This document shows positions 1 to 32,000 of a stretch of DNA of 32,000 bases, one piece after another. Origin of the DNA: Cereibacter sphaeroides 2.4.1 (lineage in GTDB: Bacteria > Pseudomonadota > Alphaproteobacteria > Rhodobacterales > Rhodobacteraceae); NCBI RefSeq assembly GCF_000012905.2, contig NC_009007.1, positions 32,968 to 64,967 on the forward strand. Reading direction: 5' to 3'. The notes beneath the pieces are model-generated. The model was not told the DNA's origin and did not search any database. It was given only the letters and a program-made list of their open reading frames with translations. Each line of letters begins with the position of its first letter. The stretch's first letter is position 1. The position numbers were made by a program, and so were the translations under genes.

Positions 1-843
1 GTGCTTGTAGGCCAGCGCCTGCCCCTCGGGCGTGTAGAGGAAATCGAGATAGGCCGTCGCCAGTTCGCGCTGCCCGTCCGAGGCGAGATTGCCCTCGACC
101 AGCGCCACCGGCGGCTCGGCCCGGATCGAGAGCGAGGGCACGACGATCTCGAACCGGTCGGGCCCGAGTTCCTCCAGCGCGAGCCAGGCCTCGTTCTCCC
201 AGGCCAGCAGCACGTCGCCGAGGCCGCGCTGAACGAAGGTCGTGGTGGCCCCGCGCGCGCCGGTGTCGAGCACCGGCACATGGGCATAGAGATCGTGGAG
301 GAAGGCCTTCGGATCCTGCCCGTTCTTCTCGGCCCAGGCCCAGGCCGCGAGGTAGTTCCAGCGCGCCCCGCCGCTGGTCTTGGGATTGGGCGTGATGACC
401 TGCACATCCTCCTTCACCAGATCGCCCCAGTCGGCGATCCCCTTGGGATTGCCCGACCGCACGAGGAAGACGATGGTCGAGGTATAGGGCGAGGAATTGT
501 GCGGCAGCCGGCTCTGCCAGTCGGCGGGGATCTTGCCCGACTTCGCCGCGACCGCATCGATGTCGGAGGCGAGCGCCAGCGTCACCACCTGCGCATCGAG
601 CCCGTCGATCACCGCCCGCGCCTGCGCGCCCGAGCCGCCGTGGCTGGTCTCGATCTCGGGCGCCTCGTGGCCCTCGGCCTCCCAAGCCTTGGCGAAGGCC
701 TCGTTCACGTCGCGGTAGAGCTCGCGCGTGGGGTCGTAGCTCACGTTCAGCAGGGTTTCGGCCGAGGCGGGGGCCCCGAGCCCCAGAGCCAGCGCGAGGC
801 CGGCTGTGGCAAGGCGCGGAAGGCGGGGGAAGAACTGCGTCAT
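1..843 (-). CDS. sbp: Sulfate/thiosulfate ABC transporter periplasmic binding protein (Sbp/CysP family). 5' part only; the 3' end runs off the window.
   Basis: Not in the supplied track because there is no stop inside the window. My reverse-complement translation from ATG (841-843) reads [50 protein letters not shown]...[21 protein letters not shown]...[20 protein letters not shown]. It stays open for 281 codons to base 1. It has a signal peptide, and an AGGAGAG SD sits just upstream of the ATG. The [14 protein letters not shown] block is the classic Sbp/CysP signature. Confidence 0.85.
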
Positions 844-1270
844 CTGTCTCTCCTGTCGAGGGGCGCGGGCCTTCGGGAAGGCCCGGTCCGGATCGTCCCG
901 GCCCCGGCCTCCGGAGGCCCGCCGCGGCGGGCCTGTTGCCGTCGGGCGGAGGCCTCCGGGCCTCCGGGGGGCGGGACGAAGGGGCGGGCGGTCGCATCCA
1001 TGATCGTCTCCCGGAAGGCCGGCGGTGCCGTCCCGACAATTACGACAGGGTTTATCGTCATTAGCAACAAAAAATATCTGGTGATCTTGTCGTGATTTGG
1101 AGAAGGATCTTCTCCACCCGGCCGCGCCGGCCGGGCGGCGGGAGAAGGGCCTGCTCTTTCGAGGGGGGATTCGCGGCCTCCGCCCGGGGGCTTGAGCGGA
1201 TCGAAGGCCGCCTGCCCGAGGCGGGGCGCGGCCTTGCGCCGGCCCGCCTTCGAGACCGCCGGATCGGCCG

Positions 1271-2170
1271 TCAGGCGGGGGGCACGAGGCTCCGGCGCGC
1301 CTCGGCGGCCACTTCCCGCGTCAGCGCCTCGAGCAGCCGCGCGCCCAGCCGGGCATGCTGCCAGTGCAGCGGCACGTCGAGCGGCCGCCCGGGGATGAGT
1401 TCGGCCAGCCGGCCTGCGGCCAGATGCGCCGCCACCAGCGGCAGAGGATTCATCGCCCAGCCGAGCCCCGCGAGGCTCGCATCGAGGAACCCTTGCGTCG
1501 AGGGCACCCAATGGGTCGGCGCCGCGAGCGGATGGCCGAAGGTCTCCTCGACCCAGCGCGCCTGCAGCCCGTCCTTCCGGTCGAAGCGGAGCACCGGCGC
1601 GCGCGCCAGCGCCGCCGCATCCACCCCTTGCGGGAAATGCCGCGCGAGAAAGGCGGGGCTTGCGGTGGCGAGATAGCGCAGCGCGCCCAGAGGCCGGGTC
1701 CGGCACCCCGAGACCGGCGCGGGATCGGCGGTGACGGCGGCCAGCACCTCGCCGTTGCGCAGACGCGCCGCCGTATGGTCCTCACCGTCGAGCACCAGAT
1801 CGAGGAGCGTCCCGGTGGCCGCCGAGAAGCGCGCCGCGGCGGGCAGGAACCAGCTGCCGAGCGAATCCGCCGTGACCGCCACGCGCAGCGTCGCCGGCCC
1901 CTCCTCGGCGCCCGCCAGAAGCGGCAGGTCGGCCGCGAGTTCCCCCTCGAGGAGGCGCACCCGCTCCATGTGGGCAGAGAGCCGCGCCCCGGCCTCGGTC
2001 GGCACCGGCGGCTGGCTGCGCACGACGAGCGTGGCCCCCACCCGCTCCTCGAGCGCGCGGATCCGCTGCGAGACGGCCGAGGGCGTCACGCCGAGCACGG
2101 CGGCCGCGCGCTCGAAGCCGCCCTCGCGCAGGACGGCGGCGAGGGCCGCGAGCGACGGATAGTCGAGCAT
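1271..2170 (-). CDS. argP: LysR-family transcriptional regulator, ArgP/IciA type (299 aa)
   Basis: This is the 3' 299 codons of the 766-aa track ORF. It starts [45 protein letters not shown], a helix-turn-helix typical of ArgP. It is divergent from a LysE/ArgO exporter gene, which is the canonical pairing. Confidence 0.85.
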
Positions 2171-2242
2171 CTGAAGTCTCGCTTCATCGGGATCAGTATC
2201 CTGAACTGGACTACACCCGTCCCTCGCGGCAGGAAAGCCGTC

Positions 2243-2869
2243 ATGACAGACCTCGCCCCCTTCCTCACCGGCTTCGGCCTCTCCCTGGGCCTGATCGTCG
2301 CCATCGGCGCGCAGAATGCCTTCGTGCTGCGGCAGGGGCTTCGGCGCGAACATGTGGGCGCGGTCGTGGCCTTCTGCGCGTTGGCCGATCTGGCGCTGAT
2401 CGCGGCGGGCGTAGCGGGTCTGGGAACGGTCCTCGGGCGCGCGCCCGGGCTGGTGACGGGTCTGTCGCTGGGCGGCGCGGCCTTCCTCGGCTGGTACGGG
2501 CTCTCGGCCCTGCGCCGGGCGCTGCACCCCGCGCGGCTGGTCGCGGAGACCGGAGGGGAGGCGCTGACGCGGGCGGGAGCGCTGGCCCGTGTGGCCGCCT
2601 TCACCTTCCTCAACCCCCATGTCTATCTCGACACCGTGCTTCTGGTGGGATCGGTCGGGGCGGCGCAGCCCACGGGCGCGCAGGGGCCCTTCGTGGCCGG
2701 CGCGGGCCTCGCCAGTCTGGTCTGGTTCGTGGCCTTGGGCTTCGGGGCCCGCCTGCTCGCGCCGCTTTTCGCTCGGCCGCGCGCCTGGCGGGTGCTTGAC
2801 CTGCTGGTGGGCGCCGTCATGATCCTTCTGGCCGGGGGCCTTCTGACCCGCGTCCTGTCCACCGCCTGA
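2243..2869 (+). CDS. argO: LysE/ArgO-family basic amino acid exporter (208 aa)
   Basis: ATG at 2243 lies inside the 1355..2869 track ORF. The protein is a multi-TM protein with GAQNAFVLRQGLRREHV and FLNPHVYLDTVLLVGS motifs like E. coli ArgO. It is divergent from argP. Confidence 0.85.
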   Translation: MTDLAPFLTGFGLSLGLIVAIGAQNAFVLRQGLRREHVGAVVAFCALADLALIAAGVAGLGTVLGRAPGLVTGLSLGGAAFLGWYGLSALRRALHPARLVAETGGEALTRAGALARVAAFTFLNPHVYLDTVLLVGSVGAAQPTGAQGPFVAGAGLASLVWFVALGFGARLLAPLFARPRAWRVLDLLVGAVMILLAGGLLTRVLSTA

Positions 2870-2890
2870 CCCGCCCGACCGGAGACGCCG

Positions 2891-3517
2891 ATGTATACGC
2901 CTGCCGCCTTCCGCATGGAGGAGCTGCCCGATCTGCACGCGGCGATGCGCGCCGCGGGCCTCGCCACCTTCGTGACCGGCACCGGCGCGGGCCTCATGGC
3001 CACCCCGCTGCCGCTGTTCCTCGCCCCCGACGAGGGGCCGCTCGGCACGCTCTACGGTCACCTCGCGCGGGCCAATCCGCAGCGGGCCGAGCCGCCCACC
3101 TGCGAGGCGCTGGCGATCTTCGGCGGGGCCGACGCCTATGTCACCCCGGCCTGGTATGCGACGAAGCGCGAGACCGGGCGGGTGGTGCCGACCTGGAACT
3201 ATGTGGCCGTCCATGCCTATGGCACGCCCGACTTCTTCGAGGATGCAACGCGGCTGCACGCGGTGGTGAGCCGCCTGACGGATCTGCACGAGGCCGCCCG
3301 GCCCGATCCCTGGGCGGTGACGGATGCGCCCGCCCCCTATATCCGCAGCCAGCTGAAGGGCATCGTCGGCCTCCGCCTGCCGATCGCGCGGATCGAGGGC
3401 AAACGGAAGATGAGCCAGAACCGCAGCGCGGAAGACCGCGCCGGCGTCGCGGCCGGATTGGCGGAAAGCGACCGCCCCGGCGACCGGGCGGCGGCAGGAC
3501 TGGTGCCGCTGGATTAG
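2891..3517 (+). CDS. paiB: PaiB-family FMN-binding negative transcriptional regulator (208 aa)
   Basis: The track ORF begins MYTPAAFRMEE...YGHLARANP...VPTWNYVAVHAYG...KMSQNR, which is the PaiB family pattern. It lies 21 nt after argO and has a GGAGA SD, so it is probably co-transcribed with argO. Confidence 0.8.
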   Translation: MYTPAAFRMEELPDLHAAMRAAGLATFVTGTGAGLMATPLPLFLAPDEGPLGTLYGHLARANPQRAEPPTCEALAIFGGADAYVTPAWYATKRETGRVVPTWNYVAVHAYGTPDFFEDATRLHAVVSRLTDLHEAARPDPWAVTDAPAPYIRSQLKGIVGLRLPIARIEGKRKMSQNRSAEDRAGVAAGLAESDRPGDRAAAGLVPLD

Positions 3518-3667
3518 CAGCCTCGAAGCGAACCGGGCCGCAGCGCCCTCGCCCTCCGTCAGGGGCCGCACCGCACACCTGTGACCTCGCCGATCTCTCG
3601 CGGATCGCGGTGAGGATAGCGGTGCCGGGGCGGGTCACGCTCCTGAGCGCCGGGGGCGCGGCCTGCC

Positions 3668-4177
3668 TCAGACGCCCGCGGCGGAGCCCGGCCCCTCGTG
3701 CTCCTCGGCGGCCTCGGGCAGGCGGATGGGGGCGGCGAGGATCTGCTCGGCCGCGGCGGGCACCCCCACGAGATCGGCGAGCGTCAGCGAGTCGATCAGC
3801 ACGAGATAGGACCAGAAGATCCCCGCGAAGACCTTGCGGATCCGGCAGGTCTCCTCGTCGGTGCAATCCTCGCATTTCTGGTAGGAGCGCCGCGAGAGGC
3901 AGGGCAGGGGCGCGATCGGCCCGTCGATCATCCGCAGAAGCTCGCTCAGCGGCACCTGCGCCGGCTCCTTGATCAGCAGATAGCCGCCCGAGCGCCCGCG
4001 CGTGCTGGCGATGTAGCCCGCGTTGCGGATGTCGAGCAGGATATGTTCGAGAAACCGCTTCGGCGTGCCGGAGCGTTGCGCGATATCCTCGATCCGGAGG
4101 GGTCGGCGGTCGCCGGACTTCTCCTCCGCGAGGACCATGAGGGCCTTCAGCGCATATTTCATCTTCTGGGTGATCAT
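3668..4177 (-). CDS. Rrf2-family transcriptional regulator with a C-terminal 4-Cys cluster (169 aa)
   Basis: It starts MITQKMKYALKALMVLAEE, an Rrf2 winged helix, and contains the Cys motif CLSRRSYQKCEDCTDEETC. The track start at 4186 is a TTG, so I prefer the ATG at 4177. Confidence 0.8.
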   Translation of the reverse strand: MITQKMKYALKALMVLAEEKSGDRRPLRIEDIAQRSGTPKRFLEHILLDIRNAGYIASTRGRSGGYLLIKEPAQVPLSELLRMIDGPIAPLPCLSRRSYQKCEDCTDEETCRIRKVFAGIFWSYLVLIDSLTLADLVGVPAAAEQILAAPIRLPEAAEEHEGPGSAAGV

Positions 4178-4658
4178 GCCAGCCAAGCTAGGGGGCGGGG
4201 GCCGGGATCACAAGAAAGATCCACAGGATCGGTCGTGTTTTCCTGACGCAGAGCCGACCGGGCCGCACCCTTGCCGGGAGGCCCGGGTCCCTGCGGGCGC
4301 CGTGACGGTCCGGGACCTTCCGAAGGAGACGCCGGAGAGCTCGGGGCGGCAGAGGGCGCGGGTCTCCGGTCCCATCGGCCCCGGCCGCGGCCGGACCTCG
4401 GGGAAAAAGGGGTCCCGGCCCGGCAGGCGCGGTCGCAGGTGCCGCCCGGACCTGCCTTGGCAGGTCGCGACCGGACGGCGGAGCCGGAGAGGCTCAAGCG
4501 GCCCGGGGCGCGGAAGGCTCCGGGACGGGAAAGCAGGAAAGGGGAAAGGAGGAGAGGCTGCGGCCGTCCGGGTCCGGAAGGGCCGCGCCCCGGTCCGGGA
4601 TCGGTCCCGGAGAGTGCATGGCGGGGGAGCCCCCCGCCCGGCGGCGCAGGGCCGCTCT

Positions 4659-4689
4659 GCCGGAGGATCTCCGGCGGCGGCCTTCGGCC
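4659..4689 (-). terminator. Two adjacent GC hairpins immediately after the 83-aa ORF
   Basis: GCCGGAG-gat-CTCCGGC occupies 4659-4675 and GGCC-ttc-GGCC occupies 4679-4689. Both lie directly 3' of the stop codon at 4691-4693. There is no U-tract. Confidence 0.4.
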
Positions 4690-4690
4690 C

Positions 4691-4942
4691 TCAGGAGAGG
4701 CGCTTGGCCTGGCTGCGGAAGAGGGCGAGCGCGCGGTAGATGTTGCGGCGGGTGTCGGCCAGCGGCGGGGCAGCCGGCGCCCGGGAGCCCGCGGAATGGG
4801 CCTCGGTATGCTGCCAGTGACCGCCGATCCGGGCCGTCCAGTGGTCGCCGTGATCCTCGAAATGGAAGGGGACCACCCCGTCCACCGTGCCCCGGGCCTC
4901 GACCGGGCCGTTCCGGGTGGTGATGTCGAATTCTAGTGCCAT
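4691..4942 (-). CDS. Small His-rich hypothetical protein (83 aa), family not recognised
   Basis: The sequence is MALEFDITTRNGPVEARGTVDGVVPFHFEDHGDHWTARIGGHWQHTEAHSAG...RNIYRALALFRSQAKRLS. The composition is normal, not R/P/G shadow. Third codon positions are strongly G/C by hand inspection. A purine-rich GAGAAAGAAG stretch sits just upstream of the ATG, and a sigma32-like promoter lies about 130 nt upstream. Confidence 0.55.
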   Translation of the reverse strand: MALEFDITTRNGPVEARGTVDGVVPFHFEDHGDHWTARIGGHWQHTEAHSAGSRAPAAPPLADTRRNIYRALALFRSQAKRLS

Positions 4943-5074
4943 GGTCTTCTTTCTCTTGGCGGCATTTGCCGCATCGTTGGGCGGCAATGGCCGCCGGGCT
5001 TCATTCAATGAAGGGATTTTTCGTCCGGCCTCCCGCAGGAGCGGAAGGATCCGCGCCGAGGTGGCCTGAGGCGG

Positions 5075-5101
5075 ATATAGGGCGCCGCGGCGCCGGTTCA
5101 A
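5075..5101 (-). promoter_or_regulatory. Sigma32 (RpoH)-type promoter candidate for the 83-aa ORF
   Basis: The minus strand reads TTGAAC-cggcgccgcggcg-CCCTATAT. This matches the sigma32 consensus TTGAAA-N13/15-CCCCATNT in both boxes and in the 13-nt spacer. Confidence 0.4.
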
Positions 5102-5366
5102 CCGGCAGGGGTCCGGGGCGCACCCCGGACCTGGGCGACCGGCGGCTCAGGACCCCGGGGCGGGCCGGGCGGGGAAGGGCGGACAGGCTCCTCCGAGGCC
5201 CGGCCCCCGACCCTGCGGCGCGCCGGGGAGGGCTCGGGCGCGGGTCCCCTTGCGTGACATGGTCACTGACCGGGGAGGCGCGCGCGCCTATGGGAGGGGG
5301 ACGGGACTGCGCGCCCGGCCCCTCCCCTCGCCCGCGTCCCGGGCGATCCATCGGAAAGACCGCCCC

Positions 5367-5711
5367 ATGAGCTACAAACAGAAGATCGACGACATCCGCG
5401 ACGAGCTGCGCAGCCTCTACAAGGCCGCCCCCGAGCAGACCCGGGGCTTCGGCACCCTCTCCAAGGCGGTGAAGGAGACGGGCGTGCTCGGGGTCAAGGA
5501 GAAGGAATGCGTGGCGCTCGGCATGGCGCTCGTGCAGCGCTGCGAGCCCTGCATCCTGCTCCATGTCGAGGCGCTGATGAAGGCCGGGGCCAGCCGCGAG
5601 GAGCTGAGCGACGTGCTGGCCATGGCGATCCAGATGAGCGGCGGCCCCGGCCTGATGTATGCGGCGAAGGCCTTGGCCTGCTGGGACGAGCTCGCCGCGG
5701 CGGGGGCCTGA
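5367..5711 (+). CDS. Carboxymuconolactone decarboxylase / AhpD-like family protein with a CxxC motif (114 aa)
   Basis: The sequence is MSYKQKIDDIRDELRSLYKAAPEQTRGFGTL...ALVQRCEPCILLHVEALMKAG. The CEPC and HV residues are typical of the CMD/AhpD family. A GGAAAG SD lies upstream. Confidence 0.8.
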   Translation: MSYKQKIDDIRDELRSLYKAAPEQTRGFGTLSKAVKETGVLGVKEKECVALGMALVQRCEPCILLHVEALMKAGASREELSDVLAMAIQMSGGPGLMYAAKALACWDELAAAGA

Positions 5712-5742
5712 CCCCCCAGCGGCGGCCGGCATTCAACAGGCC

Positions 5743-5767
5743 GCCCGAGGGCGGACGGCCCTCGGGC
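5743..5767. terminator. Bidirectional hairpin between the convergent CMD-family and exoD genes
   Basis: GCCCGAGGGC-ggacg-GCCCTCGGGC forms a perfect 10-bp stem with a 5-nt loop. Confidence 0.5.
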
Positions 5768-5875
5768 TCCTGCGGGACGGGCGCCCCGGCCTGGGACGAC
5801 CGGCCGGGCCTGACGCCGGGCGGGGCCCGCCTCTGCGACCCCCGTCACACGGGCGCTTCTCTTCGGAAGGAGGCC

Positions 5876-6463
5876 TCAGGCGCCGAAGCCCACCTGCCAG
5901 ATCAGGACCGGCACCGCCGAGAGCGGGATCAGCGAGACGAGGACGAGCACCCCGTCGCGGGTCAGGAGTCCCGCCGCGAAGAGGGCGATGGCGGCCGAGG
6001 CGATCGAGCCCGAGGTGGGGATCAGCTCCATGAAGGGCATGGCGAGCGTCAGCACGAGGATGCAGCCGAGCGGCAGGAACAGCCAGGGACGATGCACGAG
6101 GAAGGTGAGCCGCTTGCCGATATAGCGCTCGACCACCTGCAGCGGCTTGCGCAGCCACGAGATCCCCTTGCAGAGCATCCCGCTCGAGACCCGCCGGCGG
6201 GTGATGAGGCCCGGCAGCCAGACGCTCCTGCGCCCGAAGATCATCTGCACGGTCAGGATGAAGACGATGACGGCCACCGTGGCGGTGATGCCCGGGATCG
6301 CGCTCGCGGGCGAGACCGCGATCAGCGAGAAGACGAGCATGAGCGAGGCGAAGGAGCGCTCGCCCAGCCGGTCGACGATCTCCTGGACCGCGATCTCCTC
6401 GCCCTGAATCGCGTCTTCCAGCTCGTCCAGAACGTCGCTCAGCGCCCTCGTGCGTTCGACCAT
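5876..6463 (-). CDS. exoD: ExoD-family exopolysaccharide synthesis membrane protein (195 aa)
   Basis: The N-terminus is MVERTRALSDVLDELEDAI...EIVDRLGERSFASLMLVFSLIA, followed by several TM segments, which is the ExoD family pattern. It lies 91 nt downstream of modC on the same strand and has a GGGGAG SD. Confidence 0.75.
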   Translation of the reverse strand: MVERTRALSDVLDELEDAIQGEEIAVQEIVDRLGERSFASLMLVFSLIAVSPASAIPGITATVAVIVFILTVQMIFGRRSVWLPGLITRRRVSSGMLCKGISWLRKPLQVVERYIGKRLTFLVHRPWLFLPLGCILVLTLAMPFMELIPTSGSIASAAIALFAAGLLTRDGVLVLVSLIPLSAVPVLIWQVGFGA

Positions 6464-6554
6464 CTCGTTCTCCCCGGGTGCCGGCAGGAACGGCGCGGCC
6501 CGCCGCTGGTTCCGGCAGCCCCCGATCTCTCAGGCCCGGAGCGCGGGCGGAGCG

Positions 6555-7661
6555 TCAGGAGGGCTCGCCCGTCCCGCCCACATTCTCGGGCGCGACCGCC
6601 ACCGTCTTCAGCACCGCATAGGCCCGCCGGCCGGGCGCGAGATCGAGAAGGCGCAGCGAGCGCCGCGTGATGCGCGCGAGCAGCGCCTCGCCCTCGACCG
6701 AGAGCCGCACCAGCGCATCCCGCTCGCCCGGCAGGATCTCCTCGATCCGCCCCGGCAGCACGTTCAGCGCCGAGATCCCCTGCGGCGGGGAAAGGGCCAG
6801 CATCACATCCTGCGCGAGGATCCGCAGGCGCAGCGGCGCGCCCTCGGGCAGGGCCTCGAGCGCGGGCGTGAGCGGCAGCCAGAGCGGGCCGCCGCCGCTG
6901 TCCAGCCGCACGAGCCCGTCGGCCTCGGCCGGGCCCCGCCGCGCGGCCAGAAGCGCGCCCGCCTCGCGGATGCCGAGCGCACGGGCCGCGGCCGGGCTCG
7001 AGAGCACCTGCGCGGCCGGGCCCGCCGCCACCACGCGCCCCGCCTCGAGCAGGATCACGGTGGTGGCCAGCCGCGCCACCTCGGCCACCGAATGGCTCAC
7101 ATAGAGGATGGGCAGATGCAGCTCGTCGCGCAGCCGCTCGAGATAGGGCAGGATCTCGGCCTTGCGGCCCTCGTCGAGCGCGGCCAGCGGCTCGTCCATC
7201 AGGAGGAGCCGCGGGTCCGACAGGATCGCCCGGCCGAGCGCCACGCGCTGCTTCTCGCCGCCCGAGAGCCCGCCGGGCCTGCGCGCCAGAAGCGTCCCGA
7301 GCCCCAGCATCTCGACCACCCGGTCGAAATCGGCCCGCCGCGGCCCCCGCGAGAACCAGCGCCCGTAAAGCAGGTTCTGCCGCACGCTCAGATGCGGCAG
7401 AAGCCGCGCATCCTGAAAGACATAGCCCACCCGGCGGCGGTGAGGCGGCAGCCAGAGCCCGGCCTCGGTGTCGAGAAGCCGCTCGCCCTGCGCCAGCACC
7501 CGGCCGCGGTCGGGGCGCAGGAGGCCCGCCACCGCATTGACCACGGTGGTCTTGCCCGAGCCCGAATGGCCGAAGAGGGCGGTGACGCCCGCGGGCGCCT
7601 CGAAGGCCGTGTCGAGGGCGAATTCCCCGAACCGGTGCTGCAGCGCGACCGAGAGCGTCAT
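6555..7661 (-). CDS. modC: Molybdate ABC transporter ATP-binding protein with a C-terminal TOBE domain (368 aa)
   Basis: It starts MTLSVALQHRF and has Walker A GHSGSGKTT, the signature LSGGEKQRV, and a C-terminal TOBE-like tail (NVLPGRIEEI...). Its ATG overlaps the modB stop as ATGA at 7658-7661. Confidence 0.9.
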   Translation of the reverse strand: MTLSVALQHRFGEFALDTAFEAPAGVTALFGHSGSGKTTVVNAVAGLLRPDRGRVLAQGERLLDTEAGLWLPPHRRRVGYVFQDARLLPHLSVRQNLLYGRWFSRGPRRADFDRVVEMLGLGTLLARRPGGLSGGEKQRVALGRAILSDPRLLLMDEPLAALDEGRKAEILPYLERLRDELHLPILYVSHSVAEVARLATTVILLEAGRVVAAGPAAQVLSSPAAARALGIREAGALLAARRGPAEADGLVRLDSGGGPLWLPLTPALEALPEGAPLRLRILAQDVMLALSPPQGISALNVLPGRIEEILPGERDALVRLSVEGEALLARITRRSLRLLDLAPGRRAYAVLKTVAVAPENVGGTGEPS

Positions 7662-8356
7662 GCGCCGGCGATCCGGCGGGCGATCGCGCGGCTCAGCCAT
7701 TCCGACAGAAGCAGCGCGGTCATGGCCACGAGGATCGCCACGAGCACGAGGCGGGCCGCGTTGCTCTCGCCGCCCGGCACCTGCAGGAAGCTGTAGATCG
7801 CCGAGGGCAGGGTCTGGGTCTGGCCGGGGATGTTCGACACGAAGGTGATGGTGGCGCCGAACTCGCCCATGGCCTTGGCGAAGGCGAGGATCGCGCCCGC
7901 CACGACCCCGGGCAGGATGAGCGGCAGGGTCACGGTCAGGAACACCCAGGGCCGCGAGGCGCCGAGCGTCGAGGCCGCCTGCTCGAGCCGGGGATCGACC
8001 GCCTCGAGCGCCAGACGGATCGCGCGGACCATGAGCGGAAAGCCCATGATCCCCGCCGCGAGCGCCGCTCCCGTCCAGCGGAAGGCGAAGACGATGCCGA
8101 ACCACTGGTCGAGATACTGGCCCACGCTGCCCCGCCGCCCGAAGGTCATGAGCAGCAGATAGCCCGTGACCACCGGCGGCAGGATCAGCGGCAGATGGAC
8201 GAGCCCGTTCAGCAGGGCCTTCCCCGGAAAGCGTCCGCGGGCGAGCGCCAGCGCCACGAGAATGCCGAAGGGCAGGCTCACGAGCGTGGCCACGGTCGAG
8301 ACGCGCAGCGACAGGGCCACGGCGCGCCATTCGTCGGGGGAAAGCCAGTCGGTCAT
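7658..8356 (-). CDS. modB: Molybdate ABC transporter permease (232 aa)
   Basis: The sequence is MTDWLSPDEWRAVALSLRVS...FAKAMGEFGATITFVSNIPGQTQTLP, which is ModB-typical. The ATG at 8356 overlaps the modA TGA by 1 nt (TGATG). The track start at 8359 is a GTG. Confidence 0.9.
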   Translation of the reverse strand: MTDWLSPDEWRAVALSLRVSTVATLVSLPFGILVALALARGRFPGKALLNGLVHLPLILPPVVTGYLLLMTFGRRGSVGQYLDQWFGIVFAFRWTGAALAAGIMGFPLMVRAIRLALEAVDPRLEQAASTLGASRPWVFLTVTLPLILPGVVAGAILAFAKAMGEFGATITFVSNIPGQTQTLPSAIYSFLQVPGGESNAARLVLVAILVAMTALLLSEWLSRAIARRIAGA

Positions 8357-9132
8357 CACTTCAGGATCGTGAACCCCTGCGCCTCGAAGACGGCCGCCGC
8401 CTCGGGCGCGCCGAGCCGCTCGAAGAAGGCCCGGTCGGCCGCATCCTCTGCCCCGGTCAGCAGCGCTGCCGGATAGACGATGGGCGGATGGCTCCCGGCC
8501 GGGAAGGTGCCCACCACGCTCACGCTCTCGTCCGCGGCGGCGTCGGTGGCATAGACGATGCCGTAGGGCGCCTCGCCCGAGGCCACGAGCGCGAGCGTCG
8601 CGCGCACATTGTCGGCCTGCGCCACGGAGGGGGCCACCGCGTCCCAGATCCCCAGCGTCTCGAGCGAGGCCTTGCCGTACTGGCCCGCGGGCACCGCATC
8701 GACCAGCGCCATGGCGAGCTTCTCTTCGCCGAGGAGCCCCTTGAGATCGAAGCCCGGCCCGATCTCGACCGGAGCGGCCCCCCGGCCGTGGGCCACGAGC
8801 ACGAGGCTGTTGCCCAGAAGATCGCGGCGGGTTCCCTCCGCCACGAGGCCCGCCTTCTCGACCTCGTCCATCCAGTTCACCGCGGCCGACAGGAAGAGAT
8901 CGGCCGGCGCCCCCTCGATGATCTGCTTGGCCAGCGCGTTCGAGCCCGCATAGGAGATCGTGACGCTGTTGCCGCTGGCCGCCTCATAGTCGGCCGCGAT
9001 CCGGTCGAGCGCGGTCTTGAGCGAGGCGGCGGCGAAGACCACAACCTCTTCGGCGGCCGCCGGCCGCGGCAGGGCGGCCGAGAGGACGAGGAGAAGGGCG
9101 AGCGCGGGGCGGCGCAGGGCGTGCAGATCCAT
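8356..9132 (-). CDS. modA: Molybdate ABC transporter periplasmic binding protein (258 aa)
   Basis: It starts MDLHALRRPALALLLVLSAALPRPAAAEEVVVFAAASL, a signal peptide followed by the ModA N-terminal motif, and contains YGIVYATDA. A GGAAAG SD is present. I prefer the start at 9132 over the track start at 9165. Confidence 0.88.
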   Translation of the reverse strand: MDLHALRRPALALLLVLSAALPRPAAAEEVVVFAAASLKTALDRIAADYEAASGNSVTISYAGSNALAKQIIEGAPADLFLSAAVNWMDEVEKAGLVAEGTRRDLLGNSLVLVAHGRGAAPVEIGPGFDLKGLLGEEKLAMALVDAVPAGQYGKASLETLGIWDAVAPSVAQADNVRATLALVASGEAPYGIVYATDAAADESVSVVGTFPAGSHPPIVYPAALLTGAEDAADRAFFERLGAPEAAAVFEAQGFTILK

Positions 9133-9187
9133 GGGCGAACTTTCCGAACCTCTGACTGTCGGCACGGGCGGTGCGCGCCCGGCCGAA

Positions 9188-9213
9188 CGTTATGTATTCG
9201 AACTACATATCAC
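9188..9213. promoter_or_regulatory. Mo-box (ModE/MopA-type operator) in the modA promoter
   Basis: CGTTATGTATTCGAACTACATATCAC contains the inverted repeat ATGTA-N7-TACAT. It is the only AT-rich island in the spacer. It lies 56 nt upstream of the modA ATG and overlaps a candidate -10. It resembles the E. coli ModE operator half-site CGTTATAT. Confidence 0.7.
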
Positions 9214-9666
9214 TCCGGGTGGCCGGGCGGCCGCAAGGGTTAATTTCTCGCCCCCCGGCCGGGGAGGCCCCGGGGCTCCGCGGAACGCCCTCGGGACGCG
9301 CGGCGCGCGGCACCGCTGCCCGCGGGCTCCGGGCGCTCCCCCGAGGCCGCCCGCAGGGGCCGGGCCCACCTCGCGCCGCGGGCCGCGCGGGCGCCGGGGT
9401 TCGGCGCTTCCCGTCGGCCCGGGCTGCGACGGCGGGCCGCAGCCTGCGCCGGAGGCTCCCACGCGGGCCGCGACTGGGCTCCGCCCGGCGAACGGGCATT
9501 CCGCCCAACCCTTGGGCGCTGCGCGAGAATCGGGGAAGGCGCGGGTCCGGAAGCGCCTTCCCGGAACGGCACGGGGCGCCACAAGGCGCCCCGGTCGAGG
9601 TCCGGGCGGCCGCCCGAGGAGGATCGGACCGTCCCCGCTGCGTGGGTCCCCGGGACCCGGGCGGGC

Positions 9667-9870
9667 TTACTTGCCGACCATCACATCGGAGGATTTGATG
9701 ATCGCACAGGCCTCGTCGCCCACCTTGAGCGCCAGATCCTCCACGGCCTCGTTGGTGATGGCCGCGGTGATGATGGTGCCGCCGACATCGATGCGGACAT
9801 GGCTCGTGACGGTGCCGGCGATCACATCGACCACTTTCCCCGAGAGCACGTTGCGGGCGCTGATTTTCAT
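9667..9870 (-). CDS. mop: Molbindin / Mop single-TOBE-domain molybdate-binding protein (67 aa)
   Basis: The sequence is MKISARNVLSGKVVDVIAGTVTSHVRIDVGGTIITAAITNEAVEDLALKVGDEACAIIKSSDVMVGK, a canonical TOBE/Mop sequence. A GGAAAGGAA SD sits just upstream of the ATG. Confidence 0.9.
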   Translation of the reverse strand: MKISARNVLSGKVVDVIAGTVTSHVRIDVGGTIITAAITNEAVEDLALKVGDEACAIIKSSDVMVGK

Positions 9871-10207
9871 GATGGTTCCTTTCCATGGACAGGCCGCGCT
9901 CCCGCGGCCGGGGGCGTGCCAGAAGCCCCTTTGCCGAAGCTGCGCCCGCGGGCGGGGGCCCGGCAACGGGGTCCGGGCGCGGCCTGCCGCCGCGGGCGCC
10001 GCCGCGAACGCTTCAAAAGCCGCGGAGGCCGCCCGCGGAATGCCTCTGGCGATCGGGTGGCCGCGCTCTCGCCGGGCAAACCCGGACAGCACCGGAGGAT
10101 GACCGTCCCGCAGAACGGAAGGCACGCGCCCGGCACGGCGGAGACCGCGCGGCCCCGGGCCTTCCCCCGGGCCGGAACGGGCGCCCTTCGGGGCCTTCCC
10201 CGACCGT

Positions 10208-11041
10208 TCAGGCGGGCTCCAGCGTCACCGCCACGTCCCGGGGCGGGGCCTGATAGGGCGCCGAGGTCACCAGCACCTGCGCCCCGGCCGCGGCATAGGC
10301 CGCCGCATTGCCCGGATGGATGCCGCCCGCCGCGGCGATCCGCACGGGGCGGCCCTCCAGCGCCCGCACCGCCTCGGCCACCGCCTCGGGCGGGAATTTC
10401 TCGAGCTGGATCACATCCGCCCCGCCCTCCGCCGCAGCCTCGGCCGCGGCGAGCGAGGTCACCTCGACCACGAGGTGCTTCTCGGGGCAGGCGGCACGCA
10501 GCCGCGCGAGCTGCGCCCGCAGGTCGCCCGCCGCGAAGGGGCTGTGCTCGGGAAAGAGCAGCACCGTGTCCGACAGCCCGGTGCGGTGCAGCGTGGCGCC
10601 CCCCGCCGTCACCGCCTTGAAGGCCAGCGCCCGCGTGCCAGGCACGGTCTTGCGGGTGCAGGCCACCACCGTGCCGGGCGCGCCCTCGGCCGCGGCCCGG
10701 ACGAGGGCCCCGGCCGCGGTGGCAAGCCCCGAGGCCCATTCCATCAGCGTCTGCGCCACCTTCCAGCCCGCGAAGAGCGCCTCGGCCGGGCCCTCGACGG
10801 CGAGGATCGGCGCCCCCGGCGCCCGCTCGGCGCCCGAGGGCGCCGCGATCTCGGCCCGGGCGCCCAGAAGCGCGAAGATCCGCGCCGCCTCCTCGACGCC
10901 CGCCAGCACCATCGGATCGCGCGCGGCCATCCGGAGCCGCCCGGGCGCGGGCCCGATGCCGAGCGCCCGGCTGGTCAGGTCGCCATGGGGCAGGTCTTCC
11001 TGCAGGAGCGCGAGGAGCGCGCGGTCGTCGAGAAGAAACAT
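10208..11041 (-). CDS. modD: ModD protein (quinolinate phosphoribosyltransferase-like, molybdenum transport associated; 277 aa)
   Basis: It starts MFLLDDRALLALLQEDLPHGDLTSRAL and contains VACTRKTVPGTRAL, HR, and VVEVTSLAAAEAA, which is a ModD/NadC-like fold. I prefer the ATG at 11041. The track start at 11059 is a GTG preceded by a CU-rich tract. Confidence 0.8.
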   Translation of the reverse strand: MFLLDDRALLALLQEDLPHGDLTSRALGIGPAPGRLRMAARDPMVLAGVEEAARIFALLGARAEIAAPSGAERAPGAPILAVEGPAEALFAGWKVAQTLMEWASGLATAAGALVRAAAEGAPGTVVACTRKTVPGTRALAFKAVTAGGATLHRTGLSDTVLLFPEHSPFAAGDLRAQLARLRAACPEKHLVVEVTSLAAAEAAAEGGADVIQLEKFPPEAVAEAVRALEGRPVRIAAAGGIHPGNAAAYAAAGAQVLVTSAPYQAPPRDVAVTLEPA

Positions 11042-11080
11042 GGGAACGGGTCCTGTCACGGGAAGGGAAGGGGGCGGCCC

Positions 11081-11869
11081 TCAGGGCAGCGCCACGATCA
11101 CATGGCTCGCCTTCACGAGCGCGGTCGCCCGGTCGCCCGGCTGCAGCGCCAGCGTCTCGGCGCTCTCGCGGGTGATGGTGGCGGCGAGCGTCTTGCCGCC
11201 GCCCAGATCCAGCACGATCTCGCTGTTCACCTGCCCGTCGGTGCGGCTGGCGACCGTGCCGCCCAGACGGTTGCGCACCGAGAGCTGCGCGAGTTCGTCG
11301 CCGCGGGCGAGGATCACGAAGCTCGACTTGACCAGCGCGAAGACCTCGGCGCCGGGACTGAGGCCCATGTCGGCCAGGCTGCGCTCGGTGATGACGGCGG
11401 TGAGGATCTGGCCGCCGCCGAGATCCATCTGCACTTCGGCGCTCACCTCGCCCTGGGTCAGGGCGGTCACGGTGCAGCGGTAGACGTTGCGGGCCGAGGT
11501 CTTCATCATCAGGCTCCAGAGAATGTCGGCGGGATGGAGGGCCAGGCGGGTCTCGAGGGTGGACAGAACGCGCGAGAGCCCGTCCTCGATGGCGGCGAAG
11601 GCCGCGATCACCTGCTCGCCCTCGGGCGTGACGAGGGCGCCGCCGCCCGTCCGTCCGCCGGGCGCCGCGGTGACGACGGGGCGGGCGAAGAGGTTGTTCA
11701 TCGCCTGCACCGCATCCCAGGCCGCCTTGTAGGACAGGCCCACCTCGCGCGCCGCCGCCGCGATCGAGCCCGTGCGCCCGATGGCTGCGAGCAGCGCCAC
11801 CCGCTCCGCCCCCATCCGCGCCTGTCCCGGCCGCTCGACCGTCAGCGCCCCCCTCAGTCCCTCCGGCAT
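11081..11869 (-). CDS. modE: Molybdate-dependent transcriptional regulator (ModE / MopA-MopB type: helix-turn-helix plus two TOBE domains; 262 aa)
   Basis: It starts MPEGLRGALTVERPGQARMGAERVALLAAIGRTGSIAAAAREVGLSYKAAWDAVQAMNNL and carries two MKTSARN/VKSS-type TOBE repeats. A GGAGG SD lies 7 nt upstream of the ATG at 11869. The longer track start at 11899 falls inside the Mo-box. Confidence 0.88.
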   Translation of the reverse strand: MPEGLRGALTVERPGQARMGAERVALLAAIGRTGSIAAAAREVGLSYKAAWDAVQAMNNLFARPVVTAAPGGRTGGGALVTPEGEQVIAAFAAIEDGLSRVLSTLETRLALHPADILWSLMMKTSARNVYRCTVTALTQGEVSAEVQMDLGGGQILTAVITERSLADMGLSPGAEVFALVKSSFVILARGDELAQLSVRNRLGGTVASRTDGQVNSEIVLDLGGGKTLAATITRESAETLALQPGDRATALVKASHVIVALP

Positions 11870-11878
11870 CGGCCCCTC

Positions 11879-11903
11879 CGATATATATGCTGAATGCATA
11901 ACG
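11879..11903. promoter_or_regulatory. Second Mo-box, immediately upstream of modE (autoregulation candidate)
   Basis: The minus strand reads CGTTATGCATTCAGCATATATATCG. It aligns with the modA box CGTTATGTATTCGAACTACATATCAC through a shared CGTTATG.ATTC...A.ATATC pattern. It is directly followed by the modE SD. Confidence 0.6.
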
Positions 11904-11977
11904 ACCTTAGCGCGCCCCGCGCGGGGGCTCCAGTGCTCCGGTCGCGGCGGGAGCGGCGGTCCTGCGGCGGGCCGGGG

Positions 11978-12682
11978 TCAGCCCTCGGCCGCCTCCGGGG
12001 CCGGCGGCAGGCCCATGGCGGCGCAGATCGTGGCCAGATGGGTGGCCATTGCGCGGTGCGCGGCCGGCCCGTCGCCCGCGGCGATGGCCTCGACCACCCG
12101 GGCATGCTGGTCGACATGGGCATGGGTGAATTCCTCGACCCCCACCCGGCGGTAGGTCCGGTCCCATTCCCGCTGCCAGACCGCCCGGCAGCGCGCGCCC
12201 GAGAAATGCCGCAGGAGCGCGATCAGCAGCGGATTGCGCGCCACCTCGGCGATGGCGCGGTGGAAGGCGTCGTCGGCCCGCTCGCAGGCGGCCCGGTCGC
12301 GCGCGGCCCGCCCCTCGGCCAGCCGCCGCCGCAGGAGCGCCACATCCTCGGCGCTCCGCCGCGCCGCGGCCGCCGCCGCCACCGGCGGCTCGAGCAGCAG
12401 CCGCGCATCCATCAGATCGGCGGGCGTCGCCGCCTCGAGCAGCAGCGCATCCCGCACCGGCCGGCCGAGCGGCGCCCGGCCGCGGAAGGTGCCCTGTCCC
12501 ACATGGCGCCAGATCCGCCCCTCGGCCTCGAGCGCGGCCAGCGCCGTCCGGAGCGTCTCGCGGCTGCAGCCCACCAGATCCTTGAGCGCGCGCTCGGGCG
12601 GCAGCCGGTCGCCCGCGGCCGGGGCCCGCTCCTCGAGGATCCGCCAGAGCCGGTCCCGCGCCTCCTGCCGTCCCATCCGCAT
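11978..12682 (-). CDS. GntR-family regulator with an FCD (FadR C-terminal) domain (234 aa)
   Basis: It starts MRMGRQEARDRLWRILEERAPAAGDRLPPERALKDLVGCSRETLRTALAALEAEGRIWRHVGQGTF and contains the FCD motif DDAFHRAIAEVARNPLL. This is the 3' part of the 348-aa track ORF. Confidence 0.8.
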   Translation of the reverse strand: MRMGRQEARDRLWRILEERAPAAGDRLPPERALKDLVGCSRETLRTALAALEAEGRIWRHVGQGTFRGRAPLGRPVRDALLLEAATPADLMDARLLLEPPVAAAAAARRSAEDVALLRRRLAEGRAARDRAACERADDAFHRAIAEVARNPLLIALLRHFSGARCRAVWQREWDRTYRRVGVEEFTHAHVDQHARVVEAIAAGDGPAAHRAMATHLATICAAMGLPPAPEAAEG

Positions 12683-12872
12683 CGCGCCCCTCCGTCCGGA
12701 CCAATTTGCAGACCAATCCCGCGGCGTGACAAGAGACGTTCGTCCGCTCCCGTTCGATCCCGCCCTCTCGCTTCCCGCGCCGGCCCATCCGCTCCCGCCC
12801 CGCCTGATCCTGCCCCGCCTGATCCTGCCCCGGCCGCGCCCGGCCCATCCCGATCCCCTCCGGAGGTTCTCC

Positions 12873-13622
12873 ATGCTCGCCATCGCCCTCCTCACCCTGA
12901 CAGGCCTTCTCGCCGGAGCCCTCAATGCCGTGGCGGGCGGCGGCACCTTCCTCAGCTTTCCCGCCCTCGTCTGGCTCGGCGTGCCGCCGGTCATGGCCAA
13001 TGCGACGGCGACCCTCACGGCCATGCCGGGCTATGTGGGCAGCGCCTGGGCCTTCCGGCGCGAGCTGCAGGCGGAAGGGGCGCTCGGGCTCCGCGCCATC
13101 CTCGGCGTCTCGGCCCTGGGCGGGCTCGTGGGGGCGGGGCTCCTCCTCGTCACGCCGGGCGAGGCCTTCACGGGGATCGTGCCCTGGCTCCTGCTGGCCG
13201 CGACCCTCCTCTTTGCGGCGGGACCGCGGCTGCTGGCGGCGATCCGGGCGCGGGGACAAGGCGGGGTAGGACCGCTTCCCGCGGCCCTCGCGCTCTGCGC
13301 GGTCGCGGTCTACGGCGGCTATTTCAACGGCGGGCTCGGGATCATGCTGCTCGCGGTGCTGGGCCTCGTGGGCTTCACCGACCTGCATGCGATGAACGGG
13401 CTGAAGAACCTGCTCTCGGCGCTCCTGTCGGTGATCTCGGTGGCGACCTTCGCCTCGGCCGGGCTGATCGCCTGGGACAAGGCGCTGGTGCTGGCGGCGG
13501 CCACGGCGGTGGGCGGCTATGCGGGCGCGCATCTGGCGCGCAGGATCCGCCGGACGGGCCCGCTGCGCCTCGCCATCGTCGCGGTGGGGGCGGCCATGAC
13601 GGTGGCCTTCTTCCTGGCCTGA
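12873..13622 (+). CDS. TauE/SafE-family (DUF81) anion/sulfite exporter membrane protein (249 aa)
   Basis: It starts MLAIALLTLTGLLAGALNAVAGGGTFLSFPALVWLGVPPVMANATATL and contains GGYFNGGLGIMLL, both typical of TauE. A CGGAGG SD lies 7 nt before the ATG at 12873. Confidence 0.8.
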   Translation: MLAIALLTLTGLLAGALNAVAGGGTFLSFPALVWLGVPPVMANATATLTAMPGYVGSAWAFRRELQAEGALGLRAILGVSALGGLVGAGLLLVTPGEAFTGIVPWLLLAATLLFAAGPRLLAAIRARGQGGVGPLPAALALCAVAVYGGYFNGGLGIMLLAVLGLVGFTDLHAMNGLKNLLSALLSVISVATFASAGLIAWDKALVLAAATAVGGYAGAHLARRIRRTGPLRLAIVAVGAAMTVAFFLA

Positions 13623-13661
13623 GCCTGCCGCGACCCGCTCCGGGGCCGCGGCAGGGAGCCG

Positions 13662-14522
13662 TCAGGCGCGCAGCGCGTGGAGGCGCAGCGCGGCACCGCC
13701 CGCATAGTCGGCCGCCTCCCAGCCCGCCCAGGCGCCGTGGTGCTCGACCGAGCAGAGGATCTGCATCGGCGTCTCCATCTCCCAGGTGGCGCCGGGCACG
13801 TCGGCCGGGGTGAAGCGCGCGACCTGCGCCCCGTCGATCCGGAAGGTCACGGCCCCAGCATCCTGGGCGATCTCGTAGCGGTGGACGCCCGCCGCGAGCG
13901 GCACCAGCACCTTCTCGGACGAGACCGTGCCCCCGCCCGCCTTCGGCATGTGGATGCCCACCGCCCAGACCGGCTGGCCGTCCTTCTTGATCAGCTCGAA
14001 GTCGAACTCGCGGGCCGTCCGGGCATAGGTGAAGAAGGCGCAGACGGCGCCCGGATCGACCACCTCGAGCAGTGCGCCCCAGGGACCGGTGGTTGGGGCG
14101 GGCCGGTTGAGCTGCAGCACGCCCGAGCGCGGCGGGGTGCCGTCCACATGTTTCAGGAGCACCGATCCCGCGCTCTCCCACTGGCAGAGCGAGGGATCGC
14201 CCATCGTGCCCGCGCCGCCGAGCCAGGTGGTCATGATGAGCTCGTCCACCGCCCAGTCGGCCGCATCCCCGCGGGCGCGGCGGAAATCGCCCGCGCGCCG
14301 GTAGCCCGTGGGCAGGGTCACCGGATCGGGGCTGCCGTCGGGCCCGGAGGCGCCGGTCGCGGCCAGCGCCACGGCCATGGCCGACAGCCGGTCCTCGAGC
14401 GCCGAGACCCGCACCGTGACGGGGAGGAGATCGGCCGGGGTGCCGGCGGGCGCGGCCTCGAGCGCCGCAAGGCGGGCCGAAAGCCCGTCGAGAAGGGGGG
14501 TGAGGTCGGGATCGATGGCCAT
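13662..14522 (-). CDS. Hypothetical protein: Ala-rich coiled N-terminal region plus a GH16/concanavalin-like beta-sandwich domain (286 aa)
   Basis: There is a strong GAAGGAGAG SD and no signal peptide (MAIDPDLTPLLDGLSARLAALEAAP...). The C-terminal part contains FFTYARTAREFDFELIKK, which matches the ExDxE catalytic motif of GH16 (compare DEIDFEFLG). It also has the GH16-like strand YEIAQDAGAVTFRIDGAQVARF. Confidence 0.6.
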   Translation of the reverse strand: MAIDPDLTPLLDGLSARLAALEAAPAGTPADLLPVTVRVSALEDRLSAMAVALAATGASGPDGSPDPVTLPTGYRRAGDFRRARGDAADWAVDELIMTTWLGGAGTMGDPSLCQWESAGSVLLKHVDGTPPRSGVLQLNRPAPTTGPWGALLEVVDPGAVCAFFTYARTAREFDFELIKKDGQPVWAVGIHMPKAGGGTVSSEKVLVPLAAGVHRYEIAQDAGAVTFRIDGAQVARFTPADVPGATWEMETPMQILCSVEHHGAWAGWEAADYAGGAALRLHALRA

Positions 14523-14930
14523 GAAACTCTCCTTCGGAATGGATGGTCGGCCCCGCGACGGCGGGCTCCGTCGAGGCGCCTCGAGCGGCGGTGCGGGGCA
14601 GGGCGGCCCGCTCCCCGGGACGGGGCCGGACCGGCAGGGCAGAAGGAACCACGGGGGACGCTAAGCCCCGCTGAAGCCGGCGCACGCTGCCTCCGCCGGG
14701 CCCGCCCGGGATCCCGCTCATTTTGCACAAATGAGAAGGAGGACCCGCCCCGGCGACGGGGTCGCGTTAGCGGATCCTTCACCGGGTTCGGGCAAGCCTC
14801 ACGGGGCGCATCTCCCGAGGCGGCGTGGCAGCGGCAGGGCCGCGAACCACGGGGTCAGAACGACTCGACGCGCCGCAGTTGCTGCGGCGGAACCCAATGA
14901 CGCCGAGCGTCCATTCGAAAGGTGACAGCA

Positions 14931-15776
14931 ATGTCCAGCATTCTGACCAACACCAGCGCCATGGTTGCGCTGCAGACCCTGCGCAGCATCAACAGCGGCC
15001 TCGCCAAGACACAGGACGAGGTCTCGACCGGCAAGGCCGTGGGCTCGGCCAAGGACAATGCCGCGATCTGGTCGATCGCCAAGGTGATGGAGACCGACGC
15101 CTCGAGCTTCAAGGTCATCGGCGACCAGCTGGCCGTGGCCGAATCGACCCTCGCCGTGGGCGTGACCGGTGCCGAACAGGTGGTCAGCCTTCTCAAGGAG
15201 ATGAAGGATCTGGCCGCGGGCGCGGCCAACGACACGGCCGATTTCGCCAAGGTGCAGGCCGCCATCACCGCCAAGAGCGACCAGATCACCGCCGTCATCA
15301 ACGGCTCGCAGCTCAACGGGATCGCCCTGCTGAAGACCGACATCAACGGGTCGGGCGGCACCGCCTACGACGTGCTGGCCTCGCTCGACCGCACCAGCGG
15401 CACGGTGGCCACCAGCGCCGTCTCGATCACCGTGGCCGGCCCCGACTTCGAGGCCAACGTCAATGCGGCCGGCGTCACCGCCGTGGCCGACAAGGCCTCC
15501 GCCCTGACGGCGGTGGGCGAGATCGAGGCGCTGATCGACACCGCGATCCAGGGCGCCGCCACCCTCGGCGCCGCCGCCTCGCGCGTGACCGACCAGAAGG
15601 GCTTCGTGAGCAAGCTCGTCGACTCGCTCAAGAACGGGATCGGCTCGATGGTCGATGCCGACATGGAGGCGGCCTCGGCCAAGCTGCAGGCGCTTCAGGT
15701 CCAGCAGCAGCTGGCCACCCAGTCGCTGTCGATCGCCAACCAGGCGCCGCAGAACATCCTGACGCTGTTCAAGTGA
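14931..15776 (+). CDS. Flagellin, alphaproteobacterial type (281 aa)
   Basis: It starts MSSILTNTSAMVALQTLRSINSGLAKTQDEVSTGK and ends LQALQVQQQLATQSLSIANQAPQNILTLFK. These are the conserved flagellin N- and C-terminal domains. I prefer the ATG at 14931 with a GAAAGG SD over the track GTG at 14922. Confidence 0.9.
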   Translation: MSSILTNTSAMVALQTLRSINSGLAKTQDEVSTGKAVGSAKDNAAIWSIAKVMETDASSFKVIGDQLAVAESTLAVGVTGAEQVVSLLKEMKDLAAGAANDTADFAKVQAAITAKSDQITAVINGSQLNGIALLKTDINGSGGTAYDVLASLDRTSGTVATSAVSITVAGPDFEANVNAAGVTAVADKASALTAVGEIEALIDTAIQGAATLGAAASRVTDQKGFVSKLVDSLKNGIGSMVDADMEAASAKLQALQVQQQLATQSLSIANQAPQNILTLFK

Positions 15777-15786
15777 GCCCGCCGGG

Positions 15787-15805
15787 CCGGAGCCTCGCGC
15801 TCCGG
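15787..15805 (+). terminator. Hairpin between flagellin and flaF (attenuator or terminator candidate)
   Basis: CCGGAGC-ctcgc-GCTCCGG forms a 7-bp stem. It starts 11 nt after the flagellin stop. Confidence 0.45.
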
Positions 15806-15850
15806 TCCCCCCGGTAGAGCAAGACGCTCCCTGACACGGAAGGACAGAAC

Positions 15851-16231
15851 GTGAATGCTTCCACGATGGCCCGAACCGCCTACAGCGCGGCGCGCCAGGG
15901 TTCGGCCCGCACGCCGCGCTCGACCGAATATGCGCTTCTGGCCAAGGTCACAGCCCTCCTGAAGGAGACCGACCGCCACGACGCCCTGGCCTTTCCCGCC
16001 CTCGCCCAGGCGATCGAGCAGAACCGCAAGCTCTGGCTGCGCTTCGCCCTCGATGTGGCGCATCCCGACAACGAGCTTCCGCGCGATCTGCGGGCGCGGA
16101 TCTTCTATCTCTACGAGATCGTCCAGCAGCATTCCGCGCGGGTACTGGCACACCGGGCCGACACCGGCCTGCTCGTCGACATCAACAGGGCGGTGATGCG
16201 CGGGCTCGCCGGACAGGGAGGCGGATCATGA
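15851..16231 (+). CDS. flaF: Flagellar biosynthesis regulator FlaF (126 aa)
   Basis: It uses a GTG start with a GGAAGGA SD. The sequence contains YSAARQGSARTPRSTEYALLAKVTALL...NRKLWLRFALDVAHPDNELP...RARIFYLYEIV, which is the FlaF family pattern. flbT lies directly downstream. Confidence 0.85.
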   Translation: MNASTMARTAYSAARQGSARTPRSTEYALLAKVTALLKETDRHDALAFPALAQAIEQNRKLWLRFALDVAHPDNELPRDLRARIFYLYEIVQQHSARVLAHRADTGLLVDINRAVMRGLAGQGGGS

Positions 16232-16635
16232 GCGGCCTCGTCCTCCGGCTCGGGCCGGGCGAACGGGTGATGATCAACGGCGCGGTGATCGAGAACGGCG
16301 ACCGCCGCTCGCGGATCACGGTCATGACGCCCAATTCCGTCATCCTGCGCCAGCGCGACGCGATCCGCCCCGAAGAGGCCAACACGCCGGTCCGGCGGAT
16401 CTGCTACATGGCCCAGCTCGTCCTGTCGGGCGATGCGACCTTCGAGGACATGAAGCCGCAACTGCTGCGCGGGATCGAGCAGCTGAGCCAGGTCCTGACC
16501 GATCCCGACAGCCGCGCCCAGCTCGGCGTGGCGACCGAGGCGGTGCTGGCGGGTCATCACTACCAGATCCTGAAGGCGCTCCGCAGCCTGCTGCCGCGGG
16601 AGGCCCGGCTCTTCGCGGTGGCGGGCGACCGATGA
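16228..16635 (+). CDS. flbT: Flagellar biosynthesis repressor FlbT (135 aa)
   Basis: It starts MSGLVLRLGPGERVMINGAVIENGDRRSRITVMTPNSVILRQRD, which is FlbT-typical. It overlaps the flaF stop as ATGA. Confidence 0.85.
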   Translation: MSGLVLRLGPGERVMINGAVIENGDRRSRITVMTPNSVILRQRDAIRPEEANTPVRRICYMAQLVLSGDATFEDMKPQLLRGIEQLSQVLTDPDSRAQLGVATEAVLAGHHYQILKALRSLLPREARLFAVAGDR

Positions 16636-17420
16636 GCTTCCAGCCGGTCCTGCCTCTGACAGGCTATGCCGGCTGGCGGTTCCTCGGCCGCACGATGGAG
16701 CGTCAGCGCGACAGCCACGACCAGAGCCAGCAGGTCCAGCGGGAGGTCGCCTATTTCGCCGAAAAGATCGGCACGGTCCGCACCCCCGAGGATCTCGTCT
16801 CCGACTATCGGCTGCTCAAGGTGGCGCTCGGCGCCTTCGGGCTGGGGGAGGCCATCAACGGCAAGGCGCTGATCCGCAAGGTCCTGAACGAGGGGGCGGC
16901 CGACAAGGGGGCGCTCGCGAACCGGCTCTCGGACAAGCGCTGGCTGGCCCTCGCCAAGGCCTTCGACTTCGGCGGGGCCTCGGGGGCCGGGACGGGGACG
17001 GCGGGCTTCGCCGACCGGATCGCCGGGCAATATCGCACGCAGAGCTTCGAGGCGGCGATCGGCGAGGTCGACGCCAACCTGGGCCTCGCCCTCACCCTCG
17101 ATCACGAGATGGCGACGCTCGCCTCCGACGACATGAGCGAGGAGGCCAAATGGTTCAGCGTGCTGGGCTCCACCTCGCTCCGGGCGGTGTTCGACGGCGC
17201 CTTCGGCCTGCCCAGAGAATTCGCGGCTCTCGATCTCGACCGCCAGGTCGAGATCTACCAGGACAGGACGGCGCGGATGTTCGGCAGCGGATCGGCCTCG
17301 CAATTCGCCGCGGAGGACAAGCGCGAGACCCTGATCAAGACCTTCCTGATCCGCGCCGATCTGGGCTCCATGGGCCCGGCCCCTCCCGGCCGGATCGCCC
17401 TGACCCTGCTCGGCGGCTGA
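16632..17420 (+). CDS. DUF1217-family flagellar-locus protein (262 aa)
   Basis: It starts MSFQPVLPLTGYAGWRFLGRTMERQRDSHDQSQQVQREVAYFAEKIG and contains DYRLLKVALGAFGL, the pattern of the DUF1217 proteins found next to flaF/flbT in alphaproteobacteria. It overlaps the flbT stop as ATGA. Confidence 0.7.
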   Translation: MSFQPVLPLTGYAGWRFLGRTMERQRDSHDQSQQVQREVAYFAEKIGTVRTPEDLVSDYRLLKVALGAFGLGEAINGKALIRKVLNEGAADKGALANRLSDKRWLALAKAFDFGGASGAGTGTAGFADRIAGQYRTQSFEAAIGEVDANLGLALTLDHEMATLASDDMSEEAKWFSVLGSTSLRAVFDGAFGLPREFAALDLDRQVEIYQDRTARMFGSGSASQFAAEDKRETLIKTFLIRADLGSMGPAPPGRIALTLLGG

Positions 17421-17702
17421 TCCGCCGCCACCCGCGCGGCGGAGGCAGGACCGCGGGATCCGGGGCAGCCTCGCTGCCGGCGGCCAGGCCCCTGCGGATC
17501 GGCCGGTGCGAGCGGAGCAGTAAAGCCTGCCGAGCGGCCCTCGGTCCGGGACGCGCAACAGCGGCCACGTTGAGCCGGCAGCCCCCGGGTGGTGCCGGTC
17601 GGGATAATGACGCCTCGGGGCGCCTGACAGACCCTTATCCGATGGACCCTTCCGGGGATCACGGAAGATCCTGCCGATCAGCGCGCCCACCTCGACATGT
17701 CG

Positions 17703-18731
17703 TCACCCTCCCATGGCGCCGACAGTCTTGCCAGGATCCAGGGAGGCACGATCGCTGCCGGGGAAATGGCAGGCGGCGAACTGGCCAGGGGCTTCAACAG
17801 GCATCAGCGGTGGCGGTGTGGTCCTGCATACCGGTTGCGCCAGCGGGCAGCGGGTGTGGAAGCGGCAGCCGGGCGGCGGATTGGCCGGGCTGGGAAGATC
17901 GCCCTTGATCGCGGCAAAGCGCGTCTTGCCGCGATTGCGCGACGGCGATGCCCGCAGCAGCGCCGCCGTATAGGGATGCGAGGGCGCGTCAAAGATCTGA
18001 TGCTTGCTGCCCATCTCGACCACCTGCCCGAGATACATCACCATCACCCTGTCAGAGATATGCCGGATCACGCCGAGATCGTGGCTGATGAACAGATAGG
18101 TCAGCCCGAGGCTTTGCTTGAGATCCTGCAGCAGATTGAGGATCTGTGCCTGAATCGAGACATCCAGCGCCGAAGCCGCCTCGTCGCAGACGATGAAGCG
18201 CGGGTTCAGCGCCAGGGCGCGGGCGATGCAGATCCGCTGGCGTTGCCCGCCCGAGAACTCATGGGCGAAGCGCGCCGCATGGTAAGGAGCAAGCCCGACC
18301 AGATCTAGCAGCTCATCGAGCCGGGCCTGCCGGGAGGCCGGTGTGCCGACGCCATGGATGACCAGCGGCTCGACAATCAGCTCGCCCACCGTCATGCGCG
18401 GATTCAACGCTCCGAACGGGTCCTGAAAGATGATCTGCATGTTGCGGCGCATGGCGCGCATCCGGGCGGCGTCCAGCCCGCCCAGATCGGTACCGTCGAA
18501 CTCGACCTTCCCCGACGTGGCCTCGAGCAGCCGCAGCACCATGCGGCCGAGCGTGGTCTTGCCGCAGCCGCTTTCACCCACGACACCGAGCGTTTCCCCG
18601 GCCCGCACGTCGAACGAGACCCTGTCGACCGCCCGCACGACCCGGGGCGCCCCGCCGAGCCAGCCGCCTCCCGAGGAGAATTCCTTGCGCAGATCCTGCA
18701 CACGCAGCAGCGGGGGAAGAGGGTCTTGCAT
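17703..18731 (-). CDS. Oligopeptide/dipeptide-type ABC transporter ATP-binding protein, DppF/OppF-like (342 aa)
   Basis: It starts [18 protein letters not shown] and has Walker A GESGCGKTT, the signature FSGGQRQRI, and a C-terminal oligopeptide-ABC Cys motif (PPGCRFHTRCP). The ATG at 18731 overlaps the upstream stop by 1 nt. Confidence 0.88.
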   Translation of the reverse strand: MQDPLPPLLRVQDLRKEFSSGGGWLGGAPRVVRAVDRVSFDVRAGETLGVVGESGCGKTTLGRMVLRLLEATSGKVEFDGTDLGGLDAARMRAMRRNMQIIFQDPFGALNPRMTVGELIVEPLVIHGVGTPASRQARLDELLDLVGLAPYHAARFAHEFSGGQRQRICIARALALNPRFIVCDEAASALDVSIQAQILNLLQDLKQSLGLTYLFISHDLGVIRHISDRVMVMYLGQVVEMGSKHQIFDAPSHPYTAALLRASPSRNRGKTRFAAIKGDLPSPANPPPGCRFHTRCPLAQPVCRTTPPPLMPVEAPGQFAACHFPGSDRASLDPGKTVGAMGG

Positions 18732-19747
18732 CACGGGGCTCCTGCAGGAGTGATCTCGTCCAGCCGCAGGCAGGCGGCGCGATGGTCGGGACCGCATGCC
18801 AGCAGCGCTGGTTGGGCAAGGCGGCAGCCGGCGGCGGCATGGGCACAGCGCGGCTCGAAACGGCAGCCCGGCGGTGGATCGAAAGCCGGCGGCACCGTCC
18901 CGGGGATCGCATAGAGCCGGTCGGTGTCCACCTCGCTGGAGGGGATGGAGGCCAGCAGCCCGCGGGTATAGGGATGGCGCGGCGCATCGAAGACCGCACC
19001 GGCCGGCGCCTCTTCGATCACCCGGCCGGAATACATGATCATCACCCGGTCGGCGAAGGACGAGACGACCCCGAGGTCATGGGTGATCATCACCGTACCC
19101 ATCCGGTACTCTTCCTGCAGATCCTGCAACAACTCGAGGATCTGGGCTTGAATGGTGACATCGAGCGCGGTGGTCGGCTCGTCGGCGATCAGGACCCGCG
19201 GCTGGCAGGCCAGCGCCACGGCAATCATCGCGCGTTGCCGCATGCCGCCCGACATCTGATGCGGATAGTCATCGACACGCTGCGCCGCCGCCGGAATGCC
19301 GACCCGCCCCAGAGCGTCGATGGCACGGGCGCGCGCCACACGGCGACCGACCCCTTCGTGGCGGATCACTGTCTCGATGATCTGCTCGCCCACCGTCAGC
19401 ACCGGATTGAGCGCCGTCATCGGTTCCTGAAAGATCATGGCGATGGCGCTGCCGCGCAGCTGCTCGCAGCGCCGCTCGGTCGCCTGCAACAGATCCTCGC
19501 CCAGAAGGCGCAACCGGCTGGCGGTGATCGCGGCCTCCTTCGGCAGCAGGCGCATGATCGCCAGGGACGAGACGCTCTTGCCGCTGCCGGATTCCCCGAC
19601 CAGCCCGACGACCTCGCCCTCGTTCAGGGTCAACGAGACCTTGTTGATGATCGGCACGCCGCCGATGCTGACCGAGAGATCCGCCACTTCCAGCAGCGGG
19701 GCCGGTCCGGCAGCGGGGGAGGCAGGGGAAGGGGCATGTTGGGTCAT
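18731..19747 (-). CDS. Oligopeptide/dipeptide-type ABC transporter ATP-binding protein, DppD/OppD-like (338 aa)
   Basis: It contains [11 protein letters not shown], Walker [10 protein letters not shown], the signature MSGGMRQRA, and a C-terminal [13 protein letters not shown] motif. Confidence 0.88.
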
Positions 19748-19754
19748 GGGCTTG

Positions 19755-19774
19755 ATCGTATACGATTATACGAT
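19755..19774 (+). promoter_or_regulatory. Operator-like site S1 (GntR/FadR-type), between the enolase-family gene and the ATPase genes
   Basis: ATCGTATACGATTATACGAT contains the perfect 12-bp palindrome ATCGTATACGAT. It matches S2 and S3 at 17 of 20 positions shared by all three sites. Confidence 0.6.
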
Positions 19775-19796
19775 TCTTACAAGGAATTTTCTCGGT

Positions 19797-20972
19797 TCAA
19801 AGCTGCGGCGTGCGGTAGATCAGCTGTCCGCCGATGCGGATCTCGGTCTCGACCAGGTAGCGGCGCAGCGCGGACGCAGCCACCTGCAGCCCCAGCCCCG
19901 GTGCTTCCGGAGCCCGGATCAACCCCTCGGCATCGGGCCGGATGTGATCGCCGGTGATATCGAGCGCCAGTTGCTGCGGGGCGGCGGGATATTCGCAGAT
20001 GCGGTCGGCCTCGAGCCCGGCAAAGGGCTGCAACGAGGCGGAGAGCGCCAGATGCGAGGTGAAGGTATGGTTGACATAGGTGATGCCGCGCGCCTGCGCC
20101 GCATCGGCCACCCGCTTCGCCGGACCGAGCCCTCCGATGCGGCCGCAGTCGATCTGGATGAAGCCGATACGGCCGTAATCCATCAGATGCTGCGCCATAT
20201 GGAAGTTGTGCGCCGCCTCGCCGCCGGCGATGCGGACACGGGCACCGCGCCCGGCCAGAGCGGCATGGGCGGCCAGCGCGCCCGCATCGAACGGCTCTTC
20301 GAGCCAGAGCACCCCGGCGGCATCGAGCGTCGGCAGGCGCGCAGCGGCAGCCTCGACATCCTCTCCGAAGATCTGGCCGACATCGACCATCAGGTCCCCG
20401 TCCGGGCCCAGCCCTTCGCGCGCGGCCATGATCTGATCGGCGTCCGCCGCCACAGTGCCGCGCCCGATCGGACCCCAGCCGAATTTGACGGCTGCAAAGC
20501 CATCGCGCCGCGCGGCGCGGGCCCGCTCGAGTGTCTCCTGCGGCGTATCGCCGAACAGCAGCGAGGCGTAGGGCCTCTTGCCATGGCTGGCGCTGTAGCC
20601 CAGCAGGGCCCATGCCGGGGCCGAGAGCCTGCGGCCCAGCAGATCCCACAGCGCCATCTCGATCCCCGACAGCATATGCGGCGCCTGCAGCAGGTCCATC
20701 GAGTTATAGCCGACCAGCGCCGCAATGCGGGCGATATCGTCCGGCCCGTCCAGCCGCTGACCGAGCACGGAGTCCGAGACCGGACGGCAGACACCGTGCG
20801 ATTTCGGACAGACGAAGGCGGCGATCGAGGGCAGCGGCGCCGCTTCGCACTCGCCCCAGCCGATATGTCCGCCGGCCGCCACCCGGACCAGCAGCGCATC
20901 CTGACTGCCATCGGCGGCATCGGTCACCTCGGGCATCGACAGATAGAAAAGGTCGACGGCATCGATCTTCAT
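19797..20972 (-). CDS. Enolase-superfamily enzyme, mandelate racemase subgroup (probable acid-sugar/hydroxy-acid dehydratase or racemase; 391 aa)
   Basis: The barrel motifs are AAVKFGWGP, LMVDVGQ (metal Asp), WLEEPF (Glu), IAGGEA (Glu), IQIDCGRIGG (Asp of the dyad) and NHTF (His). It starts 1 nt after the stop of the upstream M81 gene. Confidence 0.8.
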   Translation of the reverse strand: MKIDAVDLFYLSMPEVTDAADGSQDALLVRVAAGGHIGWGECEAAPLPSIAAFVCPKSHGVCRPVSDSVLGQRLDGPDDIARIAALVGYNSMDLLQAPHMLSGIEMALWDLLGRRLSAPAWALLGYSASHGKRPYASLLFGDTPQETLERARAARRDGFAAVKFGWGPIGRGTVAADADQIMAAREGLGPDGDLMVDVGQIFGEDVEAAAARLPTLDAAGVLWLEEPFDAGALAAHAALAGRGARVRIAGGEAAHNFHMAQHLMDYGRIGFIQIDCGRIGGLGPAKRVADAAQARGITYVNHTFTSHLALSASLQPFAGLEADRICEYPAAPQQLALDITGDHIRPDAEGLIRAPEAPGLGLQVAASALRRYLVETEIRIGGQLIYRTPQL

Positions 20973-20973
20973 G

Positions 20974-22470
20974 TCAGCTCCGGTCTGCGCGCAGATGGGC
21001 CGTCGCGCGCGGGGTGAAATCGGTCAGGGGATCGAGCGGGAACATCGGCCGGGCGCAGATCCGGTGCCCGAGGCTGGCCAGATCCGCCGAGGTCGATCCC
21101 GGCGTGTCGATGTTGAAGTTGCGGGTGACCCAGGCGTCATACATGTGGTGTTCGGTATGGGGCGACTTGACCACGATCAGGTCGAAATCGGCCGGATCCA
21201 GCCCGTTGGCGTAGTAGATCGCCCGGTCGAAGAGCATGGCGGGCAGGCTCATCGCGACGACGGTGACGGTGCCGAATTCGAGCACGGCGCAGCGCCCGGC
21301 GTTCAGCGGTGTCTTCATGGTCTCGAGCCGGGTCAGGCCGTCCGACAGGAGCCGCACCCGCGCAGTGACCTCCAGCGGCGTGAAACGCGCAGGATCCATC
21401 CGCCCGCCGAGCGTGACCGGGATCTCGGCCCCCACCCCGGCCCTGTGGGCGGCCTCGGCGGCCTGCGGATCGACGATCTGCGCCAGCACCCGACCCGGAT
21501 AGTCCGCAGCCAGCAGCCCGCGCAGGATGGCATTCGAATCGCCGCTCGCCCCCGAGGAGGTCGCGTCGGCTGCATCGGTGAACACGACCGGGCCGGTCAG
21601 TGTCCGCGCTTCGGCAACGGCGTCGGAAAGACCGATCAGACGGCCCTGCATGCGATGGCGCAGGGCCCAGAATGCCGCGGCCAGCCGCTCGGCCTCGGCC
21701 CGGCCCCGCAGAGGGTCATCCGTGGTGAGGACGACCTGAGAGCAGAGTTCCGGCGCATCGGTGAAGGGATTGCCGATCATCAGGCCGGCCGCCAGCACCA
21801 TGCCATCGGCTTCGAGACGCCGGCATTCGCGGATCAGGTCGCCGTAGCAGCCGGTCGCGGTGATCAGTTCGTCGCCGCGCACCAGCGCCGGGATCACCGC
21901 CCGGACGATGCTGGCGGGGCGGCGGGCTGTCAGCCGGTCCAGCAGAAGCCGCGCCGCACGCGCGCCGGTATCGGCGAAATCGACATGCGGATAGGTGTGA
22001 TAGACGGCGATGCCATCCACCTGTGCAATCATCCGCTCGGTCAGGATGCCGTGCAGATCGAGCGAGATGATGATCGGCCGATCCGGTCCGGCAAGCGCGC
22101 GGATCTGCGCGAGCAGCCAGCCCTCCGGATCGGGCTCACCCACTGCCCCCATGGCCCCGTGCAAGCTGACATAGATGGCGTCCGCGCCGCCCACCCCCGC
22201 CCGCACCCGGTCGAGGATCTGCGCCGACAGCCGCGCCCAGCCCTCGGCCGACAGGATGCCGGCACTGTCGGCGCGGGCGGCAACGGTCGGGATCAGCGTG
22301 ACGCCGGGCGTGGCCTCGAGCACCGAGAGCGCGCCGCCGATGGCGGTGTTGCGGCCGCGATGCTGGAAGAGATCCTCCCCCTCCTCGATATGGAACAGCT
22401 CATAGTCGGACGGCACCGGATTGAAGGAGGAAATCTCCTGCATGCATTCGACGATCAGGATGGCGGGCAT
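20974..22470 (-). CDS. M81-family metallopeptidase (MlrC-like, microcystinase C family; 498 aa)
   Basis: It starts MPAILIVECMQEISSFNPVPS and contains ADAIYVSLHGAM, ISLDLHG and HTYPHVD, which are N-terminal MlrC family motifs. This is the 3' part of the 635-aa track ORF. A GGAG SD lies 17 nt after the upstream stop. Confidence 0.75.
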   Translation of the reverse strand: MPAILIVECMQEISSFNPVPSDYELFHIEEGEDLFQHRGRNTAIGGALSVLEATPGVTLIPTVAARADSAGILSAEGWARLSAQILDRVRAGVGGADAIYVSLHGAMGAVGEPDPEGWLLAQIRALAGPDRPIIISLDLHGILTERMIAQVDGIAVYHTYPHVDFADTGARAARLLLDRLTARRPASIVRAVIPALVRGDELITATGCYGDLIRECRRLEADGMVLAAGLMIGNPFTDAPELCSQVVLTTDDPLRGRAEAERLAAAFWALRHRMQGRLIGLSDAVAEARTLTGPVVFTDAADATSSGASGDSNAILRGLLAADYPGRVLAQIVDPQAAEAAHRAGVGAEIPVTLGGRMDPARFTPLEVTARVRLLSDGLTRLETMKTPLNAGRCAVLEFGTVTVVAMSLPAMLFDRAIYYANGLDPADFDLIVVKSPHTEHHMYDAWVTRNFNIDTPGSTSADLASLGHRICARPMFPLDPLTDFTPRATAHLRADRS

Positions 22471-22487
22471 GGCGGCGCTCCGGTGAT

Positions 22488-23528
22488 TCAGTGTTGGGGC
22501 CAGGTGTCGTTGTAGTCTTCCATCACCACCGCGACGGCATCGCCCCGGGTGACACGGCCGGGGCCGGCTCCGAACCAGACGATCCCGTCGCGCCGATAGA
22601 GAAGTTCGAGCGGGGCGGTATCGACATCCTCGACGAAGTGGATCCAGCCGGCGGTCTCGCCCGTCCGGACCTCTTCGCCCACATAATGCGTCGGCTCGAA
22701 GAGGCCTGTGCGCGGGGCCATGACATAGGCATCCGCCTCGCGCACCATCATGTGCCGGGTGCCGGCCGCGCCCCCGCGCTGCGCCGTCTCGGGCGTGCCC
22801 TCGATGACGCCCATGTGCTTCAGGACATTGAGGATACCGCGCTTGCCGATCCGCACGCCCTCGATGTTCACCCGGCCCCATCCGCCCAGTTCGGTGCCGA
22901 GCGAGACGATGCCGCGCCTTTCGACGCAGGAGGTGAAGGTCGAGCCCTCGTCCACACCGCCGAAAACGACATTGTGCGGCGCACCGAAGGCTTCGGCGGC
23001 AGCCAGTGTCCGGGCCCGCAGCGCCGGATCCGCAAGGTAGTGCATGTTGGTCGAGGGGGTCGAGTCGTAGGAATGCCCCGCCGTGTGCATGTCGACCGAG
23101 ATATCGGCCATCGGCAGGATCACCGAGTCCAGAAAATGCGCCAGCATCTGGCTGAACGTGCCCCGGGGATCGCCCGGGAAGCAGCGGTTGATGTCCCGGC
23201 CGTCGACGGGCGAAAGGCGGGTGTCCGACTGGATCGCCGGCATGTTCACCGCCGGCAACATGATGACGCGGCCCTGCACCTCTTCGGGACGCAGGCGGCG
23301 GGCAAGGTCGGAAATCGCGATCTGACCTTCATATTCATCGCCATGCACGCCGCCTGTCAGCAGCACCGTCGGACCGCTGCCGTTCTTCACCACGGTGATC
23401 GGGATCTCGACCGTGCCCCAGCCGGAATTGTTGCGAGACAGCGGCGCGCGGGCGTAGCCGGCCTGCCGCCCGTCCCTGTCGAAGTCGATGTCACAGGCAA
23501 TCCGGCTCTTCGCCTCAGAGTTGGCCAT
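22488..23528 (-). CDS. Succinylglutamate desuccinylase/aspartoacylase (AstE/AspA, M14-like) family deacylase (346 aa)
   Basis: It starts MANSEAKSRIACDIDFDRDGRQAGYARAP and contains TVLLTGGVHGDEYEG, a zinc-binding HxxE motif, plus DINRCFPG and VDMHT. A strong GGGAGGGA SD is present. This is the 3' end of the 1145-aa track ORF. Confidence 0.8.
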   Translation of the reverse strand: MANSEAKSRIACDIDFDRDGRQAGYARAPLSRNNSGWGTVEIPITVVKNGSGPTVLLTGGVHGDEYEGQIAISDLARRLRPEEVQGRVIMLPAVNMPAIQSDTRLSPVDGRDINRCFPGDPRGTFSQMLAHFLDSVILPMADISVDMHTAGHSYDSTPSTNMHYLADPALRARTLAAAEAFGAPHNVVFGGVDEGSTFTSCVERRGIVSLGTELGGWGRVNIEGVRIGKRGILNVLKHMGVIEGTPETAQRGGAAGTRHMMVREADAYVMAPRTGLFEPTHYVGEEVRTGETAGWIHFVEDVDTAPLELLYRRDGIVWFGAGPGRVTRGDAVAVVMEDYNDTWPQH

Positions 23529-23559
23529 CGGTCCCTCCCAAACTCTCTTGTTTCGCAAG

Positions 23560-23579
23560 ATTGTATACGATAATACGGT
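23560..23579 (+). promoter_or_regulatory. Operator-like site S2 in the divergent promoter region between the deacylase operon and the enolase2 operon
   Basis: ATTGTATACGATAATACGGT lies 32 nt from the minus-strand ATG at 23528 and 55 nt from the plus-strand ATG at 23634. Confidence 0.6.
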
Positions 23580-23633
23580 TGTCAAGGCAGCCGCCGCCCT
23601 CGATCCAGATTTCCGCGCAAGAGGTTTTTGCAG

Positions 23634-24815
23634 ATGACATCCACCGCCTTCGCCCCGCGCAGCCTTGCGCCGGCCCGCATCACTGCCGTGCGCGTCGCCC
23701 CCCTGCTGGGCGAGAGTCCGCAGGGCGGGTGGAGCCATGAGATCAAGGCGGACGACAGCGTGCATGCGCTGATCGCACTGCACACGGATGCCGGCATCTC
23801 GGGCTATGGCAGCGTCTTCACCAATGGCGCGCTGGTACAGGCGGCGGCGGATGTTCTGACACCGCTGCTGCTGGGCGAGAATGCGCTGGAACCCGACCGC
23901 ATCGCCGAGAAACTGCACCAGAACACCTTCTGGATGGGGCGCGGTGGCTCGATCACCCACACGATCAGCGGCATCGATATCGCCATGTGGGACATCCTTG
24001 GCCAGGCCACCGGCCTGTCGGTGGGGCGGCTCCTGGGCGGGCGGCACCGCGACCGGGTGCAGCCCTATTGCTCGCTGCTGATGGACATGCCCGAGCGGAT
24101 GGAAGCGGTGATCGCCCCGCACCGCGCGGCGGGGTTCCGCGCCTTCAAGATCGGCTGGGGGCCGTTCGGCCGGCGCGGCGATGCCGGACTCGACCGCGCC
24201 ATCATCGACGCGGCCCGCACCGCGGTCGGTACGGATGCCCAGCTTCTTGTCGATGCCGGGGCCTCGGATGCCTATTGGCCGAACGGTCTGAAATGGGCGA
24301 TGAACACCGCCGCCATGCTGGCCGACTACGATGTCGGCTGGTTCGAGGAAGCGCTGCCGCCCGATGCGATCGAGGATTTCATCGCCTTGCGTCGTATGAG
24401 CCCGGTGCCGATCGCCGGCGGCGAGGTGCTGACGCGGCGCCAGAGCTTCGCCCCCTGGCTGGTGCGCGGCGCCTTCGACATCGTGCAGCCCGATGTGACG
24501 AAGGTCGGCGGCATCAGCGAGCAGCGCCGCATCGCTTGGATGGCGCGCGATTTCGGCATCCGCTACGTGGGCCACGGCTGGAACACCGCCTTCGGTCTGG
24601 CGGCCGATCTGCAGCTGGCCGCCGCCATGCCCGACTGCACGCTGGTCGAATATATCGGCGGCTCGGCCTATGTCGACCGGCTGACCACACGCCCCTTCGC
24701 CCTCGATGCCGAGGGCATGCTGGCGATCCCCGATCTGCCCGGCCTCGGCGTCAGCCCCGATCCGGCACTGCTGGCGCGCTATACGCCCGACCCGGAGAAA
24801 TTCTTCAGCGCCTGA
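23634..24815 (+). CDS. Second enolase-superfamily enzyme, mandelate racemase subgroup (393 aa)
   Basis: Motifs are RAFKIGWGPFG, LLVDAGA, WFEEAL, IAGGEV, VQPDVTKVGG and GHGWN. It is clearly a paralogue-type relative of the gene at 19797-20972, but divergent from it. The ATG at 23634 has a GAGG SD; the track start at 23628 is a TTG. Confidence 0.8.
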   Translation: MTSTAFAPRSLAPARITAVRVAPLLGESPQGGWSHEIKADDSVHALIALHTDAGISGYGSVFTNGALVQAAADVLTPLLLGENALEPDRIAEKLHQNTFWMGRGGSITHTISGIDIAMWDILGQATGLSVGRLLGGRHRDRVQPYCSLLMDMPERMEAVIAPHRAAGFRAFKIGWGPFGRRGDAGLDRAIIDAARTAVGTDAQLLVDAGASDAYWPNGLKWAMNTAAMLADYDVGWFEEALPPDAIEDFIALRRMSPVPIAGGEVLTRRQSFAPWLVRGAFDIVQPDVTKVGGISEQRRIAWMARDFGIRYVGHGWNTAFGLAADLQLAAAMPDCTLVEYIGGSAYVDRLTTRPFALDAEGMLAIPDLPGLGVSPDPALLARYTPDPEKFFSA

Positions 24816-24836
24816 ACAGGCAAAGGGAGGACGACG

Positions 24837-25583
24837 ATGAACCAGATCGATCTGGCCGGCCGCGTGGCCGTGGTGACGGGCGGCGCGCAGGGGATCGGGC
24901 GCGCCGTGGCCGAGCGGCTGATCGCCTCGGGGGCGCGGGTCTGCCTGTGGGACCGCGACGCCGGGCGGGCCGCGGCGACGGCGGCCGAACTGGGCGGGAA
25001 CAGCTTCTTTCAGGTGGTGGATCAGGTGGATTTCACGGCGGTAAAGGCCGCCGCCGACGCCACCGAAGCCACGGGCGGCCGGATCGACATCCTGATCGCC
25101 AACGCGGGCATCGCCGGCAGCAATGCGCCGGTCGCCGACTACCCGGTCGAGGAATGGCACCGCATCATCGATATCAACCTGAACGGTGTCTTCCATTGCT
25201 GCAAGGCGGTGGTGCCCGGCATGAAGGCCCACGGATACGGGCGCATCGTCACGGTCGCCTCGATCGCCGGCAAGGAAGGCAATCCCAATGCGGCCGCCTA
25301 TTCGGCCTCGAAGGCCGGGGTCATCGCTTTGACCAAATCGCTGGGCAAGGAGGTCGCCGGCCAGGATATCGCCGTCAATTGCGTGACCCCGGCCGCCGCC
25401 CGCACGCAGATCTTCGACCAGATGGCGCAGAGCCACATCGACTACATGCTGTCGCGCATCCCGCGCGGCCGCTTTCTGGATCTGGACGAGGCCGCGGCGA
25501 TGATCGCGTGGCTGGCCAGTGCCGAGAACAGCTTTACCACCGGTGCCGTCTTCGATCTCTCCGGCGGCCGGGCCACCTATTGA
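24837..25583 (+). CDS. Short-chain dehydrogenase/reductase (SDR), FabG-like (248 aa)
   Basis: It has TGGAQGIGRA (the Rossmann TGxxxGIG motif), NAGI, and a YSASKAG catalytic Tyr-xxx-Lys. An AAGGGAGGA SD is present. Confidence 0.88.
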   Translation: MNQIDLAGRVAVVTGGAQGIGRAVAERLIASGARVCLWDRDAGRAAATAAELGGNSFFQVVDQVDFTAVKAAADATEATGGRIDILIANAGIAGSNAPVADYPVEEWHRIIDINLNGVFHCCKAVVPGMKAHGYGRIVTVASIAGKEGNPNAAAYSASKAGVIALTKSLGKEVAGQDIAVNCVTPAAARTQIFDQMAQSHIDYMLSRIPRGRFLDLDEAAAMIAWLASAENSFTTGAVFDLSGGRATY

Positions 25584-25592
25584 GAGAGTGAC

Positions 25593-26125
25593 ATGAAACC
25601 TGTCGGAGACGGGCCCGCAGGGCAGGAGACGCCCGGAAGGCTCGATGCCGATGGCGCGCTGCGCGCGCTCTCTGGACTGGGTCGATGACATCGCCGGAGC
25701 GGCGCCGCGGCCCGCGGGGCGGGCGCGGCTCCGCGCCCTCGGCCCTGCGGCCTTGCCCGCGGTTGCGGGCACTCCTCGCACAGGCCCCCGTGCCGGGCGC
25801 GGGGGGCAGGTCATCTGCATCGGGGTGAACCGAACCGACCACGCCGCCGAAGCCGGTCCGGCGGTTCCGGCCGGGCCGGCGATCTTCATGAAGGCGACGG
25901 GCACCATCTGCGGCCCGGAGGACACGATGCCGATCCTGCGACGCGCGCAAGACCGGCCGGGAAGTCGGGCCGGACGGCGTCATCGGCCATGGCGGCACGC
26001 GCCAATGCCACGGCGCCTGTCGCCGGCTATTGCGTCACGCGCGATGTCTCGGAACGGGCTGACGGCGGAACGGCCCCGGAGACATGCTCTCGGGGCCGTT
26101 TGTCTTGCAGAAGGGCGGCCGTCGG
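25593..26125 (+). pseudogene. Decayed, 3'-truncated fumarylacetoacetate hydrolase (FAH)-family gene (2-keto-4-pentenoate hydratase / 2,4-diketo-3-deoxy-acid hydrolase type)
   Basis: The ATG at 25593 keeps a GAGAGAG SD, and the frame reads MKPVGDGPAGQETPGRLDADGALRALSG before stopping at 25686-25688. Family-like segments continue in other frames. These are WVDDIAGA...LRALGPAALPAVAG...GQVICIGVNRTDHAAEAG...PAIFMKATGTICGPEDTMPI (frame of the track ORF at 25645), then KTGREVGPDGVIGHGG in a third frame. After that comes VAGYCVTRDVSER (frame of the track ORF at 25989), then SGPFVL (frame of the track ORF at 26084). That requires at least four frame changes. Roughly the C-terminal third of a normal FAH protein is missing, because the convergent SDR gene ends at 26126. 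Confidence 0.7.
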
Positions 26126-26836
26126 TCAGATCGTCCAGCCGCCATCGATCGCGATGGCCTGCCCTGTCGTATAGCCCGAACAGGCCAGCCAGAGCGCGAG
26201 ATCGGCGATCTCTTCCGGCGTGCCCAGCCGACCCATCGGCTGGCGGGCAACGAAGGCCGCACGGGCGGCCTCCGCATCGCCTGTGGCGCCGAGCCTCTCG
26301 CGCAGGCTGGGGCTCTCGACGGTTCCGGGGCAGATCGCATTGCAGCGGATGCCTCTCGAAACGAAATCCGCTGCAACCGATTTGGTCAATCCGATCACCG
26401 CCGCCTTGCTGGTGCCATAGACGCAGCGGTCGGGCGCCCCCTTGAGGCTGCTGACCACCGAGGCGATGTTGACGATACTGCCCGAGCCCGCCGCCAGCAT
26501 TCCGGGCAGCACCGCCCGAATGGTGCGGATCGTGCCCCTGAGGTTGATGTCCAGCGCCAGATCCAGCTCGGCCTCGGTCTGATCGAGTATCGTGCCGCCA
26601 TGCACGACGCCGGCGCAGTTCACGAGCACATCGACCGGGCCGAGCCCCGCGACCAGGGCCTCCACCGCCGCCCCGTCGCGCACATCGAGCGCATGGCACT
26701 CGGCCGCCAGCCCATCCAGAAGCCGCGCATCGCGGTCGCTGGCCAATACCCGCGCGCCGGCGGCCAGGAAACGCTCGGCGCAGGCGCGGCCGATGCCCTG
26801 CCCGGCCGCCGTGATGAGGACGGTCTTTTCCTGCAT
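26126..26836 (-). CDS. SDR-family oxidoreductase, DHRS6 / 2-keto-3-deoxy-acid dehydrogenase-like (236 aa; 241 aa if started at 26851)
   Basis: It starts MQEKTVLITAAGQGIGRA and contains NCAGVV, a YGTSKAAV catalytic motif, and a C-terminal TTGQAIAIDGGWTI. The ATG at 26836 has a GGGAG SD. The alternative ATG at 26851 overlaps the permease stop as ATGA. Confidence 0.85.
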   Translation of the reverse strand: MQEKTVLITAAGQGIGRACAERFLAAGARVLASDRDARLLDGLAAECHALDVRDGAAVEALVAGLGPVDVLVNCAGVVHGGTILDQTEAELDLALDINLRGTIRTIRAVLPGMLAAGSGSIVNIASVVSSLKGAPDRCVYGTSKAAVIGLTKSVAADFVSRGIRCNAICPGTVESPSLRERLGATGDAEAARAAFVARQPMGRLGTPEEIADLALWLACSGYTTGQAIAIDGGWTI

Positions 26837-26847
26837 GTCTCCCGTCC

Positions 26848-27753
26848 TCATGAGCGGCGGGCACGCATCCGCGGGTCCAGCACATCGCGCAACCCGTCGC
26901 CCATCAGGTTCAGTCCCAGCACCGCCAGGGCGATCACCAGACCGGGGAAGAAGGCGATCCAGCCGGCTTCCTGCAGATAGGTGCGGCCGTCGGAGATGAT
27001 ATTGCCCAGCGAGGGGGCGGGCGGCGGGGGTCCTACTCCGAGGAAGCTGAGGATCGCCTCGGCCAGGATCGACACCGCAAAGACAAAGGTCAGCTGCACG
27101 ATCAGCGGAGAGAGCGCGTTGGCGAGGATATAGCGCAGCACGATGCGCATATGCCCGGCTCCGACGGCCACGGCCGCCTCGACATAGGGCAATTCGCGGA
27201 TCACAAGCACGCTGGCCCGCATGATGCGGGCGGTGCGCGGCGTGAAGGTGATGGTCAGCGCAATCACCGCATTCATCAGCGAGGGACCGAGGGCGGCCGC
27301 CAGCGCGATGGCCAGCAGCACCCCGGGAAAGGCCATCAGCCCGTCCATCACCCGCATCAGCCCGTTGTCGAGCCAGCGGACATAGCCGGCCAGCAGCCCC
27401 AGCACGATCCCCATTATTCCGGTGGCCAGCACCACCGCCAGTCCGATCCCCAGCGAGATCCGCGTGCCATGGATCACCCGGCTCAGGATATCGCGGCCGA
27501 AGACGTCGGTGCCGAACCAGTGCTGCGCCGAGGGCGGCATCAGCAGGGCACGGTAATTGTTCTTGTTCGGATCGTAGGGCGCGATCAGATCGGCCAGCAG
27601 CGCCATCAGCACGATCAGGGCAAAGAAGGCGAAGCCGATCTGGAACGAGCGGTGGCGGAACAGCCGGCGCAGCAGCGCCCCGGCGGCGGTCAGCCGGGCC
27701 GAGCGAGGGGCGGCCGGGCCGCCGGCGGTCGGATCGAGAGAACTATCGGTCAT
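26848..27753 (-). CDS. ABC transporter permease, DppC/OppC-like (301 aa)
   Basis: It starts MTDSSLDPTAG and contains HWFGTDVFGRDILSRVIHG. It also has the EAA-loop region PYVEAAVAVGAGHMRIVLRYILANAL. Its start overlaps the upstream permease gene by 11 nt. Confidence 0.88.
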   Translation of the reverse strand: MTDSSLDPTAGGPAAPRSARLTAAGALLRRLFRHRSFQIGFAFFALIVLMALLADLIAPYDPNKNNYRALLMPPSAQHWFGTDVFGRDILSRVIHGTRISLGIGLAVVLATGIMGIVLGLLAGYVRWLDNGLMRVMDGLMAFPGVLLAIALAAALGPSLMNAVIALTITFTPRTARIMRASVLVIRELPYVEAAVAVGAGHMRIVLRYILANALSPLIVQLTFVFAVSILAEAILSFLGVGPPPPAPSLGNIISDGRTYLQEAGWIAFFPGLVIALAVLGLNLMGDGLRDVLDPRMRARRS

Positions 27754-28696
27754 TGCGCACCCGCGGGTCGAACCAGCCATAGGCCAGATCCACCAGAATA
27801 TTGACGAAGACGAAGAGCGAAGCGGTGATGAGCAGCCCGCCCTGAATGATCGGGAAATCGCGGCGCTGGATTGCGCCGATGATCAGACGGCCCACCCCCG
27901 GGAGAGAGAAGACGGACTCGATCACCACCGCGCCACCGAGCAGCACCCCGGTCATCACGCCGATCACGGTGATGACCGGCACCAGCGCATTGCGCAGCGC
28001 ATGTTTGAAGACCACCGTATGGCGCCGCATGCCCTTGGCACGGGCGGTGCGGATATAGTCCTGCCCCATCACCTCGAGCATCGAGGAGCGCGTCATCCGG
28101 GCGATCACCCCCATCTGGGTGAAGGCCAGCGCCAGGGACGGCAGCGCCATCGAGCGCGCCCAGCCGAGCGCATCCTCGGAGAAAGGCACATAGCCGCCGG
28201 TCGGGAACCAGGCGAGCCCCACCGAAAAGACCGAAATCATGATCAGCCCGAGCCAGAAATCCGGCACCGAAAGGCCGATCAGCGCCACCGACATCGTGCC
28301 CTGATCGACCCAGCTGTCATGCCGGATCGCCGCCAGCACACCCAGCAGCACGCCGAGGACCACCGCCAGCACCAGCGCCAGCCCGGCCAGCGACAGCGTG
28401 ACGGGCAGCCGTTCCAGCACCGCATCGGTGACCGACATGTTCAGCAGATAGGAATGCCCCAGATCGCCCTGCAGCAGGTTGCCGTACCAGCGCAGCGCCT
28501 GCTGATACAGCGGCTGGTTCAATCCCAGCTGGTCGCGGATCACGGCGCGCTGCTCGGCGGTGGCCTCGGCCCCTGCAAGCTCGGCCGTCACATCGCCCGG
28601 CACGATGGCGATGATGGCAAAGGTCACCAGCGATACCACGAAAAGCACCGGAACCGCGCTGACCATCCGTCGGATCAGAAACCTCAGCACTGTCAT
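27743..28696 (-). CDS. ABC transporter permease, DppB/OppB-like (317 aa)
   Basis: It starts MTVLRFLIRRMVSAVPVLFVVSLVTFAI and contains DYIRTARAKGMRRHTVVFKHALRNAL. An AGGAGA SD is present. Confidence 0.9.
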   Translation of the reverse strand: MTVLRFLIRRMVSAVPVLFVVSLVTFAIIAIVPGDVTAELAGAEATAEQRAVIRDQLGLNQPLYQQALRWYGNLLQGDLGHSYLLNMSVTDAVLERLPVTLSLAGLALVLAVVLGVLLGVLAAIRHDSWVDQGTMSVALIGLSVPDFWLGLIMISVFSVGLAWFPTGGYVPFSEDALGWARSMALPSLALAFTQMGVIARMTRSSMLEVMGQDYIRTARAKGMRRHTVVFKHALRNALVPVITVIGVMTGVLLGGAVVIESVFSLPGVGRLIIGAIQRRDFPIIQGGLLITASLFVFVNILVDLAYGWFDPRVRNDR

Positions 28697-28741
28697 TCTC
28701 CTGTCCTGACGGGCGGTGGGTCGCCCGCGCCATTGGCTGTG

Positions 28742-28768
28742 CCCGGGCGCGCATCGGCCGCGCCCGGG
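28742..28768 (-). terminator. Strong intercistronic hairpin between the SBP and permease genes (attenuator / mRNA-stabiliser candidate)
   Basis: The minus strand reads CCCGGGCGCG-gccgatg-CGCGCCCGGG, a perfect 10-bp stem. It sits in the 80-nt gap between the SBP stop at 28777 and the permease ATG at 28696. Confidence 0.5.
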
Positions 28769-28776
28769 CCGGTCAC

Positions 28777-30333
28777 TCAGTCGGCGAACCAGACGTTGTA
28801 GACGCGCGGGAAGCGGAAGGGACGGAAGCCTTCGACCTTGGCGCTCGATGCCTGCATCAGCCCGGTCTCCCCCAGTTTTATGACCGGGGCAAAGGTGTCC
28901 AGGCGCTGCTGGATGCGGGCGAAGACCGCCTTGCGCGCAGTCAGATCGGCCGTGTCGACCAGTTCGGCATAGAGCGCATCCAGTTCCGGGTCGGCCTTTC
29001 GGAAATGGGTGGCCGGTCCGGCGAAGGTGGAGATCAGCGCCTCCGGCCCCAGATAGGGCTCGATCCCCATGGTCAGCGTCCAGGCCGACCAGCCGGTGTC
29101 CTGCAGACGGATCTGCAACGCCGTCGGCCAGTCGACCTGATTGATGACCACATTCACGCCGATGGCGCGCAGCTGCTCGGCGATCACGACCGCCGCCTTG
29201 TTGCGCTCGGGGCCCTGGGTATCGGTCAGGATGGTGAAGGGCTGGCCGGAATAGCCCGCCTCGGCCAGCAGCGCCCGGGCGCGGTCGAGATCGGCGACGT
29301 TGTAGCGGTCCTTGCCGATCTCGCCCGCGTCATAGGTCGTCCCCTCATACATCCAGCCATGGTAGAGGTTGAACAGCCCTTCGGTGGCGATCGCCATGAT
29401 CTCCTCGGAGTTCAGCGCGATCTGCACCGCCTCGCGGAATTTCGGATTGTCGGCCGGCGCTTCGTTGAGGTTGAAAATGAAGACGAGGAAGGCCCAGGGG
29501 CTGTTCTCATAGACCTTCATCTCGCTGTTGCCGGCCAGACGCCTCGCGGTCGGCACCGGGATCTGCTCCAGCAGCTGGACCTCGCCGGCCTCGAGCGCCG
29601 CCACCGCTGCCCCCGGCTCCGGGATGACGCGGAAGGTGACGCTGTCGAGATAGGCGGTCTTCTTGCCGCCGAAGCCGTCGATATCGGCATGGGTCTCATC
29701 CGCGGCGTAATCGGCGAACCGCTCCAGCCGGACGTGGCTGTCGGGGACATATTCGACGAATTTGTAGGGGCCGGTGCCGATCACCGCGATCTCGTTCGCG
29801 GGCTTTCCGGCCTCTTCGGCGGGAATGATGACGGCCGGGGCGCGGGGAGAGGCAAAGGCTTCGAGGAAACCGGGAAAGGGCTTCTCCATGGTCAGCGTGA
29901 CCTCGAGCGGCCCGCTGGCCTCGATGCTCGTCACTCCCGCCAGCATCGAGGCGGTCCCGCCGATCGCCTTGTAGCGCTCCAGCGAGGCACGGACATCCTC
30001 GGCCCCCATCTCCTTGCCGTTGTGGAACTTGACCCCGGCGCGCAGCGGAAACCTGTAGGTGAGCCCGTCCTCCGAGATCTCGACCCCGGTGGCAAGGATC
30101 GGGATCGGCACGATGGAGTCCGAGAAGCCGTACAGGGTCTCGTAGATGTTCATCGTGATGTTGCGCGACATCTGCGAGGTGGTGACCATCGCATCCAGGC
30201 TGGGCGGATTGGAGGCCTGGGCCACGATCAGATCGCCGCCCATGCTCTGGGCATCCGCGGTGCTGGCGCTCAAACCGATGAACAGCGCCGCACCCGTGGC
30301 CATAAGCATGCGCCAGAGGCTGATTTTTGGCAT
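28777..30333 (-). CDS. ABC transporter substrate-binding protein, family 5 (peptide/nickel/opine type; 518 aa)
   Basis: It starts MPKISLWRMLMATGAALFIGLSASTADAQSMGGDLIVAQ, a signal peptide. Family-5 features are present throughout, for example NPPSLD and FHNGKEMGAEDV. A GAGAGGAA SD lies before the ATG at 30333. The track start at 30405 adds 24 unlikely residues. Confidence 0.88.
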   Translation of the reverse strand: MPKISLWRMLMATGAALFIGLSASTADAQSMGGDLIVAQASNPPSLDAMVTTSQMSRNITMNIYETLYGFSDSIVPIPILATGVEISEDGLTYRFPLRAGVKFHNGKEMGAEDVRASLERYKAIGGTASMLAGVTSIEASGPLEVTLTMEKPFPGFLEAFASPRAPAVIIPAEEAGKPANEIAVIGTGPYKFVEYVPDSHVRLERFADYAADETHADIDGFGGKKTAYLDSVTFRVIPEPGAAVAALEAGEVQLLEQIPVPTARRLAGNSEMKVYENSPWAFLVFIFNLNEAPADNPKFREAVQIALNSEEIMAIATEGLFNLYHGWMYEGTTYDAGEIGKDRYNVADLDRARALLAEAGYSGQPFTILTDTQGPERNKAAVVIAEQLRAIGVNVVINQVDWPTALQIRLQDTGWSAWTLTMGIEPYLGPEALISTFAGPATHFRKADPELDALYAELVDTADLTARKAVFARIQQRLDTFAPVIKLGETGLMQASSAKVEGFRPFRFPRVYNVWFAD

Positions 30334-30419
30334 TCCGCGTTCCTCTCTGTTATGGGCGGACTTGTCGGTGCTGAACTGCCGGCATCTGTCCAGGATGGAC
30401 GGCATGGTAAAACTCAGCT

Positions 30420-30439
30420 ATCGTATGATCGTATACAAT
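30420..30439 (-). promoter_or_regulatory. Operator-like site S3 in the divergent SBP / gntR promoter region (autoregulation candidate)
   Basis: The minus strand reads ATTGTATACGATCATACGAT. It ends 7 nt before the gntR ATG at 30446 and lies 87 nt upstream of the SBP ATG. Confidence 0.6.
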
Positions 30440-30445
30440 GCTATC

Positions 30446-31204
30446 ATGCAGTCAAGAAGTTCGAGTCAAGAGATGCACGCGAAAGACACACAACCCGGAA
30501 CTGATGCCCTTCCCCGGCTTGCGCCGCTGGAGGCCCGCACCCTGGTGGACCAAGTGGTGGATGCGATTGTCGAGGCCACCGCCACCGGTGCGTTCCTGCC
30601 CGGCGACCGGATCGTCGAGGCCGAGGTGGCCCGCGCGCTGAATGTCAGCCGCGTCCCGGTGCGCGAGGCGCTTCGGATCCTCGAGAGCCAGGGCATCGTG
30701 GTGAACGAGCGCTATCGCGGCATGCGGCTCATGGATGTCTCAGCCGACCGGCTGGAGAAGATCCTCAAGGTGCGTAACGCATTGGAAACGCTTGCGGCCC
30801 ACGAGGTCCTTGATCTCAAGCCGGAGCATCCCGACATTCTGAGCCCGCTTGAGGCCCGGGTGCGGGAATTGCATGCCGCAGTGGCGGCTGGCGATTCCTT
30901 TGGAGTCGCGCGGCTGGACACGGAATTCCACCGCACCCTGTGCAAGATCTCGGGCAATGGTGTGCTGCTGCAAAGCTGGGAGCCGTTGTCGCGGCAGCTG
31001 ACCATCATCTTCGGCCTCTCGACGCTGCAGAAGCCCATCGAATCCATCGCGCGGGAACATGACGACGTGCTGGATGCGCTGCGCGCAGGCGACCGGGCCG
31101 CGGTGACCGAGATGATTCGGGTCCATATCCTCGATTATAGCCGCGAGTTGGATTACGAAGGACTTGTCCGTGCCCACAGGTTCGGCCGCAGGGCAAAGGA
31201 ATGA
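30446..31204 (+). CDS. GntR-family regulator with an FCD domain; probable island regulator (252 aa; alternative ATG at 30473)
   Basis: It contains ...TLVDQVVDAIVEATATGAFLPGDRIVEAEVARALNVSRVPVREALRILESQGIVV, a GntR winged helix-turn-helix. The FCD part includes DTEFHRTLCKISGN and REHDDVLDALRAGD. This is the 3' part of the 352-aa track ORF. Confidence 0.85.
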   Translation: MQSRSSSQEMHAKDTQPGTDALPRLAPLEARTLVDQVVDAIVEATATGAFLPGDRIVEAEVARALNVSRVPVREALRILESQGIVVNERYRGMRLMDVSADRLEKILKVRNALETLAAHEVLDLKPEHPDILSPLEARVRELHAAVAAGDSFGVARLDTEFHRTLCKISGNGVLLQSWEPLSRQLTIIFGLSTLQKPIESIAREHDDVLDALRAGDRAAVTEMIRVHILDYSRELDYEGLVRAHRFGRRAKE

Positions 31205-32000
31205 TCACGGCGTTGTTGGGTGACGCGTGGCCTCTCTGGTTCAACCCCGGCATCTGATGGACCGGGTCCAGGATGAACCGATCGGGCTTCTGATGAATTG
31301 CCGGGCGGCCGATTTCCGTCATTTGACCGGATGGTCAGGAACGCCTGCGCGATAATCCGGAATTCCTGCCCATGGAAACCCAGCTGGTGCAGTCCTCCAT
31401 GTCAACGATCCTTGACTTGTCCGATGCATATGCGGTGCAGCTCAGGCCTGAGGCACGATGGCCCCTTTCCCCTTCAGCATGAGGCCCCGCGGACGAAATT
31501 GCTGGCGCCAACGCGGGAGACGCATCTGCTCGAAACCCTCGGGCCATGCGGCGAAGCTGGTCTGCCCCTATCATCAATGGACCTACAGAGACGGACGGGC
31601 GGCTGCTCTGGGCCCGCGACATGGGCCCGGAATTCGAGCCCGCCCGCCACGGGCTGAAGCCCGTCGCCTGCGAGATCGCCGCGGGCATGGTCTTCCTCTG
31701 CCTCGCCGCGGATCCGACCGATTTCTCGGAGGTGAAGGCCGCCGCCGACCGCTATGCCGCGCCGCACCGGCTTGACGAGCTGAAGGTCGCGCACCGCTCC
31801 TCGATCCTCGAGAAGGCGAACTGGAAGCTGGTGATGGAGAACAACCGCGAGTGCTATCACTGCGCCGGGTCGCATCCCGCGCTCTGCCGCACCTTCAACG
31901 ACGATCCCGACCTCGTGGGATCGGACGACAGCCTGTACTCGCCCGAGGGCGCCGACCATGTGGCACGCTGAGAGGCGGCGGGGTTGCCCTCGAGCTATCT
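31201..32000 (+). pseudogene. Decayed Rieske [2Fe-2S] non-haem-iron oxygenase alpha-subunit gene (GbcA/stachydrine-demethylase-like); continues beyond the window
   Basis: An ATG at 31201 overlaps the gntR stop as ATGA, but that frame stops after 18 codons. Recognisable segments lie in different frames. SGHAAKLVCPYHQWTY is in the frame of the track ORF at 31458. ETDGRLLWARDMGPEF...NWKLVMENNRECYHCAGSHPALC is in the frame of the track ORF at 31546, so there is a frameshift near 31587-31590. The first Rieske box reads N-C-W-R-Q-R-G and has no C-x-H. An in-frame TGA at 31969-31971 is followed by a still-plausible EAAGLPSSY. The 5' boundary is uncertain. Confidence 0.6.

Follow-up and report, generated by a model that had tools for sequence, protein, structure and literature searches.

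The non-phosphorylating "route 3" pathway for L-fucose and L-rhamnose, described in Herbaspirillum huttiense, Sphingomonas sp. SKA58 and Xanthomonas campestris, runs through a dehydratase (FucC/LRA3), a 4-dehydrogenase (FucF/LRA5) and a hydrolase (FucG/LRA6). Murein-peptide recycling in E. coli brings together an M14-like zinc amidase (MpaA), an enolase-superfamily dipeptide epimerase of the MLE subgroup (YcjG) and a peptide-type ABC importer, and has no SDR/FAH module. In ectoine degradation, the deacetylase DoeB/EutE, which has the AstE/AspA fold, is accompanied by DoeA/EutD, DoeC and DoeD, and the microcystinase MlrC, of the M81 family, belongs to a system with mlrA, mlrB and mlrD. In the oxidative chitin (GlcNAc1A) pathway of Pseudoalteromonas prydzensis, a deacetylase derived from amino-acid deacetylases (OngB) and then a deaminase (OngC) produce 2-keto-3-deoxygluconate (PMC9537276, PMC12017989), and the product is phosphorylated there (KdgK).

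The locus described here lies on plasmid b of Cereibacter sphaeroides 2.4.1, at positions 17703–31204 of a 32,000-nucleotide stretch (the window), to which all coordinates refer. A sequence-only reading had described it as a GntR-gated island with a peptide-type importer, two deacylase/peptidase genes, two MR-subgroup enolase-superfamily enzymes (here MR1 and MR2) and an SDR/FAH module. Pfam and NCBIfam profiles backed every one of these gene calls, and the positions were right for all 12 genes. The same reading had argued for an accessory origin because the neighbouring mod and fla genes seemed more GC-extreme. The mod region (0.71–0.78) is indeed higher than the island average of ~0.67; the fla genes (0.69–0.70) and the downstream flank (0.64) we count as not higher. 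The GC argument for accessory origin is weak, and the location on plasmid b is better evidence of accessory status.

The importer genes are all on the minus strand. The family-5 periplasmic solute-binding protein (28777–30333; SBP_bac_5) acquires a signal peptide when started at 30333, as its orthologues have. It scored below every NCBIfam equivalog cutoff (GsiB came closest, at 143 of the 594 bits required), and its best PDB match was 8VDX (163 bits). The DppB-like (27743–28696) and DppC-like (26848–27753) permeases were assigned from their translations and RefSeq annotation (ABC transporter permease for the latter), and OppC_N and BPD_transp_1 domains were found in the orthologous permeases. 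The DppD/OppD-like ATPase (18731–19747; NCBIfam matches) and the DppF/OppF-like ATPase (17703–18731; RefSeq coordinates) both carry ABC_tran and oligo_HPY domains; the latter best matched the dipeptide ATPase subfamily, whose cutoff of 408 bits it missed with 385.

Conserved operators predict that the cluster is a repressor-controlled regulon. A GntR-family regulator of the FadR subfamily (30446–31204, plus strand; GntR and FCD domains) is encoded at one end, and a shared motif, ATnGTATACnAT, occurs at three sites: Operator 1 (ATCGTATACAAT, 30428–30439) between the solute-binding protein gene and gntR, Operator 2 (ATTGTATACGAT, 23560–23571) in the divergent intergenic region of the AstE-like deacylase and MR1, and Operator 3, the perfect palindrome ATCGTATACGAT (19755–19766), within the 49 bp that separate MR2 from the ATPase genes. 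Searching with ATTGTATACGAT and up to two mismatches gave six matches, which are these three palindromic sites read on both strands; 0.10 would be expected by chance, and shuffled sequences never yielded more than one. Operator 1 also overlaps the -10 hexamer of a promoter-like site (minus strand, 30455–30428), an overlap that counts for little because promoter-like sites were not more frequent than by chance. The sequence-only reading had recognized the shared motif and proposed three transcription units, but it overlooked Operator 3, whose position means that its third unit, which ran from the deacylase to the ATPases, is probably two regulated units. The motif stands, and the units probably number four or five rather than three.

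We compared 79 loci, each anchored on the 2HZG-like enolase gene (MR2). Orthologues of the GntR regulator were found in 30 of them, and operator density follows its presence: 53 sites in the 30 GntR-positive loci (567 kb), against eight in the 49 GntR-negative loci (792 kb). Equivalent intergenic positions hold operators in more than 25 orthologous loci from many genera. More than 20 of the orthologous loci have Operator 2 where Cereibacter has it, relatives carry the equivalent of Operator 1 between the GntR and SBP genes, and in orthologous loci the motif of Operator 3 likewise lies upstream of the ATPase operon. A single GntR-type regulon thus appears to link the importer, the two metallo-amidases and the enolase/SDR/FAH genes, as had been proposed, with operator positions conserved across genera.

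The gene set itself also recurs. We defined the full core as the two MR-subgroup enzymes, the M81 protein, the DoeB-like deacylase, the family-5 ABC importer and GntR, and found it in 25 of the 79 loci, from Hyphomicrobiales, Rhodobacterales, Rhodospirillales and some Burkholderiales. Many soil and marine bacteria keep the cluster. MR1 orthologues occur in 46 loci, and orthologues of the DppB-like permease, the DppD/OppD-like ATPase and the DppC-like permease in 28, 26 and 23, respectively. The earlier judgement that this is neither a plain dipeptide permease nor a plain sugar-acid locus was borne out, and no characterized homologous cluster was found in the searchable literature.

The SDR/FAH module most resembles route 3. 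SDR1 (24837–25583, plus strand) scored 289–301 bits to 6D9Y, 9JVE and 9KQ1, and 6D9Y has been treated as a putative L-2-keto-3-deoxyrhamnonate (L-KDR) dehydrogenase (PMC11199699); by sequence, SDR1 therefore resembles a putative L-KDR 4-dehydrogenase (LRA5). SDR2 (26126–26851, minus strand; 263 bits to 8Y11/8XWK) carries the complete R-T-R-R plus Trp signature of a type-1 L-2-keto-3-deoxyfuconate (L-KDF) 4-dehydrogenase (FucF), its R142, T177, R186, R203 and W239 aligning to Arg148, Thr183, Arg192, Arg214 and Trp252. In relatives, the intact FAH orthologue scored 328 bits to L-2,4-diketo-3-deoxyrhamnonate hydrolase (8GSR, LRA6). The earlier comparison with the L-fuconate route was sharpened by these matches, and the FAH remnant that had been noticed proved real. 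Using the intact syntenic Chelativorans FAH as a tblastn query, we found a truncated, frameshifted pseudogene (25594–26057, plus strand), in which 25681–25941 matches residues 30–116 at 51% identity and, in another frame, 26001–26057 matches residues 141–159; the C-terminal half was not found at the Cereibacter locus. The remnant is further eroded in C. johrii and in strain IL106. The FAH step is therefore predicted to be dead in Cereibacter.

The cluster thus matches route 3 in its enzyme types (enolase-superfamily dehydratase, SDR 4-dehydrogenase, FAH hydrolase), which follow the operon order MR1-SDR1-FAH. Unlike route 3, it has no sugar 1-dehydrogenase, lactonase, mutarotase or sugar-type transporter, and by NCBIfam neither MR1 nor MR2 is an orthologue of FucD or RhamD. 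Where route 3 has its upper pathway, this cluster has two metallo-amidases and a peptide-type importer. SDR/FAH genes are present in only about four to eight of the 79 loci; SDR1, SDR2 and FAH are lineage-specific additions outside the conserved core.

Our main reading, to which we give a probability of roughly one half, is that the regulon serves a small nitrogen-containing conjugate whose skeleton is a sugar-acid-like polyhydroxy acid, probably 6-deoxy or pentonic. Of the sequence-only interpretation, the regulon and the likeness to the L-fuconate route are retained, and the unit count and the GC argument are not. We know of no natural aldonoyl- or amino-aldonate conjugate that fits the gene set.

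The deacylase (22488–23528, minus strand; AstE_AspA_cat) is the same protein as PDB 3CDX (786 bits). It shares the AstE/AspA fold with DoeB (6TWM, 242 bits), but its 291.5 bits fall below the DoeB equivalog cutoff of 402.7 and the ectoine partners are missing from the cluster. The M81 metallohydrolase (20974–22470, minus strand; DUF1485 and MlrC_C) has both MlrC domains and retains all five zinc-site residues; it differs from MlrC in scoring 132.7 bits against a model cutoff of 999, in its constant pairing with an MR-subgroup enzyme and in the absence of mlrA, mlrB and mlrD. Of the 42 loci with an M81 gene, 38 place it no more than 60 bp upstream of MR2, and no AstE-like deacylase occurred without M81 among the 79 loci. 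The MpaA/YcjG system likewise joins a zinc amidase, an enolase-superfamily enzyme and a peptide-type importer, but YcjG is of the MLE subgroup and MR1 and MR2 are of the MR subgroup.

We also considered a more specific version, in which the substrates would be oxidized amino sugars: N-acyl-2-amino-2-deoxy-aldonates, that is, polyhydroxy N-acyl alpha-amino acids such as N-acetyl-6-deoxyhexosaminates. The amidases would de-N-acylate these, and MR1 and MR2 would act as deaminating dehydratases on beta-hydroxy-alpha-amino acids, giving 2-keto-3-deoxy acids and ammonia. The DoeB-like deacylase belongs to a family of N-acetyl-alpha-amino-acid deacetylases, the SDR2 signature suits a 2-keto-3-deoxy-6-deoxy acid product, and the transporters seen next to proteobacterial MR1/MR2 are all peptide, polar-amino-acid or PotD-like, with none of the sugar-acid type. 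GlcNAc1A catabolism is a precedent in logic (PMC9537276, PMC12017989): an N-acyl polyhydroxy acid is treated as an amino acid and de-N-acylated towards a 2-keto-3-deoxy sugar acid, under a repressor. The proteins there are non-homologous (a D-aminoacylase-type barrel for OngB, a PLP-dependent enzyme for OngC and an SSS transporter for import), and the product is phosphorylated rather than oxidized and hydrolysed, as we would propose here. Several observations make this route unlikely. The families conserved across loci included no RidA-type gene, as far as the neighbouring ORFs were annotated. Acidobacteriota carry MR2 orthologues (62–66% identity) in plain neutral-sugar contexts, beside a melibiase-type glycosidase, a Zn-ADH and EamA transporters. 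The second, very different amidase, M81, is left without an explained role, and to our knowledge no MR-subgroup enzyme deaminates amino-aldonates.

A reading confined to amino-acid and peptide chemistry is slightly more doubtful. An unusual peptide with D-, beta- or beta-hydroxy residues would be taken up, MR1 and MR2 would epimerize or beta-eliminate N-acyl amino acids or C-terminal residues, M81 and AstE would finish the hydrolysis, and the SDR/FAH genes would be unrelated passengers. The Dpp/Opp-type importer fits this, as do the many core loci (most of them) without SDR and FAH genes, and the sole characterized M81 member cleaves a beta-amino-acid peptide bond. Enolase-superfamily enzymes do epimerize dipeptides and racemize N-acyl amino acids, but these known activities belong to the MLE subgroup. 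MR1 (23634–24815, plus strand) and MR2 (19797–20972, minus strand), both MR_MLE_N/C proteins, share the catalytic set of the MR subgroup: a Lys, Asp/Glu/Glu metal ligands and a His-Asp dyad (in MR2, the conserved residues are K163, D197, E225, E252, D275, H302 and E327). MR2 is the same protein as PDB 2HZG (865 bits), and its orthologues in the 79 genomes are 62–98% identical; 2HZG and 3CDX are structural-genomics entries. MR1 best matched 3SJN (193 bits), 4GGB (155) and 5OLC (142). The closest function-named PDB relatives of both are acid-sugar dehydratases or cycloisomerases by name, and in NCBIfam both match acid-sugar dehydratase models best, although neither reached the equivalog cutoff of any acid-sugar dehydratase. 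In Xanthobacteraceae loci without amidases, MR1 and MR2 adjoin FAH, SDR and SGL lactonase genes, with amino-acid-type and PotD-like transporters. Finally, SDR1-FAH lies within the MR1 operon and SDR2 within the transporter operon, which places these genes inside the regulon, not beside it.

Least probable is a mosaic in which two independent functions, the scavenging of peptides and a pathway for free sugar acids, merely share a repressor, or a non-functional relic in Cereibacter: progressive FAH erosion, the plasmid location and an IS481-type transposase within the Chelativorans cluster would suit it, but 11 of the 12 genes have stayed intact and their catalytic residues are conserved, loci from two proteobacterial classes keep the gene order, adjacency and operators, and the family-5 system is the regulon's only importer, so the MR enzymes depend on its cargo.

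Most likely, then, an amide-linked conjugate, sulfated in some lineages, is imported, and its sugar-acid-like units are freed and fed into a non-phosphorylating pathway. The family-5 system would import the compound, and binding of an effector would release the GntR regulator from its three operators. In the cytoplasm, the DoeB-like zinc deacylase would remove an N-acyl group or cleave an N-acyl-amino-acid-type amide, and M81, judging by its family and intact active site, would cut a second amide bond. MR1 and MR2 would dehydrate the freed 2-hydroxy or 2-amino polyhydroxy acids to 2-keto-3-deoxy acids of opposite C4 configuration. In lineages with the SDRs, SDR1 and SDR2 would oxidize C4, bringing both epimers to one 2,4-diketo-3-deoxy acid, which an LRA6/FucG-type hydrolase would split into pyruvate and lactate or another short acid. 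In Cereibacter, the pathway may stop at the diketo acid, use another hydrolase or be decaying; the pseudogene shows that this copy is not under full selection. Given the scarcity of SDR/FAH genes, the core could also act on something other than a deoxy-sugar acid.

Relatives extend the picture. In several genera, three sulfatases and an FGE lie inside the regulon under the same operator, with the motif in the divergent ATPase/sulfatase region, which implies that O-sulfated compounds can be among the natural substrates. A gamma-glutamyltranspeptidase at two sulfatase loci, in one of them within the MR1 operon, hints that gamma-glutamyl-linked forms may exist. These genes widen the likely substrate class beyond what could be seen from the Cereibacter sequence, and the system is a conserved orphan pathway rather than a new kind of system.

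The genes between 17703 and 31204 amount to an ABC-linked catabolic cluster under a predicted repressor; the enzyme families are known and only their combination is undescribed, so that the system itself is of no new kind. Every gene that the sequence-only reading had named there was recovered in place by ORF listing, GC3, translations, and Pfam and NCBIfam scans. The region is 100% identical to plasmid b of Cereibacter sphaeroides 2.4.1 (~124 kb, non-mobilizable) and 97–99% identical to plasmids from further strains of C. sphaeroides, and the RefSeq names for the plasmid b genes in it are generic only. In the RefSeq annotation of NZ_CP015290.1, the regulator gene gntR runs from 30146 (352 aa) and overlaps the 5′ end of the family-5 SBP gene, whose start is placed at 30171 with no signal peptide. 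The lengths of orthologous regulators (239–253 aa), the signal peptides of orthologous SBPs and the position of the operator instead support starts at 30446 for gntR (plus strand, to 31204) and 30333 for the SBP (minus strand, to 28777). A 1145-aa open frame also runs antisense through an enolase-superfamily gene (MR1) and an SDR gene (SDR1) at 22488–25925 (minus strand). Given the high GC, we regard it as an artefact and not a gene; the true gene occupies only its 3′ part, 22488–23528, and encodes the deacylase.

The island had been described from sequence as less GC-extreme than the neighbouring mod and fla genes. This is so relative to the mod region (0.71–0.78), but not relative to the fla genes (0.69–0.70), and the downstream flank (0.64) is also alike. 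We rejected GC content as a sign of foreign origin because the ~0.67 of the island matches the fla genes and that flank. The mod/TOBE region at 9001–14000 has an unusually high GC of 0.73–0.78, above the remainder of the window.

An alignment of orthologues of MR2 (19797–20972, minus strand), one of the cluster's two MR-subgroup enolase-superfamily enzymes, yielded 79 loci in species-representative genomes, with MR2 identities of 62–98%. We compared these loci (L-numbers below) by tblastn with all twelve window proteins and by independent clustering of locus ORFs. The gene set does co-occur elsewhere: the full core of MR1, MR2, the M81 protein, a DoeB-like deacylase, a family-5 ABC importer and GntR is present at 25 of the 79 loci, in Hyphomicrobiales, Rhodobacterales, Rhodospirillales-type MAGs and some Burkholderiales. 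Bosea strains are among the carriers of the core cluster. MR1 orthologues occur at 46 of the 79 loci and M81 orthologues at 42, with M81 lying at most 60 bp upstream of MR2 at 38. The AstE-like deacylase was found at 30/79, never without M81, the GntR orthologue at 30/79 and the family-5 SBP at 28/79. Counts for the downstream enzymes were 8/79 for SDR1, 4/79 for SDR2 and 5/79 for an intact FAH, and we place this SDR/FAH module outside the core, as a lineage-specific extension.

A 12-bp palindrome, ATnGTATACnAT, has just three occurrences in the 32-kb window at up to two mismatches, against an expectation of 0.10. Operator 1 (30428–30439) lies between the SBP gene and gntR, and operator 2 (23560–23571) between the deacylase gene and MR1 (23634–24815, plus strand). 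Operator 3 (19755–19766), the sole perfect palindrome and absent from the earlier list, occupies the short stretch that separates MR2 from the two ATPase genes (17703–18731 and 18731–19747, minus strand). The proposal of three transcription units with a common operator motif is thus borne out as to the motif at three sites, but the unit at 23528–17703 probably consists of two regulated units because operator 3 splits it. In most relatives the ATPase pair stands apart as an operon of opposite orientation that has an operator to itself, so the Cereibacter arrangement looks like a secondary fusion. The MR2/ATPase operon gap of Chelativorans sp. Marseille-P2723 (L002, 11270–12804) contains IS481-type transposase fragments with HTH and DDE_3 domains.

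The regulator combines GntR winged-helix and FCD domains (Pfam), and the palindrome in its predicted target promoters is of the T-n-GT-n-AC-n-A type, which places it in the FadR subfamily of the GntR family. A scan of the region for promoters and terminators gave a number of sites not above chance, its sole notable point being a minus-strand promoter-like site whose -10-like hexamer lies inside operator 1. Orthologous loci keep the operator at the same positions: between MR1 and the deacylase, between GntR and the SBP, and upstream of the ATPases. A relaxed operator pattern returned 53 sites in the 30 GntR-positive loci (567 kb) versus 8 in the 49 GntR-negative loci (792 kb). As a phylogenetic footprint, these predicted operators are good evidence of a single regulon. 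Upstream, with mod genes on one side and fla genes on the other (~11512–14521, converted from RefSeq coordinates), are genes for another FCD-domain (GntR-like) regulator and for a GH16 glycoside hydrolase, and no copy of the motif was found near them.

MR1 and MR2 share ~27% identity, and both have MR_MLE N- and C-terminal domains (Pfam). Their metal ligands (D207/E238/E264 in MR1, D197/E225/E252 in MR2) and His-Asp dyads (H314/D287 and H302/D275, with strands 7 and 6 assigned by canonical motif order) are invariant in both orthologue sets, and the two enzymes have a strand-8 Glu and an invariant Lys in common. At the end of strand 2, both have A-x-K (A170/K172 in MR1, A161/K163 in MR2) in place of K-x-K, keeping the second Lys only. 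The full motif is also missing in several MR-subgroup dehydratases, and we assign both enzymes to the MR subgroup despite the Ala. Neither reached an NCBIfam equivalog cutoff for the named acid-sugar dehydratases (GalD, FucD, RhamD, ManD, TalrD/GalrD, AraD); the best scores were 153 bits versus a cutoff of 311 for MR1 (galactonate dehydratase) and 91 bits versus 750 for MR2. In the PDB, MR1 is closest to 3SJN, an entry with no function in its name, followed by 4GGB and 5OLC, which we take to be a galactarolactone cycloisomerase and a 3,6-anhydro-D-galactonate cycloisomerase, respectively. MR2 is itself the protein of a structural-genomics entry, 2HZG (865 bits).

The same holds for the deacylase, which is the protein of structural-genomics entry 3CDX (786 bits). 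The M81 protein (20974–22470, minus strand) contains DUF1485 and MlrC_C domains (Pfam), and its residues E13, H105, D139, H141 and H163 align with the metal site of 7YLQ, which places it in M81; the corresponding MlrC residues, reported around its zinc ion, are Glu56, His150, Asp184, His186 and His208 (PMC12474180). An SBP_bac_5 protein, two BPD_transp_1 permeases (26848–27753 and 27743–28696, minus strand) and two oligo_HPY ATPases identify the importer as Dpp/Opp-type. Its SBP reached no cutoff of the substrate-specific equivalogs DppA, OppA, GsiB, NikA and CntA, the best being GsiB at 143 bits versus a cutoff of 594.

SDR2 (26126–26851, minus strand) matches the Herbaspirillum huttiense L-2-keto-3-deoxyfuconate 4-dehydrogenase at 263 bits. 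Type-1 L-KDF 4-dehydrogenases are marked by Arg148, Thr183, Arg192 and Arg214, which make up a carboxylate/hemiketal cluster, by a hydrophobic residue at the position of Trp252, whose contact is with the C6 methyl group, and by a Ser-Tyr-Lys triad (PMC11199699). SDR2 residues R142, T177, R186, R203 and W239, with S131/Y145/K149, align with this signature in 8XWK/8Y11. SDR2 thus keeps the type-1 (FucF) signature, and NAD+-dependent oxidation of L-KDF/D-KDP is its predicted activity. SDR1 (24837–25583, plus strand) scores 289 bits against 6D9Y and ~290–300 bits across 6D9Y and two newer entries. 6D9Y is itself only a putative L-2-keto-3-deoxyrhamnonate 4-dehydrogenase, 51–54% identical to characterised enzymes, and such enzymes have the opposite C4 stereoselectivity to the L-KDF enzyme and give the same diketo product (PMC11199699).

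The FAH remnant reported between the two SDR genes (25594–26057, plus strand) is real, an intact FAH gene occupying the same position between SDR1 and SDR2 orthologues in Chelativorans. The Chelativorans protein matches L-2,4-diketo-3-deoxyrhamnonate hydrolase 8GSR over its full length (328 bits). It aligns to the window at 25681–25941 (residues 30–116, 51% identity) and, in a different frame, at 26001–26057 (residues 141–159). The window copy is therefore frameshifted and lacks residues ~160–281, leaving no intact full-length FAH domain of the LRA6/FucG kind. Even less of the remnant is left in C. johrii, and the SDR genes are only 299 bp apart in C. sphaeroides IL106. On this genomic evidence, the predicted last pathway enzyme has been lost from the Cereibacter copy.

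Some variant loci offer clues to the substrate. Three different S1-type sulfatase genes lie within the regulon in Alsobacter and in a number of further genera, Rhodobacterales among them (L004/L080, 11217–17529; also L005, L013, L031, L069 and L076), and one of the three diverges with the ATPase operon from a common region that contains an operator. Chelativorans, Nitratireductor, Tianweitania and Alsobacter are examples of organisms with either an intact FAH or sulfatases. The sulfatases are probably genuine, since a gene for a formylglycine-generating enzyme (FGE-sulfatase maturase) adjoins MR1 in two of these loci (L013 and L031). In Tropicimonas (L069, 4585–6189) the next gene downstream of MR1, on its strand, encodes a gamma-glutamyltranspeptidase, and a second such gene lies near the cluster in L013 (3035–5005). 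The Xanthobacteraceae loci have MR1 and MR2 orthologues but lack M81 and the deacylase; an FAH gene, an SGL-type lactonase and SDRs are the neighbours there, with polar-amino-acid-type and PotD-like ABC systems as transporters. Neighbours of MR2 orthologues in Acidobacteriota are a melibiase-type glycosidase, a zinc alcohol dehydrogenase, a DUF4432 protein and EamA transporters. Tianweitania sediminis (L012, ~1300–5400) has an extra MR2-like paralogue with a polar-amino-acid SBP and permease directly adjoining FAH-SDR1-MR1; its MR1-permease-SBP3 trio is also found in Xanthobacteraceae.

The regulon combines a single peptide/opine-type importer, two metallo-amidases that differ in kind and have intact sites, and a pair of paralogous MR-subgroup enzymes. 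Some lineages add two predicted C4-dehydrogenases, putatively of opposite stereospecificity, which would feed one FAH hydrolase. We propose that an amide-linked conjugate would be taken up and then stripped of N-acyl or peptidyl groups and, in some lineages, of sulfate; the nearby gamma-glutamyltranspeptidase at two sulfatase loci hints that gamma-glutamyl groups may be among those removed. The freed polyhydroxy acids would be dehydrated to two epimeric 2-keto-3-deoxy acids, and C4 oxidation and hydrolysis would yield pyruvate and a short acid. The observations comprise the gene content, the conservation of linkage and operators, intact catalytic residues and the signature of SDR2, whereas we infer every chemical step from family membership. 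This general model is the reading that uses all the parts, and we give it a probability of about one half.

A narrower version takes the substrates to be N-acyl amino-aldonates treated like amino acids. It accounts for the amino-acid-type transporters and the DoeB-like enzyme and has a non-homologous precedent in the GlcNAc1A pathway, but it needs a reaction not known for MR-subgroup enzymes, and we consider it unlikely. We are equally hesitant about the fullest form of the proposal: that the core may encode a route, so far undescribed, for aldonoyl-amino-acid conjugates or N-acylated amino-sugar acids, O-sulfated or gamma-glutamylated in some lineages, whose MR-subgroup enzymes would catalyse a reaction type new to the subgroup, such as deaminating dehydration of 2-amino-2-deoxy-aldonates, and in which M81 would have its first physiological role outside microcystin degradation. 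Slightly less probable is a chemistry confined to peptides, with the SDR/FAH genes as passengers; the restriction of these genes to few loci speaks for it, and the MR-subgroup His-Asp dyad against it. Least probable of these readings is a mosaic or decaying island, with the broken FAH gene in its favour and the conserved operators against it.

Other candidates fell away. Plain L-fucose or L-rhamnose utilisation was rejected, the window containing no sugar dehydrogenase, lactonase or mutarotase genes and MR1 and MR2 not being FucD or RhamD orthologues. Catabolism of carrageenan, agar, ulvan or fucoidan oligosaccharides, considered for the sulfatases and the likeness of MR1 to cycloisomerases, was not adopted because no glycoside hydrolase was present among the annotated ORFs (a subset) of the proteobacterial regulons. 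Ectoine degradation was rejected, as the deacylase scores 291.5 bits against the TIGR02994 (DoeB) equivalog cutoff of 402.7 and no doeA, doeC or doeD partner genes were found in the cluster. Microcystin degradation was likewise rejected, the M81 protein scoring 132.7 bits against a cutoff of 999 for microcystinase MlrC proper (NF041767). Catabolism of nonulosonic acids or siderophore fragments was considered and had no gene content in its favour.

The lower part of the cluster resembles the route-3 non-phosphorylating fucose/rhamnose pathway, but the cluster is without the upper enzymes of that route and its dehydratases are non-orthologous. No characterised system like the upper part was found in the literature searched, a scope that left out much subscription literature and all fitness databases; within it, no homologous cluster tied to a defined substrate came to light. 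Searches on DUF1485, on M81/MlrC-like proteins, on MlrC with mandelate racemase and aspartoacylase, and on sulfatase/desuccinylase/fuconate/GntR combinations returned microcystin work only, and no relevant paper on 2HZG or 3CDX was found in the same literature.

What gives the cluster its value is an orphan pathway that is well defined, widely conserved and already represented by two solved structures. The crystal structures 2HZG and 3CDX are more than a decade old and have no assigned function, and in M81 a single member has been characterised. Across many alpha- and some betaproteobacteria of soil, water and sea, the core genes are 60–80% identical and come with a conserved repressor and operator of their own, which could serve as a ready biosensor for candidate inducers. 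The substrate, once found, would explain what four or five large families of orphan proteins do, and would also reveal a class of sugar-acid compounds, nitrogen-containing and sometimes sulfated, that bacteria take up from the environment.

Follow-up and report, generated by a model that had tools for sequence, protein, structure and literature searches.

A recurrent 20-bp element as the predicted operator of a GntR/FCD regulator in an uptake and breakdown gene cluster of Cereibacter sphaeroides

A 20-bp element that recurs three times in a 32,000-nt stretch of Cereibacter sphaeroides DNA (the window, i.e. the whole stretch analysed) is probably the operator of a GntR/FCD transcription factor encoded beside one of its copies. 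On the strength of comparative sequence analysis, we assign a probability of about 0.8 to the reading that this protein, the equivalent of RSP_3893, binds the element and represses the surrounding gene cluster until a metabolite releases it. We regard the three copies, S1, S2 and S3, as regulatory because they occur far beyond chance and are the sole matches to their core in 32 kb, and we assign them to the local regulator because the motif accompanies its orthologues over many genera, at the same junctions and through rearrangements of the cluster. The element is an ordinary, well-supported case of a bacterial gene switch whose type is already known, and extra half-sites beside GntR palindromes, of which it contains one, have been described before.

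The gene cluster and its regulator

The cluster comprises 12 genes over 13.5 kb and is of the uptake and breakdown type: besides a split Dpp-type ABC transporter, it encodes two enzymes of the enolase superfamily, two SDRs, a DoeB-like deacylase, an M81 peptidase and the GntR/FCD protein, which is its sole transcription factor. At one end, on the minus strand, a DppF-like (17703-18797) and a DppD-like ATPase (18731-19747), both recognized by the Pfam domains ABC_tran and oligo_HPY, complete a transporter whose other genes sit 7 kb away. The latter include the gene for a family-5 (Dpp/Opp-type) periplasmic solute-binding protein (SBP; 28777-30333, minus strand; Pfam SBP_bac_5), in which a signal-peptide-like N-terminus, with GAGAGGAA upstream, can be read from the sequence. 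It is the first gene of its operon, and further downstream lie two ABC permease genes (27743-28696 and 26848-27780, minus strand; Pfam) and a gene for the second SDR (SDR2; 26126-26851, minus strand; tblastn and NCBIfam). Given their overlapping stop and start codons, the permeases and SDR2 are likely encoded on one transcript.

Between these transporter genes, a minus-strand operon (19797-23528) encodes the DoeB/AstE-like deacylase (22488-23528), an M81/MlrC-like metallopeptidase (20974 to about 22473) and the enolase-superfamily protein MR1 (19797-20972), all assigned with Pfam, while a plus-strand unit encodes a second enolase-superfamily protein, the acid-sugar dehydratase-like MR2 (23634-24815; Pfam MR_MLE_N/C), and SDR1 (24837-25583; Pfam adh_short). 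In NCBIfam, the deacylase scores 291 bits against DoeB, under the cut-off of 402.7 bits, and the MR2/SDR1 unit shows similarity to galactonate and arabinonate dehydratases at sub-threshold level only. No enzyme of the cluster reaches an equivalog cut-off, leaving the pathway and its effector without a name from NCBIfam.

The original prediction described the gene adjoining S3 as a GntR/FCD gene, and this was borne out by Pfam, which finds a winged helix-turn-helix domain of the GntR type (E 1.3e-13) and an FCD domain (E 9.6e-23) in the translation of 30446-31204. The protein probably starts at the ATG at 30473 and not at the alternative ATG at 30446, which places its gene at 30473-31204 on the plus strand; we prefer this start because most orthologues have about 245 aa, and because the C. 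johrii sequence, which is 96.7% identical, has ATT where the start at 30446 would be. Its closest relative in the PDB is 7xp0 (E 2.3e-14). Orthologues at 60-77% identity are found in many Alphaproteobacteria, and residues D149, H153, H196 and H218, which at the level of the sequence alignment form a D-x3-H, H, H pattern in the FCD domain, are invariant across 26 orthologues and may correspond to the metal ligands of solved FCD structures. The recognition helix reads VSRVPVREAL, and the form VS[KR][IV]PVREAL is common to all regulators adjoining the 20-mer.

Position and rarity of the sites

The predicted operators are S1 (ATCGTATACGATTATACGAT; 19755-19774, plus strand), S2 (ATTGTATACGATAATACGGT; 23560-23579, plus strand) and S3 (ATTGTATACGATCATACGAT; 30420-30439, minus strand), and a re-reading of the sequence returned all three exactly where, and on the strands on which, they had originally been placed. 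S1 lies in a 49-bp gap that separates the MR1 stop codon from the ATG (19747) at which the ABC ATPase gene starts, S2 in a 105-bp divergent gap between the deacylase operon (minus strand) and the MR2/SDR operon (plus strand), and S3 in the divergent gap between the SBP operon (minus strand) and the regulator gene (plus strand). The three sites are thus intergenic, as proposed, each in a gap ahead of genes, and they occupy all promoter-bearing gaps of the cluster, of which there are only three. The statement that S3 abuts the start of the regulator gene needs a correction: S3 does lie in the adjoining gap, but about 33 nt upstream of the preferred start at 30473, and the distance shrinks to 6 nt only with the start at 30446.

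Within the 32-kb window, the consensus 20-mer with up to three mismatches matches S1-S3 only, and it has no match in 100 dinucleotide-preserving shuffles of the window; likewise, the 12-bp core ATNGTATACNAT with up to two mismatches is confined to S1-S3. The 8-mer TATACGAT is enriched in the window (13 matches with up to one mismatch, compared with 2.96 expected), and nine of these 13 matches fall within S1-S3. Rfam yields no match to a known RNA element anywhere in the window, and, in the literature searched, the motif string occurs in unrelated primer sequences only.

A palindrome with a third half-site

Whether the element should be read as a palindrome or as a direct repeat had been left open, and the answer is a palindrome plus one direct-repeat half-site. 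The element consists of a canonical 12-bp palindrome of the FadR subfamily (ATYGTATACNAT), followed at 8 bp by a third half-site, TACGAT, that hardly varies. The half-sites therefore follow each other in the order inverted, direct, direct (ATCGTA, TACGAT, TA, TACGAT), with the third at positions 15-20 and its centre 11 nt from that of the palindrome. In S1, which is made up of ATCGTATACGAT and the third half-site TACGAT, the first 12 bp form a perfect palindrome. The motif ATYGTA-TACGAT includes the sequence GTATAC, and this core agrees, as had been suggested, with the operator consensus NyGTM-N0-1-KACNy of the FadR (FCD) subfamily (Rigali, 2002, as cited in PMC4494728). The information content is 1.6-1.96 bits at each of positions 14-20, but only 1.06 and 0.6 bits at the core positions 3 and 10. 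These values are partly biased by the way in which the sites were found, but the pattern also holds for the sites upstream of the ATPase gene and between AstE and MR2 that a matrix scan yielded.

The 20-mer can also be drawn as one extended palindrome, its 8-bp arms separated by a 4-bp spacer. We reject this as the main interpretation: only the 12-bp palindrome is retained in distant relatives, and positions 3 and 10, which vary, mirror each other when the element is read as 12 bp. We likewise reject the idea that the third half-site is conserved merely as a -10 box: at the ATPase sites, it is kept even though no gene lies on its side, and a divergent promoter does not explain its conservation there. 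The third half-site is usually one-sided. In some relatives, namely at Bosea-type sites and at the loci L088/L089 and L146, it is found on both sides, and a symmetric 28-bp version with four half-sites is present in some relatives.

Conservation across genomes

In dozens of alphaproteobacterial genera, the motif is kept at the same three gene junctions, rearranged clusters included. When 185,579 species genomes were scanned for the exact pattern, a route of discovery that inflates the conservation figures, 69 stretches were returned; a uniform-composition estimate gives about 17 by chance, which would fall mostly in AT-rich genomes. Of these stretches, 39 lie within blocks that carry cluster genes, and 10 more adjoin other GntR/FCD genes.

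Clusters found by their proteins and a protein-selected set that was blind to the motif are free of this bias. The protein-found orthologous clusters of Nitratireductor, Martelella and Microbaculum have the motif at the equivalent junctions; in Microbaculum, whose transporter genes have been relocated, it precedes the SBP gene at its new place. In the motif-blind set, the core precedes the regulator gene in all seven orthologues with 62% identity or more, together with a third half-site (5-6 of 6 positions) on the side away from gntR. At 44-52% identity, the core is present in 11 of 13, and below 42%, about 40% of the loci have the core alone, the extra half-site being at background level (about 1.4 of 6).

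The orientation of the element is conserved as well. A matrix scan of cluster loci gave 67 sites, and in all 27 loci in which both genes were identified, the gntR/SBP site points the same way, with the H1 side towards gntR and the H3 side towards the SBP gene; the third half-site of S3 is accordingly on the SBP-gene side. A site directly upstream of the DppD-like ATPase gene is found in 15 loci, with the palindrome end (H1) gene-ward in every one of them, and S2-type sites between AstE and MR2, or between AstE and gntR, occur in Nitratireductor, Martelella, Microbaculum, Bosea, Chelatococcus and Tagaea.

The notion that the motif defines a compact regulon stands in part. It is supported at the level of exact matches only, of which the C. 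johrii draft, the closest draft genome in the scanned collection, has just two, both inside the cluster (the uniqueness counts for S1-S3 refer to the 32-kb window); further, weaker sites may lie elsewhere in the genome. It does not extend worldwide, where the 20-mer is also used by other FCD regulators, in other phyla and beside other gene neighbours.

Proposed regulation and alternatives

We propose that one regulator dimer would sit on the 12-bp palindrome ATYGTA-TACNAT, as FadR-type proteins do on GT..AC palindromes, and that the third half-site most likely recruits a second dimer via one of its two DNA-binding domains, which would render binding cooperative and tighter. Occupied operators would then keep RNA polymerase off five transcription units: the gntR gene itself; the SBP gene with the two permeases and SDR2; MR2 with SDR1; the deacylase, the M81 peptidase and MR1; and the two ATPases. 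We propose such a block because the operators include -10-like hexamers and are themselves only 7-90 nt away from start codons. Finally, a carboxylate metabolite of the pathway, possibly acting via a metal site in the FCD domain, would free the protein and thereby induce uptake and catabolism.

The promoters themselves are less clearly defined. A sigma-70-like candidate for the SBP operon (30428-30455, minus strand; TTGACT, 16 nt, TACGAT), identified by consensus match only, has the second half-site of S3 as its -10 hexamer. A consensus promoter scan of S1-S3 gave a convincing placement at one site only, and placement by hand at S1 and S2 yields spacers of 14-16 nt to -35-like boxes, or several possible -10s.

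A more general interpretation is tentative. The third half-site, with its fixed gene-ward orientation, might be the mark of a conserved asymmetric higher-order complex, in which one dimer would occupy the palindrome and a second dimer would be held by a single DNA-binding domain. This could represent a general binding mode, intermediate between those of FadR (palindrome) and NanR (direct repeats) and common to the FCD clade with the VS[KR][IV]PVREAL helix across Proteobacteria, Chloroflexota and Actinomycetota. We consider this possible, with the odds rather against it.

The identity of the regulator deserves particular attention, as the core of S2 and S3 was already detected computationally in a regulatory network model of R. 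sphaeroides and credited there to another protein, RSP_3339 (Imam, Noguera and Donohue, 2015; PMC4344238). In the supplement of that study, Cluster 45 places RSP_3886, RSP_3887 and RSP_3892 together with RSP_3337-3339 and RSP_0535-0541 under RSP_3339 as regulator, the sole published assignment of this core; the 15-mers given for RSP_3886 and RSP_3887 correspond to the two strands of S2. S1-S3 would then be bound by a paralogous GntR protein encoded elsewhere, and the cluster would belong to a wider nitrogen-related regulon that includes nif and polyamine-transport genes. The sites of RSP_3338 and RSP_3339 do have the core ATTGTATACA in common, and paralogues that share a GTATAC core could cross-bind. 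Nevertheless, we judge this to be unlikely. The assignment was made by sequence scoring only, and RSP_3893 is not among the three candidate regulators of Cluster 45. The motif was shortened to 15 nt, S1 is unlisted, and the sites were pooled with those of nif and polyamine genes and given to RSP_3339 instead of the adjacent RSP_3893. Moreover, the sites listed for RSP_3338 and RSP_3339 (AGATATGTATACAAT and AGGATTGTATACATA) differ from the core ATNGTATACNAT by one or two bases, and that of nif (AAGAATGTAAAAAAT) is weak, whereas the full 20-mer adjoins an RSP_3893 orthologue in dozens of genera and follows it through rearrangement.

It is similarly improbable that the regulator acts at S1-S3 as an activator, or in a dual role, and not as a simple repressor. 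Some FadR-family proteins, FadR included, activate certain promoters. The -35-like boxes that flank the motif at S1 and S2 have a non-canonical spacing, so that the sites could be placed relative to the promoters in more than one way. Against activation, the sites overlap -10-like hexamers near start codons, and catabolic FCD regulators with autoregulatory divergent sites are mostly repressors (PMC4494728).

It is very improbable that the element is mainly promoter sequence, in which -10-like hexamers (TACGAT/TATAAT) recur against a GC-rich background, or what is left of a repeat or mobile element, with no transcription factor involved. It does contain the -10-like TACGAT, plus TATAAT or TATGAT on the other strand, but a promoter would need no perfect 12-bp palindrome, nor a third half-site at places where this cannot serve any gene as a -10, it would not be expected to keep 17-20 of 20 positions across phyla or to co-occur with GntR/FCD genes, and the gene calls around S1-S3 include no transposase or integrase (nor does Rfam match).

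Relation to known GntR operators

Repression by RSP_3893, the reading we favour, has close counterparts among FadR-subfamily operators, in particular in the HypR2 and HpxS groups, with sites of the type ATCGTATACGAT / TTGTATACAA (PMC4494728). These groups have the same GTA-TAC palindrome core and the same layout, in which an autoregulatory site adjoins the regulator gene and catabolic or transport operons run divergently, and the HypR2 group, with its ATCGTATACGAT-like reported sites, also has the same type of recognition helix (VS[KR][IV]PVREAL). Our cluster differs in its targets, which are a Dpp-type transporter, a DoeB-like deacylase, an M81 peptidase and enolase-family enzymes, and in a third half-site that is conserved as strongly as the core. 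Neither an RSP_3893-type regulator nor the 20-mer is listed in the portion of the PMC4494728 supplement that was searched.

Extra half-sites beside GntR palindromes have been described at 7-12 nt from the centre, on one or both sides (Suvorova, Korostelev and Gelfand, 2015; section 17 of PMC4494728), and the box described here, at 11 nt, falls within this range. However, the published extra boxes are weaker, with about half the score of a true half-site, whereas ours is not weaker: it is nearly invariant, and its orientation to the regulated genes is constant. A precedent for the use of a lone third half-site is the FCD-family repressor NanR of E. coli, whose (GGTATA)3 operator has hexamer repeats at a period of 8-9 bp, and of which several dimers bind cooperatively, each with one wHTH on a consensus repeat (PMC8012715). 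The three repeats of NanR are all direct and form no palindrome, while the element in this study combines two inverted half-sites with one direct.

Implications

These findings leave the general understanding of how GntR regulators act unchanged. Within it, the three-half-site architecture offers an unusually clean case for the role of 'additional half-sites' at GntR palindromes, and the assignment to RSP_3893 would correct a published network model in which another GntR protein is credited. We also provide a testable regulator-operator assignment for a widespread, uncharacterised alphaproteobacterial cluster in which a DoeB-like deacylase, an M81 peptidase and enolase enzymes of the acid-sugar type accompany a peptide-type ABC transporter, and the regulator may be usable as a handle on, or a biosensor for, the substrate of this cluster.

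Architecture of the probable operator and gene layout

The 20-bp element that the original prediction had recognized in three copies was found at each of its positions: S1 at 19755-19774 (plus strand), S2 at 23560-23579 (plus) and S3 at 30420-30439 (minus). The observation of a three-copy motif is thus confirmed. In a window of ~70% G+C, a scan of the whole 32 kb returned no further match to the consensus with up to three mismatches and, outside S1–S3, no copy of the core (12 bp, ATNGTATACNAT) within two mismatches; 100 dinucleotide-preserving shuffles of the window gave 0 matches to the 20-bp consensus.

The element comprises a 12-bp palindrome, ATCGTA|TACGAT, whose half-sites (H1, H2) meet in a GTATAC centre, followed by two bases and a third half-site, TACGAT (H3). 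The choice between palindrome and direct repeat, left undecided before, resolves to a combination of the two, with one half-site in direct repeat added to a canonical palindrome. Across 59 non-redundant sites, variation is limited to positions 3 and 10, which are symmetric partners within the palindrome, and to position 13 in the spacer ahead of H3, while H3 itself carries 1.6-1.96 bits per position. A role as the -10 box of a divergent promoter does not explain the conservation of H3, because it is also conserved at ATPase sites that have no gene on its side.

Pfam scans of plausible reading frames yielded the gene layout. On the minus strand, genes for a DppF-like (17703-18797) and a DppD-like (18731-19747) ABC ATPase are followed by S1, the enolase-superfamily gene MR1 (19797-20972), an M81/MlrC-like peptidase gene (20974-about 22473) and an AstE/AspA-family deacylase gene (22488-23528). 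Beyond S2, a second enolase-superfamily gene, MR2 (23634-24815), and the short-chain dehydrogenase-type (SDR) gene SDR1 (24837-25583) lie on the plus strand, and SDR2 (26126-26851), two permease genes (26848-27780, 27743-28696) and a family-5 solute-binding protein (SBP) gene (28777-30333) on the minus strand; S3 separates the latter from the regulator gene. The transporter is split, with the ATPase genes 7 kb away from the SBP and permease genes and provided with their own motif copy. S1–S3 occupy the only three promoter-bearing gaps of the 13.5-kb cluster, so that its five transcription units could be under their control. The sole in-frame ATG of the ATPase gene lies 7 nt from S1 (19747-19774, minus), with no Shine-Dalgarno sequence visible before it; either the mRNA has no leader or only a very short one, or the gene is transcribed by read-through from the operon upstream. 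In the majority of other genera, this ATPase is conserved from a point ~17 codons further in.

NCBIfam leaves the pathway without a name, as the likeness of the deacylase to DoeB and of the enolase proteins to acid-sugar dehydratases falls below cut-off. Between SDR1 and SDR2, at 25681-26168 (plus), there are just fragments of a fumarylacetoacetate-hydrolase-family gene, to which tblastn aligns residues 30-114 and 147-203 of an intact Nitratireductor gene; in this genome, decay seems to have set in at the final step of an acid-sugar-type branch. At this remnant, the C. johrii and window sequences differ by ~260 bp.

Flagellar genes of alphaproteobacterial type (for a flagellin, FlaF, FlbT and a DUF1217 protein; flaF and flbT among them) immediately adjoin the cluster at 14922-17420 (plus). 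Farther off, 6555-11899 carries genes for transport and regulation of the molybdate type, encoding a TOBE-domain ABC ATPase, a binding protein of the SBP_bac_11 family and a ModE-like regulator with HTH and TOBE domains; close by are genes for a quinolinate phosphoribosyltransferase-family protein, ExoD and an Rrf2 regulator. In this region, TAGACGAT is present twice, at 8474 and 8552. Just 3' of the regulator, a Rieske-type ring-hydroxylating oxygenase alpha-subunit gene (31546-31971, plus) extends past the window end; no motif copy precedes it, and it is thus probably not part of the regulon.

The regulator

The regulator gene, on the plus strand, had been placed at 30446-31204. Its identity as a GntR plus FCD protein is borne out by Pfam, but the start is not: it is probably the ATG at 30473, because most orthologues have ~245 aa and C. 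johrii, whose DNA (strain JA192) is 96.7% identical to the window, has ATT at the position of 30446. Public gene calls also include a 352-aa version of this ORF (30146-31204, plus; protein record P0001, 95% identical) that extends too far, covering S3 as well as the SBP gene start; this call is almost certainly wrong. In Hyphomicrobiales, Rhodobacterales and relatives, the regulator has over 100 orthologues of 60-77% identity, and the recognition helix VS[KR][IV]PVREAL is common to all regulators found adjoining the 20-mer. FCD domains possess a metal-assisted carboxylate-binding site, with which the invariant residues D149, H153, H196 and H218 of this domain are compatible; an acidic pathway intermediate is therefore the probable effector. 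Supplementary strings for R. sphaeroides 2.4.1 RSP_3886, RSP_3887 and RSP_3893 (PMC4344238) match the window exactly, and the regulator is therefore RSP_3893 or a near-identical equivalent.

Conservation across genomes

In one genome per species from 185,579 species, an exact scan for ATYGTATACGATNATACGRT returned 69 stretches, where ~17 chance matches are estimated under uniform composition and far fewer in genomes of 65-70% G+C. Thirty-nine lie inside 8-kb blocks with genes of the cluster (tblastn). Ten of the remaining 30 directly adjoin other GntR/FCD genes (hmmsearch) in Chloroflexota, Actinomycetota and Gamma-, Beta- and Deltaproteobacteria, with PLP-dependent enzymes or transporters as neighbours; the others lie 5' of assorted metabolic genes or within coding DNA of AT-rich taxa, the place where chance matches are expected. 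The identical 20-mer, H3 included, stands by unrelated GntR/FCD genes at L016, L026 and L048 (Limnocylindria), L037 (Acidimicrobiia), L062 (Gammaproteobacteria), L054, L064, L053, L023 and L072, at several of these together with a gene for a PLP-dependent (PALP) enzyme. The helix VSKIPVREAL is present in every one of these other-phyla regulators. The comparison suggests a broad FCD-regulator clade with one common operator architecture.

Scanning the cluster loci with a matrix gave 67 sites in three recurrent classes. In the gntR/SBP gap, the palindrome end points toward gntR and H3 toward SBP (27/27 loci); at sites immediately 5' of the gene for the DppD-like ATPase, it is the palindrome end that points toward this gene (15/15); in the AstE/MR2 gap, both orientations occur. 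The last class corresponds to AstE/gntR in the Bosea/Chelatococcus/Tagaea type, whose regulator is just ~45% identical to that of the window. Loci reached via protein only (Nitratireductor pacificus, Martelella, Microbaculum) retain the gene set, with the motif in the gntR-SBP and AstE-MR2 gaps; in Microbaculum, whose transporter genes are relocated, it precedes the SBP gene at its new position.

An exact-pattern scan selects for the motif; a second set of 80 metagenome loci was picked by protein similarity alone, and the 12-bp core alone was sought upstream of the regulator gene. At ≥62% identity to the window regulator, the core is present at 7/7 loci (L001, L002 and L004 among them), with a 5-6/6 match to TACGAT at an 8-bp offset on the flank away from gntR and 2-3/6 on the other, against a background of about 1.4/6. 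At 44-52% identity, 11 of 13 loci have the core, nine with an extra half-site of at least 4/6 and some (L088, L089) with both flanks filled. Below 42%, the core occurs at ~40% of loci and the extra half-site is at background, except in L146, a 32%-identical relative with a perfect 28-bp four-half-site palindrome, TTCGTATA-ATTGTATACGAT-TATACGAA (2337-2356 with flanks). Half-sites on both flanks are seen in L146, in L088/L089 near 7878 and in the Bosea-type sites L009, L018, L071 and L074. The palindrome represents the ancestral, widespread part of the element, and H3, sometimes joined by a mirror image on the opposite flank (H0), a group-typical add-on.

Proposed mechanism and relation to earlier work

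As predicted, the GTATAC core fits the FadR-subfamily consensus NyGTM-N0-1-KACNy (PMC4494728). A helix of the type seen in the window regulator also occurs in the HypR2 group, and the sites given for that group in the supplement of the study are ATCGTATACGAT-like. In the simplest model, one dimer would bind the palindrome and a second would be held on H3 via one wHTH domain. E. coli NanR, which places one domain per dimer on a consensus GGTATA repeat and binds cooperatively as three dimers, is a precedent for such single-domain anchoring (PMC8012715). Within S3 lies the -10 hexamer of a candidate sigma-70-like promoter (TTGACT, 16 nt, TACGAT) that would serve the SBP operon, and the opposite strand of the motif carries TATAAT or TATGAT. 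The distance between the sites and start codons is 7-90 nt, which makes repression via promoter occlusion, negative autoregulation included, the most likely mode of action.

Imam et al. (2015) had already detected the S2 core, listing RSP_3892 in their 'cluster 45', in which the motif is cut down to 15 nt and merged with nif and polyamine genes (PMC4344238). They assigned the sites to another GntR protein, RSP_3339, by sequence scoring alone. The co-localization of motif and regulator gene across genera instead favours the adjacent RSP_3893 as the putative cognate regulator, and the assignment to RSP_3339 is very improbable; paralogues with a common GTATAC core may nevertheless show cross-talk. 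Strong comparative evidence supports the earlier reading of this regulator-operator pair, which appears to be a well-defined system of a known kind, in which a predicted repressor of the GntR/FCD type would control a local regulon for catabolism.

Its novelty is lessened by cluster 45 and by the finding of Suvorova et al. (2015) that many GntR palindromes have weaker additional half-sites 7-12 nt from their centre (PMC4494728), of which the present operator, with its extra half-site at 11 nt, is a strong example. This tidy three-half-site operator is a good subject for studying the role of additional half-sites.
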